Shown here piece by piece: positions 1 through 64,000 of a DNA stretch of 64,000 bases. The DNA comes from an uncultured Candidatus Saccharibacteria bacterium (GTDB lineage: Bacteria > Patescibacteriota > Doudnabacteria > UBA920). The stretch is from positions 473 to 64,472 of the forward strand of contig CAZTXY010000003.1 of the NCBI GenBank assembly GCA_964617815.1. The letters run 5' to 3'. The position numbers were made by a program, and so were the translations under genes. The notes beneath the pieces were generated by a model. That model ran no database searches. It saw nothing but the letters and a program-made list of their open reading frames with translations, and had not been told where the DNA came from. Positions within the stretch are counted from its first letter, which is position 1. The number at the start of each line of letters is the position of its first letter.

Positions 1-227
1 GAGAATGGTTGTCGGGTATTTATACTCCCAGCCCCGAAGATCTGGGTGGAAAGCTCAAGGAGGTAAGTGGTAGTCGGGGACCAGTCATATGGATTTCGCA
101 GGCGCGATTGGTTATGGGGGTACAGTCCCTCGTGTTCGCGTACATCTTCCATTACGAGGATTCGCAGACAGTGGTACATACGCACTTCTGCTATATCCCA
201 GTTCATCTCATCCGCCGGCTTCATCAT
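1..227 (-). CDS. Hypothetical protein, truncated at the window edge (start near 225-227, runs off the left edge)
   Basis: By-hand minus-strand translation gives MMKPADEMNWDIAEVRMYHCLRILVMEDVREHEGLYPHNQ... with no stop before coordinate 1. The segment is GC-rich. The three overlapping plus-strand ORFs in the track (9..266, 67..321, 89..376) look like antisense noise. Confidence 0.3.
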   Translation of the reverse strand, partial: MMKPADEMNWDIAEVRMYHCLRILVMEDVREHEGLYPHNQSRLRNPYDWSPTTTYLLELSTQIFGAGSINTRQPF

Positions 228-362
228 CAGTCGCTTCAGCAGTCTTCTGCAGGGGTGGCATCATGAACATTTTTTTCCGCGCGCGCTTTGGAACTCCAAA
301 GCGCGCTTTGCTATTATATAGAGTTTCGGCTATGTTATATATAGAGAGGACGATTTACTATC

Positions 363-1739
363 ATGAATATAGATAAAAGTATTTTTAAAGCATATGACAT
401 TCGGGGAGTTTATCCTGAGCAATTAGACGAAGTCGCCGCTTTTAATGTTGGCAGGGCTTTGGCCTCTTTGCTTCGCCGTGAAATGCCGGATCAGTTAATT
501 AAAATTGCTGTTGGCGGTGATATGCGCACCTCAACCCCTGCATTAAAAAAACAGTTGCTTGCAGGGTTGTCGGAAAGTGGAATTAACGTTGATGACGTTG
601 GTTTAGTATCCACACCAACTTTTTATTATGCTGTGGCAAAATATAATTACGACGGTGGGGTGCAAGTTTCAGCTTCCCATAACCCGGCCGAGTATAATGG
701 TTTTAAAATTGTGCGTCGTGGCGGGGTGGCTATGGGCGGGGAGACAGGAATAAAAGAATTGGCTCGTATTATTCTTGAGGAAGACTATGTGCCAAGAGCG
801 GGGAAAAAAGGTTTGATTAGCACTACAGTTAACATGACCGATGGCGCTAGCCAGGAATATTTGCAGGTTGCGGGGAATCCAAAAATTAAAAAATTTAAGA
901 TTGTAATTGACACTGCCAACGCGATGGGCGGGCTTGACTATGAAGCATTGTTCGCAAAACTGCCATGCGAAATTGTTAAAATGAATTTTGAACTTGACGG
1001 CACTTTTCCAAGCCATGAAGCAGACCCGTTGAAGCCTGAAAATACAGCTGATTTACAAGCAAAAGTCTTAGCCGAAAAGGCGGACCTTGGAATTGCTGCA
1101 GACGGCGACAATGACCGCGTCTTTATTATAGATGAAAAAGGCCAGCGCGTAGCTTCGCCAATTTTGTATACGTTGTTGGCAAAAACAGAATTGGAACAAC
1201 ATCCTGGTGGCACGTTGGCTTATGAAATTCGTTTAGGGATGATTGTTAAAGATGAATTTGAAAGTAAAAGGGTAAAGCTAATACCAACACCAGTGGGACA
1301 TTCGTTAGAAAAACAAATTATGCTTGACCATGATGCTATTTTTGGCGGTGAAATTAGTGGACATTATTTTTTTAAGTTTCCCTTTGGGACTTTTGAAGCG
1401 CCATCATTGCTCACAATTAAATTACTAGAATACTTAACTAAAAAGAAAAAGCCGCTTTCAGAAATTACTAAGCCGTATGAGCGTTATTTTTCTTCTGGGG
1501 AAATTAATACTAAGGTAGAGAGCCGAGAAGTTATCGAACAAAAAATTTCAGAGATAAAAAATAAATATAGCGATGGCAATCAAATCTTGCTAGACGGGGT
1601 TAAAGTTGAGTACCCAGATTATTGGTTTAGCCTGCGGGCTTCGAATACCGAGCCAGTAATGCGATTGATTGTGGAAGCGCGAAACCAAAAGTTGATGGAA
1701 CAAAAACGTGACGAGTTGATGACACTTTTGCAGTCTTAA
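363..1739 (+). CDS. Alpha-D-phosphohexomutase (phosphoglucomutase/phosphomannomutase family)
   Basis: Active-site phosphoserine loop GGVQVSASHNPAEYNGFKIV, the Mg-binding DGDNDR motif and a length of 458 aa fit the PGM/PMM/GlmM superfamily. Confidence 0.88.
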   Translation: MNIDKSIFKAYDIRGVYPEQLDEVAAFNVGRALASLLRREMPDQLIKIAVGGDMRTSTPALKKQLLAGLSESGINVDDVGLVSTPTFYYAVAKYNYDGGVQVSASHNPAEYNGFKIVRRGGVAMGGETGIKELARIILEEDYVPRAGKKGLISTTVNMTDGASQEYLQVAGNPKIKKFKIVIDTANAMGGLDYEALFAKLPCEIVKMNFELDGTFPSHEADPLKPENTADLQAKVLAEKADLGIAADGDNDRVFIIDEKGQRVASPILYTLLAKTELEQHPGGTLAYEIRLGMIVKDEFESKRVKLIPTPVGHSLEKQIMLDHDAIFGGEISGHYFFKFPFGTFEAPSLLTIKLLEYLTKKKKPLSEITKPYERYFSSGEINTKVESREVIEQKISEIKNKYSDGNQILLDGVKVEYPDYWFSLRASNTEPVMRLIVEARNQKLMEQKRDELMTLLQS

Positions 1740-1811
1740 AAAATATTTCCATAAAATGGAAAACCGCTGACACCGCCGAGAAATTGAAAGAGTAGTAAGT
1801 AAAAATCAAAC

Positions 1812-1850
1812 ACCCTGCACTTTCGAAAGAAAATGTAGGGTGTTTTGGTT
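1812..1850 (+). terminator. Candidate intrinsic terminator after the phosphohexomutase gene
   Basis: Imperfect hairpin acaccctgca...tgtagggtgt followed by tttt. Confidence 0.35.
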
Positions 1851-1865
1851 CTTGGGCGTCTCGAC

Positions 1866-2330
1866 TTACGCTGTGACGTTCTTGTTGTCCTCCTTGGTCC
1901 TGCAGGTTGTGCACTCGACGACGAGTTCTCGTGAGTTTTGTTTCATGCCTTGATGGTGGAACTGAATCCCACACTTATGGCAGAATCGGGAGTCTAGCCG
2001 AGGCATGTTTCCTTTGTCGCTGCAGTCATCGCAGCGTGTTCGCGCGCACACCATTTTGGTGTTGCAGACATTGTGGGTCGAGAGGTGGTCGTAGTTGTAA
2101 GACTTTCCGCACTGAGTGCAGAAGCGGTTCCGCGCGAATAATTCGCGCAGTTTTTGCTGGTGCTCTCTGCGTCTATTCGCCTTGTTTTCTGCCACCTTGA
2201 TCTTGTAGGGGGTGTCCAAGAGATCTCCGCGATCTGTGGTGCTCTCTGCTTTGCGGATCGGTTTAAGAGTTGCTGTTTCCCTGTCAGTGTCAGGATGAAA
2301 GCGTCCCCACGTTGGGTTGTTTTTGCTCAT
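1866..2330 (-). CDS. Cys/His-rich zinc-finger protein, possibly an HNH-like nuclease domain
   Basis: A strong SD (aaggagg, 5 nt, ATG) precedes MSKNNPTWG, so the start is placed at 2330 rather than at the ORF-track start. The protein has CxxC...DH...H...N...CxxC...CxxC...HH spacing. The segment is GC-rich, unlike its neighbours. Confidence 0.4.
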   Translation of the reverse strand: MSKNNPTWGRFHPDTDRETATLKPIRKAESTTDRGDLLDTPYKIKVAENKANRRREHQQKLRELFARNRFCTQCGKSYNYDHLSTHNVCNTKMVCARTRCDDCSDKGNMPRLDSRFCHKCGIQFHHQGMKQNSRELVVECTTCRTKEDNKNVTA

Positions 2331-2407
2331 CTCGTCCTCCTTATGTGAAACTATCACACAAATTATATAAAATGTCAATATCCGCTACGTTGTAATAGTA
2401 AATTAAT

Positions 2408-2436
2408 AATCGACCTAAATAGGTCGATTTTTTTTC
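2408..2436. terminator. Hairpin followed by a T-run (aatcgacctaaataggtcgatt ttttttt), possibly bidirectional
   Basis: Perfect 8-bp stem with a 7-T tract. It lies between two minus-strand genes. Confidence 0.45.
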
Positions 2437-2497
2437 GGATAGTATGCAATAAATTGAATATAAAAAAAGTGAAAAAGGGGAGCCGGATGGCGCCCCT

Positions 2498-2797
2498 TTA
2501 TTCTCTTCGTCTGAAAAAGATGCGGACAACCCAGCCGAACTTGTGGCTAGTTGCTAGTCCACCCAACTCCACGGGCTGGTACTTCCGGTATTCATATGAA
2601 GACCCAGCCTCAATTTGAATTGACCGACTGAGTGGAATTTGGACAGTGCTCTGTGCCCGAAAAATGTTGGGGCGCTCGATGGTGACGGCGTTGCTAAAAG
2701 TTGACTGCGTTTGCAGTCGCACTTTTTGTGGGGTTGGTTGTTGGGCTAGAGTGGCTGTTGGCCAGAGTATCAGGAGCATTAGCCCGATCTTTTTCAC
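2498..2797 (-). CDS. Small secreted protein (signal peptide), hypothetical
   Basis: N-terminus MKKIGLMLLILWPTATLAQQ looks like a Sec signal peptide. Confidence 0.4.
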   Translation of the reverse strand: MKKIGLMLLILWPTATLAQQPTPQKVRLQTQSTFSNAVTIERPNIFRAQSTVQIPLSRSIQIEAGSSYEYRKYQPVELGGLATSHKFGWVVRIFFRRRE

Positions 2798-2878
2798 AGT
2801 GTTCCTCCTGTTCTGAGTTTGAGACGTAGAGACAGTTTACGCTTTGTATCGGATTTGGTCAATGTCCATCAATCAGGG

Positions 2879-2971
2879 CACTGTCATTCTGAGCCCTTCG
2901 ATGCCCACAGGGTAAACTCCGCGAAGGCTGCCTACCTGAAGAGATTCCTCGACAGGCTCGGAATGACAGTG
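2879..2971. repeat. MITE/REP-like palindromic element, copy R1 (TIRs cactgtcattctgagc / gctcggaatgacagtg)
   Basis: 16-bp terminal inverted repeats are read directly from the sequence. Copies of the same family are at 7076, 14046, 37812, 48957, 55497 and 63055. Confidence 0.75.
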
Positions 2972-3023
2972 GGTAAAATATTGCAGAACGATAGTCACAA
3001 AAACAGTCAAACAAAAAATCGGT

Positions 3024-4004
3024 CTAAAGCAGACCGATTTTTTGTTTGACTTCGAGAAGAGTTTGGCTGGCAATGGCTTTGGCTTTTTTGGCTCCATCTG
3101 CCAGAATTTGGGCCAAGGCATCTTTGTCTTTGAGAAGCGCTTTTTTCTTTTCTCGGAATTCTGCGAAGTGTTCTGATATGTCAGTAGCTAGAGTTTCTTT
3201 GAGTTCGCTATATTTTATAGAATTGTCAGCAATTGCATCTTCAAAGTAATTGATCTGTTCCTTAGTTCCAAAATGTCTGAGCAAAAATAACAAATTTTCA
3301 ACTCCAGGTGACTTGGCCCCTTCTGTGGCGGTCACAGCTTTTTTTAGTTTGCGGGAAATTTCCTCAGGACTGTCATCTAACCAGATGGCGTTGTCTATAT
3401 CACCAGTTTTGCTCATTTTCTTTTCTGGATTTTTTAAGCTTTTAATTCGCAAAGGTTTTTGCACAAAAGTTTGTGGTTCAGAAAAAGTTTTGCCAAAGCG
3501 ATTATTAAATTTGCGCGCTACAATTCGGGCGAGTTCGACATGCTGAGCTTGGTCTTCTCCTACTGGAACCCCGTCTGGTTTATAAAGTAAGATATCTGCA
3601 GCCATGAGCGTAGGGTAGGTTAACAGACCAGCGTTTATATTTTCTTTGTGCTGTTTTGCTTTGTCTTTAAACTGCGTCATGCGTTCTAATTCACCAAGAG
3701 GGGTTATGCAGTTAAATATCCAAGCGAGTTCGCTATGTTCAGATAGATGATTTTGCAAAAAAATACTAGAATTTTTTAAATTTAGTCCTGCAGCTAAATA
3801 TTCAGCAACTACTTCTAAAGTGTCTTGTTTTAGTTGTTTTGGTTCGAATGGCGTGGTGATAGCATGAAGGTCCGCCACAAAAAAGAATCCTCGGTAGTCA
3901 GGATTATTGCTTAACTCGATGAATTGTTGTAACGCACCAAGATAATTACCAATATGTAATTTGCCGGTGGCTCGTATACCGGCTAAAAATGTTTTTTGCT
4001 TCAT
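3024..4004 (-). CDS. trpS: Tryptophanyl-tRNA synthetase
   Basis: HIGH motif (GKLHIGNYLGAL) and KMSKS motif (KMSKT) at class-I TrpRS spacing, 326 aa. Confidence 0.9.
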   Translation of the reverse strand: MKQKTFLAGIRATGKLHIGNYLGALQQFIELSNNPDYRGFFFVADLHAITTPFEPKQLKQDTLEVVAEYLAAGLNLKNSSIFLQNHLSEHSELAWIFNCITPLGELERMTQFKDKAKQHKENINAGLLTYPTLMAADILLYKPDGVPVGEDQAQHVELARIVARKFNNRFGKTFSEPQTFVQKPLRIKSLKNPEKKMSKTGDIDNAIWLDDSPEEISRKLKKAVTATEGAKSPGVENLLFLLRHFGTKEQINYFEDAIADNSIKYSELKETLATDISEHFAEFREKKKALLKDKDALAQILADGAKKAKAIASQTLLEVKQKIGLL

Positions 4005-4040
4005 AGTGTGTATAGTATAGCAAATTTTATCTGAATGAGT

Positions 4041-4074
4041 CTAAAAAAGAAGGAGGGCGGCCTTGGGGCCGCCC
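4041..4074 (-). terminator. Intrinsic terminator for the minus-strand GC-rich cassette
   Basis: Stem gggcggcc ttgg ggccgccc, followed on the minus strand by tccttctttttt. Confidence 0.6.
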
Positions 4075-4119
4075 TTGAGGTGGGGATTGCCGTAGCCTTT
4101 TGAGCTAGGGGCTGACGGG

Positions 4120-4425
4120 TTATGAGCTTGCCGTCGGGTTCATCCCACGGTTGTCTACTACTCTGAAAGCCGGACACTCTTGGGCGGTGATCTCCAGACG
4201 GAAACGTCCTTGAGGTGCCCAGATGCTATCTCCAGCTTGGCTGGCGATGTCCATGCGTTCCTGATAGAACTCCTTTTGGGCGGCTTCGATCATGCGGAGT
4301 AAGTCTTGTTCGGAGTTGGCCTTGATGAGTCTGTGGATCAAGATCTGATCATGAGACTCTTCGGTGTCACTCTTTCCGAAAAGGTGAACTGTGATATGCA
4401 GTTCATGTGTGAACAGTTCGGTCAT
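4120..4425 (-). CDS. Hypothetical protein (GC-rich cassette, gene 3 of 3)
   Basis: SD ggagg plus ATG at 4425 (MTELFTHELH...). The composition is higher in GC than the backbone. Confidence 0.45.
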   Translation of the reverse strand: MTELFTHELHITVHLFGKSDTEESHDQILIHRLIKANSEQDLLRMIEAAQKEFYQERMDIASQAGDSIWAPQGRFRLEITAQECPAFRVVDNRGMNPTASS

Positions 4426-4444
4426 CTGTGTCCTCCGTTGGTTG

Positions 4445-4633
4445 TTAGTCGAGAATCCAGACTTCAGCAACGAGCAAGCCGCCACTGATCATCAGTGTCC
4501 ACCACAGCGTATCTTTGTCGACATGGGTGAGCAGTTCGACAATGACAACTGCGGTAGCACAGACTACTGTGATTGCGATCACAGCATTTTTCCCGAACGA
4601 CTGTGGCTCTTGGCCGGTTACCTTATTTGCCAT
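4445..4633 (-). CDS. Small membrane protein, 62 aa (GC-rich cassette, gene 2)
   Basis: SD aggagg, 6 nt, then ATG (MANKVTGQEP...). One or two hydrophobic helices. Confidence 0.4.
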   Translation of the reverse strand: MANKVTGQEPQSFGKNAVIAITVVCATAVVIVELLTHVDKDTLWWTLMISGGLLVAEVWILD

Positions 4634-4655
4634 CACTGGCCTCCTTGCTATTGAA

Positions 4656-4892
4656 CTACTCGGATGGAAGGTGTTTGATAGTGCATTCGAACACAACACC
4701 AAATCCTTCAAATTCCTCTGGGTAGAGGAGTCGCGGGTTAATGCTATCTACCATAGCGTAAATTCTTTGGCTGCGAAGCGAAACTCTCGCTTGAGTGATG
4801 CCAAAGACTTTCTCGTACTGTTCCAGGAACCGAAGTTTCAGTGCCTCGCAAGTTTTGCAAAAGGCTTCTTCGTTCACGGTGGTGTCCTCCAT
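4656..4892 (-). CDS. Hypothetical protein (GC-rich cassette, gene 1)
   Basis: ORF MEDTTVNEEAFCKTCEALK..., co-oriented with and tightly spaced to the next two genes. Confidence 0.4.
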   Translation of the reverse strand: MEDTTVNEEAFCKTCEALKLRFLEQYEKVFGITQARVSLRSQRIYAMVDSINPRLLYPEEFEGFGVVFECTIKHLPSE

Positions 4893-4919
4893 TTGGACCA
4901 GACTAGTTAATTAGTATAA

Positions 4920-4952
4920 CAAAAACCCTCCCTAATACAAGGGAGGGTTTTG
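4920..4952. terminator. Bidirectional intrinsic terminator (aaaaa ccctccc taatacaa gggaggg ttttg)
   Basis: 7-bp GC stem with an A-run on one side and a T-run on the other. It lies downstream of rnj (minus) and of the GC cassette. Confidence 0.6.
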
Positions 4953-5031
4953 AAGTTTCAATAATTGTTTCTGAGAATTTCTTGAGACCAAATGTTTATG
5001 TGAGGATCTAGATTTCTGAAGACAATTATTT

Positions 5032-5053
5032 TCTAGTCACTAGTGGCTAGTTG
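5032..5053. repeat. TAGT-heptad array (tctagtcac tagtggc tagttg)
   Basis: 7-bp periodic TAGTNNC units immediately 3' of the rnj stop codon. Same family as the arrays at 13253, 49231, 50325 and 51098. Confidence 0.5.
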
Positions 5054-6859
5054 TTATATTTCAATTATAACTGGCAAGATCATTGGGCGTCGTTCGGTTT
5101 TTTTGAAGAGGTATTCACCAACTTCGTCGCGTACGACTTCACGGAGGTAAGCCCAGTTTGGTTCTTGGTTTTTCTTGTCGCCATTTTCAACAAGCTTGCG
5201 TACTTCGTGTTTAACTTCGCGCACAAGGTCGTCGTTATTTTTCATATAGATGAATCCGCGAGAAATAATGTCCGGTTGGTTTATAAGTTTACCAGTTTTA
5301 CGGTCGAGTGTGACAATAATCACAAACATTCCGTCTTCGGCCATGACTTTACGGTCACGAACAACAACTTCACCAACGTCTCCAACGCCAAGACCGTCGA
5401 CAAAGACTTGGCCGCCTGGAATTTTACTTTCAAGGCGCTTAGCTTGGCCATTGTTGTCAATTTCCAAGACGTCGTAGTTGTTCAAAACATGAATGCGCTC
5501 TTCAGGAATACCCATCAATTGACCAAGTTTACTGTGGGCGACAAGCATGTGATGTTCGCCGTGAATTGGAATAAAATATTTTGGTTTAGTCATGTTCAGC
5601 ATGAGCTTAAGCTCTTCTTGCTTGGCGTGACCAGAAGTGTGAATGTCCAAAATTTTGTTGTAGATAACGTCAGCACCAGCGCGGGTTAAGTTGTCTAAAA
5701 CCGCGACAATGGAATTTTCGTTACCGGGAATTTGAGAAGCAGACACAATGACAGTATCTCCTTTTTTAATGGAAACAGTTTTGTGTTCGCCACGGCTCAT
5801 GCGAGCAAGAGCAGAAAATTCTTCACCTTGAGCACCAGTTGTGAGAATCACAATTTGATTGTCTGGATATTTTTTGGCTTGTTCAGACTTTACGATTAAT
5901 TTTGGCTCGATTTTGAGGTACCCAAGTGACAAACCAATTTCAACTGTGGCCACCATTGAGCGTCCTGTGACAATAACTTTTCTGTTATATTTGGTTGCAA
6001 TGTCAAAGACTTGTTGCATACGGCCAATAAGGCTTGAGAAACTCGAAAAGATAATGCGGCCTTTGCTGTCTTGAAAAATGCGGTCAATGGACGATCCAAT
6101 TTCGCGTTCACTGGGACAGTAACCGCCAAACAGCGCGTTGGTAGAGTCGCTCATTAAAACTGTTACACCTTCTTCACCAAACTTGGCTAGCTTATTAAAT
6201 TCCATCAGTCGTTCGTTGACTGGAGTGTGGTCTATTTTCCAGTCACCAGTATGGATAACTTGACCAACTGGGGTGACAATAGACATTCCGACAGCGTCGG
6301 GGATGTTGTGGTTTACACCAAAGAATCGAATTTGAAAATTACCCAAGCGAATAACGTCGTCGATATTAACAACATTGAGTTGAACTCGGCTAACGAGATT
6401 AAACTCTTCAAGACGTTTTTTTATCATAGCCGCAGTTAGCGTTAAAGTGTAGATTGGTGGGTCACCAATGCGGGGAATGATGTAGGGGATAGCGCCAGTG
6501 TGGTCTAAGTGGCCATGGGTAATAAAGACTCCACGAATTCTACGCTTGTTGTCTTCGAGCCATTTTGTGTCTGGAATAATGTAGTCGATGCCGGGGGTAG
6601 TTTCATTTGGAAAAGCAAAGCCCATGTCGACAATAATAATATCGTCGCCATACTCAAACACTGTCATGTTCGAGCCAACTTCTTCAAGGCCACCAAACGG
6701 AATAATTCGAAGTGTGGTGCGTGAGACGGTATGACTTGAAGTTGAAACTGGTGTTGCTGTTTGTGGCAGATTATCGCCGGGTCTGGCAATCGGTCGTGGT
6801 CCTGTATTTCTTGGAGGACGACTGGAGCGAGAACTACTGGCATTAGGTTTTCTTATCAT
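5054..6859 (-). CDS. rnj: Ribonuclease J (metallo-beta-lactamase/beta-CASP RNase)
   Basis: Metal-binding motif FITHGHLDHTGAIPY and beta-CASP organisation in about 550 aa. An unusual N-terminal extension of about 50 aa rich in Ser, Arg and Pro precedes the catalytic domain. Confidence 0.88.
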   Translation of the reverse strand: MIRKPNASSSRSSRPPRNTGPRPIARPGDNLPQTATPVSTSSHTVSRTTLRIIPFGGLEEVGSNMTVFEYGDDIIIVDMGFAFPNETTPGIDYIIPDTKWLEDNKRRIRGVFITHGHLDHTGAIPYIIPRIGDPPIYTLTLTAAMIKKRLEEFNLVSRVQLNVVNIDDVIRLGNFQIRFFGVNHNIPDAVGMSIVTPVGQVIHTGDWKIDHTPVNERLMEFNKLAKFGEEGVTVLMSDSTNALFGGYCPSEREIGSSIDRIFQDSKGRIIFSSFSSLIGRMQQVFDIATKYNRKVIVTGRSMVATVEIGLSLGYLKIEPKLIVKSEQAKKYPDNQIVILTTGAQGEEFSALARMSRGEHKTVSIKKGDTVIVSASQIPGNENSIVAVLDNLTRAGADVIYNKILDIHTSGHAKQEELKLMLNMTKPKYFIPIHGEHHMLVAHSKLGQLMGIPEERIHVLNNYDVLEIDNNGQAKRLESKIPGGQVFVDGLGVGDVGEVVVRDRKVMAEDGMFVIIVTLDRKTGKLINQPDIISRGFIYMKNNDDLVREVKHEVRKLVENGDKKNQEPNWAYLREVVRDEVGEYLFKKTERRPMILPVIIEI

Positions 6860-7075
6860 AAAAATAACATCCTATCTGGAATGCGGTTTAGATTTTTGTT
6901 ATGCGCGCATAACAAAATAAATATCGAAGACCGAATTCTTAAATTTATCTATAGCTTATACTTTGTTAGTCGTAAGGAAGTGGCTTCCGCAGCCGCCTTA
7001 CTTAGACAATTAACAAATGAAAACTAACTGTGATTAACTTTCATCTGGTAATTGTGTAGTGCTATCCTTCGTTGT

Positions 7076-7118
7076 CACTGTCATCCTTCTCCGCCGGAGG
7101 CGGATCAGGATGACAGTG
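7076..7118. repeat. MITE/REP-like palindromic element, copy R2 (cactgtcatcct...aggatgacagtg)
   Basis: 12-bp TIRs around a ccgccggaggcgg core. It sits at the AT-rich to GC-rich transition. Confidence 0.7.
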
Positions 7119-7475
7119 TAGCGGGTTTAGTTTATTTGAGAATTTTAGATAAGAAGTAAAAAGTACGAAAGGAAAAAATGAAACAACAACAATGTAAACC
7201 TAAATATTATGATCGTTTTTTATTGCTTTAACCTTTTTTCGCTTTGCACTTTCTGCTTTTTGCTATCTTTTTATTTCGAGGCAAAATTTAAAGATAATCG
7301 TATTATACAAGAACAGTGGGATTATGTCAAACCCTTTTAGCTATATTTGGCTTATTTAAGGTACTAAATCCTAAGATTCCCTTAGGAAGGGAGTCTTTAA
7401 AGGGGAGTCTTGAGGTAAGATTAGGGCCCGATTCGCATTGTAGCGAACCGGGCCCTGAGTTGTGGCCATCAGGCT

Positions 7476-8117
7476 TTAGGCCTGATGAGCCATTCGGTCC
7501 AAGAACTCGCGACCCTTGCCGACGTCGATGTTGATAGGCACGCCACTTGCGCAGAGCGGGCAGTCCGCCTCATCCCAAGCTTCGAGGATGACGTCGAGCA
7601 GTGACGAAAGCCTGGGCACGTCTCCTAACTGCTCTGCAGTCACACCACCTCGGTTGCAGATAGCTCCGAGCCCGATGACCTTGCCACCAATTGCCCTTGT
7701 GGCTTTCACAACCTTGTGTGCCGTTCCGCCGGTGGTCAGAACGTCTTCGACCACGAGGACGTTCTTGTCGGCGACGAGCTTGTCGTAGCCACGCTTGATC
7801 ACGAAGTTGCCTTCGTAATTTTCGGCGTAGACCGCCAGCACTTCTTTCCCTGTGATCTCGCTGAGATGCATGGCCGTCCATTGCGACAGAATGACTCCGC
7901 CGATAGCTGGCCCGATGACCACCTCGACGTGATTGTAGAGGAACTCAGTTGCGATCTTCCGGCAGATCTTCGAAACTTCAAAGATGTGCGGATACACGGC
8001 GTCCTTGTTGACATAGGCATTGCCGTGCTTTCCGCTGGTGTAGACGACGTGGGTGTTTGTGATGACAGCCGAAACCTTTCCGAGGATTTCCAACACGAAC
8101 TCTTCGTTGCTTTTCAT
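7476..8117 (-). CDS. pyrE: Orotate phosphoribosyltransferase-like type I PRTase
   Basis: PRPP-binding motif VLVVEDVLTTGGT. Length 213 aa equals OPRTase. Adjacent to pyrF. GC-rich. Confidence 0.6.
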   Translation of the reverse strand: MKSNEEFVLEILGKVSAVITNTHVVYTSGKHGNAYVNKDAVYPHIFEVSKICRKIATEFLYNHVEVVIGPAIGGVILSQWTAMHLSEITGKEVLAVYAENYEGNFVIKRGYDKLVADKNVLVVEDVLTTGGTAHKVVKATRAIGGKVIGLGAICNRGGVTAEQLGDVPRLSSLLDVILEAWDEADCPLCASGVPINIDVGKGREFLDRMAHQA

Positions 8118-8129
8118 CCGATGATCTCC

Positions 8130-9044
8130 TTATCTGCAGAGGTTGATCTGGTCGCGAAGCTTCATGGTTTCGCGACGTGCCGCTCTAGCGTAGTCATCTT
8201 CCTTGGAAGCGAAGATGATCTTACTGGAGCTGTTGATAATCATGCCGTAGCCGTGGCTGTCAGCTGTGGCCATAACCGTTGCTTCAACATCTCCGCCTTG
8301 GGTACCAATACCCGGCAAGAGAAAGGCCATGTCGCCGACGATCTCACGAACTTCCTTGGCTTGGAGCGGGTAGGTCGCACCAACGACGAGAAGGCAGTTG
8401 CCGTTGGTGTTCCAGTCCCGAGCGACGTTGAACGCGACCCGCTGGTAGAGAGGCATCGAATCCTCACAAAGAAGATTCAGCCAGGTTTTGGCTTTCATGC
8501 CTTTGGGCTTTTCTCGCGGATCGAGCGTCAGCGTGTGCAGATCCTGAAATTCACCTGCGCCTTTGTTGGTTGTCCGGCAAAGCACGATGATGCCCTTGTC
8601 CTTTTGGTCCAAGAACGGTTGCATCGCCTCTTTGCCGAGGTAGGGGTGAACGGTGATGGCGTCAGCTCGGAGCCAGCCAAAACTGGCAGTGACGTAGCAG
8701 TTATTGGTATTGCCGATGTCGGCGCGCTTGGCGTCGAGGATCACCGGCACATGCGGTGCGAAGCGGTTAATGTCGGCAATGGTTCGCCATAGTGCGCTCA
8801 TGCCTTCGTTGCCACTCTCTTCGTAAAACGCCGAATTGAGCTTGTAGGCACAGACGATGTCCTGCGTCGCTTCCACGATTTCGCGGTTGAACGCGACCAT
8901 CGTGTTGGCGATGCCGACTGTACATTCGTGTCCCGGCCTGTAGGCAGACTCCGGAATCTTTCCGAATTCGCTGTCCAGACCCACGCAGACGAAGTTACCA
9001 ACGCTCCACCGCTCTTCGAGCAGTCGCTGGAAATTTCTTCTCAT
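8130..9044 (-). CDS. pyrF: Orotidine-5'-phosphate decarboxylase, type 2
   Basis: Motifs VCVGLD and ILDAKRADIGNT (type-2 ODCase DxKRGDIxxT). The start is moved to MRRNFQ, which has SD aaggagg 7 nt upstream. Confidence 0.7.
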   Translation of the reverse strand: MRRNFQRLLEERWSVGNFVCVGLDSEFGKIPESAYRPGHECTVGIANTMVAFNREIVEATQDIVCAYKLNSAFYEESGNEGMSALWRTIADINRFAPHVPVILDAKRADIGNTNNCYVTASFGWLRADAITVHPYLGKEAMQPFLDQKDKGIIVLCRTTNKGAGEFQDLHTLTLDPREKPKGMKAKTWLNLLCEDSMPLYQRVAFNVARDWNTNGNCLLVVGATYPLQAKEVREIVGDMAFLLPGIGTQGGDVEATVMATADSHGYGMIINSSSKIIFASKEDDYARAARRETMKLRDQINLCR

Positions 9045-9083
9045 GGTTTTGCCTCCTTCTAGGCTGTCAAACAACTTTAAAAC

Positions 9084-9106
9084 CCGCTACTTAGCGGGAT
9101 TGAGTC
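9084..9106 (-). terminator. Intrinsic terminator (cccgcta agta gcggg then ttttaaagtt on the minus strand)
   Basis: It lies downstream of the minus-strand purM-like gene. Confidence 0.5.
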
Positions 9107-9216
9107 TGGTCGTAGTTTAGTAGAAATATAGAAAAAATGCAATAGTAAAATATTTGTAAAAAAAATTGGTGGGCCTGCTGTCTTGCGACAGCAGGCCCAA
9201 GCCTAGTGACACTTGG

Positions 9217-10386
9217 TCACCGGATGTTAAGTGACTCTCCCTTAAACTCGAGATACTTCGGGAGGATGACCACTCTCTTGTCAACGCTCCTTTTGATGTA
9301 TCCAGCCTTGATTGCATCAAAGTTGTAGTCCTGGGCGATCATCATGGCCTTGCTTACATCTGCCTTCGATATGTAGATAGCAAAGCCTGCGCCCATGTTC
9401 AGATTGCCGAAGGCTTCCTCATCGCTGATTGGGCCATGCTTTTGAAGGAACGCGAAGATTGGTTGTTCTTTCGGAAGCTCCTCGATGATGTACCGAAAGT
9501 TACGGTTCGCGCGCATCAGCTTGCGCCACCCGTGGCCGGTGATGTTCACTGCGTAGTGAATATCAACGCCCCACTTCTGGCATTCCTCCATGAACTTCTG
9601 GTAGATGCAGGTTGGAGTCAGAAGCGTTTCGCCGTAGGTACGACCGTCTGAAAGTTCGGTGAGGTAGCCCTTGGGCAAAGCATGCAGGGGGAAGGACTGC
9701 GGCAGGATGAGGTTACTGAATTTACGCCAAAAGCCATCCTTTCTGTCGCCGATTGATCTTGCCAAGGTCAGGCCGTTGGCGTGAATGCCAGAACTCCCTA
9801 GGAGAATTATGACATCACCATGCTGGATTTTATTTTCCGTGATCAGCCGACTCTTTGGTTCAATGATCCCGGTAGCTGAGCCAGAGATGACTGATTTTCC
9901 GGGGATGATAATGTCTTTGAGAGTCGGCGTTTCGCCGCCACCCCAGACACACCCACTGAGCATGCAGGCTTTTTTCCATCCATTGATGAGATCTATACTT
10001 CGCTGTTGGTTGCCGAACCAGCTTGATTCGCCGACGGCCAAGTGCATCATTACAGACACTGGCATTGCACCGAGCGTGATGATGTCGTTGATGATCATCG
10101 CCATAGTGCATTGCGCGACTTGGTCGTAGTACGACTTGCCGGTCAAAGCGCTCATCTGGTCTGCGACGATGTTCTTGGTACCGAGGCCCTCTTCGACGTG
10201 AGCTAGGATTACCTGCGGCATTTCGACGAGATAGGCGCTTTCGCCACGGCTCATCGAGATTTCATAAAAGCCGAAGCGCTCGATGTTCGGAGCTGTTTCC
10301 AAGCCAGCGGCCAATGCTTGCCGTTTGAACGGATCCATGGCGCCGTAGTCAACGCCCGTGCTAGCGTATGTCATGTTCTCTGTCAT
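9217..10386 (-). CDS. AIR synthase-related protein (PurM-like; probably phosphoribosylformylglycinamidine cyclo-ligase)
   Basis: The N-terminal GVDY...VILAHVEEGLGTK resembles the PurM VLxSGTDGVGTK ATP-binding loop. 389 aa. GC-rich. Confidence 0.55.
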   Translation of the reverse strand: MTENMTYASTGVDYGAMDPFKRQALAAGLETAPNIERFGFYEISMSRGESAYLVEMPQVILAHVEEGLGTKNIVADQMSALTGKSYYDQVAQCTMAMIINDIITLGAMPVSVMMHLAVGESSWFGNQQRSIDLINGWKKACMLSGCVWGGGETPTLKDIIIPGKSVISGSATGIIEPKSRLITENKIQHGDVIILLGSSGIHANGLTLARSIGDRKDGFWRKFSNLILPQSFPLHALPKGYLTELSDGRTYGETLLTPTCIYQKFMEECQKWGVDIHYAVNITGHGWRKLMRANRNFRYIIEELPKEQPIFAFLQKHGPISDEEAFGNLNMGAGFAIYISKADVSKAMMIAQDYNFDAIKAGYIKRSVDKRVVILPKYLEFKGESLNIR

Positions 10387-10423
10387 TGTCTTTCCTCCTG
10401 CGGACAGATGGGTCAGTATCCAA

Positions 10424-10447
10424 TTTTAAATCCCACTACAATTAGTG
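10424..10447 (-). terminator. Intrinsic terminator after the NUDIX gene (tcccactaattgtagtggga then tttaaaatt on the minus strand)
   Basis: 8-bp stem followed by a U-rich tail. It shares the gggattRagWctgg tail motif with the hairpin at 9084. Confidence 0.5.
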
Positions 10448-10509
10448 GGATTAAGACTGGTTTTACTTTAGCTTAAACGTTTACAAAAATCAAGCAAAAT
10501 ATAAAAAAG

Positions 10510-10965
10510 TTAAATATATCCAAGTCGTGTAAAGAGTTCTTTCGATGGCGGCGTAATTTTAACGTCTTTTAGTTCTGATATGTTTATCCATTGATAGCTA
10601 GCTAGGTCATCATTTAACGACACTATAATCTCATCAGCATTTTTATCTGTAATATTGATTTTATAGACACTAAATGTCATCTCGCACAGCACTTTTTCAC
10701 CAGTGTCTAATGTTTTTTCAGATTGACCTGTACCTTTGTCGTCAACTAGTTCGATTGGGTAAATTGAAATGTCTATGCCTGTTTCTTCTTGGATTTCTCT
10801 GATCAGTGCTTGTTGCTCAGTTTCATTTTCTTCTACGCCTCCACCAGGAATATGCCAGCAGTCGATATATACGCCGCCGGACTTTGGATCACGCATGCCT
10901 TGAAATATCTTCTTATCTTTGGAAAATATTAACGCTGCAACAATTTTTCTTTGTATAGTTCGCAT
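10510..10965 (-). CDS. NUDIX hydrolase
   Basis: Nudix box GGGVEENETEQQALIREIQEETGI (Gx5Ex7REUxEExGU). Confidence 0.8.
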   Translation of the reverse strand: MRTIQRKIVAALIFSKDKKIFQGMRDPKSGGVYIDCWHIPGGGVEENETEQQALIREIQEETGIDISIYPIELVDDKGTGQSEKTLDTGEKVLCEMTFSVYKINITDKNADEIIVSLNDDLASYQWINISELKDVKITPPSKELFTRLGYI

Positions 10966-10977
10966 TTAAAAATTTAT

Positions 10978-11020
10978 TGGTGGCCGAGGAGGGAGTCGAA
11001 CCCTCACACCTTGCGGCGTC
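10978..11020 (-). pseudogene. tRNA 3'-half fragment: diverged copy of the tRNA-Leu variable arm, T-arm, acceptor 3' strand and CCA
   Basis: Its reverse complement reads ...gccgcaaggtgtgagggttcgactccctcctcggccacca. No complementary 5' acceptor strand is present, so it cannot fold as a tRNA. It is about 80% identical to the 3' end of the adjacent tRNA-Leu. Confidence 0.6.
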
Positions 11021-11050
11021 CCGCCATAGGCGGGATGTGTCTTGTGCAAA

Positions 11051-11137
11051 TGGTGGCCGGAGAGGGAGTTGAACCCTCATGACCTTGCGATCGCTGGCAC
11101 CTGAAGCCAGTGCGTCTGCCAGTTCCGCCATCCGGCC
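11051..11137 (-). tRNA. tRNA-Leu (anticodon CAG), type II with long variable arm, CCA encoded
   Basis: Hand-folded. Acceptor ggccgga/tccggcc; anticodon stem ctggc/gccag with loop ttCAGgt; variable arm gatcgcaaggtcat; T-arm gaggg ttcaact ccctc; 3' end cca. Confidence 0.8.
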
Positions 11138-11183
11138 ATCATTTATATAAGACTTCAGCCATTAGTATAGTGCACTCAGCAAG

Positions 11184-12827
11184 CTATTTCCAAGAGCGGG
11201 ATGTGGAGATGTACCAGTTGGGGATGTCGTAGACTCGGTAAGACGAGTCTAATAATGTTGTTAAGTTTATGCCTTGAATTTTTTTATCTAACGCGTAAAT
11301 ATAAATACTTTGGTTTAAGAAAACTGCCGGGACGTTTTCGCTAATTAGTTGGCTAATGCGTTGATATTTTTGAGCTCTTAATGTGGTGTCAGTTGTGGCC
11401 CGGGCCTCACTCATTAACTTGTCTGCTTCGGCGTTACTAAATCCTGTAACGTTTACCCCAGGATTTTTGCTTTGGCTTGAATGCCAAAAAACAAAAGGGT
11501 CAGGGTCAGCGTCAAGTTTTTGTGGAAGGACAAGGGCGTCGAACAAGCGAGGGCGAATGATATTGTCGGTTAACTCTTTATTAGAAAAAACGTTGACTTT
11601 TATATTAATTTGCAAAGCTTGCCATTGCTTGGCCAGATTTTCTGCTGTATTAGCATTGAGGGCAAAATCGCTAGTAGCTAAAGTTATTTCAAAGTTAGTA
11701 TTGTTTTTAGAACGAACTGTAGCACCACTGGCAACCTTCCAGCCTGCTTGGTCAAGCAGGGCTTTAGCTTGCTCTATATTAGTAGGTTGTTTTGGATTTT
11801 CCAAAAAACCAATTTGCTCTGGCAAGAACGGTTCGTTGAGAGCACGAGCGTTACCACCAAAAACTTCTTGGACAATAGCGTCTTTGTTTGTGGCAAGGAG
11901 TAGAGCTTGGCGCACATTTTTATCGCTTAAAATTTTATTGTTCAGATTAAAGAACACAGCTTGGTACTGGGGGATAGGGAGGCGCAAGACAGTTAAATTC
12001 TCTCTGTCTTGGTCAATGTATAAATTGCGGTCAAGTGGCAGGTAACCCAAACCTTCAATTTCCTTGCCTTGAAAAGCATTGATAAGGTCTTCATTGGTTT
12101 CGTAAAAATTAAAACGAAGGGTGTCGATATTCGGAACTTGCGCGTAATATTTTTTATAGGAGTCAAGGGAGATGGACGTTACTTGGCCGGATGGTAGTTT
12201 TTTTATTTCGCGAACCATATATGGTCCACTACCAATAGCTTCAAGGTTGGCGCTAGAGAGGGCAGCAGAGTCAGAGTTTATTTTCGACCAGATGTGTTCT
12301 GGGGCAATGGGTAGGGTTAGATTATTTACAAACGGCGCGTATACATCTTTGTTAATAAAAACAACGGTGCGATTATCTCTTTTTTCAACAGTTGTATTTA
12401 GCCATTTATTGCGAAGGGGGCTTTTGTAAGCAGGGTCTTGAATAGTCTTTACTGTAAAAACAACGTCGTCTGCAGTTACTGGGCGGCTGTCATGCCACTG
12501 GGCATTTTGTCGTAGCGTTACTGTGTATTCGTTTTGATCACCACTAATAACTGGCATGCTTTCGGCTAAGTCCGGAACAAGTTCTGCTTGGCTATTGTAT
12601 TTATAGAGTCCAGAAAAAATTAAACGGCTGAGGGTGAGGTCCGTTCCTGAAGAGGCGAACAGAGGATTAATTAGTCTTGGTTGGCCAATTAAGCCTTCGA
12701 TGTATTGGCCACCTTGTCCTGGTCCTATACTTGTATTGTTAACATAAAATATCCAAACATTGCTTATGGAGCTTACAGCTACAAGACCAAGGAGGCTCCA
12801 GGCAATGATTTTTTCGGTTTTGCCCAT
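11184..12827 (-). CDS. ABC transporter substrate-binding protein, family 5 (OppA/DppA-like), N-terminally membrane-anchored
   Basis: Length and family-5 SBP features. The start is placed at MGKTEKIIAWSLLGLVAVSS (TM anchor) because the longer ORF would overlap secG. Confidence 0.7.
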   Translation of the reverse strand: MGKTEKIIAWSLLGLVAVSSISNVWIFYVNNTSIGPGQGGQYIEGLIGQPRLINPLFASSGTDLTLSRLIFSGLYKYNSQAELVPDLAESMPVISGDQNEYTVTLRQNAQWHDSRPVTADDVVFTVKTIQDPAYKSPLRNKWLNTTVEKRDNRTVVFINKDVYAPFVNNLTLPIAPEHIWSKINSDSAALSSANLEAIGSGPYMVREIKKLPSGQVTSISLDSYKKYYAQVPNIDTLRFNFYETNEDLINAFQGKEIEGLGYLPLDRNLYIDQDRENLTVLRLPIPQYQAVFFNLNNKILSDKNVRQALLLATNKDAIVQEVFGGNARALNEPFLPEQIGFLENPKQPTNIEQAKALLDQAGWKVASGATVRSKNNTNFEITLATSDFALNANTAENLAKQWQALQINIKVNVFSNKELTDNIIRPRLFDALVLPQKLDADPDPFVFWHSSQSKNPGVNVTGFSNAEADKLMSEARATTDTTLRAQKYQRISQLISENVPAVFLNQSIYIYALDKKIQGINLTTLLDSSYRVYDIPNWYISTSRSWK

Positions 12828-12943
12828 TAAAGAAAAAACTTTCCGTAAGGAGGAAAGGTTGAGCTTGCGAATCTGTTTGAAACCGGTTAAGGTTTGTCTA
12901 CAGAACGATATGAAACTTTGATATTGAATATTCACAAAAATGT

Positions 12944-13213
12944 TTAATTGCGCAAGATAAGGTTGGTGATGCTTAGACCAACAAACAAAAGTGCTAAAAC
13001 AATGGTTGCATAAAAAAGCCATTTGTCAAAACCGCGACGTGTTTGGACGACACCGCCCCCGCCGCCAAAAATGTTGGACAAACCTGCAGATTTATTTTGC
13101 AAAGACACAACCATAATTAACAGTACCATAACGGCCATGTTTATAATTGTGAGGATTTGATCGAGATTTATATTCTTAAATGACATTTGGGTAGGGATTA
13201 AAGACTGCATCAT
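12944..13213 (-). CDS. secG: Preprotein translocase subunit SecG
   Basis: Two TM helices flank a Gly-rich loop (SAGLSNIFGGGGGVVQTRRGFDKW), the SecG signature. About 80-89 aa. Confidence 0.65.
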   Translation of the reverse strand: MMQSLIPTQMSFKNINLDQILTIINMAVMVLLIMVVSLQNKSAGLSNIFGGGGGVVQTRRGFDKWLFYATIVLALLFVGLSITNLILRN

Positions 13214-13252
13214 TATACTAATTTTATAGTGGTCGTGTCAATAACGACTAGA

Positions 13253-13290
13253 AACTAGTTACTAGTATCTAGTCACTAGTAGAGGCAAGG
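13253..13290. repeat. TAGT-heptad array (aaC TAGTTAC TAGTATC TAGTCAC TAGTAGA) in the divergent secG / RNHCP intergenic region
   Basis: Four or five 7-bp units built on the ACTAGT palindrome. Confidence 0.55.
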
Positions 13291-13304
13291 GATATACTAC
13301 AGAT

Positions 13305-13613
13305 ATGATTCAATCCAAAAAGTTTCAGAGAACTAAAGAAGATTTTAGCTGCACTCATTGTGGACAGGTTGTTTTTGGTACAGGGTACACAAACCATTGT
13401 CCAAAGTGTTTGTGGAGTAAGCATGTAGACATTAACCCAGGTGATAGAGCTAGCGAATGTAGTGGAATGATGACACCAGTTCAAGCTGAGTTTAAAGCCG
13501 GGGAGTGGGCACTGCTTCATCGCTGTGAGGTTTGCGGGTTTGAGAAAAAAAATAAAACAGTGCCTGATGATGATTTAAATGCAATTTTAAAATTAGCAAC
13601 TAAGTTGCTATAG
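13305..13613 (+). CDS. RNHCP-domain zinc-ribbon protein
   Basis: CxxC...YTNHCPKC...CxxC arrangement, 102 aa. Confidence 0.5.
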   Translation: MIQSKKFQRTKEDFSCTHCGQVVFGTGYTNHCPKCLWSKHVDINPGDRASECSGMMTPVQAEFKAGEWALLHRCEVCGFEKKNKTVPDDDLNAILKLATKLL

Positions 13614-15485
13614 ATATTTTTTTATAATTTCAGCTTTGGATTTGCCGACGAGGTCGGTTAGGATTTGAAGTGAGGCTGTGCGAATGTTTGCGACACTGCC
13701 AAGTTTATTTTTGAGCAGTTTTTTTGTTTTGGGGCCAATACCTGCTACTTCATCGAGTGCGGATTTGACTGCTTGCTTACTGCGCAGTGCGCGATGAAAA
13801 GTAATGCCAAAACGGTGAGCTTCGTCGCGCAGGCGTTGGAGAAGTTGAAGCGCCGGTTGGTCGTGGTCAAGGATAATTGGTTGTTTTTTTCCGGGGACAA
13901 AAATTTCTTCAATGCGTTTAGCCAAGCCAATGACCGGAATTTTTAAACCTTTTTCTTTTAAGACTTTGACTGCTACAGAAAGTTGCCCTTTGCCGCCGTC
14001 TATAACTAGAAGATCCGGCGTTGGCCAGGTATCTTTGTTATTAGCACTGTCATTCTGAGGTGCATCCGAAGAATCTCTGTTTTTGTCATTGAGATCCTTC
14101 ACTCCGTTCAGGATGACAGTAGGTAGGGGGGTACTTCTCGCCAATCGGCGAGTCAGCATCTCTTCCATCATGGCAAAGTCGTCTGGCGTGGACTTACCGG
14201 TAATTTTGAATTTGCGGTATTCGGACTTTGCCGGCAGGCCATCAATACAAACGACCATACTCCCGACAGGGTTAGTGCCTTGGATGTTGCTTATGTCGTA
14301 GCCTTCTATTCTTTTGGGAATTTTTGTTAAGCCAAGCACAGTTTGCAGTTGCTTTAGGGCAGAGTTTATGACATCGCGATTGTCTGCTTGGCTCCGTTGC
14401 CATTTTTGTAAATATTCTTGCGCATTGGTTTGGCCAAGTTTAACTAGGTCGCGCTTTTTCCCCCGCGTAGCTATCTCTATAGAGATTTTTGTTTTGCTTC
14501 TGGTTCGTAGCAGGAGGGCTATTAGAGCTTCGTTGGTCGTGCCACTTTGCAAAATAATGAGTTTGGGCAAATTGGAAGTGTCGGCGTAATAATTTTCTGC
14601 AAATTTTTGCAAGACGTCGCTATCTTGCGTATTTGATTTTATATTATAGATAAAACTTTCTTTGTCGATAAGTTTGCCCGCGCGAATTTTAAATAAATTT
14701 ACGCTACCATTAATGCCTTCTCGGAAAACTGAGATAATATCCCAAGAAACTTTTTTTGGCATAATGGCGATTTGGCGTTCTTGCAAAATATCTAAGCTGC
14801 TGACTTGGTCACGCAGGCGGGCTGCGCGCTCAAACTGTTTGCGACGACTCGCGCTTTGCATTTGGGTTTTAAGTTGGCTTGTAATTTTAGCAGTTTGCCC
14901 GGAAAGAAACAGAACAATGTTGTTAATTTGTTCTGCGTATTCAGTAAAAGTTATGTTTCCTACGCACACACCGGGACAGCGGTGAAGGTGATAGTAAAAG
15001 CAAGGGCGCTTGCCGACTTGGTTATTGCTACAAAATGGAAAAATTTTTCGAACTAGATCGAGCGTAGTTTTTATTTTTTTAGTCGAGGAGTATGGTCCGA
15101 AATATTTTATGCTCCCGCTATTGTTTTCAACTTTGCGTGCATAGCTAATTTGCGGAATTTGCGTGGAGTAGTCAATGGTAATAAAAGCATAATTTTTATC
15201 ATCTCGTAGTTTAATGTTGTATGGGGGAGTGTATTGTTTAATTAACGTGTTTTCTAAAAATAAACTTTCCAGTTCCGTCTGGACTACAACATAGTCAAGA
15301 TCTTGGGCTTCGCTAATCAAAAAGGGCAGTTGAACGCGCGTGTCCTGACCGCTAAAATATTGAGCTACTCGCGATTTTAAGTTTTTAGCTTTGCCCACGT
15401 ATAAAACATCACCGCTAGCACCTTTGAATAAGTACACTCCTGGCTTGGCAGGCAAGTCTTTAATTTTTTCTTTAAGAGAGTTCAT
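13608..15485 (-). CDS. uvrC: Excinuclease ABC subunit C
   Basis: N-terminal GIY-YIG domain (KPGVYLFKGASGDVLYVGKAKNLKSRV), UvrBC-interaction region, C-terminal RNase-H-like and HhH domains. It contains an in-frame 25-codon insertion encoded by a palindromic repeat element. Confidence 0.9.
   Translation of the reverse strand: MNSLKEKIKDLPAKPGVYLFKGASGDVLYVGKAKNLKSRVAQYFSGQDTRVQLPFLISEAQDLDYVVVQTELESLFLENTLIKQYTPPYNIKLRDDKNYAFITIDYSTQIPQISYARKVENNSGSIKYFGPYSSTKKIKTTLDLVRKIFPFCSNNQVGKRPCFYYHLHRCPGVCVGNITFTEYAEQINNIVLFLSGQTAKITSQLKTQMQSASRRKQFERAARLRDQVSSLDILQERQIAIMPKKVSWDIISVFREGINGSVNLFKIRAGKLIDKESFIYNIKSNTQDSDVLQKFAENYYADTSNLPKLIILQSGTTNEALIALLLRTRSKTKISIEIATRGKKRDLVKLGQTNAQEYLQKWQRSQADNRDVINSALKQLQTVLGLTKIPKRIEGYDISNIQGTNPVGSMVVCIDGLPAKSEYRKFKITGKSTPDDFAMMEEMLTRRLARSTPLPTVILNGVKDLNDKNRDSSDAPQNDSANNKDTWPTPDLLVIDGGKGQLSVAVKVLKEKGLKIPVIGLAKRIEEIFVPGKKQPIILDHDQPALQLLQRLRDEAHRFGITFHRALRSKQAVKSALDEVAGIGPKTKKLLKNKLGSVANIRTASLQILTDLVGKSKAEIIKKYL
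14046..14120. repeat. MITE/REP-like palindromic element, copy R3, inserted in frame inside uvrC (encodes ...NGVKDLNDKNRDSSDAPQNDSANNKD...)
   Basis: TIRs cactgtcattctgagg / ttcaggatgacagt. 75 bp = 25 codons with no stop. The coordinates map to UvrC residues about 456-481, just before the conserved LLVIDGGKGQ block. Confidence 0.7.
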
Positions 15486-15581
15486 ATATAGTAGTATAGC
15501 CTACAGAAGTTTTTGGCTAAAGGCTGGACAAGGTAGTATACTTGTGTTAGATTGTTTGATCGCCTAAGGAGGGGCGCTTCA

Positions 15582-15821
15582 ATGATTTCTCTGGTCCTGC
15601 TGTCAGGTCTCGACGATGAGATCTTCGCAATTCTGTGGTCGTTGGCCGTGTGGGTCTGCGACTACGTTCTGCCAGCCCTGGCGTTGGTCTACATTTTGTA
15701 CTGTGGGTATCTCGTGGAGCTACCTCAGTACATCTGGGCAAAGATCCGACGAGTCCTCGAGATTGGCTTAAGCCTGTTGGTCGGTCTCGTGGGCTTCGTT
15801 CGAAACATGCCGCATGGGTAA
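15582..15821 (+). CDS. Small membrane protein, 79 aa (GC-rich cassette)
   Basis: SD aaggagg, 9 nt, then ATG. Two hydrophobic helices. A possible 31-aa hydrophobic micro-ORF follows at 15827..15922. Confidence 0.4.
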   Translation: MISLVLLSGLDDEIFAILWSLAVWVCDYVLPALALVYILYCGYLVELPQYIWAKIRRVLEIGLSLLVGLVGFVRNMPHG

Positions 15822-16078
15822 CGACGATGTTTCGACGACTTGTCATAATCTGGATTACCTACGCCCTCGTCATGCTGGTCATTTTCCTGCCCTTGTGGTG
15901 GGAGAGCCGGCGTCACCGCTAGAAGAAGTCATTTTCCGGAAGGTCTTGGTTGTAGCCCTCTGCTACATCCAAGACCTTTTCGCTTTATTGACTTGCGATG
16001 AAAACTTGGAGCATAATAGGGTACCTTCAGGCTGAGGCTTTGAAGAAGTCACAAAAAAAGTTAAAGGAGGCGCTGGCT

Positions 16079-16846
16079 ATGACAAACCAGTGGGATGGAA
16101 AATCGGAAGTCTTTGGCAATTCTAAGCTGGCGTCATTTGATGATCGCCTCGCAAAGAATATTGCTGAATTATGGGAGAGTCTGCGTGGTCCTCTGGCAGA
16201 TCCGGAGAACAGGCGTTCGTTTAACGAGTTGGTTTCAGACTTTGCCCGTGCAAGACATCTTGGCGGGACGACTCTGCTCGTAGAGTTTTTTCAGTTTTTG
16301 CAGGGTTTGGAAGCAGAGATGGAAAGAGTCATTGTTAGGCAAGCTCGATTTTTGGAGGAGAATCAAATTTGGTTGGATTTAGTCTTGGCCGACTATATTC
16401 AAGCTTTGTTTACAGGAAATGAGGACGAAGGCGTCAAGCAACTTGAGGTGCAAGAGGGTTGCTTGGTTCGTTTGGTTGCTAGTTTCATTGAGATTCAAGT
16501 GGCCGACCATTTTGATCCTGTGTTTACTCAGCAGCTGGATGAAACTTTTGTCTTAAAGCTTTCAGTCTTGCTAGACCAAGTTATTGGCCAGGCTTTTGTC
16601 GAGGAAAGAGACAGGCCAGTAAATGTAGTAAAGCTAAGATCTCTAGGACAAGGCGGAATTACAGAGCCAATCGAGTCGTTGTTGTTTGACTACTTGCGAT
16701 CTGTTTGGACGCTGTATCAGCTCACAGACAATGTTCAGGGTTCCCCTGGAATGCGCTACTATAGACAGACCAAGATGGTTGAAGAAGCGCTGGATCGAGT
16801 GGTTTGTCGTTGCAGGTTTCTTGTGAGTCAATCAGAGTTTTCTTAG
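16079..16846 (+). CDS. Hypothetical protein, 255 aa (GC-rich cassette)
   Basis: SD aaaggagg, 8 nt, then ATG (MTNQWDGKSE...). Followed by a terminator hairpin at 16876. Confidence 0.45.
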   Translation: MTNQWDGKSEVFGNSKLASFDDRLAKNIAELWESLRGPLADPENRRSFNELVSDFARARHLGGTTLLVEFFQFLQGLEAEMERVIVRQARFLEENQIWLDLVLADYIQALFTGNEDEGVKQLEVQEGCLVRLVASFIEIQVADHFDPVFTQQLDETFVLKLSVLLDQVIGQAFVEERDRPVNVVKLRSLGQGGITEPIESLLFDYLRSVWTLYQLTDNVQGSPGMRYYRQTKMVEEALDRVVCRCRFLVSQSEFS

Positions 16847-16875
16847 GATTGCTCTGGTTTCCACAGATCGAATTG

Positions 16876-16913
16876 TGTCGCGCCCCATTTATGGAGCGCG
16901 ACATTTCTTTTCT
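16876..16913 (+). terminator. Intrinsic terminator (tgtcgcgc...gcgcgaca then tttcttttct)
   Basis: 8-bp GC stem followed by a T-rich tract. Confidence 0.6.
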
Positions 16914-17124
16914 AGTTCTAAAAGGCTAAGAGTTGGTTCATAGATATTGATTTCTCTTGACCCATCCTTCGTCCCGCTTTGCGGGACAACGGAGGGCGGG
17001 ATTCCTGAATGCTCGAGGTCGGCATTGCTATAAAGCCTATATATTTACTTAGCGCCTTGAAAAGTCTTGACATATGTGCTAGACTTGTTTCTAGTTTTTC
17101 ATTCATGTAACAGGAGTCTTTTTT

Positions 17125-20001
17125 ATGCCTACAAAGAAGATAAAAACTACTGACAATGTTAGTAACGCGATTATTATTCGCGGGGCGCGCCAACACAATT
17201 TAAAAAATATTGACGTTGACTTACCACGTAACAAATTGATTGTTATGACCGGTCTTTCCGGTAGTGGTAAGTCTTCTTTAGCTTTTGATACGATTTATGC
17301 AGAGGGTCAGCGTCGTTACGTGGAGTCGCTTTCAGCTTACGCGCGCCAGTTTATTGGTTTGATGGACAAACCAGATGTCGACAAAATTGAAGGACTTAGC
17401 CCTGCCATTTCTATCGATCAAAAATCAGCGAGTCACAACCCGCGTTCAACAGTTGGAACTGTTACTGAAATTTATGACTACTTGCGTTTACTATACGCTC
17501 GTGTCGGTGTGCCCCATTGTCCAGTTTGTGGAAAGAAAATTTCTGGCCAAACCTTGCAAGCCATGACAGACCAGTTGATGAAGCTTCCAGCAGGAACTAA
17601 GCTGGTTTTGCTCGCACCGTTTATACGAGACCAAAAAGGTGAACATAAAGCAGTGTTTGAACAGATTAAGCGTGCTGGTTTTGCGCGTGTGCGAACTGAT
17701 GGCATGCTCATGGACTTGAATGAAGCTCAGGGCTTGAATTTAGATAAGCAAAAAAAACATAGCATAGACGTTGTTATTGACCGCATTACAGTTAGCCCAG
17801 ATGACCGTGGGAGAATTTCTGAAAGTTTAGAAAAAGCTCTTGACCTTGGTGACCAAATTGCAATTGCACTTGTTGGCGAAGAAGGAAAAGCCAAAGAACA
17901 ATTATTATCTCAAAAATTTGCTTGTCCCGACGGGCACATGTCACTTTCTCAGCTGGATCCCCGTGATTTTAGTTTTAACAGTCCGCATGGGGCTTGTCCG
18001 GAATGTAAAGGTTTGGGAACTAAGCTTAATATTGAACCAGAATTAGTAATTCCTAATCAGCGTTTGACACTCGCTGAAGGGGCAGTGCGCCCTTGGAGCA
18101 AAACTACATCAAGACTGACTTGGTATAGCCGAATTATGCAAGCTGTGGCAGAAGAGTACGGCTTCTCTATTAATACTCCGATTAAAGATTTACCAAAAAA
18201 ATATTTGGACGTTATTTTATATGGGACGGGCGACAAAAAAATTCATGTGAAAGGGGAGTCTTCTACGCGCGAGGCGACTTATGAATTTAACACAGCTTTT
18301 GAAGGAGTTATCCCAAATTTAGAACGTCGCTATGGCGAAACAGACTCAGAATACATGCGCGGCGAGATTGAAAATTATATGCGCATTCGAGTTTGCCCAA
18401 CTTGCAACGGCAAGCGTCTTAAGCCTGAAGTCTTGGCAGTTACAGTTGGCGACCGGGGAATTGTCGATGTGTCACAAATGAGCATTGAAGATGCTGATAA
18501 GTTTTTTACAGATCTACCAAAAAAATTGTCGAGCAAGGATATGCAAATTGCCAAATTAATTTTTAAAGAAATTAGCGCAAGGTTAAACTTTTTGCTAAAT
18601 GTTGGTTTGTCGTACTTGTCGCTTGACCGCAGTGCGGACACTCTCTCAGGCGGTGAGGCTCAGCGTATTCGTTTAGCCACTCAAATTGGCTCTGGCCTAA
18701 CTGGTGTGCTCTATATTTTAGACGAGCCTTCAATCGGATTACACCAACGAGACAATGGCAGGCTCTTGCGTACTCTTAAAGAACTACGAGATTTAGGGAA
18801 TACAGTTATTGTTGTTGAACACGACGAAGAAACTATCCGCGAAGCTGACTGGGTTGTTGACATTGGCCCAGGAGCGGGTAAGCATGGCGGGGAGTTAGTT
18901 GCTTTTGGCACGCCTGAGGACGTGGCAAAGAATAAAAATTCATTAACTGGACAGTACTTGTCTGGCACAGAGAGCATAGAAGTACCAAAACGCAGACGTA
19001 GTGGTAATGGCAAAAAAATCTCTGTCATTGGTGCTAGCGAGTTTAATCTTAAAGATGTTAATGTCGACATTCCTCTTGGAAAGTTTGTATGTTTGACCGG
19101 CGTGTCCGGTAGTGGCAAATCCACTTTGCTCAACGACATTGTGGCCAAGGCCTTATCAAAATATTTTTACAACAGCAAAGATGAACCTGGTAAGCACAAG
19201 AAACTTTTAGGAATTGATTCAGTTGATAAAATTATCAACATTGATCAGTCGCCAATTGGTAGAACGCCACGCTCTAACCCAGCGACGTACACGGGCGTGT
19301 TTACATTTATTCGCGATTTATTTGCCGACACTAAAGAAGCTAAAATGAAAGGTTACAAGAGTGGCCGATTTAGTTTTAACGTTCAGGGTGGACGTTGTGA
19401 GCGCTGTAGTGGTGATGGTGTGATTAAAGTTGAGATGAATTTTTTGCCGGATGTTTACATTACTTGTGAGGAATGTAACGGGAAGCGTTACAACCGTGAA
19501 GCTTTGGAAATTCACTACAATGGAAAAACTATTGCAGATGTTTTAGAAATGACTGTCGATGAATCGAAAATGTTTTTTGCTAATCTGCCACCAATTAAGC
19601 GAAAGCTGGATACACTTTCAGAAGTTGGTTTGGGTTATATGCACCTTGGCCAAAATGCCACCACACTTTCGGGTGGTGAAGCACAACGTATTAAGTTGGC
19701 AACCGAGTTGTCACGCGCTTCCACAGGGCGTACTCTCTATATTTTAGATGAGCCAACTACGGGACTTCATTTTGCTGACACTAAGCGTTTGATAATTGTG
19801 CTAAACAAGTTGGTAGAAAAAGGTAATACGGTTGTGGTGATTGAGCATAACTTAGATATGATTAAAACCGCAGACTGGATTATTGACCTTGGGCCGGAAG
19901 GCGGCAATAAAGGCGGCGAAATTGTGGCTGTAGGAACACCTGAAGAAGTGGCGAAAGTCAAAGGCAGTTATACGGGTCAGTATTTGAAAAAGATTTTGTA
20001 G
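17125..20001 (+). CDS. uvrA: Excinuclease ABC subunit A
   Basis: Two ABC ATPase modules ([14 protein letters not shown]... and [14 protein letters not shown]...) with zinc-finger insertions. 958 aa. SD aggag. Confidence 0.95.
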
Positions 20002-20013
20002 TTCTAATAATAA

Positions 20014-20078
20014 AAGCCCCGAAATTTCGGGGCTTTAAAAAAAAGGGGCACCCTTTTGCAAAAGGGTGTCCCTTTTAG
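20014..20078 (+). terminator. Tandem intrinsic terminators after uvrA
   Basis: Hairpins gccccgaaatttcggggc and ggggcaccc ttttgcaaaa gggtgtccc, the second followed by tttt. Confidence 0.65.
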
Positions 20079-20080
20079 TA

Positions 20081-20109
20081 TTGACAAAACAGCTAAATTG
20101 TTGTATTAT
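20081..20109 (+). promoter_or_regulatory. Sigma-70-like promoter (TTGACA, 17 nt, TATTAT) for the GC-rich island gene at 20180
   Basis: Consensus -35 and near-consensus -10 with 17-nt spacing. Confidence 0.5.
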
Positions 20110-20179
20110 TTTAAGTTGCATTGACCGGCCAAGTTTTTTAAACTTGGTATTCTGATGTTTCGAATTTGGAGGATTACAC

Positions 20180-20533
20180 ATGTCGAGCGATGACAAAGGC
20201 AAAACGCTTTGGGCCGACTGCGAAAAGAAGGGTCAAGACCTCACTCCGTGCTTCGAGAAGAACAAGGATCTGATCGAGGGGCTTGGTAGCAAGCAGGAAG
20301 TGCCTGCTGGCAAGCCCACTCAGCCACTGGTCCCCACCATCGAGCAGGCCGAACTCGAAAGCACAGAGAAGCCCGATTTCGGTCTGGTGATTATCCAGGG
20401 TTCTTACGGAACCGCTGGGGAGGGAATGGACTCTTTCTTCGAAGAACTGACGACGCCGTGGGTCAATGAGACTCAGCCGCTCAGGCCCATCATCGAGGGG
20501 GCTCTGGCGGCCGACGCAGACGACGACGAATAG
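20180..20533 (+). CDS. Acidic hypothetical protein, 117 aa
   Basis: SD ggagg, 7 nt, then ATG. High-GC codon usage. Terminator hairpin at 20542-20590. Confidence 0.5.
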   Translation: MSSDDKGKTLWADCEKKGQDLTPCFEKNKDLIEGLGSKQEVPAGKPTQPLVPTIEQAELESTEKPDFGLVIIQGSYGTAGEGMDSFFEELTTPWVNETQPLRPIIEGALAADADDDE

Positions 20534-20541
20534 AGATGTGA

Positions 20542-20590
20542 AGCGCGAGTGGAGAGCTGCAGAAATGCAGTCTCTCCACTCGCGCTCTTT
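20542..20590 (+). terminator. Intrinsic terminator (agcgcgagtggagag...ctctccactcgcgct then cttt)
   Basis: 15-bp inverted repeat. Confidence 0.55.
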
Positions 20591-20673
20591 AATTAGTTTA
20601 AAATTGACTTATCGGTCTTAGAAGATTATGGTTGAGTTGAGGGGTTGAATTTTTTGATGAAGGGGGAAGGACA

Positions 20674-21039
20674 ATGAGCACAATATTGCTTGTTGACGGT
20701 GACTACATTCAGCGGCCAGTTTTGGCACGCATGCTCAGTGATGAAGGACGCCAAGTCATCGAGGTGAAAAATGCCGAGGAGGCATTGCAGACACTCCAAG
20801 AGGTTTCTGTGGACTTGGTGATCACAGCCATCAGCCTGTCTCCTCGCATGAACGGCGATCCGTTTTCGGCCGAGCTTCGTGCGGCGGGGCACAAGATGCC
20901 TGTGATCTTGATGAAGAACTACCCCGGCGACGTTGTGGATGAGTCCGCCTATTCTGCGGTACTTCTCAAGCCGCTAGTCTTCGTTCGCATTCACATGGCC
21001 GTCGAGCGGGTGCTGTCTCAGTTCGCAGAAGCGGGCTGA
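20674..21039 (+). CDS. Degenerate stand-alone receiver (REC) domain protein (pseudo-receiver)
   Basis: A clear paralog of the canonical REC protein at 24624. It reads LLVDGD instead of DDD and DLVITA instead of DLVLSD, so the phospho-acceptor Asp is Ala. The conserved Lys (LLKP) is retained. Confidence 0.6.
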   Translation: MSTILLVDGDYIQRPVLARMLSDEGRQVIEVKNAEEALQTLQEVSVDLVITAISLSPRMNGDPFSAELRAAGHKMPVILMKNYPGDVVDESAYSAVLLKPLVFVRIHMAVERVLSQFAEAG

Positions 21040-21198
21040 TTCCTCGCCGCACTCATTCTTCTTGAGCCGTTCTTGTTTCACCTTCGGGTGGGATGAGGGC
21101 GGCTTCTTTGTTTACAAAAAAACAGCGCCGTGTCCCACCGGTGAAGGCGGGGCGTGCGCTGTGTTGCGAAGTGTCATGAAAGCTCAAGTCAGGGAAGC

Positions 21199-22347
21199 TT
21201 AGTCTTGGGCAGTACTCTCTGCCAGCTGTCCCTTGGGAATCTTACTCGCTGGAAGCTGGTAGGCATCGGGTGCGGGAATCAAGGTCGTGACTTCATTGAG
21301 CGCGCCTTGCGTCCAAGTGATTTCATCATCAAGTGCACTGAGAGCCGTCTCAATTTCACTTAACTCCCTGTCCCTTTTTCCGGCCAAGATAGTGAGCCAT
21401 CGTTCATCTCCAAACGTGGCGTAGCCCTGCACTCGCATGAGAAGTGTTTCTTTGCTTTCGCACTTGGCCTTCAGTGTGACCAAGTTGTTCACTCCTCCTT
21501 GCAGTGCTTCCAAGTGCCGGTTGAGGAGTCCGAGCTTTTCGCTCAGGTCTTGTTCCTGAGGGCTGAGGTGTCCTCTGAGTTCCTCACACTCAGAGATTTG
21601 AGCCTCTACACAGTTCAGTAGCGTCTCTCGCTCTGGTAGATCATCATCGTTGAGTTCTTCGATGGCTTGCCGGTCTGCGCGCAATTCGAGAAGATATTCA
21701 TCTAACTCGACGCGCGGTTCGACGACCGCAATCTTGAAGCGTCCTTCCAGATCCACCAGTCTTTTCAAGTAGTCCTTCATGGATTCTTCAAGGTGAAGTT
21801 GAACTTCGCTCAGAAGATAAAGCGGTTCGTTCCAGAAGCGAGAAATTCGTTGGTTGAGCATCTCATCTGCAACCTTGCGGTATCTTTCTACATCATCTTT
21901 CAAGCGCGACAACTCAAGAAGTGGAAAAATTGTGACAATGCTGAGCCAAGAGATGCTGGCAAGGCACGTCCATACCAGGCGAATGGAAAGTGGGTCTGGC
22001 TCAGTTCCGAGGAGAATAAAACTCAGAATTCCTCCAATTATGAAAGCGGGGATAAACATGGCAAAAGCTGGTAAATAGCCAAAGCTGTTTTCTTCCCACC
22101 AGCATTCTCGGAAACAGAATTGGAATCTTTTCCAGAGAGATTGGTTTTGCAGGTCAATCTTCTTTTGGAGAGAGTCCTGTTCTTTGGCGTTCCACTTGCC
22201 AAAGATTTGCGCAGGGATAACTCCCAGCGTTTGTGGGGTAGGTGACCGATCCTCTTTGCTTACGCAAGTGAGGTCGCGGTGAGAGGTGGCAACTTCTTGT
22301 GCCAAATCTCTGAGCTCATCATGCAACACTTCGCTTTCGCTGTTCAT
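21199..22347 (-). CDS. Membrane protein with two TM helices and a long C-terminal coiled-coil region, hypothetical
   Basis: The start is placed at MNSESE, which has SD ggagg 5 nt upstream. Hydrophobic segments LPAFAMFIPAFIIGGILSFILL and SISWLSIVTIFPLL. The C-terminus is heptad-rich. Confidence 0.5.
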   Translation of the reverse strand: MNSESEVLHDELRDLAQEVATSHRDLTCVSKEDRSPTPQTLGVIPAQIFGKWNAKEQDSLQKKIDLQNQSLWKRFQFCFRECWWEENSFGYLPAFAMFIPAFIIGGILSFILLGTEPDPLSIRLVWTCLASISWLSIVTIFPLLELSRLKDDVERYRKVADEMLNQRISRFWNEPLYLLSEVQLHLEESMKDYLKRLVDLEGRFKIAVVEPRVELDEYLLELRADRQAIEELNDDDLPERETLLNCVEAQISECEELRGHLSPQEQDLSEKLGLLNRHLEALQGGVNNLVTLKAKCESKETLLMRVQGYATFGDERWLTILAGKRDRELSEIETALSALDDEITWTQGALNEVTTLIPAPDAYQLPASKIPKGQLAESTAQD

Positions 22348-22517
22348 GTCTGCCTCCAGTTTTTGCCATTTCTGGCTGTGTCTTCCGACCACATAGTATC
22401 TTTTATTTATTGAGTTTTGTCAATACTTTTTGTGAAGAGCGAGGCTTTTCTTTTGTGCTCTTGCAATATATAATAGGTTCCTAGTTAAACTAGAAAAAAA
22501 TCCGCAGGAGGACACAC

Positions 22518-23414
22518 ATGGACACTAGTTGTACGATCGGATCGATTGAGTTTGAGCACCCCATCATGAACGCTGCGGGCTGGTGCAAGAATGCACAGCA
22601 CGCAGAAGAGCTCACGCTCTCAAACAGCTCAGCTGTAGTTTTCGGGTCTATCACCGTTTTGGAGCGCGGAGGGAACGAGGGGAACGTTTTTGTTCCGCCA
22701 CTCAATTCTCTCGGCCTACCAAATCACGGGATGGTTCGTTACCAGCAAGAGCTACCGGCAATCGTGGACAGAGTTCACGAAGCTGGTAAACCTTTCATTC
22801 TCAGCGTGGCTGGCTTTAATCTGTCTGACTTTCGCAAGCTCACTGATCTCGCATGGAGTGTTGGTGCCGATGGTGTTGAGTTGAATTTCGGTTGCCCAAA
22901 TGTTTGGGAAGATGGGAGCCAAAAAAGCCCTGCGTCTTTCCAGCCTGACTTTATCTACCAAACTTTGATGGTAGTGTTGGAGCCGAACTGCGGAGATATC
23001 TTTGTGAAGCTGTCTCCTTATTCGGATCCGTACCAACTCAAGGAGGTTGGGCAGGTCATCAACGAGATTGGTGGTGTGACAGCAGTCGTGACCAGCAACA
23101 CCTTTCCGAATGCTTTGGTTTTTGATGAGGATGGTCGGCCAACGATCTCTGAGGGCAAAGGCTTGGCTGGTTTCAGCGGTCCTGGGTTTATGCCCATTGC
23201 TTTGGGGCAGGTTTTCCAGTTCCGCGCCGCGCTCAACAGTGAGATTGCAGTGATTGGCGTTGGTGGCATCCGAAACGGCCGGGATGTTGCAGACTACATG
23301 AGAGCCGGCGCGTCTGCGGTTCAAGTTGGTACTCATCTCATGTGGCCTGATTCACCAGCTTGTCTTACCTCAATTCTTATCGAGTACACCGATTTCTTGC
23401 AGGGGAAGAAATGA
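22518..23414 (+). CDS. pyrD: Dihydroorotate dehydrogenase, class 1
   Basis: Motifs NAAG, GLPNHG, ELNFGCPN and GVGGIRNGRD. SD aggagg. Confidence 0.8.
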   Translation: MDTSCTIGSIEFEHPIMNAAGWCKNAQHAEELTLSNSSAVVFGSITVLERGGNEGNVFVPPLNSLGLPNHGMVRYQQELPAIVDRVHEAGKPFILSVAGFNLSDFRKLTDLAWSVGADGVELNFGCPNVWEDGSQKSPASFQPDFIYQTLMVVLEPNCGDIFVKLSPYSDPYQLKEVGQVINEIGGVTAVVTSNTFPNALVFDEDGRPTISEGKGLAGFSGPGFMPIALGQVFQFRAALNSEIAVIGVGGIRNGRDVADYMRAGASAVQVGTHLMWPDSPACLTSILIEYTDFLQGKK

Positions 23415-24448
23415 TCCAAGAAAACGTTCTTCAGATGACACTTCGGCGGCCTGATGATTTCCATCATCATTTCCGCGAGGGGGCTATGCTCAATTCTGTC
23501 ATTGAGCATGCGGGGTTGTTTGGTCGAGTTCTGGCGATGCCCAATTTGGCCAAGCCCGTTCTGACAGCTCATGATGCTTTCCGCTATCGCTACGAAATTC
23601 AGTTTGCGATTAGTCAGAAAGCTCGGAGACCGTTTAGGGTTTTGATGACGATTCAGATCACTGAGGCCACAACGCCGGAGATGATCTACGAAGCGCATCG
23701 TGCGGGTGTAGTTGCAGGCAAGGTTTACCCGCTTGGACAGACCACAAACTCTGATGCAGGAGTGACTTCTTACAACAAGCTTTACCTTGTTTTCTGGGCG
23801 ATGCAGGACTGTGGCATGCTACTGCTTCTCCACGGCGAGTTGCCGGATGCTGACATGTATTGCATGAAGCGGGAACGAAAGTTCTTGCCCGTGCTCCGCG
23901 ACATCGCACTTACATTTCCGCGACTTCGTATTGTCATGGAGCATCTTTCCACCCGAGCGGCGGTTCGTGCAGTGCTGAGTCTTCCGGCCAATGTGGCCGG
24001 CACGATTACAGTTCATCACTTACTGTATACGCTCAACGACGTGATGGGTGACAAGTTTCATCCTCATGCCTTCTGCAAGCCAGTGGCCAAGAAACCACGT
24101 GATCTCAAGGCCCTGCTCAAAGCGGCCACCAGTGGCAACCCGAAGTTTTTCTTTGGCTCAGATAGCGCACCACATCTTCGTGGCGCCAAAGAGACTGCGG
24201 ATTGTTGCGCGGGGATTTACTGTCCACCTGACGTTGCGCTTTCACTGCTCGCTGAGATTTTCGAGAGGCGAGGAGCTTCCGACAAACTCGAAGGTTTTAC
24301 TTCCGAGTATGGCGCGAACTACTACGGTCTTGAACCAAACGAGGGCACTATGACTCTCGTCAAGAAGTCGTGGAAGGTTCCAGAAGAGTACAATGGTGTT
24401 GTCCCGCTTTATGCGGGGAGAGAAATCTCATGGCAAGTTCAGTCGTAG
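23411..24448 (+). CDS. pyrC: Dihydroorotase, type II
   Basis: RRPDDFHHHFREG matches E. coli PyrC RRPDDWHLHLRDG. Also KVYPLGQTTNSDAGVTS, LLLHGE and FGSDSAPHLRGAKETADCCAGIY. The start ATG overlaps the pyrD stop (ATGA). Confidence 0.85.
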   Translation: MIQENVLQMTLRRPDDFHHHFREGAMLNSVIEHAGLFGRVLAMPNLAKPVLTAHDAFRYRYEIQFAISQKARRPFRVLMTIQITEATTPEMIYEAHRAGVVAGKVYPLGQTTNSDAGVTSYNKLYLVFWAMQDCGMLLLLHGELPDADMYCMKRERKFLPVLRDIALTFPRLRIVMEHLSTRAAVRAVLSLPANVAGTITVHHLLYTLNDVMGDKFHPHAFCKPVAKKPRDLKALLKAATSGNPKFFFGSDSAPHLRGAKETADCCAGIYCPPDVALSLLAEIFERRGASDKLEGFTSEYGANYYGLEPNEGTMTLVKKSWKVPEEYNGVVPLYAGREISWQVQS

Positions 24449-24452
24449 TCTA

Positions 24453-24491
24453 GGTCGGCCTCTCGAGAAGAGGCCGACCACAATTTTTATT
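24453..24491 (+). terminator. Intrinsic terminator after pyrC (ggtcggcctctcgagaagaggccgacc then acaatttttatt)
   Basis: 10-bp GC stem followed by a T-tract. Confidence 0.65.
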
Positions 24492-24537
24492 AAAGGTGTT
24501 ATTGCTCGTTTATGTAAAAGATGAGATGCCTCGTTCA

Positions 24538-24566
24538 TTGACTTTTGGTTGGATTAGGCATATGAT
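24538..24566 (+). promoter_or_regulatory. Sigma-70-like promoter (TTGACT, 17 nt, TATGAT) upstream of the REC gene
   Basis: Read directly from the sequence. An AT-rich patch inside the GC-rich island. Confidence 0.45.
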
Positions 24567-24623
24567 TGTATGTTAGTTCAGGTTTCATTTCGGAAATTTT
24601 CGGACAAGACGGAGGATGCCATC

Positions 24624-24974
24624 ATGGCAAAGAGAATCTTGATCGTTGACGATGATGCTTCGGTGCGACGGGCATTGGCTCGAATGTTGAGCGTGTTGGG
24701 TTACGAAACCCTACAAGCCGACGGAGGGGCAACGGCTCTGCGAATTCTTTCTGAAGCATCAGTTGATTTGGTGCTTTCGGATTACGTCATGCCGAAGATG
24801 AACGGCGTGGAGCTTGTCTGCGAGCTCCGTCTCGCAGGTCACAGAATGCCTATCGTTATGATCTCTGGGACCCCCGGAGACGTCAGTGACACAACTGATA
24901 TTGTTGCTCTTCTCGGTAAGCCTACCGAGATGGCCCAGCTTCAGGCAACGCTTGAAGCCGCACTTGGGTCGTAG
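24624..24974 (+). CDS. Stand-alone response-regulator receiver domain protein (CheY-like)
   Basis: Canonical ILIVDDD, DLVLSDYVMPKMNG, MISG and LLGKP. SD ggagg 8 nt before the ATG. Confidence 0.7.
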   Translation: MAKRILIVDDDASVRRALARMLSVLGYETLQADGGATALRILSEASVDLVLSDYVMPKMNGVELVCELRLAGHRMPIVMISGTPGDVSDTTDIVALLGKPTEMAQLQATLEAALGS

Positions 24975-25079
24975 AGTGAGTCAGCGCATTTTTCTTTTCT
25001 GAGCCGTTCCATATTTCGCTATCTAGCGGAATTGGGACGGCTCTTCATTTTGTATAAAACAAACAGCGGTCGCTTTGAT

Positions 25080-25496
25080 TTACATCGAGACGACCGCTTG
25101 CTTTTTTAGGTATGCTTGCCGAAAGTGCTCCAAGCCTTCGGGAAACTCACAGTGCTGTAGATACGCCAGAATGTAGTCGGGCGTAAAATCTTTTTTGCCA
25201 AAAAGTTTATGCGACCAGTAACGCGACACGACAATGACTGGTTCGCGTTTTTCTGTGGCCATCACAGCTTCGATGAAAGTTACAGACTGGATGATTTGGC
25301 CACACTCGTCTCGCAGTTCGACTCGAACTGCAGAAATGTCCTTTTGGACAAAGAGGACACAGACCTGAGTGGGACACTCTGGAAGACTCAGTTCGTAGAC
25401 AGCGCGAAAGCGAGTGTCATCGAAGACTGAGACATTCTTCCAAAGGCTAGGAGTGACTCCAGTAGTCAGAAGAAGCACGAGCAAAAAACTGGGCAT
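25080..25496 (-). CDS. Secreted hypothetical protein, 139 aa
   Basis: SD aaggagg, 5 nt, then ATG. N-terminus MPSFLLVLLLTTGVTPSLW is a signal peptide. Confidence 0.45.
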   Translation of the reverse strand: MPSFLLVLLLTTGVTPSLWKNVSVFDDTRFRAVYELSLPECPTQVCVLFVQKDISAVRVELRDECGQIIQSVTFIEAVMATEKREPVIVVSRYWSHKLFGKKDFTPDYILAYLQHCEFPEGLEHFRQAYLKKQAVVSM

Positions 25497-25681
25497 ACAG
25501 ACCTCCTTGGGCAGTAGCACGCTTTTATCATACAAGGTTTCGCTTAGTTTAACTAACTCTTGACATTGGCATGTAAAGTGCTCCAACTCGCATGCTATAA
25601 TAAAAGACTTTGGCAAAGGTCGTGCCAAATAAACTTATTTTTTTGAGATTAAATTTGAAAAAACTAATAAAAAGGACATAT

Positions 25682-27268
25682 ATGAAAACAACAAGCAAAC
25701 TTTTAGTGTCTGGTGGAGCGGCGCTAATTATGGTTTTAGGACTGTTTGGTTCACAAACAGCTCTTGCGGTAGCTCCTCTCCCTGCTCAGTGCCCGGGCAG
25801 TTTGGGCGACTATAATATTATTGAGGGAACATCTGCTAGCCAAACTTTGAATGGTACAGCTGGCAATGACTACATTGTTGGGAATGGTGGCGCTGATACT
25901 GTAAAAGGAAATGGTGGGAACGACTGTGTGGTAACTTTAGGCGGCGCCGATAAAATTACTACAGGCAGTGGTGACGATGTTATTTTAGCCGGTGGAGGTA
26001 CCAACACCATAAATGCAGGTAACGGAAATAACAAAGTTTACACTGGTGATGGCGCCGACACTATTACCACTGGTAGTGGTGACGATGTTGTTGAGGCCGG
26101 TGGTGGAGCTAATAAAGTTACCACTGGTGCTGGAGAAGACACTGTTACTACAGGAGATGGTGCAGACAACATTAAAACGCAGGGCGGTAACGACGTAATT
26201 ACCTCTGGAGCCGGTGGTGATATTATCGACGGTGGGACAGAATGTGATATTATCGACGGTGTTACTGATGACTTTGCATGTGATAACACAGTTCCAGAAG
26301 CGACAATTACTTTAGGTAGCCCAATGTATATTAGTGGCCCAAACATGTACATCACAAGTGCAACTCCTGTAACTGTAGACGTTGTTGATGACTTTGGTCT
26401 ATGGTTTTGTGAAATTTCCTATACCGGTCCAGGTGGGACAACCTTTGTGAAGGGGAGTGTTCCATGTCCTGATGATCAGTATGTATTTATGTTAGTTGGT
26501 CCTGACGGAACTTACACTATTGATGTTAACATTGCCGACTATGGCGACAATACAGACAATGCAACTAAAACAGTAATTCTAGACAACACTGCTCCTGTTA
26601 TTAGTATTGCAACACCTGCTGATGAATCTGCTCATGCACAAGGTGCTGTGGTAAATTCAGATTTTTCTTGCAGTGATGCCGCTAGTGGTGTGGCAACTTG
26701 TGTTGGTACTACCCCAGATGGTAGCCCAATTGACACAGCAACTCTTGGTGCAAAATTATTTACTGTGAATGCCTCAGATAACTTAGGTAACTCTTCTAGT
26801 TTAACCAACGACTACAGCGTGGCTTACGGCTGTAACGGGTTAGTGGCGACAATTCTTGGTGACGGTGGTATCAACTTTTTAGTGGGAACTTCCGGTGACG
26901 ATGTCATTGTCAGCCTCGGTGGTTTTGATACTATTATCGGTAATGGCGGGAATGACACCATTTGTAGTGGCGATGGACCTGACTTAGTTTTTGGCAGTAA
27001 TGGTAATGACTGGGTAGATGGTGGCGAGGGTGATGATACCATTTCAGGTGGTAACGACAATGACACTATTTATGGTGGAGGTGGAAACGATATTATTGGT
27101 GGGAACGATGGAACAGACAGTTTGTTTGGTGGTCCAAGCGGAGATGTTATTAGTGGTGGTAGTGGCAATGACACTATCGACGGTGGTGATGGCTTTGACT
27201 TCATTAACGGAAATAGTGGCACTGACACTTGCACAACTGGTGAGAATTTGACCAGTTGTGAGATTTAA
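25682..27268 (+). CDS. Secreted RTX-type beta-roll (hemolysin-type calcium-binding repeat) protein
   Basis: Sec signal peptide (MKTTSKLLVSGGAALIMVLGLFGSQTALA). Two blocks of 9-residue xGxGxDxUx repeats, for example TGSGDDVIL AGGGTNTIN AGNGNNKVY TGDGADTIT, about 20 units in total. Confidence 0.7.
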   Translation: MKTTSKLLVSGGAALIMVLGLFGSQTALAVAPLPAQCPGSLGDYNIIEGTSASQTLNGTAGNDYIVGNGGADTVKGNGGNDCVVTLGGADKITTGSGDDVILAGGGTNTINAGNGNNKVYTGDGADTITTGSGDDVVEAGGGANKVTTGAGEDTVTTGDGADNIKTQGGNDVITSGAGGDIIDGGTECDIIDGVTDDFACDNTVPEATITLGSPMYISGPNMYITSATPVTVDVVDDFGLWFCEISYTGPGGTTFVKGSVPCPDDQYVFMLVGPDGTYTIDVNIADYGDNTDNATKTVILDNTAPVISIATPADESAHAQGAVVNSDFSCSDAASGVATCVGTTPDGSPIDTATLGAKLFTVNASDNLGNSSSLTNDYSVAYGCNGLVATILGDGGINFLVGTSGDDVIVSLGGFDTIIGNGGNDTICSGDGPDLVFGSNGNDWVDGGEGDDTISGGNDNDTIYGGGGNDIIGGNDGTDSLFGGPSGDVISGGSGNDTIDGGDGFDFINGNSGTDTCTTGENLTSCEI

Positions 27269-27275
27269 GAAAATT

Positions 27276-27315
27276 TAAAAAAACATCCCGATTTAATCGG
27301 GATGTTTTTTTATTT
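27276..27315 (+). terminator. Intrinsic terminator (aaaaaaacatcccgatttaatcgggatgttttttt)
   Basis: Perfect 9-bp stem flanked by A and T runs. Bidirectional. Confidence 0.7.
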
Positions 27316-27325
27316 TAAACTATAT

Positions 27326-27790
27326 TTAGCGAATGCCAGTATCTACATTAACGTCGAATCTGGTAATCTGTCCGCCAGTAATGGAAATGTTAGCAGGAAC
27401 ATTACTACTTCCAACGCGATCACAGCGAATTTCTGGGTCACAGTCTGCTACAGCCCAAGGGTTTGGCCATAGGTCCAGCTTATAATTACCTGCTGGCAAA
27501 ATGGCAAAGTAGTTTCCAAAATAATTAAATCTTGCTGTGCGAACTAACTTTGGTTCTTGCGCCGGAACTAAACGCCAAATTTTCAATTCATGGCTACGGT
27601 AGATTGCTCTGAGAGCTGGTCCATCATCACAGCTTGGGGGAATGGTGATAACAGGACAGATGGGTCCGTAGTTGAAGTGCCCAGAAAGTATCCCGATTTG
27701 AGGGATTCTAGAAGCGGCACTGGCAGTGCTGGTAACTAAAAAGCTGGCTACCAAAGCGCCTGTTAAGATCATTGCAAATAATTTACGCAT
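27326..27790 (-). CDS. Secreted hypothetical protein, 154 aa
   Basis: Signal peptide MRKLFAMILTGALVASFLVTSTASAAS. Confidence 0.5.
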   Translation of the reverse strand: MRKLFAMILTGALVASFLVTSTASAASRIPQIGILSGHFNYGPICPVITIPPSCDDGPALRAIYRSHELKIWRLVPAQEPKLVRTARFNYFGNYFAILPAGNYKLDLWPNPWAVADCDPEIRCDRVGSSNVPANISITGGQITRFDVNVDTGIR

Positions 27791-28059
27791 AACTTAACCT
27801 TTCATTAGTACTAAGAATTATCAATTAGTATAATCTTATTGCTAAAAATTAGCAAGAGCAGTTTTTCAGTTAAATCGGTAGGGCTTTTCATAGGGTTTTC
27901 AAAGTGCTAGAATGTAAAGTCATTGCTTTGTGAAGCAATGATTATTGAGACAAGAGCCTTGTATATAAACTTCTTTTTGTATTTAGGACTCTTCGCTTCA
28001 ATAGAGCAAAGTTTTCGCCGAATAAAGTAGGTGATGTAAAATATTTTGATTGCAGGAGG

Positions 28060-28692
28060 ATGACGCCGATGACCAAGAAGTCATTGACCCCGTCTCAAGC
28101 AAGGCCAGCAGAGGCCAAGATCGATAAACTTTGCGACCGTGTTCGCGCGGCTGCACGGAAGTCGGGAATACCCGATGACCGTTTCCAGTTGGGACTGGAG
28201 GTGCCTGGTACTGGACTTGAGGATGACATCCTTAAAGTGCTTACCAGCTATATCAGGAAGGCCTCTAGTCTTGTTGTTCCGTCTCGGGCTCAGGACACAG
28301 GGCTTGTTCCGGAAGGATGGGCAGTCTGGTCGGATGAAGTTGAGAATGACGTCTGTTTAGCTCAGCTCGACTTTTGCTACTCACCTTGCGCTTGGAATGA
28401 AGAATACATCTACCATGATGCGATGCTTGAGCGCGTCAAAGCCGCAAAGACTTTGGGAAGCCTGGGGTTGGCCAAGATCATCCTTGATGAGCAGAAAGCC
28501 GGTAGACAGATAATACCGGTGAAGCTACAAGGAAAGAAGACCATTCTCTTTCCCAAAACCATTATTGTCCACGCTGGTGGCGACCATTGTTTGGCCTCTA
28601 TGCCATGGTACGAGGGGAAGTGGTATTTGGAGTTCATTTGGCTCGATAACTCTTTCAATTCCTCCATGGTGGTTCCTCGCGAGCACCAGTAG
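28060..28692 (+). CDS. Hypothetical protein, 210 aa (GC-rich island)
   Basis: SD aggagg. GC-rich. Its own terminator at 28714-28755. Confidence 0.5.
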   Translation: MTPMTKKSLTPSQARPAEAKIDKLCDRVRAAARKSGIPDDRFQLGLEVPGTGLEDDILKVLTSYIRKASSLVVPSRAQDTGLVPEGWAVWSDEVENDVCLAQLDFCYSPCAWNEEYIYHDAMLERVKAAKTLGSLGLAKIILDEQKAGRQIIPVKLQGKKTILFPKTIIVHAGGDHCLASMPWYEGKWYLEFIWLDNSFNSSMVVPREHQ

Positions 28693-28713
28693 ACCTTGGT
28701 AATTTGGTCTTTT

Positions 28714-28755
28714 GCCCGACAGAAATGCTTGCATTTCTGTCGGGTGTTCTGTTTT
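28714..28755 (+). terminator. Intrinsic terminator (cccgacagaaatgc ttgc atttctgtcggg then tgttctgttttt)
   Basis: 13-bp stem followed by a T-tract. Confidence 0.65.
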
Positions 28756-28894
28756 TAAAAAAGATATTAGCAGGCTTGACTTTTTTGAGTTCTTGGCGAT
28801 AACATCTTAAAGTAGTGCTATAATAAAAAACTTTCCGGAAAGTCTGGAGAAATTTGCAGTACACAGAAAAAGTTTAAAAAAGTCAAAATTTATT

Positions 28895-30349
28895 ATGAAG
28901 CTAAAAGTCCTATTATTATGCACCGTGCTAATTCTGATTGCCTATGTGGTCTGGTTATTTTTCCACGTCACAGGCCCATTGGGTTGGCTTTTTTTTGTGG
29001 TGGAAGGGTCCATCTCTCTTTTGCCACTATTATTTTTAATTAATCACTGGACTCAGCGTCACGTTCATAAGTCGAGTTATCCACCAGTTGGTAGCGTGGA
29101 TGTGTTTATCACGGTGGTCAATGAACCGTTAGAACTTTTTGAACCAGTCTTACGTTCTTTGTCACGAATTACGTATGAAAATAAAAAAATATATGTGCTA
29201 GATGACGGTGGGCGAAGTGCAGTAGAAAGTTTAGCTACCCAGTATGGCGCGACATATATTTCGAGAGCCGACAGACCTGCTTTCTACAAAGCGGGAAATT
29301 TAAATAATGGCTTGTTGGTATCTAGTGGCGATTTTATTTTAGTTATAGACGCTGATCAAGAAGTTACTAACCCATACATTTTAGACGAGCTCTTGGGCCA
29401 TTTTATAGAAGACTCAAAACTGTCCTTGGTCGCCACTCGCCAGTCCTTTGTAACTCCACCCGAGGACTTTAACCACGACATTTTATTTTACGAGCATATC
29501 CAAACCGGAAAAAACGCTAATAACGCTGCCATTTCCTGCGGATCAGGTGTTATCTATCGCCGTAGTAGTTTAGATGTGATTGGCGGGTTTCCAACCTGGA
29601 ATATGGTAGAAGACTTATACACGTCTTACAAACTTCACTGTGCCGGTTTTAAAAGTTTGTATGTAAATAAAATTTATACAAAAGGCACTGCGCCTTTGGA
29701 CTTAGCTGATATTTATAAACAACGTGGCACCTGGGGGCTAGACACAATGCGTTTGTTTGTAAAAGACAACCCATTGTTTAAGCGGTCACTCTCTTGGCGC
29801 CAGAAACTTCATTATTCTGAGTTGGCTGTGACTTACGCAATTTCGGCAGTCTGTATTCCGCTGTTATTTCTCATGCCTGCAATCTCGTTGTTGTTTGGCC
29901 TGCAAGCAGTGACGGATATTTATGGTTATTCTGCTTTTCGTGTGCCGTCTTTAATCATGCTGTTAATTTTTTATTACTATGTGTGTGGCAAAACTTTTGT
30001 AGCTGGACAATTTTGGGCTGGCTTATTTCCAGCTTATTTTAAGGGCTTAGTCTTTGCAATTATGCCGGGCAAGCCTAGTTATAAAGTAACGTCTAAAGTT
30101 TCAAGTGGTGGCCGTCATCTCCGCCAGATAATTCCGCATTTAGTTTTGGTTTTCTTTTCTTTTGGTTCAGTGTTGTGGTACGTAGCGAGTAATGGCTGGG
30201 ACAGCATTGTTTTGTTTACTTTTGTTATTCAATTTTTGATGGTCTTTTGGCTCTACCCGATTATTATACGTGGGCTATTTGGGGTTCCTAAACTTCGAGT
30301 TGAAATCGAGCCAGAAAAACTTGGCGCTGTCGCAACCCAGCGCAATTAA
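28895..30349 (+). CDS. Membrane-embedded processive family-2 glycosyltransferase (cellulose/chitin/PNAG synthase-like)
   Basis: Two N-terminal TM helices, a GT-A catalytic core (DDGG, DAD, a QRGTW variant of Q(Q/R)xRW) and four or five C-terminal TM helices. Confidence 0.7.
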   Translation: MKLKVLLLCTVLILIAYVVWLFFHVTGPLGWLFFVVEGSISLLPLLFLINHWTQRHVHKSSYPPVGSVDVFITVVNEPLELFEPVLRSLSRITYENKKIYVLDDGGRSAVESLATQYGATYISRADRPAFYKAGNLNNGLLVSSGDFILVIDADQEVTNPYILDELLGHFIEDSKLSLVATRQSFVTPPEDFNHDILFYEHIQTGKNANNAAISCGSGVIYRRSSLDVIGGFPTWNMVEDLYTSYKLHCAGFKSLYVNKIYTKGTAPLDLADIYKQRGTWGLDTMRLFVKDNPLFKRSLSWRQKLHYSELAVTYAISAVCIPLLFLMPAISLLFGLQAVTDIYGYSAFRVPSLIMLLIFYYYVCGKTFVAGQFWAGLFPAYFKGLVFAIMPGKPSYKVTSKVSSGGRHLRQIIPHLVLVFFSFGSVLWYVASNGWDSIVLFTFVIQFLMVFWLYPIIIRGLFGVPKLRVEIEPEKLGAVATQRN

Positions 30350-30524
30350 ATTAAAAAGTCTAGTAAGTGATGACACCTGTGCTATAAATAGAGCACCTCT
30401 TTTAAGCTTGCACTAGACAAAAAAGAGCAAAAGGAGTAAGTTATTAAGTTATGGTTTGTGGCTTGGGTGGAAGGGGGCCGAGGCCAAAAGCCTTTTGGAG
30501 ATGGAATTTTTCGGAGGAGTCGTC

Positions 30525-31181
30525 ATGGCAAACATTGTCACAGGCGAACAGTACTACGAGCTGGATGGTCAGCTGGGCGAGATCAAACGTCAGTTGCGTC
30601 AATTGAGTGGCTATCCTTTCAGTGTGGACGGTCTTCGGGTGGCTCTTCAAGACGTGATTGAGGGTCATTTCGTCAGTAAATTGTGGCGCGAGGAAGATGG
30701 CGTCATCTACTTTTCTGTTACTTCCGACGGAACAACCGGCGAGGGCTGGATCAGGCGTCTAGAAAACAATGGTTTTCTTGTTGGAGGGCATGCCAAGCAG
30801 TCGCTTTGTTCGCCTAAATTCAAGCCGACCAACGGGGTAACGACTGAAGTTGGGGTTATCTGTGGCTCGATCTTCGAGGACGACGACCGCATCGCGAGAA
30901 CGATCCGTGGAGAGGCAGCCAATCGCAAGTTCAGAAGGCCCAAGGCCGAACTGTCCTGCCTTATCCGTGAAAAGTTTACGGATGAGGAGATTGAAGCAAT
31001 GGGTTTGTCGTACATCAATGTTATGCACGAACCTATCAAAAACTTGGAGGGTATTCTGACCTTGCTTCAAGTGAGCTGCCAGGGTAATGGCGAGCTCATG
31101 GCGGGTAGTGGTAGTCCTGACTTTAAGTGGATTCGTGGCGGCGGGTTCGCATTCGCCGTGTCGGAAGCAGTCACTTTCTGA
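30525..31181 (+). CDS. Hypothetical protein, 218 aa (GC-rich island within the glycosylation cluster)
   Basis: SD ggagg, 7 nt, then ATG (MANIVTGEQY...). The composition is strongly GC-rich compared with both flanking genes. Confidence 0.5.
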   Translation: MANIVTGEQYYELDGQLGEIKRQLRQLSGYPFSVDGLRVALQDVIEGHFVSKLWREEDGVIYFSVTSDGTTGEGWIRRLENNGFLVGGHAKQSLCSPKFKPTNGVTTEVGVICGSIFEDDDRIARTIRGEAANRKFRRPKAELSCLIREKFTDEEIEAMGLSYINVMHEPIKNLEGILTLLQVSCQGNGELMAGSGSPDFKWIRGGGFAFAVSEAVTF

Positions 31182-31203
31182 TAGGAGAACATAGGACTTT
31201 TTG

Positions 31204-31266
31204 ACCCTCTGAAACTTTGCTTTGCCTCTAGGCAGATGCAAAGTTTCAGAGGGTCTGCATTTTTAT
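31204..31266 (+). terminator. Strong intrinsic terminator with 18-bp perfect arms (gaccctctgaaactttgc...gcaaagtttcagagggtc then tgcattttt)
   Basis: Read directly from the sequence. Confidence 0.7.
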
Positions 31267-31294
31267 TAGCGACATTTTCAATCACTTTTTCTTT

Positions 31295-32563
31295 TTGTTG
31301 GCGCGGGGTACAATAACTCTATATATGCTTAATAATATCAAAACATTTTTACAGCCGAATCGGAAATTTATTGGCAATAGTTTTATTGCGCTTATTGGTA
31401 CAGGACTAATAGGTTTCTTTAATTTTGCTTTTCATTTTTACACTGCGCGGCAATTTTCTTTGTCAGAATATGGCGAGTTGCAATCACTCCTTGCTTTGCT
31501 AACAATTTTTTTAGTTTTCGCCACGACAATTAATTATGTCGTGATTAAAGAGTCCTCCAGCAAGACTTTTGCTGCTCAACTACTTCGTAAAAAAACTTAC
31601 CTCTGGTCATTTGGATTAGCGTTTGCCTTAGCAATTAGTTCACCATTGATTGCAACATATTTGCAGCTTCAAAGCCCAGTTGGTGTGCTGTGGGTGGCCG
31701 TGGCAGTTTTGTTTTCCACAGTCACAGGTTTTTACAGTGGCCTTTTGCAATCCGCGCGACGTTTCAGTTCTTTTTATGGAGTACAAATTGTCTCAGTTGT
31801 TTTAAAGTTGGTCGGTGCAGCGCTTGTAGTCTGGCTGGCCTTAGATAAATCTTGGACTTTGGCCGGGGTTGCTGTTGCCGGCGGTGCTGGATATTTATTT
31901 GCTGTAATATTTTCGAGGCTTAGTCGGCGCGATGAATCACAAGTAATTTCAAGTTTAGAATTACCAAATACACAACAAGTCATCCTACCAATTTTTTTAT
32001 TTGCTGCGCTTTTGGCGTTACTTTCTAATATAGACGTTGTGATGTTCAAGCATATCGCGACCAGTGAACTAGCTGGCGCTTACAGCGCCTTAAAAGTTAT
32101 TGCTTCAACTGTTTTGGTAATTAATACAGCCATCATCTCTGTGGTTATTCCGTATGCAGTTAGCTCCAGCCAAGAGCAGGGAAGAGTCCATTATTCCCTA
32201 GTTACTATGGCTTATGGCTTAATTGGTTTAATTTCGCTTTTGTTTGTTGCTGGTTTTGCAGTTTTTGCTGAGCCAATTATAGCCTTGCTTTTAGGTGAAA
32301 AATATGTTTTAATTAGCGGCTGGCTATGGTTGTTTGGTTTGATGTCAGCTGCTCTGTCGCTTCTGATGCTGGAAGCTAATTTGGCCTACGCGCGCCACCG
32401 TTTTGTGGTCAATTATATATTGGCAGGTGTGGCAATTACAGTGTTAGTTGGGGCCTACTTTATAGAGACAACTATCCCGGCTTTTGCTTCGCTTGTCTTA
32501 CTGGCAAGTTTTACTGGGTTTGTGTGCTTATGTTTTGACTCTTATGTTATAAGTAAAAAATAA
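31295..32563 (+). CDS. Polytopic membrane protein, MOP-superfamily flippase-like (Wzx / polysaccharide biosynthesis protein family)
   Basis: About 12-14 predicted TM helices in 422 aa. Sits in the glycosyltransferase cluster. Confidence 0.6.
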   Translation: MLARGTITLYMLNNIKTFLQPNRKFIGNSFIALIGTGLIGFFNFAFHFYTARQFSLSEYGELQSLLALLTIFLVFATTINYVVIKESSSKTFAAQLLRKKTYLWSFGLAFALAISSPLIATYLQLQSPVGVLWVAVAVLFSTVTGFYSGLLQSARRFSSFYGVQIVSVVLKLVGAALVVWLALDKSWTLAGVAVAGGAGYLFAVIFSRLSRRDESQVISSLELPNTQQVILPIFLFAALLALLSNIDVVMFKHIATSELAGAYSALKVIASTVLVINTAIISVVIPYAVSSSQEQGRVHYSLVTMAYGLIGLISLLFVAGFAVFAEPIIALLLGEKYVLISGWLWLFGLMSAALSLLMLEANLAYARHRFVVNYILAGVAITVLVGAYFIETTIPAFASLVLLASFTGFVCLCFDSYVISKK

Positions 32564-32569
32564 ATTTCA

Positions 32570-33508
32570 ATGGCGCGACTGGTTACTATTGTTATTCCAT
32601 TTTACAACGAGCAGGATAATTTGCCTGTATTGTTAACCGAGGTCTCAAAAACCATGAATACGCTTGCAGAAATTGACTGGCAAGTCTTGTTAGTAAATGA
32701 CGGTAGCACTGACAATAGCAGTAACGTCATCGTAGAGTTACAAAACCAGTATTCAAATTTGCAGTACTTGGAATTTTCACGGAATTTTGGCAAAGAAGCT
32801 GCGCTGTCTGCTGGCCTTCACGGGGCTTCTGGAGATGCAGTAATTATGATGGATGCGGACATGCAACACCCTCCAAGCTTTTTGCCAGAATTAATTAAGG
32901 CTTGGCAAGCTGGTAGTGAAGTGGTTGTGGGAGTGCGAAAGCAAAGCTCAAGTAATAATCTTTTTAAAAAAACTGGTGCGAAATTCTTTTATTGGTTGAT
33001 GAATCAGATAAGCAGTGTAGCCATGGTCCCACACGCTACAGACTTTCGCTTGTTAACTAGAGAAGTTGTTGAGGCTTTTTCTCAACTTTCAGAAAAACAG
33101 CGCTTGACTCGTGGATTGATTGATTGGCTTGGTTATAAAACTTTATACGTGACATTCGATGCACCAGCTCGAAACTACGGGCAGTCACATTATGGTTTTT
33201 TTAGTCTTGTGGGATTAGCATTGCGCGCAATTGTTAGTCAAAGCTTATTTCCACTTCGGATAGCTGGTTATTTAGGAGCAAGCATTACAATTTTATCTGG
33301 AGTTTTTGGTATTTTTATATTTGTTGAAAAATATATTTTGCATGATCCATGGAATTTAAATTTTTCTGGGCCGGCAATTTTAGCTGTTATAAATCTATTT
33401 TTGATTGGGATTGTTTTGTCTGCTTTAGGCTTAATTGCGTTGTACATTGCTTCAATTCATGGCGAGGTAATTGGCCGCCCACTGTATGTGATTCGTAAGC
33501 AGAAGTGA
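32570..33508 (+). CDS. Polyprenyl-phosphate glycosyltransferase (GtrB/ArnC/DPM1-like GT2)
   Basis: Motifs IVIPFYNEQDNL, VNDGSTDNS, FSRNFGKEAA and DAD, plus two C-terminal TM helices typical of GtrB. Confidence 0.75.
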   Translation: MARLVTIVIPFYNEQDNLPVLLTEVSKTMNTLAEIDWQVLLVNDGSTDNSSNVIVELQNQYSNLQYLEFSRNFGKEAALSAGLHGASGDAVIMMDADMQHPPSFLPELIKAWQAGSEVVVGVRKQSSSNNLFKKTGAKFFYWLMNQISSVAMVPHATDFRLLTREVVEAFSQLSEKQRLTRGLIDWLGYKTLYVTFDAPARNYGQSHYGFFSLVGLALRAIVSQSLFPLRIAGYLGASITILSGVFGIFIFVEKYILHDPWNLNFSGPAILAVINLFLIGIVLSALGLIALYIASIHGEVIGRPLYVIRKQK

Positions 33509-33532
33509 CGCCGAGTATTAAAATAGACTCTA

Positions 33533-36500
33533 ATGTCCGAAAAACCTTTAATTTCAGTGATAATGCCAGCACACAATGCTGGCTCATACATTGCAAGCGC
33601 CATCGACAGCATTTTAGCGCAGTCGTTGGCTGATTTTGAATTAATAATCATTGACGATGGTAGTTCGGATACTACTGGCCGAATAGCGGTGGATTACGCG
33701 AGTCGTGATTCGCGCATAAAAATTATTGTAAATCAAAATAATCGTGGTGTTGCAAATAGTCGTAACAGGGGGATACAGCAAGCATTAGGGCAGTATATTG
33801 CTTGGCAAGATGCAGATGACATTGCTATGCCAAATCGACTTAAACTACAGTTTGACTTTTTAGAGACGCATCCAGAAGTGGGAATGGTGGGCGGGAGTTT
33901 GGAATTTTTTGATCAAAATGGAACTAAAAGTCTCCGAGAATATGAGACAGAGGATGCTAAACTTCGGGCTAAACTTTTTCGTTATCAAGCAGTTAGCCAG
34001 CCCGCGGGCATGGTGCGCAAAGTTTGTTTTGCCACAGCTGGGTTATTTGATGAAAGTTTAGAAACAGCTGAAGATTTAGATATGACTTTTCGCATTGCCA
34101 GAACATGGAAGCTGGCAAATATTCCTGAGGTGGTGATTAAATATCGGATGAACACGGATTCCCTGACTTATAAACGATTAAAAAATTTAGAGCAGAACAC
34201 TTTTCGTATTCGAGCAAAATATAAGGGTGAAAGCGCTTTTAATTATAGTGTCGGCGATCTCTTTTATAATATTTTGCAAAAACTGTCGTTGCATTTAATG
34301 CCACCTGCATTTCGCATTTGGTTATTTAGTAAGCTGCGCAACAAAAAAGCTCAGTCTCAAAAAATAATTTTTGCATGTCATAGTTATTACCTAGACAGTG
34401 GAGCAATTATTGATTCGCATCGAAACTTAACTTTTACTTTTTTGGACCGCTACTATCCGAATGGCTATGCGGTCTTGCGGCATAGTCTATACACGGGCGG
34501 AGAATCACGCATTTATAAGCAGGGGATTGACGGGCCATTTTGGAAAATTCCAGTGATTGGTAAGCTTCCAAGCTTTTTGCGTTACTTTGCTGAAATAAAA
34601 ATTAATTTGTTGTATTTGTTAGTTCAGTTAGTGCGTCACAACATTACTTTTATTGCCATAGATCCTCTGTCTGCTTGTGGGGGAGTGATTTTAAAACGCC
34701 TTGGTTTTTCGGTAAATGTTATTTTTATTACTCCAGATTTTGCGCGGAAGCGTTTTGAAAATAAAATCTTGAATCAACTTTATTTTAAGCTTGATAAATT
34801 TGCCACGGTTTACTCAGATATAAATTATTGCTCTGCGCAGACTGTAATTGATTATAAAAAAGAGTTGTATGGAGAAGTTTTGTCAGACAAACTAGTCCAC
34901 ATGCCAAACAGTCCTGCACCGTGGTTAGTTGAACCGTTGCGCGGAAGTGCAAAAACGCCATATCGCTGTGTCTATGTTGGCGATATTGGTCAACAGCTAG
35001 ATTTTAAAATGATTTTTTCTACTTTGGAAAAACTCAAAGCAGAATTCCCAGAGATCCATTTGCAAGTGATTGGAGATGGCGAGAAAAGGGAGGAGCTTGA
35101 GGCATGGGTCAAAGAGCAAGGCTACACTACCATCAAATTTCTTGGCCATGTGACATATGAAAAGGCGCTCTATCAAATTGCTACAGCAGAGGTTGGACTA
35201 GCGCTTTATAATGGGCAGCTTAATTTTGATGAGTTCCGAGACTCAATTAAAGTTCGCGAGTATCAATCTCTCGGAACAATTCCAATTGCTTCGAGTAGCG
35301 CAGTAGCCAGTGCAAATGAAATCGTTTCGTATGGCAGTGGCGTGGTTATTAAAAATACAGCAGAAGATTTATTTTTGAGTTTGCAAAATATTTTTTGTGA
35401 CCGACAAAAATCTGCAGAAATGATGCGTGCCTGTTTGAGAAATTATAGTGTTTACCGAAATATTTTTGATCAGTTATACCAGAGAACTCAAGTTTTGCAA
35501 AAAACTTCAGTATCTCAAACTGCAAAACCGGCCCGAGGGCTGTGGATTTGGGCGGTGGTGGGTTTAAATTTGCTGGCGGTTGGCTTTTTATTCATAACTC
35601 AACTGCAAGTTATGCGAGGCCATAATTTAATTGGCTTAATAGACCAAGGTTTTATGGAACTTAATCCGACTTTTCAGTTAGCTCGTAATTTATTTGTTTG
35701 GGATTCGACACGTGGGCTTGGTGAGTCACAATTTTTGTTTGTGCCTTCTGGTTTAGCGGAAGCTTTTTATGTTTATTTACTGTCTTGGGTGTCACCGAGC
35801 TTTTCGGTTTTAAGTTTTTTAAAGATATTTCTGCTCCAGTTGGCTTATTATGCGGGTGGCTTCATCACACTCGCTACATTTGTAAAATATGTGCTTAAAA
35901 AGTCGCTTACGGCTCAGATGCTCTCTGTCGTGTCCTTATTTAGCTTGCTTGGTATTTTAAATTTGCATTTTTTCCAAAGCTCAAGCGCTTTTTTGTTTAA
36001 TCAGCGTTACGATTTGTTCATTTTTAGTTTACTATTTTATAGTGTTAACAAAATTGGTTATGAGAAAAAAGGCTATGGGTTGTTTGTTTTGTCCTCACTG
36101 CTCTCGATTGGTTGCTGGACTTACATTGGTTTTTGGTTACCGTTTGTGTTGTTTTTGATTGCTTATGCTTTTTTAGTGCTTCGAAAATATAAAACATTGA
36201 TAGCTCTAGCTGTGCTTCATTTTTTACTGATTTTACCCGCAATAGTTTCCTTAGCTTTATTTTATAGTCAGGTTAATCCTGTGGCTAATACAGCCATTAG
36301 CTATAAGGACGTGATTTTTGACTATGCCAATCGAAATTCGACACTTAACCATATTACTGCCTTAATTGGCGGGGTAAATTGGGATTTGGCTTGGGGTTGG
36401 TTGCCAGGTGCTTTGGCTTATCCCTATGTTGCGCTGTTTGGACAGTGGCACGCGGGGCTGTTAGCTATGGGAATTTTTGCTGTATTTTTAATCGGGCAGA

Positions 36501-37810
36501 TGTTTGTAAAGAATGTTCCAAAGTCTGTTGTGTTGTGGTTAAATGGGACAGTTATTGTTTCTATATTTTTAATTGCCAGTTACAATAAACCTTTTGGCAA
36601 ACTTTTTGTGTGGTTGCTGAATAACTTTCCATTATTCATAGTTTTTCGTGAGTCACATAATAAAGTTTACCCAGTATTAATTTTAGCTTTGTTATTGGCT
36701 GGGCTGGCTGGGTTTATTGCGTCATCAGGGAAAGTTAAAAAAGCCCTAGCTGGTTTTTTAATAGTCTACTGCGGTGTCTTTTTATATGCAGGACTGCACT
36801 ACGGAATTTTGAGTCAACAAGGCGCATTTACTTTTCCAAACCAAACTTATCAAGCCCTCACTTCAACTATTCCGGAAGGCTCTCGTGTGCTTTGGCTTCC
36901 AGAATATTCATATGCCAAACGCTATAGTTATGGTTATGCTGGAAATACTATTACAAGATATGCTTTGCCATTTCGGCAGTTTGATATTTCCTATTTATTG
37001 GAGCGCGGGTTTCATAATCCGCTGACTCGCTCTATTCTCGACAACTTCAATTATGAGATTTATCCAAAAGGTCTGTATAATTTTGGCCTGCAACAGCCAT
37101 CTTTTGATGGTAATTTACTGAACCAAGGCAATATTCAGTACGTCATTTTTGATAAACAACTTATTGGGGACACTACCATTGTGCCTTTTGTGCAAAGTTC
37201 TTTATATCTTGGAAGCCTGAGAGCTGTAGAAAATTTAGAGGTAGTGTTAGAGGATGAGAATTTTGTGGTTTTTAAAAATAAAATTTCACAACCAGTTTTG
37301 CTCGCAAAAAATAGTCAGGTCAAGCAAAAGAGTCCGGTAGAATATCAAGTTTTAATTAAAGGACTAAAGGAGCCTACTGACCTAAGCTTACTTCAGGGTT
37401 ATGATGCTGGCTGGGCAACTGCATTTATGCCAGTAAATGCGGATTTTGATTGTCCGATTTTTGAAGAGCTTACTGCTTTACAGACAAAAGTTTGTGAAAA
37501 TAAAGATTTTTCTACATCTTTGTTTTCTACGATACGCTATAATTTTAGCGATGATTTGTTAATCAGTAGTCACAGCACATTTGAGGGATATGCGAACCGT
37601 TGGCGTCTTGACCCTGAAGTTTTAAAAACGCAGCTGCCAGAAAGTTCGTGGCAAGCCAATCCAGATGGAGGAATAGACGTTCTGTTGGTTGTTTACTATA
37701 AACCCCAAGCGCACTATTATGCCAGCTGGTTAGTCGCAATTTTAACGGCTTTAGGAATTTTTAGCTGGCTAGTTTATAGAAAATTTAGGCATAGAATTAA
37801 TAATTTATAA
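33533..37810 (+). CDS. Giant multidomain glycosyltransferase: N-terminal GT2 (GT-A), a central GT-B-like region, and a C-terminal polytopic membrane domain of about 650 aa
   Basis: ISVIMPAHNAGSYIASAIDSILAQS...IIIDDGSSDTT...QDADD marks the GT2 domain. The C-terminal half is almost entirely hydrophobic helices. Confidence 0.7.
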   Translation: MSEKPLISVIMPAHNAGSYIASAIDSILAQSLADFELIIIDDGSSDTTGRIAVDYASRDSRIKIIVNQNNRGVANSRNRGIQQALGQYIAWQDADDIAMPNRLKLQFDFLETHPEVGMVGGSLEFFDQNGTKSLREYETEDAKLRAKLFRYQAVSQPAGMVRKVCFATAGLFDESLETAEDLDMTFRIARTWKLANIPEVVIKYRMNTDSLTYKRLKNLEQNTFRIRAKYKGESAFNYSVGDLFYNILQKLSLHLMPPAFRIWLFSKLRNKKAQSQKIIFACHSYYLDSGAIIDSHRNLTFTFLDRYYPNGYAVLRHSLYTGGESRIYKQGIDGPFWKIPVIGKLPSFLRYFAEIKINLLYLLVQLVRHNITFIAIDPLSACGGVILKRLGFSVNVIFITPDFARKRFENKILNQLYFKLDKFATVYSDINYCSAQTVIDYKKELYGEVLSDKLVHMPNSPAPWLVEPLRGSAKTPYRCVYVGDIGQQLDFKMIFSTLEKLKAEFPEIHLQVIGDGEKREELEAWVKEQGYTTIKFLGHVTYEKALYQIATAEVGLALYNGQLNFDEFRDSIKVREYQSLGTIPIASSSAVASANEIVSYGSGVVIKNTAEDLFLSLQNIFCDRQKSAEMMRACLRNYSVYRNIFDQLYQRTQVLQKTSVSQTAKPARGLWIWAVVGLNLLAVGFLFITQLQVMRGHNLIGLIDQGFMELNPTFQLARNLFVWDSTRGLGESQFLFVPSGLAEAFYVYLLSWVSPSFSVLSFLKIFLLQLAYYAGGFITLATFVKYVLKKSLTAQMLSVVSLFSLLGILNLHFFQSSSAFLFNQRYDLFIFSLLFYSVNKIGYEKKGYGLFVLSSLLSIGCWTYIGFWLPFVLFLIAYAFLVLRKYKTLIALAVLHFLLILPAIVSLALFYSQVNPVANTAISYKDVIFDYANRNSTLNHITALIGGVNWDLAWGWLPGALAYPYVALFGQWHAGLLAMGIFAVFLIGQMFVKNVPKSVVLWLNGTVIVSIFLIASYNKPFGKLFVWLLNNFPLFIVFRESHNKVYPVLILALLLAGLAGFIASSGKVKKALAGFLIVYCGVFLYAGLHYGILSQQGAFTFPNQTYQALTSTIPEGSRVLWLPEYSYAKRYSYGYAGNTITRYALPFRQFDISYLLERGFHNPLTRSILDNFNYEIYPKGLYNFGLQQPSFDGNLLNQGNIQYVIFDKQLIGDTTIVPFVQSSLYLGSLRAVENLEVVLEDENFVVFKNKISQPVLLAKNSQVKQKSPVEYQVLIKGLKEPTDLSLLQGYDAGWATAFMPVNADFDCPIFEELTALQTKVCENKDFSTSLFSTIRYNFSDDLLISSHSTFEGYANRWRLDPEVLKTQLPESSWQANPDGGIDVLLVVYYKPQAHYYASWLVAILTALGIFSWLVYRKFRHRINNL

Positions 37811-37811
37811 C

Positions 37812-37879
37812 CGTCATCCTGATCCGCCTCCGGCGGAGAAGGATCTCTGAGATGCTTCATTTCACTCAGCATGACAGTG
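37812..37879. repeat. MITE/REP-like palindromic element, copy R4 (an R2-like core in inverse orientation with an internal 26-bp hairpin insertion)
   Basis: gtcatcctgatccgcctccggcggagaaggat is the reverse complement of the R2 core, followed by ctctgagatgcttcatttcactcagcatgacagtg. It begins right after the stop codon of the giant GT. Confidence 0.65.
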
Positions 37880-37892
37880 CTCGATAGATAAT

Positions 37893-39515
37893 ATGTTTAA
37901 GAGCTTATTCCAAAAATATAAATCAACAATACCTTATTGGGCAGTGGTTTTGGCCATTGTTTTGCCATGGTTTTTAGGGTCTGGGTATCTCTTTTTGACT
38001 GATTATGTCTGGGGTCCAGTGTTTCCGCTTCATTGGGGAGAGCCTGATTTTTTGTTTAATTTTACTTTCTCAATGTTTGGCTGGGTGATATCTTCGGCTT
38101 TTTTACAAAAATTGTGGCTGACAGCAGTTATCGCCTTATTACTTTTTGGCGGACGGTTTTTAGCCAAACAATTTTTAGACAAACCCCTCGTCATTTTTGG
38201 TGCTAGTTTGATATTTTTGTTTAACCCCTTTGTTTACGACAGGCTTCTTTATGGGCAAGTTTTTGTTGTGGCCAGCTTAGCCAGTTTGGTTTGGCTTACG
38301 GGTTACTCTGTGACTTGGTTAAAAACTTTATCGTATAAGTCTGCTAGTCAGATGGGTGTGTGGATTGCGCTTTGTGTTTTGTGGTCGCCACATTTTGTGT
38401 TTATAGTAGGATTATTTCTAGTAGCTTTATTTAGTGCGGTCATAGTAAGTCGTGGAGTTAGTAAAAAACTTTTCTACCAGATAGGTCTAATTATTTTTAT
38501 GACGTTGCTGTTAAACGCAAATTGGTTAGTAGCTACAACCCTTGGCCAGTCACGCGCCACTGAGTTTGCTCAAACTCAGATTGGCCGCCAAGATTTTGAA
38601 GCGTTCCGAACAGCTGGTAATAGCACAGGTCAGGTTATTAGAAATGTGCTCCAATTATCTGGATTTTGGGGGAAGGATCAGTACCGCTACGCTGATTTAG
38701 CTCAAAACAAGACCAATTGGGGAAGAAGCTTTATTTTATTAGCACCTTTGATCATTTTTGGTTTCCTTGGTTTGATTCGAACTAAGGAGACTCGAGTATT
38801 GGGATTGTTGTCTATGGTGGTAGTAGTTGTTGCGACGTTGTTGTCACTTGGGCTTGGTACGCCATTTTCAACTAAACTAACTTATTGGCTGTTTGAACAT
38901 ATTCCGTTTTATGGCGGTTTGCGTGATACTCAAAAATGGAGCGCGCTTCTCGTGGTTGTCTATGGACTATGGTTTGCCTTTGGACTGAAAGCTTGGCAAA
39001 AGCTTTCTGTGGTTAAGAATCAGTTTGTCGCTTTGCATATTATTCTGGCCATTTCAATTGTGCTTTGGGCTCCACTATTATTATGGGGTTTTTGGACGCA
39101 AGCAAAGCCTCACTCATACCCAGAGAGCTGGTACCAGGCAGATCGTCTTTTAGTGAGCAATGGCTGTAGCGGTCAGACTCTGTTTTTGCCTTGGCATTTG
39201 TACATGAGATTCTCGTTTACCGATAGTGTGGTGGCAAACCCAGCAAAGCGTTTTTTTAGATGTCCCACCCTTTGGGGCACCAATCAGGAATTTGGGGGGA
39301 TAGATGACAATAGTGGTGACCAAAAAAGCCAAGCAATTCGTGCTTGGTTGGCAGATCTTGGCCAAAAACCGCATATTTTAAAGGAATTAGACATTCAGAC
39401 TGTGGTTGTCGCCAAAGCCGGTGATTGGCCAAATTATTCCTGGGTCTCAAAGTTGCCGTATTTGATTAAGATGGAAGACAGCACTGAGCTGACTGTTTAT
39501 CAGGTTAAGCCATAA
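37893..39515 (+). CDS. Polytopic membrane protein, candidate GT-C-type glycosyltransferase
   Basis: About 14 TM helices and a soluble C-terminal domain. Cluster context. Confidence 0.5.
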   Translation: MFKSLFQKYKSTIPYWAVVLAIVLPWFLGSGYLFLTDYVWGPVFPLHWGEPDFLFNFTFSMFGWVISSAFLQKLWLTAVIALLLFGGRFLAKQFLDKPLVIFGASLIFLFNPFVYDRLLYGQVFVVASLASLVWLTGYSVTWLKTLSYKSASQMGVWIALCVLWSPHFVFIVGLFLVALFSAVIVSRGVSKKLFYQIGLIIFMTLLLNANWLVATTLGQSRATEFAQTQIGRQDFEAFRTAGNSTGQVIRNVLQLSGFWGKDQYRYADLAQNKTNWGRSFILLAPLIIFGFLGLIRTKETRVLGLLSMVVVVVATLLSLGLGTPFSTKLTYWLFEHIPFYGGLRDTQKWSALLVVVYGLWFAFGLKAWQKLSVVKNQFVALHIILAISIVLWAPLLLWGFWTQAKPHSYPESWYQADRLLVSNGCSGQTLFLPWHLYMRFSFTDSVVANPAKRFFRCPTLWGTNQEFGGIDDNSGDQKSQAIRAWLADLGQKPHILKELDIQTVVVAKAGDWPNYSWVSKLPYLIKMEDSTELTVYQVKP

Positions 39516-39520
39516 GTTTT

Positions 39521-40159
39521 ATGAATAAGACAAAACTAAAAATTATAGCTAGATTGACCGCAGACTACATAGCCTCTTACTTCGGTTATATTTTTGTGGT
39601 CTATATTGTTTGTATTTTTTTAGCAACTACAGTTCCATCGACCCGCGCATTTTTTTACTGGCCAGCATTTCATGTAACAGTTTTTATTTTTGGAATCATT
39701 ACAATTACCAGTCCGCGTTTTATCGCTCTACTTGGTCGCCCGCAGTTTATATTAGAGTCGCTTCGCAACTGGTATTTTGGGTTCGGATCTCAGCCTAAAT
39801 TAAAATTATTTTTGTTAGTGCTAACTCCAGTGCTATTAATGATTTTTCAAGTTTCTATTTCAATGTTGTTGTTTGGTTTTGCCAGCGCATTTATTTTACT
39901 GCGAACTTCCAAAGTGGTTTATCCACTCGCGCTGTCGCTGGCATGTTTTCTAGTTGGGCGCTTGCTTAGCATCTCAGGGCAGGCTCGAGCAGGGAGTTGG
40001 TCTGAGTTTGGGTATTACTTTTTGATTCTTTCTGCGCTTGTTAACTTACGACCTTTTCAGTCTAATATGACCTTTTTTCAGGGGTTATTTAAACGTCTTG
40101 GCAAAGGGGAAAACGTGGGGAAAAAAACATTTGACAAAGTTCAAAGTCCTGAGATATAG
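39521..40159 (+). CDS. Membrane protein, hypothetical
   Basis: Five or six TM helices. Directly downstream and co-oriented. Confidence 0.45.
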   Translation: MNKTKLKIIARLTADYIASYFGYIFVVYIVCIFLATTVPSTRAFFYWPAFHVTVFIFGIITITSPRFIALLGRPQFILESLRNWYFGFGSQPKLKLFLLVLTPVLLMIFQVSISMLLFGFASAFILLRTSKVVYPLALSLACFLVGRLLSISGQARAGSWSEFGYYFLILSALVNLRPFQSNMTFFQGLFKRLGKGENVGKKTFDKVQSPEI

Positions 40160-40310
40160 TTAAGTACTCAGCAGACGCAGGGACGAAGAAAAAGTTTGAG
40201 GAAAAAATTAGGATCAAATAAATAAACAACACACAGCTCGCTTAGAAAATAGCGAGCGTCGTCGTAACCTCAGCGTCAAATTTAAGAAGTAAGAATGAAA
40301 TCAAATAATT

Positions 40311-41177
40311 ATGAATAGCAGAATTCAGAAACTCAAAAATTATTTTAATCAGGAACAGAAAGTTGCAAAGACACTGTCTTCAGTAGTTTTAGTTTTTGCG
40401 TTTATGGCAGTTGTCATGCCAGCGCTTGCTGACTTTGTGTTGCAAGATGATAACTCATCCTGTGGTTATGGCTACGGCTACGGCTATGGCTATGGTTATG
40501 GGTATGGCTACGGTTACGGTTACGGCTGTGACGGTGGCGGTGGATCTTTGATTGTAGATCCTGGTGTAACTAAGACCGTTGACAACGGTACTCCTGCTCC
40601 AGGCGCAACAATTGTCTACACTATCACTGCACATAACTTTGGTAGCACAACAGTTAACGACGTGACTGCCACAGACAGTATCCCAGCTGGGATTACCTAC
40701 GTCAGTCATACACTCACTCAAGGTGTCTATAGTAATGTCACTAGCATCTGGAATGTGGGCACCCTTACCTCTGGTGGGGACGCGACTTTGACCATTACGG
40801 CTACCGTGGATGGTTCCACTGTTGGAACTGTAATAAACACAGTTACAATTACCGGTTCTATCCCAGTTGACCCAAATAGTGCCAATAATACAGCATCTGC
40901 CAATATTGTAGTGACTACATCTGGCGGCGGTGGTGGCGGAAATACAGGCGGCGGCGGTGGTAGTACTGGTGGTGGCGGTGGTAGTACTGGTGGAGGTAGC
41001 AATGACGGAAGTGTTTTGGGAGATAGTACAGGGCCAACTGTAACCCCTCCAACTGGCCGAGTCCTCGGAGACAGCACTTTACCACGAACAGGCTTAGCAG
41101 TAACTTTAGTTCTTACCCTAGTTGCAGTTTCATCTTTAGCCTTTGTTTCTAGAGGTAAAGCAGTTAAAGCAGAGTAG
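40311..41177 (+). CDS. LPXTG-anchored surface protein with a (GY)10 repeat, a DUF11-like repeat domain and a poly-Gly linker
   Basis: Signal/TM N-terminus, YGYGYGYGYGYGYGYGYGYG, the DUF11-like block TVDNGTPAPGATIVYTITAHNFG...VTATDSIPAGITYVSHT, then LPRTG followed by a hydrophobic stretch and an RGK tail. Confidence 0.7.
   Translation: MNSRIQKLKNYFNQEQKVAKTLSSVVLVFAFMAVVMPALADFVLQDDNSSCGYGYGYGYGYGYGYGYGYGYGCDGGGGSLIVDPGVTKTVDNGTPAPGATIVYTITAHNFGSTTVNDVTATDSIPAGITYVSHTLTQGVYSNVTSIWNVGTLTSGGDATLTITATVDGSTVGTVINTVTITGSIPVDPNSANNTASANIVVTTSGGGGGGNTGGGGGSTGGGGGSTGGGSNDGSVLGDSTGPTVTPPTGRVLGDSTLPRTGLAVTLVLTLVAVSSLAFVSRGKAVKAE
40464..40526 (+). repeat. Hexanucleotide microsatellite (GGYTAY) repeated about 10 times, encoding the GY repeat
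   Basis: ggttatggctacggctacggctatggctatggttatgggtatggctacggttacggttacggc. Confidence 0.7.
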
Positions 41178-41239
41178 TTAAAAGTTTTTCGTTCAGACAC
41201 CAACATTCAATTTATCAATCTAGGCAAATTCACAAACAT

Positions 41240-41560
41240 ATGACTGGTCCATCTCTGGCAGAAAAAATGGCCCATTGCCCTGGCTGTCAAAAGCCAGTCC
41301 TCAATGCAGGACAATTCTGGTCCCATGCAGAATTCTCGATACGATGTCCATGGTGTCAGTCTAATATCCAAATTACTATAGAGCCTAAAATTACCGTAAA
41401 GTCCTTAAAACCTGAAGAGAAGACGGATGATGGAAATACTCAGAATATCCAAAGTATGCAAGTCCCACCTGAAGGGGGCCTAAAAATAATCGGTTACATT
41501 TATCCAGAAAGTCAAAAGACAAAAGACGGCCAAGCTGGCCAGAATAATCAGCAGTCCTAA
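41240..41560 (+). CDS. Small zinc-ribbon protein, hypothetical
   Basis: CPGC...CPWC pair. 106 aa. Confidence 0.35.
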   Translation: MTGPSLAEKMAHCPGCQKPVLNAGQFWSHAEFSIRCPWCQSNIQITIEPKITVKSLKPEEKTDDGNTQNIQSMQVPPEGGLKIIGYIYPESQKTKDGQAGQNNQQS

Positions 41561-41797
41561 CAGAGTTTAACAATTTATTGAGCGGACTACGTGCGCCGCG
41601 GGACTACGAGAGCCCATCTAAGAACCTCACTACTCAAGTGTGTATTTTACACATTTGTAAGTGGGAAGCTTGGATGGGCTCTTTATTTACTCCTTCACCA
41701 CAGCGATATGTATAGCGCTCTGGTGTGAGGGTGGAAGAGCACCGTAAAGGTCGATATAGTGTGTAATTAGTGGTCTGAAAATTATTTCAGCCACTGC

Positions 41798-42400
41798 TTG
41801 AGGAGTGACATGAAAAGATTATTTGCAGGATTAGCCATGCTGACGCTGGCCGCAGCTGCCTTACCGGCTTCTGCAGACCTGTCCGCGAGCGATAATTCTA
41901 TGGTTAACTACACAACTAACTTTCTTGTTGGTTTGTATCTAAATCATAGCAATAACGCAAATATCCGCAATACTATCAATACTCGCAGTCGTACTGGCGG
42001 CAATGCTATTATTGCCGATGATACAATTGAACGTTCTGGAATTGTAACAGGGGATGCTGACGCTTTAACTGACGTTGGTAACCGTGCTAATTCTACGGAT
42101 GTGACAGCTGGTATTGACGTTACATTGCCAGCTACGCCTGACGCTTCCGCCACGGATTCTTCTGACTTAACGTTAGAACAAGACGAGACGCTTGAAGTCG
42201 TTAGTAACACAACTGACAATGCTGACGTTGAAAACTTGCTCGATACATCTGCTGACAGTGGCAATAATATGCTTTCTGCAGGAGACGAAGTAGCTGATAG
42301 TTGGATTTTCAGTGGCTCCGGGCGTGCATACAGTGTGGTCAATAATGTTCTCAATTCGGTGCGCGAGAATATTTCAATCACACGCAGGCTAGCCCCATAA
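41798..42400 (+). CDS. Secreted Thr/Ser/Asn/Asp-rich protein, paralog A (shares a module with the 1272-aa surface protein)
   Basis: Signal peptide MKRLFAGLAMLTLAAAALPASA. Motifs NADVENLLDTSADSGNNMLSAGDEVADS. Confidence 0.6.
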   Translation: MRSDMKRLFAGLAMLTLAAAALPASADLSASDNSMVNYTTNFLVGLYLNHSNNANIRNTINTRSRTGGNAIIADDTIERSGIVTGDADALTDVGNRANSTDVTAGIDVTLPATPDASATDSSDLTLEQDETLEVVSNTTDNADVENLLDTSADSGNNMLSAGDEVADSWIFSGSGRAYSVVNNVLNSVRENISITRRLAP

Positions 42401-42475
42401 ATATCAACTACATTTGTAGTAAAAATTAATATGTTGTGTCCGCAATAAAAGCGGGCACACACAAGGACTTATTGT

Positions 42476-43075
42476 ATGAAAAAAATTATTGCAGGCGCAG
42501 GTTTGGTTGCTATGTTGGCAGTCACCGGTGGCGTAGCTTCTGCTTCCACCTTTACTGCAGACGACAGTTCTAACTTGTCTTTGACAAACAGCATGAAGAG
42601 CATTCGCGCTATCTTAAACCACACTCAAGTTTTGACTGTTGGTGGTGCAAACATTGCTACTTCTAACACTGGTAACTTTGCTATTTCTGCTGGCGATGAA
42701 GTCAATGGTTCTACCGTTGGTACTGGCCAAGCTGAAGCTGTTACTGGAAGCGACACTCTAGGTAACGACTCCGATACTGGCGTCAACATTGATGCTACTA
42801 TGGACGACAACCACGCTTTCTACGTCAACGATAGCTCTACTTTGACAGAAAACAACAACGATGAAGAAATCGAAGCTGTTGATAACAACACTCAAGTAAG
42901 CACTTTGCTTGATAGCTCTGCTTCCACTGCTAACAGCGGTAACGTTGCAGTAGCTGCTGGCGACGAAGTCAATGACTTCACTGGTACATCTGCTGGCTCC
43001 ATTGCTGGTAGCGTAACCACTCGCACAGTTGACATGGTTATGTCTCGTTTGAACATGATCCGCCGCTCTAACTAG
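42476..43075 (+). CDS. Secreted Thr/Ser/Asn/Asp-rich protein, paralog B
   Basis: Signal peptide MKKIIAGAGLVAMLAVTGGVASA. LLDSSASTANSGNVAVAAGDEVND is homologous to the paralog A motif. Confidence 0.6.
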   Translation: MKKIIAGAGLVAMLAVTGGVASASTFTADDSSNLSLTNSMKSIRAILNHTQVLTVGGANIATSNTGNFAISAGDEVNGSTVGTGQAEAVTGSDTLGNDSDTGVNIDATMDDNHAFYVNDSSTLTENNNDEEIEAVDNNTQVSTLLDSSASTANSGNVAVAAGDEVNDFTGTSAGSIAGSVTTRTVDMVMSRLNMIRRSN

Positions 43076-43223
43076 TTTTAGGGTTCGGATTATTTTTTTG
43101 GGAGGGCCCCAAAAGGGTCCTCCCAAAATAAGCTTTAATCATTATGGTAGACAGGGGCTTGGCGTGCTTCTGGAGAGACTATGGCACAAAGCCTTTGCCT
43201 ATCAATCAATTAGATAAACAATT

Positions 43224-46200
43224 ATGAAATTTTTAAATATTACAGTAATTAGAAAATATAGTGATAAGTTTTCCGGCAACCGCTTCGGGCATGCTTGGAG
43301 TTTATTGTTATTTGTCGGCTGGCTAGCAATGAAGGAAATCCGTAGTTTTTATGGGAAAGTAATTTTAAGCCAACGGGCAGTTAAGCCACTTGCTTTTAAT
43401 CAGTCTTGGCACCAAAAACTTTCTCAGACTGCTCTTTCAGTAGTTCTAGAACGACACCAAGGTTTCAATAATTCTAAAATAGAAACAGTCAAACATGCCA
43501 CTAAAACCGTTAGCCTTGATGGGCTGTTTCAGACATGGTCCTCTGCTAGATTGTCTGTTCCTCTATTTTTTCAAAAATCTTTTGCAATTTTAGCAATTGC
43601 CTTTTTAGTCTTGCCTTTGGCACGTCCTGCCTTGGCTGATGAAGTAACTCCGCCACCGATTGAGACACCCTCTAATGTAGAAACAGAGCCAATTTTAAAC
43701 CAAGGTACAGTACTTGATGTTCAAGAGGGTGTAACCGTATCATCTGACTCATTACCTGAAAGCGAAGATGGCGCTGGCACGGCTCTTATTGACGGTGAGC
43801 TGCCAGAAAACTTACAGGAACATTTAAATCCTGATCAGAATACCGAAGAAGGAACTACAGATCCAGAAGTGGCTGACCCAGCTCCAGCGATAATTTTTGA
43901 AGATACAACAACAGGAAATAATGCTTTGTGTGAGTCTAATTTAGACTCTCCAATTGTTCAAACTGAGCCAGCAACTCCAGAAGGTGACCCGAATGTTGCT
44001 TTGGAAAATTCTGACCCTCAGCTTACCGACTTAGAAGTGGTAGCAGAAGATCCAGATGAAGTAACTGCTGTTCCCGCAGAGGCGGCTGGATGTAACGGGC
44101 AGGGTGGTCGGGCTGTAGTGGTTGCAGACGACGATTCAGAAGTAAATGTAGACCAAACAGTAACTCAAGAAGTCTCTATTATAAATACAAATGATGTCGA
44201 GCTTGTTAACGACCTTGACTCAGAAGCAGTTAGTGGACAGAACTTAGTTTTAACAGAAGCCGACGGTCAAGATGTCACAGTTTCTACCGGTGATGTTAAT
44301 GTCGTTGCTAATGTTTTTAATGTAGAGAATAATAACCTGACAAATTCGGAAATCGTTGAATTAACTGAGACCTTTAATAATCTTAGTAACGACGTAATTA
44401 TGAATCAACCAGAAAAGTCTCAAGCGCAAAAGGCGCAAGACTTAGTCTCTGGAATTTGTAGTGAGTCAGCACAGGTTAGTGATAGTTCAGAAGCCAATAT
44501 CGACTGTAAAAGTTTTTCTACTTTTAGTCTGACAAATAAAAATACTGCAGACATTGAAAACAATGTTGATGCTACGGGTGTTTCGGGGCAGAATATTATT
44601 GAAGGAGTTGAAGAAAATGCCAATATTATTACTGGCGACGTTAATGTTATTGTAAACATTCTTAACATTGTTAACATTAACCTTTATAACTCCACCTTAA
44701 CTATTGCTAATACAAATATTTTTGGTAATTTTACAGGTGACGTAGTTTTGCCGTCCGAGTTATACTTTACTAATTTCATGTCGGTGGGAGCAGCGGATAA
44801 TTCTAACGCCTCTCTGGACAGCGTTAAAAAAGTAGTTATCGATATTAGTAACGACAACGAAGCTGATATTGAAAACAACGTCACAATTAATGGAGTTACT
44901 GGTGACAACGCGCTTATCGGTACTGGAACCCCGGCTGGCACAGAAGGTGACGTAGACGACAGCGAAATTTCCAGTGGCGACGCACAAAGTGGTGCTAGCG
45001 TTCAAACTTTAGCCAACACCAACATTATCAACGGAAAATGGTACATTGGTATGGTTAATGCGCTTGGTTCTTGGAGTGGAGATGTCTACTCTTTGCCAAA
45101 CGAAGTCGCCATGATTCCTACAACCACAGGATATTCCTTCTTTGCCTCAACTGCCGAGAATGCTGACGGAACTTATGAATTATTAGATGACGCTATTTTA
45201 AACGCTTCCAGCACAGAAGAAACAGAAGTTACTATTAGCAATGAAAATGACGCTAAGATTGTTAACAACGTTAACATTGACGCTATTAGTGGTGAAAATG
45301 GAATTATCAACGAAGAAGTTGAAGACTCTAGCGTGCGAACCGGAAATACTTTAACTTTGGCTAGTATTTTAAACATTGTAAACTTAAACTTAATTAATGC
45401 AGATGTCTTTATTGGAGTAGTAAATGTTCTTGGAACTTGGGATGGAAATGTCGTCTTTGGTTACCCAGACTTAGCAGTTTCGCAGAGCATGTCAGGAAAC
45501 GTTCCTCAAAAAGCTCAAGACTCTGCTCGTTACACGGTAGATTATGCCAACACCGGAGACGGTTCTATGGCCGATACTTGGGTTGAATGGCACTTTGCTC
45601 CAAATGTATTTGATTTTGATGCTGTGTTTGGGCCAAATAATACAAACCCACAGTATTTGTTGGCTCGCCCAGGAATTTTGAAAGTTAATCTTGGTCGTTT
45701 ACTTCCAGGGGCTGTTGGTAGCTTCGATATTGGTCTTCGCGCTAATCAAAACTTGCAAGGTGGAGCTACTATTGGTAACTACGCTCGCATTTATGGTGAT
45801 GGCCCAGAAAAGAACAAGACTAATAATGAGTTTCTTTTACAAACTGTAGTTCCAACCTCCCAAGTAAACTCTGGGACTGGCGCTGGAAACCAAAACAACA
45901 CAGGAACAGACAATAACACTGGAAATTCAGGTAATCAGAATAATCAGGACAATAACTCAGGCCAAAATAATACTGGTAATCAAAACAATACTGGTACAGA
46001 TAACAATTCTGGCGATCAAAATAATAACAATCAGAATAATCAGGACTCAGACAACACTCAGAACGATCAAAATGACGAGAATGCTGATACTGAAAACCAG
46101 AACGAACAAAATCAAAACACTGAAAATGATGAAAATGGTCCGCTACCACCAGGAGCAGAAATCTTTGACGCCGGATCACTTCAGATTTCGAAGAGCAATA

Positions 46201-47042
46201 ACTCTAGTGGAAGAACTCTTGCTCGAGGCGAGTCAGTAACCTTTACTATCATTGTAAAAAATACTACTAGCCAGCCAATTTTTAACACAGTTATTTTTGA
46301 CACCTTATATTCACCAAGTACTTCAGAAACAGATACTGTACCAATCCCACTAGATACAGTTAAAGCCGGTGAAGAAGTCGAACTATCTTATGACCTCACA
46401 ATCGGAGCGCAGAGCGCCTTTGGAGTCTATACCAACTCAGCTTATGTTGAAGGTATGGATTGGGGTCTCCGTCCAGTTCGTTCTTTAAGTGCCACTAGCA
46501 GCTTTACAGTTGGGACTGCAGTACTTCCCCAAAATGACAATGTAAAGCCAGACCAGATTGAGGAAGAACCTGTTACAGAAGAAGAAGTTGTTGTAGTTAA
46601 AGAAGAAACTCTCAGAGAAAAAGTTGCTCGCCGAGCGCAAGAATTGAGAGACACTCAATCTCAATTATTGGGAGCTATACTTGGGCAAACAGATAGTAAT
46701 GAGCAGCCACCAATTGGTCGTGGTCCAGTATCTTTTGCAAAAAGCTCTAGTACAGGCTCAGCTTTAAACCAGACTCCTGAATTATTGGCACAGACTGGTA
46801 AAATTGGGTCCGCGGCTTTCACAGATCTTTATTCGGAATATTTAGCCAAGTCAGCAGCATTAGACAAGCCTGTTGTTAGAGCTGCAAGTGGCTGGAAGAG
46901 CTTCTTTAACCTAGACATGCTTCTAATTGCATTCTTATTCTCAATTGGTTATGCTGTATCTTCTTTCCGCGAAAAACGAAAAAAGCAGTTGGGTAAAGCA
47001 CCAAGCTTAAAACCCGCTCATCGTTTTACAAGCTTCCTGTAA
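43224..47042 (+). CDS. Giant surface protein (1272 aa ORF) with four copies of an Asn-rich module, an N/Q/T/D low-complexity linker, a DUF11-like domain and a C-terminal TM anchor
   Basis: An internal signal-peptide-like segment (SFAILAIAFLVLPLARPALA-DEV) suggests the true start is downstream of 43224, possibly TTG near 43550. The module ADIENNV..TGVSGQNII...TGDVNV..NILNIVNINL occurs four times. The C-terminus has LAQTG, a hydrophobic helix and REKRKK. Confidence 0.65.
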   Translation: MKFLNITVIRKYSDKFSGNRFGHAWSLLLFVGWLAMKEIRSFYGKVILSQRAVKPLAFNQSWHQKLSQTALSVVLERHQGFNNSKIETVKHATKTVSLDGLFQTWSSARLSVPLFFQKSFAILAIAFLVLPLARPALADEVTPPPIETPSNVETEPILNQGTVLDVQEGVTVSSDSLPESEDGAGTALIDGELPENLQEHLNPDQNTEEGTTDPEVADPAPAIIFEDTTTGNNALCESNLDSPIVQTEPATPEGDPNVALENSDPQLTDLEVVAEDPDEVTAVPAEAAGCNGQGGRAVVVADDDSEVNVDQTVTQEVSIINTNDVELVNDLDSEAVSGQNLVLTEADGQDVTVSTGDVNVVANVFNVENNNLTNSEIVELTETFNNLSNDVIMNQPEKSQAQKAQDLVSGICSESAQVSDSSEANIDCKSFSTFSLTNKNTADIENNVDATGVSGQNIIEGVEENANIITGDVNVIVNILNIVNINLYNSTLTIANTNIFGNFTGDVVLPSELYFTNFMSVGAADNSNASLDSVKKVVIDISNDNEADIENNVTINGVTGDNALIGTGTPAGTEGDVDDSEISSGDAQSGASVQTLANTNIINGKWYIGMVNALGSWSGDVYSLPNEVAMIPTTTGYSFFASTAENADGTYELLDDAILNASSTEETEVTISNENDAKIVNNVNIDAISGENGIINEEVEDSSVRTGNTLTLASILNIVNLNLINADVFIGVVNVLGTWDGNVVFGYPDLAVSQSMSGNVPQKAQDSARYTVDYANTGDGSMADTWVEWHFAPNVFDFDAVFGPNNTNPQYLLARPGILKVNLGRLLPGAVGSFDIGLRANQNLQGGATIGNYARIYGDGPEKNKTNNEFLLQTVVPTSQVNSGTGAGNQNNTGTDNNTGNSGNQNNQDNNSGQNNTGNQNNTGTDNNSGDQNNNNQNNQDSDNTQNDQNDENADTENQNEQNQNTENDENGPLPPGAEIFDAGSLQISKSNNSSGRTLARGESVTFTIIVKNTTSQPIFNTVIFDTLYSPSTSETDTVPIPLDTVKAGEEVELSYDLTIGAQSAFGVYTNSAYVEGMDWGLRPVRSLSATSSFTVGTAVLPQNDNVKPDQIEEEPVTEEEVVVVKEETLREKVARRAQELRDTQSQLLGAILGQTDSNEQPPIGRGPVSFAKSSSTGSALNQTPELLAQTGKIGSAAFTDLYSEYLAKSAALDKPVVRAASGWKSFFNLDMLLIAFLFSIGYAVSSFREKRKKQLGKAPSLKPAHRFTSFL

Positions 47043-47055
47043 ATAAAATTTAAAA

Positions 47056-47088
47056 ATCTCCCCAGTGTATTCTGGGGAGATTTTTGTT
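47056..47088 (+). terminator. Intrinsic terminator (atctcccca gtgtattc tggggagat then ttttgtt)
   Basis: 9-bp stem followed by a T-tract. Confidence 0.6.
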
Positions 47089-47099
47089 ATACTAGCGCT

Positions 47100-47696
47100 A
47101 TGCATTGGTTATTTAAGAGGTTTATTCTCGCTATTATTATCCTTGTTCTTGGTGCGGCCATCTTAAATGGTCAATATTTTTTGCGTAATTTAAAACAATG
47201 GTTTTGGCCCCCACAACCTAAAGTGGTCACAACAACACAAGTTAACTTATCGCCAGACACCTTAATTATTGAAAGTTTAGGCATTAGCGCGCCAGTTGTA
47301 TACATAGAGGAGAAAACAGAAACCGCTTATCAAGAAGCTTTGGAACGGGGAGTGGTTCATTTTCCTGATACTGCTAAAGTCGGAGAGGCTGGAACTGTTT
47401 ATATTTTTGGACACTCTTCTGATTATCCTTGGGGTAAGGGGAAATTTAAAACAGTTTTTGCAACACTCCCACAAATTAAAATTGGCAGTAGCATTTTTAT
47501 TACCAATCAAAATTCGCAACCGTTTATTTATAAAGTTATCTCAACAAAAATTATTTCCCCAAATGACACTTCGGTTTTGGAACAGGACCTAAGTAAGCAT
47601 TTGTTAATACTGCAAACTTCTTATCCAGTGGGCACTGCGCTTAAACGTTACATAGTAATAGCAGAACTTGTCCTCTCGGAGGGGAGTCTTCCATAA
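47100..47696 (+). CDS. Sortase-family transpeptidase homolog (catalytic Cys position reads Ser)
   Basis: N-terminal TM anchor, sortase beta-barrel motifs (IESLGISAPV, active-site His in TVYIFGHSS, Arg in KRYIVIA). The TLxTC box reads LILQTSYP: codon tct where tgt is expected. Confidence 0.6.
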   Translation: MHWLFKRFILAIIILVLGAAILNGQYFLRNLKQWFWPPQPKVVTTTQVNLSPDTLIIESLGISAPVVYIEEKTETAYQEALERGVVHFPDTAKVGEAGTVYIFGHSSDYPWGKGKFKTVFATLPQIKIGSSIFITNQNSQPFIYKVISTKIISPNDTSVLEQDLSKHLLILQTSYPVGTALKRYIVIAELVLSEGSLP

Positions 47697-47737
47697 AATG
47701 TTATACTATAAGAGCGATAGATTTGTAAACAAACAAT

Positions 47738-48568
47738 ATGTTAAATAAAAAACTAATTACGCGTAAATACAAAAAACACCCAAGCATAATTTTGCCTTCA
47801 AAACAGCTGGACCAGTATGTGGCAGTGAATCAGGAGGGGATGTCGCCATGGCGGATTTTTAAAATTATGGCTGAATTTGTGACTGGCTATGAATTTATTC
47901 GTCACTATCATCGCGCTGTTACATTTTTTGGTTCAGCACGAGCTGGTTTTAAAGACGAGGTTTATAGAGACGCAACTAAACTTGCATATAATTTGTCCAA
48001 AGAAGGGTTTGCTATTATTACTGGCGGCGGTCCTGGAATTATGGAAGCGGCTAACAAAGGCGCTCTTCAGGCTGGTGGAGAGTCTGTTGGTTTAAACATT
48101 CAGTTGCCAAGAGAGCAAAGGAGCAATCGTTATGTAAATGAGTCAACTTCATTCCATTATTTTTTTACTCGCAAAGTGATGCTTGCAACTGCTTCCCAAG
48201 TCTATGTTTTTTTTCCAGGTGGTTTTGGTACTCTTGATGAGTTATTTGAAATGTTAACTCTAGTGCAGACTAAAAAAATCTCACCCATTAGCGTAGTTCT
48301 TGTAAATAAAGAATTCTGGTCACCACTTTTGAGTTGGATAGAGGAAACTATTTATAAAAAAGACTCTGCAATTAATAAGGCAGATACTCAGCTGTATTCT
48401 TTAGTTGATCATGCTGATGAAGCTTTGGATTTAATTAATAAACTTGCGAAACAGCGGTACTTTAAACCGAAGGCTCGTGCCCTAGAAACACTGGAGAATA
48501 ATCCAAATGGTGTGATAATGTCGAAAACTCGTATTAAGAGCAAACCAAGAAAAAAAGCCTCAAAATGA
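47738..48568 (+). CDS. LOG-family protein (cytokinin riboside 5'-monophosphate phosphoribohydrolase / TIGR00730 family)
   Basis: [10 protein letters not shown]...[17 protein letters not shown]...[12 protein letters not shown]. The true start is probably internal (MAEFVTG... near 47867). Confidence 0.7.
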
Positions 48569-48575
48569 GGCTTTT

Positions 48576-48944
48576 TTAGCGTTTAAAATGGAGGTAAATG
48601 AGACTGAGTACCTTTACTAGGTTTATGGCTATAAGCCCTGCCAGAAGCCAATAATCAGGCTGATGTGTCACAAAGAGTTGGTATAGTAGACCACAGGAAA
48701 GCACTGCCGTTCCTACAAGCAAGCTTATACGGTTAGCAGAATAACGATGGCTAATTTCTCGCTCGTCTGTAGTTTTACCTTCTCCTGCTACTGACATGCC
48801 TACAACATAGACCCCAAGAAGGACACAAACAGTTGCAAGTTTTGTCATGCTCATAGCTGACGCATTGTCTTGTCCAGATATAAGGAAGGCTGTAGTTAAA
48901 ATTATTAGCCCAAGCAATGAAATGTAGTAGTAAATTATTTTCAT
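48576..48944 (-). CDS. Small 4-TM membrane protein, partner of the upstream XRE regulator (DUF2178-like arrangement)
   Basis: Four hydrophobic helices in 122 aa. Immediately downstream of a 65-aa HTH gene. Confidence 0.5.
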   Translation of the reverse strand: MKIIYYYISLLGLIILTTAFLISGQDNASAMSMTKLATVCVLLGVYVVGMSVAGEGKTTDEREISHRYSANRISLLVGTAVLSCGLLYQLFVTHQPDYWLLAGLIAINLVKVLSLIYLHFKR

Positions 48945-48956
48945 AGGTTTTATACT

Positions 48957-49016
48957 GTGTCATTCCAGCGAAGGCTGGAATCCAGTCTGGATCCCAAATC
49001 AAGTTTGGGATGACAA
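48957..49016. repeat. MITE/REP-like palindromic element, copy R5 (gtgtcattccagcgaaggctggaatccagtctggatcccaaatcaagtttgggatgacaa)
   Basis: Two internal hairpins (ttccagc/gctggaa and tcccaaa/tttggga). It is the near-exact reverse complement of copy R6 at 55497. The ORF-track entry 48775..49002 simply translates this element. Confidence 0.75.
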
Positions 49017-49029
49017 AATTGGTTAGTCT

Positions 49030-49227
49030 CTATTCTGTTTGAAACAATTCTTCCACGCTAATTTTAAAAAACTTAGCTAATTGCATAGCTAGCATAAGTG
49101 AAGGAGTGTAGTTTCCTTTTTCAATAGCAATAACCGTCTGTCGTGAGACGCCAATAGTAGATGCTAAATCGTCTTGAGTTATATTACGCTGAAGGCGTAA
49201 TTTTTTTATATTATTTTGTATGGTCAT
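49030..49227 (-). CDS. XRE-family helix-turn-helix transcriptional regulator
   Basis: LRLQRNITQDDLASTIGVSRQTVIAIEKG is a classic HTH_3 motif. 65 aa. Confidence 0.8.
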   Translation of the reverse strand: MTIQNNIKKLRLQRNITQDDLASTIGVSRQTVIAIEKGNYTPSLMLAMQLAKFFKISVEELFQTE

Positions 49228-49230
49228 AAA

Positions 49231-49268
49231 GCTAGTTCCTAGTAACTAGTATCTAGTGACTAGTCTTA
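49231..49268. repeat. TAGT-heptad array filling the whole spacer between the TlpA-like stop and the XRE start (gcTAGTTCC TAGTAAC TAGTATC TAGTGAC TAGTCTT)
   Basis: Five 7-bp units. Confidence 0.6.
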
Positions 49269-50321
49269 TCCAAAAGTAAAGGTAAAGGCTTCAAATCCCG
49301 CACCGGAAATTTCAATAATTAGAGTGTATTCATTATTCTCATCAGCGCTGTATAAAGTGTAGAGTTGTGAGTCACCAACAGTGACAGGGGCAACCTCTTC
49401 GTTATTGATAAATATTTTTAGTTTTGAGCCAAGTTTACTGGCTGCTACCATGTGCACTTCTTTGCCTTGATAGCGTAGTCGTATCTTTCCTTTTCCAGAA
49501 GCGAGGACTGCTTTTTCAGGCTCTATAATCCAGTCACCTTCAAGCTGAAATTCATTTAGATTTTGAACGCTTGTAAAAGAAAAAGTTTGCGATGCTTGGG
49601 TGTTGGTAAATTTTTGGGCCAAGTGCTCGAGACGATTTGAACCAAAATACATTTCTGGACTACCTATACTTTTTGAGTTTTGATCTGAATCTAAAACAGT
49701 TTTTTTATCAAGCCCTAAAAGTTGTCTGATTAACGATTCAGTTTCTTCATACTTACCTTCACCAAAATGGGTATAGACAATATTACCCTCTTGATCAATT
49801 AAGTATTTAGCAGGCCAGTATTGGTTCTTGTAAGCGTTCCAAGTCGCAAAATTATTGTCCTGGGCAACCGGGTAAGTAATTTTGTAGCGTTTTAAGGCAG
49901 TCTCTACATTTTTTGTAACTTTTTCAAACTCAAATTCCGGAGTGTGTACGCCGATGATTACAAGACCTTGGTCTTTATAAGTCTCATGCCACTTTGTTAT
50001 ATAGGGGAGTGTGCGAATACAATTAATGCAAGAGTATGTCCAAAAATCAATTAAAACAACTTTGCCACGATATTCTGCCAGGGTTGCTGCTTGCTTGCCA
50101 GAAGGTAAGTTGAGCCATTTGTTAATACCCACAAATTCTGCTGCTGGTCCTTGGCTTTTTAACTCCGCTGGTTTTTCATCTTTTGCATTATCAATTCCAA
50201 GCAGAGAAGACACGGAGTTTGTTTTTGTGCCATCTGTATTAGTTTTAGACGTCTTGTCTATATATATACCACCAGCAATAAGTAGAACAACAACTATGAT
50301 TATGTATGGAAGTGCTTTCAT
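49266..50321 (-). CDS. Membrane-anchored thioredoxin-fold thiol:disulfide oxidoreductase (TlpA/ResA/DsbE-like) with an extra C-terminal domain
   Basis: Redox motif WTYSCINC (CxxC) in a TlpA-like fold. N-terminal TM. 351 aa. Confidence 0.7.
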   Translation of the reverse strand: MKALPYIIIVVVLLIAGGIYIDKTSKTNTDGTKTNSVSSLLGIDNAKDEKPAELKSQGPAAEFVGINKWLNLPSGKQAATLAEYRGKVVLIDFWTYSCINCIRTLPYITKWHETYKDQGLVIIGVHTPEFEFEKVTKNVETALKRYKITYPVAQDNNFATWNAYKNQYWPAKYLIDQEGNIVYTHFGEGKYEETESLIRQLLGLDKKTVLDSDQNSKSIGSPEMYFGSNRLEHLAQKFTNTQASQTFSFTSVQNLNEFQLEGDWIIEPEKAVLASGKGKIRLRYQGKEVHMVAASKLGSKLKIFINNEEVAPVTVGDSQLYTLYSADENNEYTLIIEISGAGFEAFTFTFG

Positions 50322-50324
50322 ATT

Positions 50325-50367
50325 TTTAGTGACTAGCCACTAGTAACTAGCTTCTAGTGTTACTGCA
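50325..50367. repeat. TAGT-heptad array (TAGTGAC TAGCCAC TAGTAAC TAGCTTC TAGTGTT)
   Basis: Five units between the ccdA stop and the TlpA-like start. Confidence 0.6.
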
Positions 50368-50376
50368 GCTTCTTAA

Positions 50377-51090
50377 TTATTTTAATAACTTTTGTTCTAG
50401 TGTGCCAAAGTTATAGTACTCCAAGATTTTAGCTTGAAGGACTAAGTCATACTGGAAATACATAGCGACGGCAAGTCCAATAATCAACACTCCGAAAACT
50501 TGTTGCATTCTTGTTGCGTATTGGGCAAAGCTGCGAACCTTTGTTGTTACTAACTGTCCGCCGTAGGCAATAATTAACATGGGAATTCCAGCACCAACCG
50601 CGTAGGCGACAAGCAAAATAGAAGCGCGACCTACTTCAGTGGAAGTGGCAATTAGAGTCAGAATAGAGCCAAGAACTGGGCCAGCGCATGGTGTCCAGAT
50701 TACACCGAGCATTACACCAAGGACAAAGCCGCCAAAATTGCCCGTGCCAGCTGCAGTAGCTGTTTGGTTAGCTTTGTTGATAAAACCACTTAAGTAAACG
50801 GTCAGTTTTTCAAACGGCGTTGGCCAAATCATAAATAGTCCAAAAATTCCGAGAGCGACAATCGCAATATTGCGCAGAACATCTGGAGCGATGTTTAGGT
50901 TTGTAACTAAATAAGAGAGGAGTAGTCCGGTTAAGGCAAAGGTTAAAACGAACCCTAGGGCAATAAACAAGGGCCTTGTTTTGCTTTGTTGTCCTACTGA
51001 GGCGCCAAGCAAAATAGGGAGTAGGGGTAGAATGCATGGGGCACCAATGGTTAGGATGCCTGCTATAATCGCAAAAAGAATTTGTAGCAT
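50377..51090 (-). CDS. ccdA: Cytochrome c-type biogenesis / thiol-disulfide electron transporter CcdA (DsbD beta-domain family)
   Basis: Six TM helices with the two conserved Cys (GAPCILPLLP and WTPCAGPVLG). Confidence 0.8.
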   Translation of the reverse strand: MLQILFAIIAGILTIGAPCILPLLPILLGASVGQQSKTRPLFIALGFVLTFALTGLLLSYLVTNLNIAPDVLRNIAIVALGIFGLFMIWPTPFEKLTVYLSGFINKANQTATAAGTGNFGGFVLGVMLGVIWTPCAGPVLGSILTLIATSTEVGRASILLVAYAVGAGIPMLIIAYGGQLVTTKVRSFAQYATRMQQVFGVLIIGLAVAMYFQYDLVLQAKILEYYNFGTLEQKLLK

Positions 51091-51097
51091 AATTTAG

Positions 51098-51135
51098 TTT
51101 GCTAGTAACTAGTCACTAGTGGCTGGTCACTAATT
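51098..51135. repeat. TAGT-heptad array (gcTAGTAAC TAGTCAC TAGTGGC TGGTCAC TAATT)
   Basis: Between the thioredoxin stop and the ccdA start. Confidence 0.55.
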
Positions 51136-51136
51136 A

Positions 51137-51673
51137 TTACTTGATATTTGTTTTTAATGAATCTATATCCCCACCATTCCATTTAGTAACCATGTTTCCT
51201 TGTTGATCGATTTGGACAAATGTATGCTGGTAGGTAACGCCGTATTTCTTTTTTAGATCGGTGTTGCTGTCGTAGTCAGTTTTAAGCACAGTCACCCCGC
51301 TAGGGATTTCGCCAAGCTTAGATTTAAAAGCACTGTCGGCGGCTTTACAAAAAGGACACCAAGGGGCATGAAAGAAGAGAACAACTTTTTGACCTTGTGC
51401 TTGTTCGTCTTTAACTGTGCTTTCAGAATAATCTTTATAGGCTCCAGCCTTTTTGACCATAGATTCTTGGCTGGTGCTTCCTGCGTCGCTGTTTGGCTTG
51501 TCTTTTTCCATCATAGCGTTTTCATTTGTGGCTGGTGTTTGTGTTTCTTCCATCTTTTTATCATCTACTACCACGTCGCTGGCTATATCTTGCTTATTAT
51601 CCTGGCTTAAGACAACTCCAATAACAATAATTGCGATTAACACTAATATCCCCGCGAGCATTTTTTTATTCAT
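51137..51673 (-). CDS. Membrane-anchored thioredoxin-like protein
   Basis: WCPFC active site. N-terminal TM anchor. 178 aa. Confidence 0.7.
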   Translation of the reverse strand: MNKKMLAGILVLIAIIVIGVVLSQDNKQDIASDVVVDDKKMEETQTPATNENAMMEKDKPNSDAGSTSQESMVKKAGAYKDYSESTVKDEQAQGQKVVLFFHAPWCPFCKAADSAFKSKLGEIPSGVTVLKTDYDSNTDLKKKYGVTYQHTFVQIDQQGNMVTKWNGGDIDSLKTNIK

Positions 51674-51813
51674 TTGAAATAGTTTAATTTTAATATATTT
51701 CTAGTTTAACATGCTGGGATTATATGTCAAGTGTACTTTACATTGAGATATTAGTAGTACTACTATATACTGATAAACCGGCTTTCAGCCGAGATTTTTC
51801 GAAGGAGTGAACC

Positions 51814-53397
51814 ATGAAAGTCAAACGAGCGCTGATCAGCGTTTCGGACAAGAGGTACATCGACAAACTCGGCTGGGCTCTTACCAAGCTCGGCGTGGAG
51901 ATTATTTCTACGGGTGGAACCGCCAAGGCGCTTTTGCAAGCGGGAGTGCCCATCATTGACGCCAGTGAGTTCACTGGCTGGCCCGAGATGTTCGAAGGTC
52001 GCCTCAAGACCTTGCACCCTCTCATCCACGGGGGAATTCTGTTCCGCCGGGGCAACGAAGAAGACCAGCGCCAGGCCGCCGAACATGGCGTCGTGGGGAT
52101 CGACCTCGTCGTGGTCAATCTTTATCCTTTTGCCGCGACCGTGGCAAAGGAGGGCGTGACCTTCGAAGACGCGGTCGAGAATATCGACATCGGCGGGCCG
52201 ACCATGGTGCGGGCGGCTGGCAAGAACTACGAGGATGTTGCTGTGGTCGTCGATTCCGGCGACTACGAAGCACTCATCGAGGAACTGGAGTTCAGTGGTG
52301 GCAACCTTTCGCTTATGACTCGCTTCAGTCTGATGAGCAAGGCCTTCGCCCATACGGCGGCCTACGACAGCGCGATCGCTGACTTCATTGCCAACCGGGC
52401 GACGTTTAACCCCGGAACCGAGAAGGTCGAGGTGCTTGATGCTGAAGCGATGCCGGCGCGGGTAACGCTGCAGTTGAGGCGCAAGGACACTCTTCGCTAC
52501 GGTGAGAACCCGCATCAGAAGTCTGCGCTGTACACTACGGCGCAGTCTGACGGTGGCGTTGCAGCGGCTGTTCAGATCCAGGGCAAGGGTCTTTCTATGA
52601 CCAACTATCTGGACATGGACGCGGCCTGGAAGATCGTAGGGGAGCTCGCAGGGGAGCTCGTCTCCTTTCAAGTCCCTTGTGCAATCGTCAAGCACGCAAC
52701 CCCGTGCGGCGTTGCCATCGGAGCAACCCAAGTTGATGCCTACATTCGGGCTTTTGCCTGCGATCCAAAGTCGGCTTTCGGCGGCGTCATCGCGTTCGAT
52801 GATGTGGTTGACGGTGATGCGGCCAGAGCAGTTCTGAGCCATTTCGTTGAGGTCGTGATCGCAACTGATTACACCGACGAGGCTCTGGAGGAGTTTCAGC
52901 GAAAGCCCAACGTTCGTGTGATGCGGGCGCCAAACGCGGTAGCTGAACCTTTCGAGCTTCGTAGTATCAGTGGCGGCCTGCTGTTTCAGCAGCCTGACAC
53001 TGACGCCATTCACGCTCTCTCTGTCGTCACGGAGCGTCAACCCACGGAATTCGAGGAGAACGATCTGTGGCTCGCCAACATGTTGGTCAAGTACGTCAAG
53101 AGCAACGGCATTGTCTACGTTCGCGACCAGCAGATGGTGGCGGTGTGTGGTGGACAGACGAGTCGAGTGGATGCGGTGCGCATGGCTGGCGAGAAGGCTG
53201 TGCTTCCGCTTGCTGGTTCTGTGTTGGCCTCAGACGCCTTTTTCCCGTTTCGCGACAATGTCGATGAGGCGGCAAAGGCAGGCGTTACGGCCATCATTCA
53301 GCCGGGAGGATCGAATCGCGATCAGGAGGTCATCGATACAGCCAACGAGAATGACATGGCCATGATCTTCACTGGCACACGCCACTTTCGGCACTGA
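51814..53397 (+). CDS. purH: Bifunctional AICAR transformylase / IMP cyclohydrolase
   Basis: N-terminal MGS-like IMPCH domain (KRALISVSDK...GVEIISTGGTAKAL...LKTLHP) plus the AICARFT domain. 527 aa. SD aaggag. Strongly GC-rich. Confidence 0.88.
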   Translation: MKVKRALISVSDKRYIDKLGWALTKLGVEIISTGGTAKALLQAGVPIIDASEFTGWPEMFEGRLKTLHPLIHGGILFRRGNEEDQRQAAEHGVVGIDLVVVNLYPFAATVAKEGVTFEDAVENIDIGGPTMVRAAGKNYEDVAVVVDSGDYEALIEELEFSGGNLSLMTRFSLMSKAFAHTAAYDSAIADFIANRATFNPGTEKVEVLDAEAMPARVTLQLRRKDTLRYGENPHQKSALYTTAQSDGGVAAAVQIQGKGLSMTNYLDMDAAWKIVGELAGELVSFQVPCAIVKHATPCGVAIGATQVDAYIRAFACDPKSAFGGVIAFDDVVDGDAARAVLSHFVEVVIATDYTDEALEEFQRKPNVRVMRAPNAVAEPFELRSISGGLLFQQPDTDAIHALSVVTERQPTEFEENDLWLANMLVKYVKSNGIVYVRDQQMVAVCGGQTSRVDAVRMAGEKAVLPLAGSVLASDAFFPFRDNVDEAAKAGVTAIIQPGGSNRDQEVIDTANENDMAMIFTGTRHFRH

Positions 53398-53423
53398 GCA
53401 GTTACAAACGGGGGAGAGTTTTT

Positions 53424-53486
53424 GCAGAGCATCTGGCTCTGCGTTTGGGCGGGTCGCTACACCAGCGACCCGCCCTCATCTTTTTT
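53424..53486 (+). terminator. Tandem terminator hairpins after purH (gcagagc atctg gctctgc; gggcgggtcgc tacaccag cgacccgccc then tcatctttttt)
   Basis: Read directly from the sequence. Confidence 0.7.
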
Positions 53487-53522
53487 ATGTTATAATTTAC
53501 TTAATAAAACTAATCTAAAAAA

Positions 53523-54086
53523 ATGAAACAAAAAGAAATTTTACTTTGGACGCTAGCGGTTTCTGCTTTGATCTTATCAGTCATCGCCACTTTTGGATCT
53601 CGTTTGCAAGGACTTTCTTCAGAAGCTGCTTCTAGACCACAAAATATGACCATGTCACAAAATCAGGGGACATTAAGAGTGACCACTGGTGGAATAGTCA
53701 CAAATGGTGATGAAAATTCACCTACAGCTCCAGGATGCGATTATAGTGAGGTATCGATATCTATGACTTATAGTGAGGATACTCAAACAAGAAATGATAA
53801 TATTGAAAGAGCATTTTTTGAACTTCAAGCACGCTGTGGGCAGACTAGTAGTTGTTCTGGTTTGGCCAATACTATTGATGAATTAAATGAGCAAATGTCA
53901 GGTCAGAATACTATATCCGAAGAGAGCCGTCAGGCGGGGCAAACATGGTTGAATGATATGACAGCAGCTTTTAGACAATGGTGCGGTGGTCATAATAGTG
54001 GCGCAAATAGTGATGGAGGTGATCCCGAAGCTTGTAACCGTGGAGGTGGTACAACATGTTTAGAACCCGGAGCGGTATTGAATTAA
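53523..54086 (+). CDS. Secreted Cys-containing hypothetical protein
   Basis: Signal peptide MKQKEILLWTLAVSALILSVIATFGS. Eight Cys. Confidence 0.45.
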   Translation: MKQKEILLWTLAVSALILSVIATFGSRLQGLSSEAASRPQNMTMSQNQGTLRVTTGGIVTNGDENSPTAPGCDYSEVSISMTYSEDTQTRNDNIERAFFELQARCGQTSSCSGLANTIDELNEQMSGQNTISEESRQAGQTWLNDMTAAFRQWCGGHNSGANSDGGDPEACNRGGGTTCLEPGAVLN

Positions 54087-54105
54087 AATTCAGGTAGAAT
54101 ATAAA

Positions 54106-54132
54106 TTAGCACTCTACTTGACAGAGTGCTAA
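54106..54132 (+). promoter_or_regulatory. CIRCE operator (TTAGCACTC-N9-GAGTGCTAA), the HrcA binding site
   Basis: Perfect match to the consensus inverted repeat, 54 nt upstream of the hrcA start. Confidence 0.85.
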
Positions 54133-54185
54133 TTTTTTATTATCATATTAACAGTAGATTATAATCATCAATAAACCGCACAAAT

Positions 54186-54941
54186 ATGGCGGAAAAAGAC
54201 ATTCAAATCAGTCCTCGGCAAGCTAAAATCCTTGCCGCTATTGTCAAAGAAAACTGCGAATCTGGCCAGCCTGTGGCCAGCCGTGACTTGGAAGAGAAGT
54301 ATAACTTCGACGTCAGTGGAGCCACTATTCGAAATGAAATGCAGGCTTTGGAAAAGTTAGGCTTTGTCACGCATACGCATACTTCTAGTGGGCGTGTGCC
54401 TACAGACAAAGGCTTCCGCTATTTTGTTAACCAGCTCATGGACCACGTAAAGCTTACTGCAAAAGAGCAGGAACGACTTAGAGTGGAAGTCATGAAGTTG
54501 TCCTTGGTTAATGCTGAAGTGGGAAGACGCTTGGCAAAACTAATTACTCAACAAACTGCCCAAGCTTCATTTACAATTTTCCCTCAAGAGGTGTCATCAA
54601 CTGGTTTATCGAATATTTTGGATAATCCAAATCTTTCAGGGGACGACGCTAAAGAGATAGCTCAATTTTTTGACTCGCTAGATGAATATGCTGATCAGTT
54701 TATTGCCGACTACGCCGACGGTGAACCAAAAGCATATATCGGAAAAGAGCTTACTCTTTCTAAGCACTCAGACTATTCTATGATAGTTTCTGGACTTAAA
54801 TTACCATCAGGGAAAAAAGGGGTAATTGGACTGATTGGTCCTAAAAGTATGCAGTATCAGAAAAATATGTCATTGATGGAGTATTTAACAAAACTTCTTG
54901 GTGGTGGTGCTGCAGTAACTTTACTTTTTTTAATTAAATAA
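54186..54941 (+). CDS. hrcA: Heat-inducible transcription repressor HrcA (short form)
   Basis: N-terminal winged helix: LSPRQAKILAAIVKENCESGQPVASRDL...SGATIRNEMQALEKLGFVTHTHTSSGRVPTDKGFRYFV. Confidence 0.8.
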   Translation: MAEKDIQISPRQAKILAAIVKENCESGQPVASRDLEEKYNFDVSGATIRNEMQALEKLGFVTHTHTSSGRVPTDKGFRYFVNQLMDHVKLTAKEQERLRVEVMKLSLVNAEVGRRLAKLITQQTAQASFTIFPQEVSSTGLSNILDNPNLSGDDAKEIAQFFDSLDEYADQFIADYADGEPKAYIGKELTLSKHSDYSMIVSGLKLPSGKKGVIGLIGPKSMQYQKNMSLMEYLTKLLGGGAAVTLLFLIK

Positions 54942-54947
54942 GAAGTT

Positions 54948-55493
54948 ATGAACGACAAACAACATGCTCAAATTCCTATTGAAGATGAAGACCAAAGCGA
55001 TTCTGTGGCTAACAGCAGCGCAGGTGGTCTGGCGGATTGGGAAGTGGATTTACAAAAAGCTCAAGACGAGGCGGCCAAAAATTTAGATGGATGGAAGCGG
55101 ACGTTGGCTGACTTTGAAAATTATCAGAAACGAAAAGAGAACGAGAATAAGGACTTGATAGAGTTTGCCCGTGAGGTGGTGGTGGCTAAACTGCTTCCGA
55201 CGCTCGACACTATTAAACAAGGACTTCTTCACATCCCAGAGGACATGGCCAAAATGGAAGAATGGAAAAATGGTATTGATGGGACACTAAAACAAGTTGA
55301 TACTACTTTAGCTGAACTGGGAGTTAAAAAAATTGAAAGCGTCGGAAAAAAATTTGATCCCCATTTTCACGAAGCAGTCCGGGAAATTTCAGGACAAGAA
55401 GACGGTATTGTCATGGAAGAGTATCAAACAGGCTATGAATTAAACGGTAAAGTAATTCGGCCCTCACAAGTAGTAATAAGTAAAAAACAGTAA
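54948..55493 (+). CDS. grpE: Nucleotide exchange factor GrpE
   Basis: Coiled-coil region followed by the C-terminal beta domain (ADFENYQKR...DPHFHEAV...GYELNGKVIRPSQVVI). Confidence 0.85.
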   Translation: MNDKQHAQIPIEDEDQSDSVANSSAGGLADWEVDLQKAQDEAAKNLDGWKRTLADFENYQKRKENENKDLIEFAREVVVAKLLPTLDTIKQGLLHIPEDMAKMEEWKNGIDGTLKQVDTTLAELGVKKIESVGKKFDPHFHEAVREISGQEDGIVMEEYQTGYELNGKVIRPSQVVISKKQ

Positions 55494-55496
55494 AGT

Positions 55497-55557
55497 TGTC
55501 ATCCCAAACTTGATTTGGGATCCAGTCTGGATTCCAGCTTTCGCTGGAATGACACAT
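55497..55557. repeat. MITE/REP-like palindromic element, copy R6, between grpE and dnaK
   Basis: ttgtcatcccaaacttgatttgggatccagtctggattccagctttcgctggaatgacaca is the reverse complement of R5 with two substitutions. Confidence 0.75.
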
Positions 55558-55574
55558 ATTTGAAAGGAACTATT

Positions 55575-57476
55575 ATGTCTAAAATTATAGGAATTGACTT
55601 AGGAACAAGTAATAGCGCAGCAAGTGTGATGGAAGCTGGTAAGCCAGTCATTATCCCTGCTGCTGAAGGTGCAAGTTTAGGTGGCAAGGCTTTTCCATCT
55701 TACGTGGCTTTTACCAAAGAAGGTGAGCTTCTTGTTGGCGAGCCTGCGCGCAGACAGACAGTCACTAACCCAGAAGGCACAATTTTTGAAGCGAAGCGCA
55801 AGATGGGTACAAAATTTAAGTATACTGTTAATGGTAAAGACTATGCTCCAGAACAAATCAGTGCTTTTATTTTGCAAAAAATTAAGAAAGACGCGGAAAG
55901 CTATCTTGGCGATAAAGTTGAGAAAGCCGTAATTACTGTACCGGCTTACTTCGATGATGCTCAGCGCCAAGCCACAAAACATGCTGGAGAGATTGCGGGC
56001 TTGGAAGTTGTGCGTGTGATTAACGAGCCAACTGCGGCCGCTTTCGCTTATGGTATCGACAAAACTGGTGCTAAGGATCAGAAAATTTTAGTGTTCGATC
56101 TTGGTGGCGGTACGCTTGACGTGACTATCATGGATTTTGGTGAAGTCGACGGCCAAGCTACTTTTGAGGTGCTCTCTACTAGTGGAGATACCGCACTTGG
56201 TGGTAAAGATATGGACGCTAGCTTAATTGATCATATTGTAAAAACTTTCAAAGATGAAAGTGGTGTTGATTTAAGTAGTGATAAAATGGCAATGAATCGT
56301 GTTCGCGAAACAGCGGAAAAAGCTAAAATTGAGTTGTCTACAACTTTAGAAACTGAATTGAACTTACCTTTCATTACGGCAGATAGCTCCGGTCCAAAAC
56401 ATTTGCAAATGAAGTTGACTCGCGCAAAATTGGAAGACTTGGTCAAACCAATTGTCGAGCGTATGCGTACGCCAGTACAGCAAGCTTTATCTGATGCAAA
56501 ACTAACACCGCAACAAATTGAAAAAATTATTATGGTTGGTGGTCCAACTCGCATGCCTATAGTCACTAAGTTTGTTGAAGACTACGTTGGTAAGCAAATT
56601 GAGCGCGGTGTGGATCCAATGGAGGCTGTGGCTAAAGGTGCTGCTATTCAAGCTGGAGTTCTTTCTGGTGACGTTGCTGGTAAAGAAATTTTATTGCTCG
56701 ACGTGACGCCTTTGACCTTAGGCTTAGAGACTTTAGGTGGCGTGCGCACTCCAATTATTGACCGTAATACTACAGTGCCAACTTCAAAGAGCCAAGTTTT
56801 TTCTACAGCCGCTGACAATCAAACTTCAGTAGAGATTCATGTCCTCCAAGGGGAGCGCGAATTTGCTAACGACAACAAAGACTTGGGACGTTTTATTCTC
56901 GATGGTCTTCCTCCAGCGCCTCGCGGGATTCCCCAAGTTGAAGTCACGTTTGATATAGACGCCAGTGGGATTTTAACAGTTAAAGCAAAAGATAAAGCTA
57001 GCGGTAAAGAACAGCATATTACTATTCAAGGTTCAGCTAGTTTGAATAAAGAGGAAGTTGAGAGAATGAAAAAAGAAGCTGAAAGCCATGCTGAAGAAGA
57101 CAGAAAGCGTCGCGAAACCGTGGATATGAGAAACCAAGCCGACACACTTTTGGCTGTCTCAGAAAAGACCCTAAAAGATGCTGGTGACAAAGCTAAGGCA
57201 GAAGACAAAGCCGAAGTGGAAAGCAAAGTAGCAAGTTTAAAAGAAGTGAAAGATAAAGACGATGTAGACGCTATTCGTAAAGCTGTGGACGAATTATCCG
57301 CTGCTATTCAAAAAGTTGGCGCGGCTATGTACGAATCTTCTGCTGAAGCGACAGCGAACAAGGCAACAGAAACAACTGGAGATGCAGCTGGTGCAGACAA
57401 AGGACCTGTGGACGCAGAATTTAAAGAAGTTAAAGAAGAAAGTTCAGAACAAACACCTAAGGATGAAGTTAAATAA
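55575..57476 (+). CDS. dnaK: Molecular chaperone DnaK (Hsp70)
   Basis: [33 protein letters not shown] and others. The start is moved to MSKIIG, which has SD aaagga upstream. The longer ORF-track start merely translates the repeat element. Confidence 0.95.
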
Positions 57477-57482
57477 ATGAAA

Positions 57483-57512
57483 GGGCGACCACGTTGCTGT
57501 ACGTGGCCGCCC
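57483..57512 (+). terminator. GC-rich hairpin immediately after the dnaK stop (gggcgaccacgt tgctgt acgtggccgccc)
   Basis: 12-bp stem with one mismatch. The U-tract is weak. Confidence 0.4.
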
Positions 57513-57858
57513 AGTTAGCTCTTTGAGACCTTGCTTTGAGATCTCATATAGATAAGGATCGCCTCCTTTAGACCGCGTTCGGAGAGATGGTTCGAACGTG
57601 CGCGATACCGACCGTGGTCGCAATCATAAGGTGTCCTCCTGTTTGGAGCCGGCGCAAGGCTCGGCTGAGTGTGGTGGTTGATGCAACGGGGCAATCTTCT
57701 CCCGTGGTCGCATCTGTGGGTCGAGACCGAAGAATCTTCGGCTCAACCGCTTGAATTGCTTCGCAACCGAGGCGTACATAATGGCTTTCACCTCGACTCG
57801 GATTTACTAATTAAAGTATATCATAGTAGTTATTAATTAATAAAAAATCTAAAAATAT

Positions 57859-58176
57859 ATGGAAAACAATCAACCTTCCTCAAATGGCGGGCAACAACAG
57901 GGACAACAAATCCAAGTTAAAGCAACAGATGCAGTTTTGGCAGGACTTTACGCCAACATGCTTCAAGTTTCTCATACTAAGGAAGAATTTGTGTTAGACT
58001 TTATGAACTTGTTTCCTCCAACTGGCATCCTTGGAAGCCGTGTTATTGTTAGTCCTGCGCACATGAAGCGCATCATGTTAGCTTTGGAAGATAACTTGAA
58101 AAAATACGAAGAACAGTTTGGAAAAATTGAAGCCGGGCAAAATCCGCAACAAAGTTACGGTTTCAGAACAGAGTAA
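57859..58176 (+). CDS. Conserved hypothetical protein (DUF-type) between dnaK and dnaJ
   Basis: 105 aa with a Q-rich N-terminus. It sits inside the chaperone operon. Confidence 0.45.
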   Translation: MENNQPSSNGGQQQGQQIQVKATDAVLAGLYANMLQVSHTKEEFVLDFMNLFPPTGILGSRVIVSPAHMKRIMLALEDNLKKYEEQFGKIEAGQNPQQSYGFRTE

Positions 58177-58179
58177 TTT

Positions 58180-58220
58180 TCAGTAGTCCTAAGTACTAAG
58201 TACTTAGTACTCAGTACTAC
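58180..58220. repeat. AGTACT-heptad array (cctAAGTACT AAGTACT TAGTACT CAGTACT ac) upstream of dnaJ
   Basis: Four 7-bp units built on the AGTACT palindrome. Confidence 0.6.
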
Positions 58221-58225
58221 AAAAT

Positions 58226-59383
58226 ATGGCAAAAGATTTTTATGAAATACTTGGAGTAAACAAGTCTGCTAACGCAGATGAGATTAAACGCGCCTACAGA
58301 AAAAAGGCTCATGAGTATCATCCAGACAAAGGCGTGGGCAATGAAGAAAAGTTTAAAGAAGTTAATGAAGCGTATCAAGTTTTATCGAGCAGTGACAAGC
58401 GCTCACAGTACGATCAGTTTGGCCAGACCTATGAGCAGGCACAGCGAAACGGGGGAGCTGGTCCCGGTGGTTTTGGTGGTAATCCTTTCGGTGAAGGTTA
58501 TGATTTTTCAGGTTTTGGCCAAGGTGGTAATGTAAAATTCGACTTAGGAGATATTTTTGGTGATATTTTTGGGGGTCGGCAAGAACGTCAGAGCCGTCGC
58601 ACTCGTGGTGTAGATTTAGAAATGCCTGTAACAATTAGTTTTCAAGAGGCTGTATTTGGCATAGAAAAAGAATTGCAGTTAGAGAAAAAAGACACTTGTC
58701 CGACTTGCAAAGGAAATGGGGCAGAAGTTGGCACTAAAATAGTGACGTGTTCAAAGTGTCATGGTCAAGGTCAAATTATTACAATGCGCCGCACTATTTT
58801 TGGGCAAATGCAATCTGCAACTACTTGTGATAAGTGTGATGGTGACGGAAAGATTCCAGAAGTCCCCTGTAAGCAATGTAGTGGCGCTGGGATTTTGCGT
58901 CAAAGTAAAACTTTGCAAGTTAAAATTCCCGCGGGGATAGATAATGGCCAACGCATTCGAATTTCCAAAGAAGGGGAGATTGGTTATAAAGGTAGTAACC
59001 CTGGAGATTTGTATTTAAATATAAAAGTAAAACCACATGCCGAATTTAAGCGCTCAGGACAAGACTTACTTAAAGATTTGCCAGTGAGTTTTACCCAAGC
59101 CGCTTTAGGTGCAAAAATTAATTTTTCAACACTTGATGGAGATATTGAGTTAAAAGTTCCCACTGGAACTCAGTCCGGAACTGTTTTAAAAGTTTCTGGA
59201 AAAGGTGCACCTTTTATTAACAGTGGTAAGCGAGGCGATTTGCTAATTACAATTCGGGTTGTAGTCCCTGGAAAGCTGTCGAAAAAAGAAACAGATCTTC
59301 TAAAAGAGCTGGCAAAAGCCAGAGGGGAAACAGTGGAAGTTGATAAAGGATTTTGGGATAGCATTAAAGGAAGTTTTAATTAA
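58226..59383 (+). CDS. dnaJ: Molecular chaperone DnaJ
   Basis: J-domain with HPD (YHPDKG), a G/F-rich region, four CxxCxGxG zinc-finger repeats and the C-terminal domains. Confidence 0.9.
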
Positions 59384-59388
59384 ATCTG

Positions 59389-59423
59389 AAACTGTCCCGA
59401 TGTACATCGGGGCAGTTTTTTTG
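59389..59423 (+). terminator. Intrinsic terminator after dnaJ (ctgtcccgatg tac atcggggcag then ttttttt)
   Basis: 11-bp stem with one mismatch, followed by a 7-T tract. Confidence 0.65.
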
Positions 59424-59509
59424 ACCCAGAAACTGTGGCGTGGTAGAGTAATAAGCTTGAGTCCAACTTTGTTTGGACCTGGCTACCACTAAAAGGAGGC
59501 GTTTACGCC

Positions 59510-61003
59510 ATGAAAAAGTCCTGGGCCATTAGGTTCTGGTTGATTCTTCGCTCGATATGCAATATCTGGCGGGGTCAGGTGATGGTGGTCGTTGGCGCCT
59601 ACTGGGGCGACGAAGGTAAAGGAAAAGTGGTTGATGGAATCGGCCGCTTGTACGATATCATTGTCCGTTTCGGTGGTGGAGCCAATGCAGGCCACACGGT
59701 GTTTACTCCAGACGGGCGCAAGGTTGTGTGCCATCTGATTCCTTGCGGTGTTGCTTGGGGCAAGACCTGTGTGATTGGCCGAGGTGTGCTCTTCTCGTTG
59801 AGTTCATTTCTGAAAGAGTACCTTGAGATCGCAATGGTTCTTGGCGGTGTCATGCCTGTGATTTACATTGACACGGGCTGCACGTTGTTCACTCCGTATC
59901 ATCGGTTGTTCGAATTTTGGGGAGAGACTCTCCGGAATGGCAAAATTGGAACAACTGGTCGCGCGATCGGAGCATTGGCAGCTTTTGACAAACTTCGGTA
60001 TGGGCCAAAGGTTGGAGATCTGTTTTCTCCAGCTAGGCTTGAAGAGAGGGTTACAGAACTCTACTCCTTGCTTTTACCGATTTTTGAAGAAATGTTGGAC
60101 AGAAAGGAGAAGGGCGACGCAGACTTCAAGGATGTAGTCATCCCAACTCCACAGGAGGTGGTCGCACAACTTCTTTTGGAGGCGCAAAATCTTCCGAAGG
60201 ACTGCGTCATCGACACGCGAAGTTTTTTGCTCAAGCAGATTGCTTTGGGCAAAAAGATTCTTCTCGAAGGCGCACAGGCTGCAGGGCTCGACAGCAAGTG
60301 GGGAACTTGGCCTTTTGTTTCAGCTGGCGACTCTGTCGCCGCGGGAGCTTCTTTGGGTACTGGCCTGCCAATGTACTTGATCACTAGGATTATGATGGTT
60401 GGCAAGGCTTTGCCTTCGCGCGTTGGTCGTGGTCCCTTTCCTTCAGAGATGTGGGATAGAGACCTCATTGCTGATTTTGGTGAAGAACACATGTACCTGT
60501 TTTCGCCAGGGAAACGAAGAGACGGTTTCCTCGCTGATCTGCGAGAACAGATAAACATGGGCGGCAACAATGAGGTGCATGCCAAGTATTTTGGAGTGCT
60601 GGGCCTTGAGCTTGGCGCCAGTACCAGTCGTGTTCGGAGCCTTGGCTTCAGCGATTTGCCTTGGTTGCGTTACTCGGCTGAGGTAAATGGCGCCACCGAG
60701 ATGGCTCTGACCCGTCTGGACATGCTGTCTGGAATTGACTCAATTCAGGTCGCGGTCGCTTACAAATACGAGGGGGAGATTTTTCCTCCGGGGCAAATGC
60801 CAGTCTCGGCTTTCGACTTGGATCAGGTCGAGCCGGTTTACGAAGATTGGCCGTGCTGGAAGGAGGATATTTCTGGAGTGAGCAAGTGGCGTGACTTGCC
60901 GCGCGAAGCTAGGGTCTTCATCAAGCGGATGGAAGCTGCGGTCGGCGTGCCCATTACCGTGATTGGGACGGGGCGTGGTCGCGAAGCTCTCATTCGAAGG
61001 TAG
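59510..61003 (+). CDS. purA: Adenylosuccinate synthetase
   Basis: GAYWGDEGKGKVVD (P-loop), GGANAGHTV, GTTGRA, GAQAAGLD and PSRVGRGPFP. Strong SD aaaggagg before the ATG at 59510. An alternative start at MVVVGAYWGDE (59582) would remove an atypical 24-aa N-terminal extension. GC-rich. Confidence 0.8.
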   Translation: MKKSWAIRFWLILRSICNIWRGQVMVVVGAYWGDEGKGKVVDGIGRLYDIIVRFGGGANAGHTVFTPDGRKVVCHLIPCGVAWGKTCVIGRGVLFSLSSFLKEYLEIAMVLGGVMPVIYIDTGCTLFTPYHRLFEFWGETLRNGKIGTTGRAIGALAAFDKLRYGPKVGDLFSPARLEERVTELYSLLLPIFEEMLDRKEKGDADFKDVVIPTPQEVVAQLLLEAQNLPKDCVIDTRSFLLKQIALGKKILLEGAQAAGLDSKWGTWPFVSAGDSVAAGASLGTGLPMYLITRIMMVGKALPSRVGRGPFPSEMWDRDLIADFGEEHMYLFSPGKRRDGFLADLREQINMGGNNEVHAKYFGVLGLELGASTSRVRSLGFSDLPWLRYSAEVNGATEMALTRLDMLSGIDSIQVAVAYKYEGEIFPPGQMPVSAFDLDQVEPVYEDWPCWKEDISGVSKWRDLPREARVFIKRMEAAVGVPITVIGTGRGREALIRR

Positions 61004-61015
61004 GTTGGTTTTCTT

Positions 61016-61068
61016 GGGGTTTCCTGCGTGCAGTCGTGCCCGCAGGAAACCCCTTCTTTCTTTTTAAG
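61016..61068 (+). terminator. Intrinsic terminator after purA (ggggtttcctgcg...cgcaggaaacccc then ttctttcttttt)
   Basis: 13-bp GC stem followed by a T-tract. Confidence 0.7.
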
Positions 61069-61126
61069 TCATAGAATTAAAGTTTTATGGTATAATAGAA
61101 AAAAGAGATAATCTATAGAAACAAAA

Positions 61127-61675
61127 ATGGATCAGATAGAAATTGTTAGAAAGTTAATCAATCAATTCAACTGGCATACGCCAAGTTGGGATTTGTTCAT
61201 TGTTTTAGCGTGGCTTGTGGTTAGCGTTATTTATGCTTTTGCTTCTGGACGCGGCAGAATTTTGACAGTGCTAATGAGTCTTTGTATGGCTAAACTTGTC
61301 GTTATTGAGGCACCATTTTTAAGCACTGAAGTTGCTCAACGTTTTAATATTGGTGTGGCATCTCTTCAACAGTTGGTGACTTTTTCTGGACTATTTTTAT
61401 TATTTTTTGTTTTCTTGGGACGATATGTGTTTAAAACCGCAGCAGATGGTAAACAAATTTCTGGAATGGTCTTTAGTTTAGTTTTTTCTTTCTTACAAGT
61501 TGGACTTTTGATAAATACAATTTTAACTTTACTTCCAAAAAATATCCAGGCTAATTTTACGCAGTTAATTCAGTTTGCCTTTATCAAGGATCCGGCAAGC
61601 TTTGTTTGGTTAGTCTTACCCATAGGGTTTTTAATAGTTTTGGGTCGTCTTGTGTCCGACAGAGCAGAGGTATAA
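61127..61675 (+). CDS. CvpA-like 4-TM membrane protein, hypothetical
   Basis: Four hydrophobic helices in about 180 aa. Confidence 0.4.
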   Translation: MDQIEIVRKLINQFNWHTPSWDLFIVLAWLVVSVIYAFASGRGRILTVLMSLCMAKLVVIEAPFLSTEVAQRFNIGVASLQQLVTFSGLFLLFFVFLGRYVFKTAADGKQISGMVFSLVFSFLQVGLLINTILTLLPKNIQANFTQLIQFAFIKDPASFVWLVLPIGFLIVLGRLVSDRAEV

Positions 61676-61678
61676 AAA

Positions 61679-61710
61679 TAGTACTTGGTACTGAGTACTT
61701 AGTACTTAGG
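61679..61710. repeat. AGTACT-heptad array (tAGTACTT GGTACTG AGTACTT AGTACTT agg), left flank of the four-helix-bundle gene
   Basis: Four units. Confidence 0.6.
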
Positions 61711-62061
61711 AACTGCATTCTTGTTAGCAAGGCTCCATAGCATTTTTTGAATAGAATTTAATCGTAAGAGTATCTGATTGATTGAAATATTTGGATACTC
61801 TTTTTGTATAATTAGTAGTTGAGTTTCAAGCTCATATGCTGACCCTAAGGAAATATTTAAAAATCTAATTAATTCAGGCTTGGTGTGTCTTCCAAATCCT
61901 TCTGATATATTCGAAGGTATGGATATTGCGGCTCTTAGTATCTGGGAAATTAAAATAAACTGCTCAGAGCTAGGTAATTGCTTAGCTATTTTATACATGT
62001 CAGAGGTTAATTGCATCGATTGTTGCCAAACAATCAAATCCTTGTGGTTGCTAATTGCCAT
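61699..62061 (-). CDS. Four-helix-bundle protein (TIGR02436 family, the type found in 23S rRNA intervening sequences)
   Basis: Signature blocks DLIVWQQSMQL, ISIPSNISEGFGR and GSAYELETQL. 120 aa. Confidence 0.75.
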   Translation of the reverse strand: MAISNHKDLIVWQQSMQLTSDMYKIAKQLPSSEQFILISQILRAAISIPSNISEGFGRHTKPELIRFLNISLGSAYELETQLLIIQKEYPNISINQILLRLNSIQKMLWSLANKNAVPKY

Positions 62062-62069
62062 ATGCGTTT

Positions 62070-62103
62070 TTCTCAGTACCCAGTACTAAGTACTAAGTAC
62101 TCC
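62070..62103. repeat. AGTACT-heptad array (tCAGTACC CAGTACT AAGTACT AAGTACT cc), right flank of the four-helix-bundle gene
   Basis: Four units. Confidence 0.6.
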
Positions 62104-62145
62104 TTTTTTATTATGGCAAAGTGCACTTTGCCATAATAAAAAAGG
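62104..62145. terminator. Perfect 40-bp palindrome (ttttttattatggcaaagtgcactttgccataataaaaaa), a bidirectional terminator-like element
   Basis: Reverse-complement symmetry was checked base by base. A/T runs lie on both sides. Confidence 0.65.
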
Positions 62146-62148
62146 TCA

Positions 62149-62847
62149 TTAAACCTTTTGGGTGATGCCATCACTATCTTGTGATTGAAATTTATAGCCT
62201 CTGGCAGGTATGGTGTGAATGAGTTTTTGTTTTGGACGTTTGCCTAGCTTGCGTCTTAAATTTAAAATGTGTGTTTCGATGGTGTTAGAAAACATATCAG
62301 CGTGAATGTCCCAAACGTGCTCCATTATCATTCCGCGGCTTAGTACCATGCCTTGATTTTTCATGAGGTACTCAAGAAGCTCAAACTCTTTACGTGTGAG
62401 ATAGATTTCCTTGTCGCCTCGCTTGACTATATGTTTATGAATGTCTAAGTAGAGGTCTCCGGCATTTAGTACTGAACTTTCAATTTCTCTGGGGCGCCGA
62501 AGGATGGCCCGAAGTCTCGCTAGGAGCTCTTCAAACAAAATTGGCTTATGCATGTAGTCATCTGCCCCACTATTTAAGTGCTCGACTTTATTCTGAATAT
62601 CTGGATGGTGGGACAGAATTAGTATTGGTGCATGCCTTTTTCTTTGCCTGAGCTCTAGGCATATCTCTCGACCTGATTTTTGCGGTAAATCGCTGGCAAT
62701 AATGAGTGCATCGTAGTCATTGGTGCGGGCTAAGAAAGACCCACGTTCCCCGTCCGGGCTCGTGTCAACAGTAAAGCACTCTTTAGTAAAACTATTTTTT
62801 AAAAACTCTCGTAGCTCGTGCTCACTCTCAATAATGAGGATTCGCAT
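62149..62847 (-). CDS. OmpR-family response regulator (REC + winged-helix DNA-binding domain), atypical receiver
   Basis: C-terminal trans_reg_C (LTRKEFELLEYLMKNQGMVLSRGMIMEHVWD...GYKF). The N-terminal receiver reads IIESEHE in place of the DD pair. Confidence 0.7.
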   Translation of the reverse strand: MRILIIESEHELREFLKNSFTKECFTVDTSPDGERGSFLARTNDYDALIIASDLPQKSGREICLELRQRKRHAPILILSHHPDIQNKVEHLNSGADDYMHKPILFEELLARLRAILRRPREIESSVLNAGDLYLDIHKHIVKRGDKEIYLTRKEFELLEYLMKNQGMVLSRGMIMEHVWDIHADMFSNTIETHILNLRRKLGKRPKQKLIHTIPARGYKFQSQDSDGITQKV

Positions 62848-63054
62848 ATAGCTGGATTAATAATAAAAAATAAAAAATCAAGGTAGATAAGCCTGATTTT
62901 TAAGATTTTTGTATTTATTTTTCCCCTAGCGCCTCCAATATAGCACACCCTGAAAACTTTGCAAGTGGCACTAAATTTTTTTAAAAAAGTCTTTATCTTT
63001 TCTTTATCTACTTTGTGCTAAACTTACTTCCCCCCTAATTTTAAAAGGCTTTTT

Positions 63055-63131
63055 GTGTCATTCCAGAAGCCACGAGTCATCGAGGGCTATGTGGAATCCA
63101 TGGTTCTGGATCCCGGATCAAGTCCGGGATG
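63055..63131. repeat. MITE/REP-like palindromic element, copy R7 (gtgtcattccagaagc...ggatcccggatcaagtccgggatgacaag)
   Basis: It shares the gtgtcattccag 5' end and the gggatgacaa 3' end with R5 and R6. It contains the hairpin cccggatcaagtccggg. Confidence 0.7.
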
Positions 63132-63162
63132 ACAAGAAAATAAAGTTTTGGCCAAAGGTTCG

Positions 63163-64000
63163 TTAGCTACTCCAGCGGGCAAAGATTCCTGTGGAAATAA
63201 GCCGTTTGTCTTGTTGGGTTAGGCAGAGTTCGCCACATTCAATTTGGCCGTGGCGATTTTGGAAGATGTCTTCTGTTAAATTATTTAGGGCTATAGCAGA
63301 GGAGTTTGTGGCGTAGCCGTTAACTAGTACAAACTTTGCTGTAGGGGAGAGAATTTTGTTACAAAGTTCAAGAAGGTATGGAAGGTCTTGATTAAATTTC
63401 CATGTTTTTCCTGTTGGGGAGTGACCAAAAGCAGGAGGGTCCATAATAATTCCGTCGTATTGTGCTCCACGCTTTATTTCACGTGTGACAAATTTTATTG
63501 CATCATCAAGAATCCAGCGAATAGAATCAGCAGGAATTTTATTTAACACTTGATTTTCTTTTGCCCAACCAATACTTGGTTTGCTTGCATCAACATGGGT
63601 AACAAAGCAACCCATTTTTGCTAAGGCAATGGATGCTCCACCGGTGTAAGCAAACAGGTTTAAAATTTTTGGTTTGCCACCATCACTTGGCGTAAAATTT
63701 TTAACTTGATCCGTCAGCCATTTCCAGTTGGCAGCTTGTTCTGCAAAAATTCCAGTATGTTTAAAAGGGGTGAGCCGAGCAAGGAGTGTAATGTCTCCAA
63801 AGTTGACTTCCCACGGTTCATTGATGGGATTATTTTTTATCCAGGTTCCTGCTTCTCCTTTGCCTTCAAAAATTGCATCTGCTTTATCCCAGACCTCATC
63901 ACTCAGGTGACGTTGCCAGATTATTTGGGGGTCAGGACGTTGCAGGACATACTCGCCCCATTTTTCAAGGCGAAAACCATCTCCGGTGTCGAGAAGTTCA
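63163..64000 (-). CDS. Class I SAM-dependent rRNA methyltransferase, RlmI-like (23S m5C), 5'-truncated at the window edge
   Basis: SAM motif I KILNLFAYTGGASIALAKMG (extended by hand beyond the ORF-track start) and motif IV IIMDPPAFG. The reading frame is open to coordinate 64000. Confidence 0.6.
   Translation of the reverse strand, partial: ELLDTGDGFRLEKWGEYVLQRPDPQIIWQRHLSDEVWDKADAIFEGKGEAGTWIKNNPINEPWEVNFGDITLLARLTPFKHTGIFAEQAANWKWLTDQVKNFTPSDGGKPKILNLFAYTGGASIALAKMGCFVTHVDASKPSIGWAKENQVLNKIPADSIRWILDDAIKFVTREIKRGAQYDGIIMDPPAFGHSPTGKTWKFNQDLPYLLELCNKILSPTAKFVLVNGYATNSSAIALNNLTEDIFQNRHGQIECGELCLTQQDKRLISTGIFARWSS

Follow-up and report, generated by a model that had tools for sequence, protein, structure and literature searches.

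The closest described relatives of the element analysed here are the CGTC/TGTC-tagged REPs, a superfamily comprising families CGTC-1 to -4 (Di Nocera, De Gregorio, Rocco 2013, BMC Genomics 14:522; PMC3733652). By definition, these REPs carry an unpaired 5' CGTC (often TGTC or CCTC), an 8–9 bp stem opening with A-T and T-A, a loop of 4–5 nt, and an unpaired 3-nt tail with the consensus CCA. They form inverted dimers that can fold into a single large stem-loop, lie dispersed and for the most part between genes, and do not flank a transposase of their own. They have been reported from five phyla, and Patescibacteria is not among them. Intragenic copies encode 20–36 amino acids and occur in NER genes including uvrC: the uvrC genes of R. 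conorii (RC0864, REP at residues 438–446) and X. autotrophicus (Xaut_2344, residues 550–585) are listed among the UvrABCD cases with REPs inside. Intragenic REPs are reported to be over-represented in UvrABCD, RecBCD, PolA, and DnaE2 genes, sometimes the only tagged genes of a genome (PMC3733652).

Other comparable elements have been described. The Rickettsia palindromic elements (RPEs) go back to Ogata et al. (2000 and 2002), whose work we cite as rendered in PMC10969869 and PMC3733652; R. conorii RPE-4 and RPE-6 have been equated with CGTC-4 and CGTC-1 (PMC3733652). REPINs, with a GTAG tag on each REP, owe their mobility to RAYT transposases (Bertels and Rainey 2011; PMC3116915). Bacterial MITEs with in-frame insertions include ERIC, QMITE1, and the Anabaena MITEs (reviewed in PMC10969869); hallmarks of MITEs are terminal inverted repeats, a target-site duplication, and a parent IS that has the same ends. 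In-frame palindromic repeats, also within uvrC, have thus been described before in Rickettsia and in further bacteria, and the present event has precedents. Literature searches for palindromic or in-frame elements in CPR bacteria turned up no relevant work, and searches with DNA motifs gave primer noise only.

Results

The window, the whole 64-kb stretch of DNA that we analysed, comes from an uncultured member of the Patescibacteria (CPR) and contains an intact uvrC gene for a 625-aa protein on the minus strand (13608–15485; ORF and Pfam domains). A 75-nt imperfect palindrome, ACTGTCAT...ATGACAGT, lies inside it at 14046–14120 and reads ACTGTCATTCTGAGGTGCATCCGAAGAATCTC-TGTTTTTGTCATT-GAGATCCTTCACTCCGTTCAGGATGACAGT on the plus strand. 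In the gene's own sense (minus strand) it is a TGTC-tagged element, with ends (AC)TGTC-AT... and ...AT-GACA(GT) and terminal inverted repeats of 8–10 nt; we characterised it by sequence, frame, fold, AlphaFold pLDDT, and comparison with structure 2nrt. A preliminary description had reported a palindrome copy in frame inside the UvrC ORF, free of stop codons and frameshifts, and this is borne out: the element supplies 25 intact codons, encoding TVILNGVKDLNDKNRDSSDAPQNDS. Its location at codons about 456–481 inside uvrC also stands, the exact residues being T456–S480, but the peptide quoted there was offset by 4–5 residues relative to the element. Nor does the insert immediately precede LLVIDGGKGQ, as had been stated, since ANNKDTWPTPD intervenes. 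Two of the six reading frames of the element are open. The gene stays intact because the frame in use is one of these and encodes a hydrophilic peptide (GRAVY −1.2 for the 25-residue insert). Tryptic peptides predicted to span the insert junctions are STPLPTVILNGVK and DSSDAPQNDSANNK, with further cuts at K463 and K468.

The element RNA folds into a single long hairpin (−29.2 kcal/mol, z = −4.6), and none of 200 shuffled sequences was equally stable. The opposite strand folds alike, at −29.4 kcal/mol. We had considered an antisense RNA favoured by strand asymmetry in G·U pairing and rejected it on these two values.

Read in mRNA sense, the palindrome consists of two units, all features lying on the minus strand. 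The first (14091–14120), ACTGTC-ATCCT-GAACGGAGTGA-AGGAT-CTC, is a module widespread in metagenomes: exact matches to its pattern CATCCTGAACGRAGTGAAGGATCT occur in more than 120 metagenome contigs (32–72% GC). A 13-nt hairpin loop, or inter-unit spacer, follows at 14078–14090, as defined by the fold and by codon alignment. The second unit (14046–14077), GAG-ATTCT-TCGGATGCACCTC-AGAAT-GACAGT, is a variant private to uvrC copies. Its 28-mer GATTCTTCGGATGCACCTCAGAATGACA, from the right half of the element, is identical in our query gene and in two orthologues, L001 (NCBI MAG GCA_964360915.1) and L003 (a Logan assembly), and had no exact match in either genome or metagenome contigs. By codon alignment, the L003 element lacks 15 nt corresponding to window positions 14076–14090. 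We found no second copy of the exact uvrC variant in the 64-kb window or at the other loci compared; GATTCTTCGGATGCACC is a marker sequence for it. At the protein level, a concatenated 53-aa insert query gave no protein matches. An exhaustive HMMER search with the 32-aa insert peptide against 1.84 billion representative proteins gave none at E ≤ 0.001, a weak result given the short query and a database of 50%-identity cluster representatives only.

The window holds six further copies of the family, each tagged with TGTC or CGTC and sharing the TGTCAT...ATGACA ends of the uvrC copy. All six lie between ORFs, in agreement with the preliminary description, so that one of the seven copies per 64 kb is genic (uvrC). 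Five GTCAT...ATGAC pairs with matching 11-nt ends were detected, against a mean of 0.155 and a maximum of 2 in 200 dinucleotide-preserving shuffles; two additional copies have looser ends. The copy at 2879–2971 has GCACTGTCATTCTGAG in common with the uvrC copy, and that at 7076–7118 is one long hairpin with TGTC...GACA ends. The two-unit copy at 37812–37878 (GTCATCCTGA..GAAGGATCTC..GAGATGCTTC..CTCAGCATGAC) has the layout nearest to that of the uvrC copy. At 48957–49016 lies a canonical CGTC-type dimer by the PMC3733652 definition, TGTC-ATTCCAGC-GAAG-GCTGGAAT-CCA / TGTC-ATCCCAAA-CTTGA-TTTGGGAT-CCA, and an inverted copy of it, 97% identical, is found upstream of dnaK at 55496–55556. The copy at 63056–63134 is also a canonical CGTC-type dimer; its first loop is enlarged.

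These last three copies match the CGTC REP definition exactly. Stems of the defined 8–9 bp (for example ATTCCAGC/GCTGGAAT, 8 bp) are present at 48957–49016, at 55496–55556, and in the second unit of 63056–63134; canonical loops are GAAG (4 nt) and CTTGA (5 nt), and all three copies carry the CCA tail. The uvrC copy matches the definition in tag and ends but not in the sizes of its unit stems and loops. It shares with CGTC REPs the TGTC tag, the AT-opening stem, and the pairing of two inverted units into one large stem-loop; its family is likewise dispersed and mostly intergenic. Even the frame is that of the listed R. conorii inserts (VIPAKAGI, ...RGND there; VILNGVKDL, ...PQND here). However, its unit stems are only 5 bp long (ATCCT/AGGAT and ATTCT/AGAAT, versus 8–9 bp), its unit loops measure 11 and 13 nt (versus 4–5 nt), and the tail position reads CTC instead of CCA. 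CTC follows each unit in both the uvrC copy and the copy at 37812, and the CTC bases pair together in the long hairpin. With CTC there and short unit stems, the hairpin therefore owes its strength to base pairs that one unit forms with the other.

The likeness to RPEs that the preliminary description had drawn exceeds analogy, RPE-4 and RPE-6 being CGTC-type (PMC3733652). In both cases a palindromic repeat sits in frame in a housekeeping gene of a small-genome host and encodes a hydrophilic peptide where the protein structure tolerates one. The host phyla are unrelated, however, and the link to RPE-4 and RPE-6 is indirect, running through the equation made in PMC3733652. Going by the secondary accounts of Ogata et al., our element is also shorter (75 nt versus about 100–150 nt for RPE-1) and the genic share of its family lower (one of seven window copies versus nearly half of RPE copies). 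REPINs resemble it in joining two short inverted palindromic units into a longer hairpin and in having genome-dispersed copies, but they are essentially extragenic (PMC3116915); our copies end in TGTC, not GTAG, and the window ORFs scanned include no RAYT (Y1 transposase). With MITEs the element shares small size, non-coding origin, terminal inverted repeats, and occasional translational fusion with a host ORF. On inspection, no direct repeat such as a target-site duplication leaves flanked any of the seven copies, nor was a GTAG/CTAC motif or a common target consistently present beside their ends. None of the 20 window ORFs scanned, in a window that is a fraction of the genome, encodes a transposase domain. 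The same repeat family occurs in frame in a polyprenyl synthetase gene (L187) and in Planktothrix PglX and MmeI-like genes.

Could the segment be an old, ordinary lineage-specific loop expansion, or a chimera of repeat assembly, whose likeness to the intergenic repeats is coincidental? In its interior, the uvrC copy does resemble the other window copies over 13–16-nt ends only. Yet hundreds of metagenome copies have its full two-unit layout, 24-mers of it are matched exactly at other places, and the palindrome is far beyond chance. Three independent assemblies, those of the query, L001, and L003, also have the insert in one and the same position. Because it recurs at this site in the latter two, the assembly artefact that had been raised beforehand does not apply. 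The data contradict an expansion or chimera, which we regard as highly improbable. As read from these alignments, the insert is a member of the dispersed repeat family, inserted in frame.

To see how the element is distributed, we aligned 119 UvrC orthologues. About 100 of the 119 have a 10-residue loop, RVNPxNxxDx, at the insert site, so that the insertion proved lineage-specific; an alignment of orthologues was the check that had been proposed. Inserts of at least 10 aa occupy this same loop in 28 of the 119, and ∼85% have no insert at all. L002, the closest relative of the query (86% aa identity), lacks the element. The nearest named taxa among the matches listed are Candidatus Doudnabacteria (53–56%), and most listed matches come from other phyla. 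Five insert-bearing orthologues examined at the DNA level contain palindromic repeats distinct from ours, whose frames and offsets differ as well. Overall, this loop harbours different palindromic repeats in at least seven ortholog lineages, and the insert-bearing orthologues are scattered over a neighbor-joining tree of all 119 (custom code, without support values). The loop repeats are of at least three kinds: TGTC-tagged palindromes, G+C-rich triple hairpins, and 7-mer tandem arrays. A second insertion hot spot in UvrC follows residue 122. By these comparisons, the insertion is specific to its lineage, in a loop that other repeats have occupied repeatedly.

The host gene is intact and constrained. 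Its ORF contains the Pfam domains GIY-YIG, UVR, UvrC_RNaseH, UvrC_RNaseH_dom, and HHH_5; the catalytic residues D397, D496, and H557 are invariant alignment columns; and dN/dS against three relatives is 0.10–0.125. Within the protein, the insert belongs to the RNase H-like endonuclease domain (PF08459, residues 381–561). It sits between helix 436–449 and strand 492–496 and ends 16 residues before catalytic D496, which this strand bears. The AlphaFold model of this domain superposes on 2nrr with a TM-score of 0.92 and an rmsd of 1.7 Å. Helix and strand are modelled confidently, and pLDDT falls below 50 only at 454–482 and 569–573, so that the insert coincides with the one long stretch of low confidence. 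In T. maritima UvrC (2nrt), nothing corresponds to query residues 456–486. The insert is thus predicted to form a disordered 25-residue surface loop. A surface loop had been suggested as the site to check for; its supposed location between the RNase-H-like and HhH domains had to be given up for one inside PF08459.

The closeness of the insert to D496 bears on a proposal by Di Nocera et al. (PMC3733652), who speculated that NER genes are preferred or selected targets. The insert would then alter UvrC activity (as a mutator, through hyper-recombination, or through tolerance of hairpin DNA) to the benefit of the element or the host. Besides the 16-residue distance, this would agree with the reported excess of intragenic REPs in UvrABCD, RecBCD, PolA, and DnaE2, with uvrC being the sole genic site among seven window copies, and with the repeats in the UvrC loop of at least seven ortholog lineages. 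However, a permissive loop and purifying selection explain the recurrence without targeting. The hot spot after residue 122 and the polyprenyl synthetase and PglX inserts point to no NER specificity, UvrA in the window (958 aa) is free of inserts, and the insert itself is predicted to be disordered and varies in sequence between lineages. We therefore find targeting of NER genes quite improbable.

We then compared the divergence of the element with that of its host gene. The element is 95–99% identical between uvrC genes that are only 64–78% identical. Its dS values are 0 and 0.075, against 1.16 and 2.9 for the gene (binomial P 6e-7 and 3.5e-7), and third positions are 100% and 95% identical in the element versus 58% and 42% elsewhere in uvrC. 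Frozen synonymous sites of this kind are also compatible with selection on the nucleic acid itself.

Between the query and L001 (79% identical over the whole gene), a maximal-segment test delimited a 136-nt tract on the minus strand (14017–14152) with 133 matches and a score of 21.6, the null maximum being 13.2; this tract is probably a recombination patch carrying the whole loop. L003 offers a second comparison. L209 UvrC is 97.5% identical to that of L003 (aa) and lacks the element. The two uvrC genes differ by one mismatch in the first ∼1040 nt and by 36 mismatches plus a replaced loop in nt 1104–1506, and a 210-nt intergenic repeat cluster of L003 is absent from L209. Judging from these alignments, the near-identical L003 and L209 genomes differ by a recombination tract of ∼400 nt with the loop at its centre, and such tracts move the loop region between related genomes. 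Neither of the two comparisons of a filled with an unfilled site corresponded to a clean insertion. The query and L003 share the junction, with the element following P-L-P codons in both. Their uvrC genes are only 64% identical (nt), and hence too divergent for ordinary homologous recombination; neither re-insertion nor descent fully explains the shared junction. By its divergence, the element appears younger than its host gene, and recent lateral spread, as opposed to long vertical descent, is the most likely reason for its near-identity in genes that have diverged.

The same near-identity could be read as nucleotide-level selection on a functional nucleic-acid element, a hairpin that slows ribosomes, governs the stability of the mRNA, or serves as a DNA site for a host protein. 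Almost frozen synonymous sites (dS 0 to 0.075 versus 1.2 to 2.9), the stable structure (z = −4.6), and a left module that recurs unchanged in over 120 metagenome contigs with widely varying GC content all speak for such a function. But unpaired loop and bulge bases are conserved as much as paired ones, so that recency fits better than structural selection. Moreover, the closest relatives do without the element (L002 for the query, L209 for L003), as ∼85% of orthologues do without any insert, and in other lineages this loop is taken up by different repeats, which lie in other frames. The two strands fold equally well, and no Rfam family matches the element. A nucleic-acid function is, on balance, unlikely.

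Discussion

Taken together, these results suggest that the insert is probably a 75-nt non-autonomous palindromic repeat of the CGTC/TGTC REP/RPE-like type, tolerated in a UvrC loop as selfish or neutral DNA. Two inverted TGTC-tagged units would fold together into one long hairpin. The element probably entered, or was recombined into, a short, naturally variable loop of the 5'-incision (RNase H-like) domain of UvrC, where its open frame keeps uvrC intact and the element would be translated as a disordered 25-residue surface loop. Translation is suggested by the open frame and by selection on the gene. Spread could have occurred by recombination of the loop cassette or by re-insertion from a shared source. 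We infer that UvrC functions equally well, or almost so, with the insert and that the latter persists as selfish DNA, not for a host function; most likely it is selfish or neutral DNA that a permissive loop tolerates.

What is new is the phylum Patescibacteria (CPR) as a host of protein-coding palindromes, the presence of different repeats at one UvrC loop in at least seven ortholog lineages, an element 95–99% identical between genes that are 64–78% identical, and the ∼400-nt loop-centred recombination tract that separates L003 and L209. A bolder proposal is that the UvrC loop before the catalytic strand is a recurrent, possibly targeted landing pad for unrelated hairpin repeats across Patescibacteria, its cassette being exchanged laterally between uvrC alleles. 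We think this doubtful. If true, it could point to an interplay of hairpin- or cruciform-forming selfish DNA with excision repair, which is also hinted at by the REP excess reported in UvrABCD genes of other phyla (PMC3733652).

The Patescibacteria (CPR) are a large phylum of small-genome bacteria, to which RPE and intragenic REP insertions are now extended. CPR UvrC proteins owe much of their variation in length (590–761 aa) to repeat inserts, which should not be taken for new domains in annotation. A nearly frozen element in a saturated host gene, together with loop-centred tracts, is usable as a marker of lateral exchange in uncultured lineages. Finally, the UvrC loop provides a natural series showing how selfish DNA makes new peptide segments in essential enzymes.

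A palindromic element lies in frame inside the endonuclease domain of UvrC

The minus-strand ORF at window 13608-15485 encodes a 625-aa protein with the full UvrC set of Pfam domains (GIY-YIG, UVR, UvrC_RNaseH, UvrC_RNaseH_dom at residues 381-561, and HHH_5). Inside it, at window 14046-14120, lies the palindromic element (+ strand, ACTGTCATTCTGAGGTGCATCCGAAGAATCTC TGTTTTTGTCATT GAGATCCTTCACTCCGTTCAGGATGACAGT), whose 75 nt make exactly 25 codons, coding for T456-S480 (peptide TVILNGVKDLNDKNRDSSDAPQNDS). The finding is real, and the preliminary description was correct in reading the segment as a palindromic element in frame inside uvrC. Of the element's six reading frames only two are open, and it is the hydrophilic one that is in use; the insert peptide is strongly hydrophilic (GRAVY -1.2).

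The 75-nt segment folds as a single long imperfect RNA hairpin (-29.2 kcal/mol, z-score -4.6), and none of 200 shuffles folded as well. Such a fold might point to a functional hairpin, an explanation that we consider unlikely; the opposite strand folds equally well.

An AlphaFold2 model of the protein had a mean pLDDT of 85, with residues 454-482 as its only long low-confidence stretch. In the model, this stretch is flanked by a confident helix (436-449) and the D496-bearing strand (492-496). The modelled domain superposed on solved RNase H-like domains (2nrr, TM 0.92, rmsd 1.7 Å; 3c65, TM 0.87). The insert is thus placed inside the endonuclease domain and not, as had been suggested, between domains. 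D397, D496, and H557 of the 5'-incision domain, which we take to be catalytic from what is established for the T. maritima enzyme, fall in invariant columns of the orthologue alignment. A dN/dS of 0.10-0.125 against three relatives shows purifying selection on the gene. That an insert inside this domain is a selected change to excision repair seems less probable still than a functional hairpin.

The element belongs to a modular repeat family

We scanned the window for GTCAT...ATGAC pairs whose 11-nt ends are complementary, using 200 dinucleotide-preserving shuffles as the null. The scan returned 5 elements (shuffle mean 0.155, maximum 2), and 2 further copies have looser ends. All six copies other than that in uvrC (2879-2971, 7076-7118, 37812-37878, 48957-49016, 55496-55556, and 63056-63134) lie between ORFs, so the family is otherwise intergenic in the window, as first noted. 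The uvrC copy has only the 13-16-nt ends in common with them. The family is modular, and the copy at 37812 has a two-unit layout comparable to the one in uvrC.

Intergenic spacers of the window also hold recurrent 7-mer tandem arrays with palindromic hexamers, (ACTAGTN)n and (AGTACTN)n, at 13247-13281, 58185-58219, 61679-61709, and 62082-62101, and also at 49232-49264, 50326-50358, and 51088-51134. Elsewhere in the window, the 552-aa product of the ORF at 25610-27268 has 8 matches to RTX calcium-binding repeats, and a (GGCTAC)n array at 40467-40527, in ORF 40311-41177, would code for Gly-Tyr repeats. G+C reaches 50-53% at 8001-10000, 20001-24000, and 52001-54000, above the background of ~38-45%; in the 52-54 kb segment, both strands hold long ORFs.

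Beyond the window, the left unit CATCCTGAACGRAGTGAAGGATCT has exact matches in >120 metagenome contigs of 32-72% GC, and its usual partner, past a variable spacer, is GAGATYCTTCGC...CTCAGRATGACA. Three viral contigs from IMG/VR (L211-L213) likewise contain the exact 24-nt left module. Genic copies of the left-unit family are few. On metagenome contig L187, a polyprenyl synthetase carries the family in the same frame, and its PF00348 match spans the insert (E = 5e-18); on L162, a PMT-like membrane protein with a weak Pfam match may contain it, possibly twice. On Planktothrix agardhii plasmids, RefSeq-annotated BREX PglX and MmeI-like genes carry TVILSETKDLSGVVKDNRDSSQAQNDR in the frame of the uvrC copy, within in-frame arrays of the family (TVIPQTP..., TVILSETKDLSGVVKDNRDSSQAQNDR..., AQND repeated; L214 2960-3140, NZ_LR882951.1, and L215, NZ_LR882964.1). 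No stop codons were found in the ~1,470 codons examined of each of these CDSs.

One UvrC loop is a hot spot for insertions

We aligned 119 UvrC orthologues from Patescibacteria. At the insert site, most carry a loop of 10 residues (form RVNPxNxxDx), and 28 of the 119 have at least 10 extra residues there. In T. maritima UvrC (PDB 2nrt), both insert flanks align, and residues 456-486 of the UvrC of the window have no counterpart. The alignment and this structure support the segment as a lineage-specific insertion.

The insert DNA was examined for five orthologues with loop inserts. In P0007 and P0095, the insert is of the same GTCATCCTGAGG...GAAGGATCTC...AGATTCTTCG...CTCAGAATGACA family, with the left half in a different frame from ours and the element 2 codons before the conserved Trp versus 7 codons. 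The loop DNA of P0004 is of the GTCATTCC...GGAATCCAG type, that of P0092 is of the GTCATTGCGAG...CTCGCAATGAC type, and in P0011 it is a triple hairpin, G+C-rich and unrelated. The closest relative, locus L002 (P0002), has instead four AGTACTN 7-mer units in its loop (about 5770-5800), in frame and read as STKYSVLSTQ. On a neighbour-joining tree built without support values, loop inserts are scattered; therefore, the TGTC-type elements represent at least 7 separate events, one of which (the P0065/P0103 pair) was typed by its RHPE and RHSE peptide motifs alone, without DNA.

After residue 122 there is another, smaller hot spot. Repeat-like peptides (SSTPPLAKGRK, PPLSKGRMGEAKTSPDPSLK) occur there in P0001, P0002, P0095, P0108, and others, and the UvrC of the window has none. 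It also lacks a conserved N-terminal extension of 50-116 aa (TIYIVKREGKTVFVGRLKQIRRRF...) found in ~15 orthologues, including P0005, P0006, P0013, P0014, P0031, P0049, and P0062.

The element is probably young, and uvrC recombines

The element is present in two related uvrC loci. Against L001 (an NCBI MAG, GCA_964360915.1), it matches at 74/75 positions versus 78% identity for the rest of the gene (third positions, 100% vs 58%; dS, 0 vs 1.16 for the gene; binomial P 6e-7). Against L003 (a Logan assembly), it matches at 57/60 versus 64% (third positions, 95% vs 42%; dS, 0.075 vs 2.9; P 3.5e-7). These comparisons indicate an element much younger than the gene. L002 lacks it, even though its UvrC has 86% protein identity to ours.

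L209 also lacks the element, and is syntenic with L003 at 96% identity across uvrC. Between the two, the first ~1040 nt contain a single mismatch, and nt 1104-1506 contain 36 mismatches and a completely different loop; R-I-S residues common to both loops use different codons. Mismatches and a replaced loop clustered in this way, with R-I-S codons differing, are the signature of an imported ~400-nt recombination tract centred on the loop. L003 (2240-2450) has an intergenic 210-nt cluster of TGTC...GACA modules where the roughly 95%-identical L209 (3547-3556) has none, a presence/absence polymorphism of the family.

Two further tracts stand out in uvrC of the window: a 136-nt tract shared with L001 (14017-14152, 133 matches; score 21.6 vs null maximum 13.2), and a 287-nt tract in the GIY-YIG region (15154-15440, uvrC nt 46-332) with 283 matches to L002 (score 41.8 vs 11.7; gene-wide identity 82%). 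These tracts support the view of uvrC as a recombination mosaic among related lineages. The gene of the window and that of L003 have diverged too far for homologous recombination of the ordinary kind, yet they share the element at the same junction, including a private variant of its right half with no exact match in two large collections (genome contigs and metagenome contigs). Re-insertion from a shared source could explain this sharing, as could nucleotide-level constraint.

Discussion

CGTC-tagged REPs, as defined by Di Nocera et al. 2013, have a CGTC, TGTC, or CCTC tag, an 8-9 bp stem with an AT start, a 4-5 nt loop, and a 3-nt tail, usually CCA; most are inverted dimers, without a known dedicated transposase (PMC3733652). 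Window copies 48957, 55496, and 63056 fit this definition exactly. The uvrC copy shares the tag, AT start, and dimer layout, but its unit stems are only 5 bp and its loops 11-13 nt. The description that suits it best is that of a divergent CGTC REP superfamily member. We rejected a REPIN/RAYT element as its identity, and it is not demonstrably a MITE.

Intragenic CGTC REP dimers encode 20-30 aa, and UvrABCD, RecBCD, and polymerase genes are conspicuously frequent hosts (PMC3733652). Neisseria members are equated with dRS3 and those of R. conorii with RPE-6 and RPE-4, and uvrC inserts are listed for R. conorii RC0864 (residues 438-446) and X. autotrophicus Xaut_2344 (residues 550-585) (PMC3733652). 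The likeness to Rickettsia palindromic elements that had been proposed thus holds, and the uvrC copy works as RPEs and intragenic REPs do. Since intragenic CGTC REPs were already reported in uvrC, the case is not unprecedented.

Most likely, and with good probability, the element is selfish or neutral DNA that is tolerated and translated as a predicted disordered surface loop. CGTC-tagged REPs were reported from five phyla, Patescibacteria not among them (PMC3733652). What the present case adds is this new phylum, a single UvrC loop that several repeat families have used recurrently, and evidence of the element-bearing loop as recent and laterally exchanged.

Follow-up and report, generated by a model that had tools for sequence, protein, structure and literature searches.

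The stretch of about 5.3 kb that follows uvrA in the window (i.e., the 64,000 nucleotides of DNA analyzed here) is a mosaic of separate promoter-gene-terminator cassettes and not one unit, and comparison with relatives shows independent insertions or deletions of RTX, membrane-protein, and pyrD-pyrC cassettes around an older tandem of two receiver genes, REC-A and REC-B. In the explanation that we favor, this locus of a low-GC bacterium would be strain-variable and of atypically high GC3, and its oldest resident module would be a lineage-restricted family of single-domain receivers, in which the ancestral gene was probably duplicated in tandem together with its terminator. The REC-B copy would have stayed a canonical, phosphorylatable orphan receiver, and the REC-A copy would have become a pseudo-receiver, not phosphorylatable and still under selection; two unrelated cassettes would separate the paralogs here, namely pyrD-pyrC and, nested beside it, the gene of a helical protein with two transmembrane segments. 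REC-B would receive its phosphoryl group from an unlinked kinase or from a small-molecule donor, REC-A would work unphosphorylated by contacting other proteins, with the partners of REC-B or a co-located small acidic protein as targets of an adaptor or competitor role, and pyrD-pyrC would be an accessory metabolic cassette, functionally unconnected to the receivers. As a whole, cassette locus and receiver mechanism together have slightly better than even chances of being right; the structural and evolutionary part alone, which comprises the observed residue states, conservation, paralogy, and indel structure, is highly probable, and the functional mechanism, each step of which we infer, is put forward tentatively.

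REC-A (20674-21039, plus strand) encodes a single-domain, aspartate-less pseudo-receiver of 121 aa, recognized by alignments and by the Pfam Response_reg model (PF00072; 5.9e-12, 46.2 bits), above the gathering threshold of 30.2. Its five conserved positions read D-G-A-K-K, against D-D-D-T/S-K in a canonical receiver: Ala52 aligns with the phospho-Asp position (Asp53 of RR468, Asp57 of CheY), Gly9 replaces the second acidic residue, Lys81 occupies the Thr/Ser position, the conserved Lys is retained, and the beta3-alpha3 loop is altered. An earlier note on this DNA had described the protein as phospho-dead, with exactly these three positions lost, and the alignment confirms it. In the AF2 model, of moderate confidence only (pLDDT 69), the succession beta1-alpha1-beta2-alpha2-beta3-alpha3-beta4 is clear, the C-terminal half being poorly defined and modeled as helices, and every top Foldseek match of this model in the PDB was a receiver (probability 1.00, TM about 0.6). 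Furthermore, when 1.84 billion representatives were searched exhaustively with HMMER, only REC-A's own cluster fell below 1e-30, and among these representatives the family consisted of a single 50%-identity cluster plus one outside relative, P0018 (the next match), all within one lineage. A metagenome scan for further relatives yielded the same lineage only, together with canonical receivers at 32-33% identity, and the sole match in a search of genome contigs was an unrelated Actinomycetota regulator (40% identity).

REC-B (24624-24974, plus strand; 116 aa) is the canonical single-domain receiver that had been reported at this position, and it matches the same Pfam model at 1.6e-19 (70.5 bits; cutoff 30.2). 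With a D-D-D-S-K signature, the motif SDYVMPKMNG, Pro at D+4, and Gly at D+8, it is predicted to be phosphorylatable. Its alleles fall into two types, 65% identical, and the type follows the presence or absence of pyrD-pyrC. REC-A and REC-B are 40% identical (E 7e-26), and P0018, the only close outside relative of REC-A and itself a pseudo-receiver (D-P-E-A-K, with Glu at the phospho-site), bridges them, being 46-47% identical to REC-A and 46% to REC-B. Moreover, the 3' terminator flanks of both genes are homologous, as the best non-self match in the window, with a score reached by none of 2000 shuffles. The equal distance of P0018 to both receivers and the homologous terminators fit an old tandem duplication and sustain the paralogy asserted earlier, although in the neighbor-joining tree the exclusive clade of REC-A, P0018, and REC-B had a bootstrap of only 10%. 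The two receivers are not an obligatory pair: no second receiver lies in the approximately 2.3-3 kb of contig downstream of P0018 (L022/L023), so the pairing of REC-A with REC-B may be a historical accident.

HisKA, HATPase_c, and Hpt domains were absent from the approximately 55 window ORFs of at least 120 aa that were judged likely real, as the statement that the window lacks a histidine kinase had anticipated, and the locus failed the test for a two-component operon, with no cognate kinase or Hpt protein adjacent or within the window. A third receiver in the window, an OmpR-family regulator (62149-62847), is also without the Asp, which makes two of the three visible receivers aspartate-less.

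In this context, the pair had been likened to phosphate-sink or decoy arrangements. A phosphate sink requires a phosphorylatable Asp that accepts phosphoryl groups; REC-A has no acceptor Asp and therefore cannot be a sink, which leaves it only a decoy or adaptor role, and a sink role could in principle be conceived for REC-B alone. The decoy model makes REC-A and REC-B an obligate functional pair, in which REC-A binds REC-B or its kinase, possibly as a heterodimer, and tunes phosphotransfer. Models of this class are discussed for pairs such as CmrT/CmrR and WhiI/BldM (PMC12632262), and the present receivers are paralogous, lie adjacent in L006 and L011, and share the locus in every strain that carries REC-A. 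However, each gene is transcribed as its own unit, a strong terminator separates the two even in strains where they are neighbors, their histories are discordant (dS 0.33 for REC-A against saturation for REC-B in the same two strains), and P0018 occurs without a neighboring receiver, so that an obligate pair seems rather unlikely.

Nor is REC-A probably a decaying duplicate, a functionless pseudogene in the making. Three of its five catalytic residues are lost, the loop is altered as described, and its dN/dS of about 0.46 (0.40-0.50 against L006) exceeds the 0.09-0.19 of REC-B, which shows relaxed constraint on REC-A. Nevertheless, the value is below 1, and the ORF, start, stop, promoter-like site, and terminator are intact in four strains (W, L011, L018, and L006) that diverge by up to dS 0.33. 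All four proteins have the residues of a pseudo-receiver and retain Ala at the phospho-site; there is no variation at this Ala, at Lys81, or in the C-terminal 30 residues, and the 47%-identical relative is likewise an intact pseudo-receiver. These patterns argue that the gene is still kept by selection, and we consider decay very improbable.

Each unit of the locus has its own promoter-like and terminator-like sites, and the window holds nine promoter-like sites, compared with 4.1 ± 2.3 in shuffles. Both sigma-70 promoters that had been placed inside the island are present, but the first (TTGACA-17-TATTAT, 20081..20109, plus strand, 11/12 matches), upstream of the gene of the small acidic protein, lies at the island's left border, directly past the uvrA terminators (20013-20076). 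The 14-nt AGTATTGACAAAAC at this site has an exact inverted copy at 22414-22427, and both copies, the only two exact ones, lie in promoter -35 regions and could be a shared operator. The small acidic protein (20180..20533, plus strand; 117 aa with 25 D+E, 10 K+R, and two invariant Cys; GC3 0.70) gave no family match and has divergent homologues at the same uvrA-downstream locus in five relatives. A perfect 15-bp hairpin (20542-20586) is followed by the promoter-like site of REC-A (TTGACT-17-TATGGT, 20604..20632, plus strand), and the gene is followed by a terminator-like hairpin with a 19-pair stem (21064..21105, plus strand) that is kept in relatives and is homologous to the 3' flank of REC-B. 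The second of the promoters noted earlier, that of REC-B (TTGACT-17-TATGAT, 24538..24566, plus strand), is retained in L006 and L011, in both of which it comes immediately after the REC-A terminator. Convergent with REC-B is the gene of a 138-aa hypothetical protein (25080..25496, minus strand; GC3 0.52), also without a family match, whose version in L016 has 71 aa. The promoter-like sites are of host type, in agreement with the proposal that the locus is adapted to host promoters.

The mosaic emerged from a comparison with six related metagenomic configurations, all on short contigs, where genes absent at the locus may lie elsewhere in the respective genomes. REC-A is adjacent to REC-B in L006 and L011, and in L016/L018 the genes run REC-A-pyrD-pyrC-REC-B. 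For L020 and L021, colinearity with the window extends over the end of REC-A, the membrane-protein gene, and the region upstream of pyrD, and the 7.7-kb contig of L019 carries the membrane-protein gene near uvrA and no receivers. In the window strain both pyrD-pyrC and the membrane-protein gene separate REC-A from REC-B, and the RTX cassette present in relatives is missing.

The membrane-protein cassette (21154..22434, minus strand; 1.28 kb; absent from L016/L018) is flanked by short imperfect direct repeats (21140-21153 and 22432-22446) and contains the gene of a 382-aa protein (21199-22347, minus strand), with a promoter-like site at 22423-22395 and a terminator-like hairpin at 21140-21123, just beyond the left edge, both on the minus strand. 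The description of a divergently transcribed membrane protein with two transmembrane segments between the receivers holds, as the protein has two hydrophobic segments and an all-helical AF2 model of low confidence (pLDDT 63). It had no match in Pfam, NCBIfam, PADLOC, PHROGs, or among PDB folds (nothing below E 0.9 in Foldseek), and its homologues form only two clusters, at 90% and 60% identity. The protein was also considered as a degenerate histidine kinase, and no sign of this was found.

The pyrD-pyrC cassette (22435..24515, plus strand; about 2.1 kb; absent from L006/L011) consists of a class 1A-like pyrD (22518-23414, plus strand; DHO_dh 5e-41) and a pyrC of the homodimeric type II (23411-24448, plus strand), joined by the ATGA overlap previously noted and followed by a terminator-like hairpin (24453-24479, plus strand). 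PyrC passed the equivalog trusted cutoff of TIGR00856 (349.6 bits; cutoff 292.95), and its nearest named homologues are from Patescibacteria (53-55% identity), the best overall (58%) lying on a contig of 61% GC. PyrD scored 153 bits against NCBIfam PRK02506 (cutoff 301); its best PDB matches are class 1A, with lnfgCPNV aligned, and its alignments with L. lactis DHODA and the trypanosomatid fumarate-dependent enzymes span the full length and keep the CPNV active-site Cys motif. Because these cassettes were inserted or deleted independently, neither pyrD-pyrC nor the membrane protein has a demonstrated functional link to the receivers.

The stretch has 50.7% GC, compared with 41.3% for the non-island rest and 43.6% for the whole window, and all seven of its genes have a GC3 of 0.52-0.70, against 0.26-0.46 in other genes; as the window's longest run of GC3-rich genes, it is indeed the largest GC island, as had been claimed. 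Of the seven intergenic patches within the island or next to it, five are AT-rich (35-43% GC), in line with the earlier reading, but the spacer between REC-A and the membrane gene has 55% GC. Window-wide, the GC3-rich genes (0.52-0.71 against 0.26-0.46 elsewhere) are mostly nucleotide-biosynthesis genes, and they are missing from relatives at every place where comparison was possible. The locus passed a genomic-island test based on composition and presence/absence polymorphism, with indels among relatives that share 86-92% nucleotide identity. Neither an integrase nor a transposase was detected in the window, there were no PHROGs or PADLOC matches, cassette-edge repeats were limited to short imperfect direct ones at a single edge, and a tRNA was the window's sole Rfam match. 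As a separate observation, the RNase J of the window gave a better score with Firmicutes RNase J1 than with one homologue from Parcubacteria.

The composite had been thought to be assembled from a foreign source. Its composition is atypical, as that idea predicts, but the argument is compositional only and no donor lineage was identified for the island genes, the closest pyrC homologue being the one at 58%. Horizontal acquisition of all 5.3 kb as one island, whose receivers regulate pyrD-pyrC and the membrane protein, would account for contiguous genes with uniformly raised GC3, but is contradicted, and hardly credible, given receivers without pyrD-pyrC (L006, L011), pyrD-pyrC without the membrane gene (L016/L018), a membrane gene without receivers (L019), and the lack of a DNA-binding output domain in either receiver. 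A broader and quite speculative reading is that a reduced-genome, possibly episymbiotic bacterium repeatedly draws GC-rich cassettes from a higher-GC pool, perhaps that of its host, and inserts them singly, as individual transcription units, into intergenic hotspots, the site after uvrA being one of them. Late pyrimidine and purine steps (pyrC, pyrD, pyrE, pyrF, purM-like, purH, and purA) would then be strain-variable, signaling would be mostly kinase-independent because two of the three visible receivers are aspartate-less, and the REC-A family would be a new stand-alone pseudo-receiver adaptor.

All parts of this locus belong to known kinds. What is added is a small family of stand-alone pseudo-receivers, confined to one lineage and accompanied by a clear canonical paralog, which makes it a convenient natural system for the role of a bare receiver domain once it is unphosphorylatable, a role described as largely open in a 2025 review (PMC12632262). 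Furthermore, and of more practical use, what reads as one GC island in a single genome can consist of several independent cassettes in a row, and nucleotide-biosynthesis genes in the source organism seem to be flexible and compositionally foreign. Neither the receiver family nor the cassette structure overturns current understanding: pseudo-receivers are common, and reduced-genome bacteria are already reported to have received nucleotide-metabolism genes by transfer (PMC12455944).

About 4% of receiver domains are aspartate-less receivers (ALRs), which corresponds to roughly two in each bacterial genome (Maule et al., 2015, PMC4395418; PMC12632262), and the most frequent change in pseudo-receivers is that the second acidic residue is lost (J Bacteriol review 2025, PMC12632262). 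Like other ALRs, REC-A is recognized by the Response_reg model; it has lost the phospho-Asp together with the second acidic residue and Thr/Ser, and keeps the Lys. Unlike usual ALRs, it stands alone as a domain and carries Ala at the phospho-site, where Glu is the common replacement, and its family is tiny and lineage-restricted. REC-B resembles the CheY/DivK/CpdR type in being receiver-only, with 116 aa and all five catalytic residues, and weakly matches RssB, CckA-REC, DivK-like, and CpdR models, reaching no equivalog cutoff. It differs from this type in having no kinase, CheA, or Hpt nearby and, as read from the alignment, in the absence of the K-3 aromatic switch residue and in an alpha4 segment about four residues shorter than that of CheY. 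A canonical receiver and a pseudo-receiver paralog also share one locus in CmrR/CmrT/CmrS of C. difficile and BldM/WhiI of Streptomyces, and for pairs of this sort models of heterodimer formation or of competition for partners have been put forward (PMC12632262); however, CmrRST and BldM/WhiI proteins have DNA-binding outputs and REC-A and REC-B are bare receivers, and CmrRST includes a kinase, whereas the present genes are separate transcription units in a window without one. Finally, unlike core operons, pyrD-pyrC is here a strain-variable cassette.

The GC-rich island at 20180-25496 consists of several independent cassettes stacked about a receiver tandem that is older than they are. From an ORF list and a Pfam scan, with NCBIfam for pyrC, its genes encode a 117-aa acidic protein (20180-20533, plus strand), the pseudo-receiver REC-A (20674-21039, plus; Response_reg, 5.9e-12), a 382-aa protein (21199-22347, minus; start at an ATG behind GGAGG), PyrD (22518-23414, plus; DHO_dh, 5e-41), PyrC (23411-24448, plus; NCBIfam TIGR00856, 349.6 bits, cutoff 293), the canonical receiver REC-B (24624-24974, plus; Response_reg, 1.6e-19), and a 138-aa protein (25080-25496, minus); the acidic, 382-aa and 138-aa proteins matched no family. 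As an earlier note had read, pyrD-pyrC are coupled, their overlap lying within AAATGATCC, and the receivers enclose a two-TM membrane protein (hydrophobic segments at ~89-117 and ~120-147), whose C-terminal part is long and helical in the predicted model. A promoter scan found promoter-like hexamers where that note had placed them; across 5.9 kb it counted nine, while shuffled sequence gave 4.1 +/- 2.3. GC content is 50.7% in the island vs 41.3% in the non-island remainder (whole window, 43.6%), and the AT-rich patches described inside it hold for five of the seven intergenic patches (35-43% GC) but not for the REC-A/membrane-gene spacer (55%). Furthermore, an exact 14-nt AGTATTGACAAAAC lies over the -35 hexamers of the acidic-protein and membrane-protein gene promoters (20077-20090, plus; 22414-22427, minus), with five matches at two or fewer mismatches in the window, where 0.83 would be expected. 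This may be an operator common to both genes, or no more than a strong consensus promoter.

Related metagenomic contigs, recovered by exact-protein look-ups and one metagenome scan, were compared through BLAST against the window and junction alignments, which showed that the region following uvrA is arranged in six ways. L006/L007 and L011 (~92% nt identity in uvrA for L011) carry the acidic protein, a 207-aa RTX-like gene, REC-A, and REC-B in that order; here, REC-A and REC-B are directly adjacent, and the REC-A terminator is followed by the REC-B promoter within ~40 nt. L018 and L016, joined through a 253-bp overlap at 100% identity, carry the acidic protein, RTX, REC-A, pyrD, pyrC, and REC-B, and lack window 21154-22434. 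The window has the acidic protein, REC-A, membrane gene, pyrD, pyrC, and REC-B, without the RTX cassette, a layout with which L020/L021 are colinear across 20953-22489. More distantly, L019 (~75% nt) holds a 212-aa gene, a membrane-gene homologue (60% aa), a small Cys protein, and a phosphatase-like gene, with no receivers on the contig, while L022/L023 (~76% nt) hold the pseudo-receiver P0018, a small Cys protein, and a CMAS-type methyltransferase. Since every cassette also has its own promoter-like and terminator-like sites, these are independent units, and the single imported composite previously proposed must be abandoned. The membrane-gene cassette, whose presence or absence may reflect either insertion or deletion, has a short, imperfect direct repeat on each side (GTGAAGGCGGGGC and GTGAAGAGCGAGGC).

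The RTX cassette (887 bp; in L006/L011/L018) maps to a point between 20603 and 20624 of the window, which lacks it. Downstream of the island, the gene at 25610-27268 (plus) has a GC3 typical of the host (0.31), and its 552-aa product looks secreted and matches the RTX calcium-binding repeat nine times (HemolysinCabind, 4e-46); relatives have shorter RTX paralogs (201-207 aa) elsewhere in the uvrA-downstream locus. The small acidic family (20180-20533; L019 4810-5085; L023 1104-1313), with no match among known families, is fast-evolving around an invariant core C-x(6-9)-L-x2-C-x3-N, starts with MS(S/N)DD, and is always found in this variable locus with GC3 of 0.62-0.72.

Against CheY, whose sequence served as position ruler only, the catalytic five read D-G-A-K-K in REC-A and D-D-D-S-K in REC-B, the latter being intact and canonical as described. 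Ala52 of REC-A falls on the phospho-Asp in alignments to solved receivers, confirming that the phospho-acceptor is lost, and the RR468 D53A mutant is among its best PDB matches; the AF2 model is moderate (pLDDT 69), with structural neighbours that are all receivers. The absence of a histidine kinase in the window was borne out, as none of ~55 ORFs of at least 120 aa scanned had a kinase domain. The window encodes one more receiver protein, its third: a regulator of the OmpR family (62149-62847, minus; Response_reg, 3.3e-19; Trans_reg_C, 4.5e-25) that is likewise aspartate-less, with IIESE replacing the acidic pair and the Ala of LIIASDLP aligned to the DrrD (1kgs) phospho-Asp, a motif identical in four relatives; thus, two of three window receivers would be phospho-dead. 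Its GC3 is core-like (0.43), no kinase adjoins it, and its neighbour (61699-62061, minus) is a 23S rRNA intervening-sequence protein gene (PF05635, 1.6e-32).

REC-A and REC-B share 40% identity and are bridged by P0018 (46% to each), and their non-coding terminator flanks are homologous (local score 32, reached in 0/2000 shuffles; no other non-self match in the window ranks above it). These results support the claimed paralogy and suggest that a gene was long ago duplicated in tandem together with its terminator. Neighbour-joining grouped REC-A with P0018 (bootstrap 73%), but an exclusive clade with REC-B reached only 10%. When 1.84 billion cluster representatives were searched exhaustively with HMMER, only REC-A's own cluster fell below 1e-30; the next match was P0018 (E 1e-20, 47% identity), itself a pseudo-receiver (D-P-E-A-K), and 135 of the other 148 matches had one of four canonical signatures. 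REC-A is under relaxed constraint (dN/dS 0.40-0.50 against L006, dS 0.33) compared with REC-B (0.09-0.19); judging from dN/dS still below 1 and an ORF and Ala intact in four strains, it is maintained. REC-B (window 24624-24974, L006 2176-2526, L011 6848-7033) has two allele types, 65% identical with saturated dS, tracking pyrD-pyrC presence or absence, whereas identity across those strains is 78-99% for REC-A, which in the window lies ~3.4 kb upstream. Recombination has therefore reassorted the right-hand part of the locus, with a breakpoint coinciding with the pyrD-pyrC insertion point.

In the best-supported reading, REC-B would be a single-domain orphan regulator that receives its phosphoryl group from an unlinked kinase or from small-molecule donors, REC-A would act without phosphorylation, via protein contacts, and pyrD-pyrC and the membrane protein would be bystanders. 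A decoy or heterodimer role for REC-A, as discussed for other receiver and pseudo-receiver pairs (PMC12632262), is possible but weakened, since a strong terminator separates the two genes, their evolutionary histories are discordant, and P0018 has no second receiver in 2.3-3 kb of contig downstream. The two-Cys acidic protein, co-occurring with a pseudo-receiver in five configurations, would be an equally plausible partner. A phosphate sink, as the earlier note suggested, has to accept phosphate, which REC-A cannot.

Per-gene GC3 is bimodal, with seven island genes at 0.52-0.70 and other genes at 0.26-0.46; it is also high outside the island in pyrE (0.71), pyrF (0.68; above the TIGR02127 cutoff), purM-like (0.66), purH (0.68), purA (0.56), and three hypothetical genes. 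The further GC3-rich blocks (7476-10386, 51814-53397, 59510-61003) hold these nucleotide-biosynthesis enzymes, the pyrE gene being pyrE-like. Wherever a relative covers GC3-rich genes, they are absent or synteny is broken: the GC-rich genes hyp170 (1764-2463) and hyp210 (27866-28770) are missing in L028/L029 and L016/L017, respectively, and in L030 synteny upstream of RNase J ends at window 6941, which means that this contig lacks the pyrE-pyrF-purM block at the corresponding place. This provides good evidence that such genes belong to a flexible pool exchanged by horizontal transfer, but it points to no known donor. The best pyrC match (58% identical) lies on a 61% GC contig beside purK- and purN-like genes, and the best named matches are Patescibacteria (53-55%); in a Parcubacteria genome a DHO_dh gene adjoins pyrC, yet is only 25% identical to window pyrD. 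Integrase, transposase, phage, and defence signatures were not found in the window.

A bacterial genome has roughly two aspartate-less receivers, which account for about 4% of receivers overall (PMC4395418), pseudo-receivers broadly defined are even more common (PMC12632262), and reduced-genome Patescibacteria have been reported without nucleotide synthesis and gaining nucleotide-metabolism genes by transfer (PMC12455944). The original observation is therefore correct, and its components are all of known kinds; what is new here is a tiny lineage-specific family of stand-alone pseudo-receivers with a paralogous canonical partner, and the cassette-by-cassette mosaic after uvrA.

Follow-up and report, generated by a model that had tools for sequence, protein, structure and literature searches.

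The 11-kb region at positions 28895-40159 of a 64-kb stretch of DNA from an uncultured member of the Patescibacteria (CPR; the whole stretch is referred to below as the window) raises the question of whether it encodes a pathway for extracytoplasmic glycosylation and, if so, which of its genes take part and on what acceptor they would act. A preliminary description had read the region as a single envelope glycosylation cluster with a three-component logic, namely a polyprenyl-phosphate glycosyltransferase, a flippase and large polytopic membrane proteins. All seven of the ORFs called there, here named g1 to g7, were found to be present, and they are given below with the neighboring features relevant to this analysis.

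28895-30349, plus strand: g1, GT2/cellulose-synthase-like, 6 TM segments
30525-31181, plus strand: g2, GC content 0.518, without a family match
31203-31255, plus strand: hairpin (18-bp inverted repeat) and T-run after g2
31295 or 31326-32563, plus strand: g3, predicted Polysacc_synt_3 MOP flippase
32570-33508, plus strand: g4, GtrB/ArnC/PgfS-like GT2 with two C-terminal TM segments
33533-37810, plus strand: g5, 1425 residues, multi-domain
33533-34252, plus strand: g5 domain 1, predicted cytoplasmic GT2 (GT-A), EpsE/TuaG/WcaA-like
34565-35419, plus strand: g5 domain 2, predicted cytoplasmic GT-B (GT4-like)
35513-37810, plus strand: g5 domain 3 (g5C), AftD-like GT-C
37893-39515, plus strand: g6, polytopic MmpA/AftD-like GT-C, 540 residues
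39521-40159, plus strand: g7, small membrane protein, 212 residues, ~5 TM segments
40311-41177, plus strand: gene of a (GY)n-leader secreted protein with DUF11, signal peptide and LPRTG
47100-47696, plus strand: sortase (PF04203, 5.7e-21)

We propose, with a probability of about 0.6, that an operon within this region, encoding a GtrB-like synthase, a flippase and two AftD/MmpA-like GT-C proteins, represents an undescribed surface glycosylation system of the Patescibacteria, a proposal built on sequence comparisons and predicted structures. From the three-component reading we retain the synthase, the flippase and two GT-Cs, but not the strict Gtr type, a GT-C nature for g7 or the membership of g1.

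The genes g3 to g7 are tightly packed, with intergenic gaps of 6, 24, 82 and 5 nt. The hairpin that follows g2 has a folding energy of -41.6 kcal/mol (z = -8.35), and its arms (31203-31220 and 31238-31255) are followed by a T-run, in agreement with its earlier description as an 18-bp-arm terminator. We predict that it acts as an intrinsic terminator and thereby keeps the g3-g7 operon apart from g1-g2. Upstream of it, g1 aligns over its GT2 core and TM channel region with residues 274-650 of Escherichia coli BcsA (E = 7.5e-34) and has the motifs DDG, DAD (for DxD), CGS and VED (for TED), with QRGTW replacing QxxRW. It differs from BcsA in being only 484 residues long, in that no PilZ domain was found in it and in having no BcsB-like partner that we could see, and it scored 186.9 bits against TIGR03030 (CelA), for which the cut-off is 699. 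The g1 product is a BcsA-like membrane GT2 synthase rather than a BcsA equivalog. Its BcsA core motifs, and the same-strand position of its gene 1 kb upstream, could be taken to mean that all 11 kb form one exopolysaccharide cluster around g1, with the other genes accessory to a cellulose-like polymer. We consider this extremely improbable, as the unrelated g2 and the terminator lie between g1 and g3-g7, and no g1 homologue was found near the g6-family genes in the 45 unique CPR loci that make up our synteny set. In addition, a synthase-type GT2 secretes the polymer that it makes, and can do without a Wzx flippase or a GT-C. We conclude that g1 is probably a separate unit from g3-g7, and that the earlier inclusion of a processive GT2 in the cluster should be dropped.

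The GC-rich g2, which is preceded by its own SD as previously noted (GGAGGAG before the ATG at 30525), had been regarded as foreign. Its GC content of 0.52 compares with 0.385-0.417 for the six genes neighboring it, although it is no outlier in the window, where housekeeping genes reach 0.55-0.59. Moreover, g2 has more than 1200 homologues in Patescibacteria at 50-60% identity and is native to CPR. The family is without a Pfam model. In L052/L053, a 134-nt VR lies at the 3' end of the g2 homologue, and the TR adjoins bAvd and a reverse transcriptase (RVT_1), with 21 of 24 mismatches in the VR/TR pair falling at TR adenines. These features suggest that the g2 family comprises DGR variable (target) proteins, Patescibacteria-wide; a C-type-lectin fold is typical of DGR targets. 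No RT, Avd or TR was found in the 64-kb window. The corresponding VR segment of g2 is only ~50% identical to that of a close relative (L055), whereas the flanks are 85-100% identical, and this VR-confined divergence supports past or trans diversification. The hairpin is almost identical in L055 despite the diverged VR just upstream, and may additionally be a DGR target-site hairpin. We place g2 outside the glycosylation pathway.

Within the operon, g4 is predicted to encode a GtrB/ArnC/PgfS-like polyprenyl-phosphate glycosyltransferase, as evidenced by its PF00535 domain (6.7e-31), TM segments at residues 234-252 and 270-288, and full-length NCBIfam matches to PgfS (3.7e-67) and ArnC (2.7e-48), both of which fall under the equivalog cut-off (226.7 bits vs. 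500 for PgfS, the best model). The product of g3 is a likely MOP/Wzx-type flippase based on its matches to PF13440 Polysacc_synt_3 (41.3 bits, 1.5e-10; cut-off 23) and PF01943 Polysacc_synt (33.5 bits; cut-off 28.2) and fourteen hydrophobicity peaks, which correspond to ~12-14 TM segments. Its ORF opens at a TTG (31295), and the ATG at 31326 agrees with the gene start in L001. That the cluster contains both a GtrB-like enzyme and a MOP-type flippase is thus upheld, the two residing in one tight operon with the GT-Cs. Searches with g7, as a protein or as a family profile, gave no Pfam, PHROG or PDB match; no relationship to GT-Cs or to any other family was recognizable, and the expectation that it would be a GT-C is not supported. 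The GtrA family (PF04138) had no match on g7, on the region's other genes or on 25 g7 homologues; lacking a GtrA-type flippase, the system falls outside a strict definition of Gtr, one of the types that had been suggested.

The AF2 models of g6 (pLDDT 87.5, pTM 0.90) and g5C (pLDDT 89.5, pTM 0.90) were compared with the PDB using Foldseek. The best solved match of g6 was AftD (E = 1.8e-8, TM 0.61), the mycobacterial arabinofuranosyltransferase D and itself a GT-C enzyme, followed by STT3, AglB, PglB, AftA, DPY19, ArnT and Pmt4, and that of g5C was likewise AftD (6W98, E = 1.9e-9), followed by STT3, PglB and ArnT. The top 20 PDB matches for g6 and the top 11 for g5C were all GT-C enzymes, and neither list held anything else down to E ~1e-3. 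AftD was also reached by sequence from the g5C family profile (E = 1.3e-3); PF11847 (GT-C_AftD) had no match among the window proteins, and weak matches in 2 of 33 g5C relatives (best 3.4e-4) and one neighbor gene. Alignment of the g6 family with the g5C family (hhalign 99.6%, E = 1.6e-23) identifies the two as distant paralogues. The models place both in the GT-C superfamily, each with a polytopic membrane domain at the N-terminus and an extracytoplasmic domain after it, so that the fold recognition called for by the preliminary description identified two of its three membrane products, g6 and the C-terminal half of g5, as predicted GT-C folds and not as permeases, the outcome it had named as counting against it. 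In g5C, which totals ~765 residues, a TM region of ~435 residues (~11 TM segments) precedes 295 residues of extracytoplasmic domains, modeled as alpha/beta and beta-sandwich, and a C-terminal TM segment; members of its family are stand-alone proteins of 715-790 residues. For g6, 273 homologues were scored, every one annotated "hypothetical," and those with a named source are from Patescibacteria.

Both families conserve an aspartate 6-16 residues past TM1, at Asp37 of g6 (nt 38001-38003; invariant in 39 of 39 sequences) and Asp704 of g5 (nt 35642-35644, first outer loop; 33 of 33). In the predicted topology, the N-terminus of each family lies on the side marked by positive charge or by the cytoplasmic domains, which would put this residue outside the cell. 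A loop motif, (F/L)R(E/D)xxxK, is conserved and common to the two families, and g6 has in addition the long invariant loop motifs FNPFxYDR (residues 110-117) and SGFWGKxQxRYxD (256-268) as well as R344/K348. The essential residues of AftD are K39, D41, E251, K361 and D474; of these, D41 is in the first outer loop, as the conserved aspartates here would be, and the basic K361 may correspond to the R/K motif common to g6 and g5C. D474/E475, which are candidate catalytic residues of AftD, are paired with N/T of g5C when the two are aligned by HMM, although that alignment is weak. The resemblance extends to the overall architecture of AftD (PDB 6W98, 6WBX), a GT-C core of ~11 TM segments with an outer alpha/beta domain. 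However, AftD has ~1400 residues and 16 TM segments, together with three carbohydrate-binding modules and a helical bundle at its C-terminus that binds ACP (bioRxiv 10.1101/2019.12.22.885152), compared with 540 residues for g6 and 765 for g5C with its single C-terminal TM segment. The AftD donor, decaprenyl-P-arabinose, and acceptor, arabinan, are specific to Mycobacteriales, and the enzyme acts on polysaccharide, not protein. A polyprenyl-phosphate-linked sugar is circumstantially pointed to as the donor of g6 and g5C by the GtrB-like g4 in the operon and in 10 related loci.

By sequence, the named family closest to g6 is MmpA (NCgl2761/Rv0226c; NF053599), which is similar in size and topology, is partly homologous to the N-terminal 668 residues of AftD and has its gene in a conserved locus with aftD, much as g6 adjoins g5C. 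The NCBIfam MmpA model matched g6 at 1.7e-35 over residues 58-538, its 122.6 bits being under the cut-off of 210, and matched 3 of 33 g5C relatives (best 2.1e-12); tmaT, mtrP, aftD and the mycolate context of MmpA were not found in the window. As this model bears the name "MmpA family trehalose lipid delivery protein," and MmpA is considered a trehalose-lipid delivery factor whose mutants are defective in trehalose-mycolate transport, with catalysis unproven (PMC8698533), g6 and g5C might instead be non-enzymatic scaffolds or lipid-delivery factors that aid lipid or glycolipid export. This is quite improbable in our view, given that the hallmark GT-C aspartate is kept in both families, that g6 has its invariant loop motifs and that both travel with a GtrB-like sugar-lipid synthase. 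CPR bacteria are not known to make mycolic acids, without which there are no trehalose mycolates of the MmpA type, and the role of MmpA in trehalose-mycolate acetylation and transport cannot apply to them. It has also been proposed, based on Foldseek, that MmpA may itself be a glycosyltransferase (bioRxiv 10.64898/2026.07.31.741767).

The g5 protein combines three glycosyltransferase folds, GT2, GT4-like GT-B and GT-C. The first was identified by PF00535 (1.8e-35, residues 8-137) and EpsE (6.7e-37), and the second, which comes after the GT2 and ahead of the membrane part, by Glycos_transf_1 (1e-8, residues 473-629); both domains would be cytoplasmic, because they are upstream of TM1 of the GT-C. 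The fusion of a GT2 to a membrane domain, as described earlier, is real, but the GT-B domain had been missed and the membrane part is ~765 residues rather than ~650. Stand-alone orthologues of the GT2 occur in L029 (277 residues, 4e-72) and L021 (273 residues, 1e-64), and residues 345-628 are matched by stand-alone homologues of 380-387 residues in L021, L025 and L037. In L021 the GT4-type gene directly follows the GT2 gene, and GT2, GT4 and GT-C are separate neighboring genes in L021, L029 and L012. We infer that g5 is a fusion of three module genes that are adjacent but separate in other CPR. Beyond g5 itself, the complete fusion turned up only twice, in a relative with 82% identity and in a fragment with 93% identity, and so appears confined to close relatives of the source organism, in which it would join cytoplasmic assembly and outer-face transfer within one polypeptide. 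Glycopolymer assembly is the setting in which cytoplasmic GT2/GT4 domains and a Wzx-like flippase are more usually combined.

Across the CPR loci the gene order is kept as GT-C, GT-C, sometimes a MOP flippase, g7 and a secreted protein. A g5C-family gene lies upstream of the g6 homologue in 29 of the 45 loci, often overlapping it, and a g7 homologue lies directly downstream in 35 (median gap 5 nt) and upstream in none. The MOP flippase occurs between the g6 and g7 homologues in 12 loci, and g4 homologues (E = 1e-58 to 1e-106) are found 2-9 kb upstream of the g6 homologue in 10. In 30 loci a (GY)n-leader gene is found downstream. The 45 loci contain 32 ORFs with a (G[YF])x3+ motif, 30 of them at the post-g7 position, and outside that position the motif occurs in just 2 ORFs of 1542. 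In the window the (GY)n motif occurs once across six frames, in a protein with a signal peptide, (GY)10 (nt 40464-40523), DUF11 (1.9e-29), a G/S/T-rich linker and a C-terminal LPRTG (nt 41079-41093) with a TM tail behind it; a promoter-like site (40131-40160, 11/12 match) precedes its gene. Distant loci share only the N-terminal ~75 residues with this protein; the signal peptide and (GY)n repeat are common to the secreted proteins at this position and the DUF11 and LPXTG are not. The sortase at 47100-47696 is the probable anchoring enzyme of the LPRTG protein; it had no match in the 45 distant loci and, like the 1272-residue giant protein, is conserved only in close relatives. The neighboring surface-protein cluster had been put forward as the source of acceptors; beyond close relatives, the gene directly after g7 is kept with the module, and those of the giant protein and the sortase are not. 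A lack of linkage to surface-protein genes in relatives had been named as a result that would speak against the pathway; the module instead adjoins a secreted surface-protein gene even in distant CPR.

In the glycosylation system that we propose, g4 would charge polyprenyl phosphate with a monosaccharide from an NDP-sugar at the cytoplasmic face, and g5 would use its GT2 and GT4 domains to build or extend a lipid-linked glycan. The MOP flippase g3, possibly together with g7, would carry the lipid-linked sugars across the membrane. On the outer side, g5C and g6 would take sugar off the lipid carrier and transfer it to an acceptor. Within this explanation the acceptor we tentatively favor is the (GY)n protein encoded and secreted alongside the module, or a glycan assembled on this protein, which makes that protein a candidate acceptor or partner of the module. 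The (GY)n synteny could, however, mean glycan binding instead of modification. Such binding forms part of a serious but less probable alternative, in which the locus assembles a wall glycopolymer or lipoglycan after the AftD/Emb model: the GT2/GT4 and other cytoplasmic glycosyltransferases would make a precursor, the flippase would export it and the GT-Cs would extend or branch it using the polyprenyl-P-sugar from g4, with the (GY)n protein binding, being anchored by or priming the polymer, itself unmodified. Such a role is consistent with AftD, an enzyme with an arabinan acceptor and carbohydrate-binding modules, being the best match of both GT-Cs, with the outer beta-sandwich domains of g5C, and with the many GT2/GT4 and methyltransferase genes, and in L004/L007 phosphonate-synthesis genes, of other CPR clusters. 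Surface-layer proteins are, moreover, often encoded beside the genes of their anchoring polymer. On the other hand, no polymerase, ligase or priming phosphoglycosyl transferase was recognized in the 64-kb window, the position-specific tie to the (GY)n protein exceeds that of usual ligand-receptor pairs, and the (GY)n protein already has a different means of attachment to the wall, in the form of LPRTG here and of PG_binding_1 in the equivalent proteins elsewhere.

The proposed glycosylation system has a precedent in the Pgf system (PgfS, PgfM1, PgfE, PgfM2) of Streptococcus mutans, in which the GT-A PgfS and the GT-Cs PgfM1/M2 glycosylate wall-anchored adhesins of the same cluster (bioRxiv 10.1101/2024.05.05.592596), so that in both a GtrB-like GT-A and two polytopic GT-Cs are found beside surface-protein genes. 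PgfM1/M2 are, however, of the YfhO type and not the AftD/MmpA type (the YfhO Pfam did not match g5 or g6), Pgf has no fused GT2/GT4, MOP flippase or g7, and its acceptors are Ser/Thr-rich disordered regions as opposed to the (GY)n leader here. The Gtr system of O-antigen glucosylation (GtrA, GtrB, GtrC) and the CsbB/GtcA/YfhO system, which glycosylates teichoic acid, follow the same logic, from a GT2-made polyprenyl-P-sugar via a flippase to an outer GT-C, but here a MOP flippase and a ~5-TM membrane protein replace GtrA/GtcA (PF04138), and there are two GT-Cs, one fused to cytoplasmic glycosyltransferases.

The more specific possibility that the GT-C pair and g7 act, phylum-wide, on the (GY)n tyrosines at the mature N-terminus, either in O-glycosylation or to make the protein a primer or anchor, is speculative and on balance doubtful, and we know of no tyrosine glycosylation by any GT-C. 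If true, it would be the first protein- and tyrosine-directed activity in the AftD/MmpA-type GT-C clade, and would favor a glycosyltransferase role for MmpA as well, a protein that is essential in mycobacteria.

All seven ORFs that the preliminary description had proposed between 28895 and 40159 were found, on the + strand and with the coordinates listed here:

g1, 28895-30349, + strand: GT2, cellulose-synthase relative
g2, 30525-31181, + strand: no Pfam or NCBIfam match
g3, 31295 or 31326-32563, + strand: MOP flippase, Polysacc_synt_3
g4, 32570-33508, + strand: GT2; PgfS (3.7e-67) and ArnC (2.7e-48) models matched at full length; two C-terminal TM segments
g5, 33533-37810, 1425 aa, + strand: GT2 at aa 8-137 and Glycos_transf_1 (GT-B) at aa 473-629
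g6, 37893-39515, 540 aa, + strand: sole model matched is NCBIfam MmpA, under its cut-off
g7, 39521-40159, 212 aa, + strand: no Pfam or NCBIfam match

The intergenic gaps from g3 to g7 are 6, 24, 82, and 5 nt. PHROGs gave no match for g2, g7, or two upstream hypothetical genes, and no priming phosphoglycosyl transferase was found in the 64-kb window.

Based on structural modeling, g6 and the C-terminal 765 aa of g5 (g5C) are predicted GT-C proteins of the AftD/MmpA type. The homologues of g6 (273 scored, ~540-580 aa, ~40% identity) are all annotated as hypothetical and almost none has a Pfam domain; Pfam has no model for either GT-C family. The source-named homologues of g6, as of g2, are from Patescibacteria, which places the window in a Patescibacteria (CPR) genome. 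An alignment of 39 of the g6 homologues revealed an invariant Asp just past TM1 (D37), two invariant loop motifs (FNPFxYDR, aa 110-117, and SGFWGKxQxRYxD, aa 256-268), and the invariant residues R344 and K348. The AlphaFold model built on this alignment was confident (pLDDT 87.5, pTM 0.90) and its top match among solved structures was AftD (6W98; E 1.8e-8, TM 0.61), followed by STT3, AglB, PglB, AftA, DPY19, ArnT, and Pmt4, all of which are GT-C. The g5C family is made up of proteins of 715-790 aa that stand alone, with 391 cluster representatives at E <1e-3 in a search of 1.84 billion representatives. A direct search of PDB sequences with g5C alone returned only noise, and the profile of its family reached AftD by sequence at E 1.3e-3. 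The g5C model (pLDDT 89.5, pTM 0.90) also had AftD as its best match (E 1.9e-9), then STT3 and PglB, and the invariant Asp after TM1 in this family is D704 of g5.

The GT-C fold that was to be looked for in the products of the genes at 33533, 37893, and 39521 was therefore recovered for g5C and g6, the AlphaFold models of which match AftD best, but not for g7, as neither g7 nor its family had a match in Pfam or the PDB. Searches of PDB sequences with g6, the g6 family profile, and the g7 profile gave zero matches. The preliminary description had also considered that the membrane proteins might be permeases; the g6 and g5C models match GT-C enzymes, and transporters appeared among the g6 model matches only at a probability of <=0.2. 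A profile-profile comparison of g6 with g5C (99.6% probability, E 1.6e-23, 463 columns including the outer C-terminal domain) shows the two families to be paralogues, and the FRExxxK motif of the g5C family aligns with LRDxxKW of g6. This relationship is visible only by profile-profile comparison, as BLASTP did not align g6 with g5C significantly (E 0.059).

The earlier view of g5 as a GT-A domain fused to a membrane domain was correct as to the GT2 and membrane parts but overlooked the GT-B domain at aa 473-629; judged from its sequence, g5 is a rare fusion of three genes. In one CPR locus (L021) a 273-aa GT2 (g5 aa 1-271, E 1e-64) has as its next gene a GT4-like one of 387 aa, matching g5 aa 345-628; a member of the g5C family is encoded farther down this cluster, and the GT2, GT4-like, and g5C-family genes are likewise separate in the loci L029 and L012. 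A whole-protein search with g5 was swamped by multi-GT2 proteins. A single full-length counterpart (P0001, 82% identity) was found among 5.8 billion proteins, and the search of 1.84 billion representatives contributed nothing beyond a g5 fragment with 93% identity. P0001 sits in a contig syntenic with the window (L001). The g5 reading frame is therefore real and conserved. The fusion is confined to close relatives, the GT2+GT4+GT-C form being seen in the window's clade only. GT-C proteins begin on the cytoplasmic side, so the GT2 and GT-B domains of g5 would be intracellular and the Asp704 loop extracellular, and a single polypeptide would therefore hold all three glycosyltransferase folds across the membrane. 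Other multi-domain GT2 fusions, of 693-1122 aa, are encoded directly upstream of GT-C genes (L034 3913-5994, L009 1872-5237, L023 4564-7137, and L046 6251-8917), and domain fusion is therefore recurrent in the module.

To examine gene order, 44 loci with g6 relatives were fetched and others were obtained via contig look-ups, giving a count of 45 unique loci, and the ORFs of each were searched with a profile of each cluster gene. The module is conserved across the phylum:

Positions of module genes relative to the g6 homologue in CPR loci
g5C-family GT-C: upstream, same strand, often with a 4-91 nt overlap; 29/45 loci, 24/30 of those having at least 3 kb upstream
g7 homologue: immediately after g6, at a median distance of 5 nt, and in no locus upstream; 35/45 loci
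MOP flippase: between the g6 and g7 homologues; 12/45 loci
g4-like GT2: 2-9 kb upstream; 10/45 loci

The preliminary description had counted g1 as a cluster member and had asked for conservation of the cluster with surface-protein genes. The former was not upheld, as no g1 homologue accompanies the module in the 45 loci. The latter holds for one gene, encoding a secreted protein with a (GY)n leader, and fails for a 1272-aa protein, two ~200-aa secreted proteins, and the sortase, none of which (0/45 loci) occurs near a g6 homologue. In the window the first three of these (41798-47042) stand between the (GY)n gene and the sortase: the ~200-aa proteins (41798-42400 and 42476-43075) and the 1272-aa protein (43224-47042), which has a C-terminal TM and a LAQTG-like motif, are without Pfam match and conserved only in the close relatives L001 and L006. 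Elsewhere, the module has other neighbors. In a Falkowbacteria contig represented by two loci (L004 1-3384 and L007), it directly follows phosphonate-biosynthesis genes (PEP mutase with a CTP-transferase-like domain, TPP decarboxylase, and Fe-ADH), which hints at phosphonate-decorated glycans in some CPR, and in L003 (1863-7987) a 1560-aa CotH/beta-helix protein and VTC-domain and DUF4956 proteins are encoded between its two GT-C genes.

We consider g1 to be probably a unit apart from the module. It aligns to residues 274-650 of E. coli BcsA (E 7.5e-34) and has the motifs DDG, DAD, CGS, and VED, with QRGTW replacing QxxRW, and is a predicted BcsA-like synthase; a PilZ domain is absent from it. 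Just upstream of g1 is an indel, a ~900-bp segment (27866-28768) replaced by 15 nt in the close relative L055; it has its own terminator (28713-28746) and a 210-aa ORF (28060-28692) with no Pfam or PHROG match. Farther upstream (25610-27268), and conserved in L055, is the gene for a 552-aa protein with nine stretches of RTX calcium-binding nonapeptides (HemolysinCabind, 4e-46) and a weak Big_3_3 match.

The GC content of g2 is 0.518 compared with 0.385-0.417 in its six neighbors, and it has, as first described, its own ribosome-binding site (GGAGGAG) ahead and an 18-bp-arm terminator behind, a hairpin and T-run (-41.6 kcal/mol, z = -8.35). The label "foreign" given to this gene was abandoned, as it has >1200 Patescibacteria homologues at 50-60% identity. 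The window has GC peaks of 0.50-0.59 at 8001-9000, 20001-24000, 52001-53000, and 60001-61000 (genome mean ~0.43), several of which coincide with conserved metabolic genes (OMP decarboxylase, dihydroorotate dehydrogenase, PurH, and adenylosuccinate synthetase), so high GC alone is no mark of foreign DNA here. In the loci L052 and L053 the g2 homologue ends in a 134-nt stretch of which a second copy lies 330 nt downstream, adjacent to bAvd and an RVT_1 reverse transcriptase (in L052, variable repeat 6523-6656 and template repeat 6990-7123). The copies have 24 differences, 21 of which fall on adenines in the RT-proximal copy, and this pair is the signature of a diversity-generating retroelement (DGR). 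By homology, g2 appears to be a member of a large family of DGR targets in CPR. Many g2 homologues sit on contigs of ~1 kb, consistent with assemblies breaking at variable regions. Neither a reverse transcriptase, Avd, nor a template copy of g2 was found in the 64-kb window, where g2 is an "orphan" DGR target with its variable repeat at about 31020-31150. Relative to L055 (g2 homologue at 5186-5833), which shares the g1-g2-g3 order, identity is ~67-87% in the gene body, ~50% in the variable repeat, and 90-100% in the 3' end and hairpin. The gene contexts of g2 homologues vary between loci, so we regard g2 as a passenger between two units and not as part of the pathway.

A gene resembling that of the (GY)n-leader protein (40311-41177) is present downstream of the module in 32 loci, and similarity among the products is limited to the first ~75 aa. 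This leader opens with a signal peptide, its n-region conserved, and continues with a cleavage-type AQF/ALA site, xRQ(T/D)G, (GY)n, and DGG; the signal-peptide consensus is KIKxFxFSExKLAxAIFGFLV...FGPNxYAQF, then xRQTG. A repeat of (GY)4-9 was found on otherwise unrelated secreted proteins in 30/45 CPR loci (e.g., L007 14189-15688 and L029 12541-14136). Only 32 of the 1542 six-frame ORFs of the loci contain (G[YF])x3 or longer, and 30 of these 32 lie on the g6 strand, 70-5300 nt downstream, and carry the repeat at aa 43-86. The six frames of the window have a single occurrence of the motif, the (GY)10 at nt 40464-40523. Beyond the leader, the window protein has DUF11, a G/S/T-rich linker, and an LPRTG and TM tail. 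DUF11 was rejected as a common feature, since Pfam scans of ten downstream proteins found none, detecting instead Ice-binding-like, PG_binding_1, fn3, or Ig-like domains, or nothing. Ser and Thr make up 21% of the proteins at this position vs. 10.5% for all ORFs >200 aa. The leader can carry very large passengers, as one such gene (L040 12251-21439) encodes a 3062-aa protein. A type IV pilin-like leader (K-G/S-F-x-F-S-E, Glu at +5) was considered and set aside because of the charged residues after the Glu and an ordinary AxA/AQF signal-peptidase site past the hydrophobic core. No description of the (GY)n leader was found in the literature searched.

From the computed folds, conserved outer-loop residues, operon structure, and synteny we infer a function for the module, each step following the established roles of GtrB/ArnC-type GT2 enzymes, MOP flippases, and GT-C enzymes. 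In this scheme g4 would produce a polyprenyl-P-sugar, the cytoplasmic domains of g5 would assemble a lipid-linked glycan, g3 and perhaps also g7 would flip the lipid-linked sugars, and both GT-C enzymes would transfer sugars outside the membrane. The core of the glycosylation pathway in the preliminary description is retained, with several details corrected. Tyrosine O-glycosylation is known for S-layer proteins (PMC2943079), and in the Pgf system the wall-anchored adhesins of the cluster are glycosylated by its GT-A and its two GT-C enzymes (bioRxiv 10.1101/2024.05.05.592596). The position-specific link to the conserved leader, together with the Pgf precedent, argues for the secreted (GY)n-leader protein as the candidate acceptor. 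The enzyme of the S-layer modification, WsfB, does not belong to the GT-C enzymes. Assembly of a glycopolymer, which the (GY)n protein would bind or prime, is favored instead by the AftD relationship of the GT-C enzymes, the large number of cytoplasmic glycosyltransferases, and the Wzx-like flippase. Whether it acts as acceptor or as partner, the (GY)n-leader protein is a concrete candidate that can be tested.

The module would work like the Gtr/CsbB-YfhO and Pgf systems yet is a member of neither: it is without a GtrA-family flippase and without a YfhO domain, and g4 scores under the PgfS model cut-off. Both g6 and g5C are related to AftD and MmpA but belong to neither family: they do not match PF11847 and differ in size and architecture, g6 reaches 122.6 with the MmpA model (cut-off 210), and a mycolate locus is absent. 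NCgl2761/Rv0226c was reported to be partly homologous to the first 668 aa of AftD and to have no homology outside corynebacteria and mycobacteria (Cashmore et al., PMC8698533), and Foldseek searches led the authors of a 2026 preprint to propose MmpA as a possible glycosyltransferase (bioRxiv 10.64898/2026.07.31.741767). The CPR families extend the AftD/MmpA clade well beyond Actinobacteria, such GT-C proteins being abundant in a distant phylum. That phylum lacks mycolic acids. This extension bears on what the essential M. tuberculosis protein Rv0226c does.

Literature searches found no link of CPR with AftD, GT-C, DUF11, protein glycosylation, or a GY leader. What was found is a conserved CPR module that lacks annotation, with a GT-A/GT-B/GT-C fusion that is rare and with one particular candidate acceptor. 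The fusion is a natural experiment coupling the cytoplasmic and outer-face steps of one pathway. CPR/Patescibacteria are ultrasmall episymbionts that attach to their hosts via their surface and, to our knowledge, almost nothing is known of how that surface is built and decorated. Few conserved multi-gene envelope systems are recognizable in CPR genomes, and the module is one of these.
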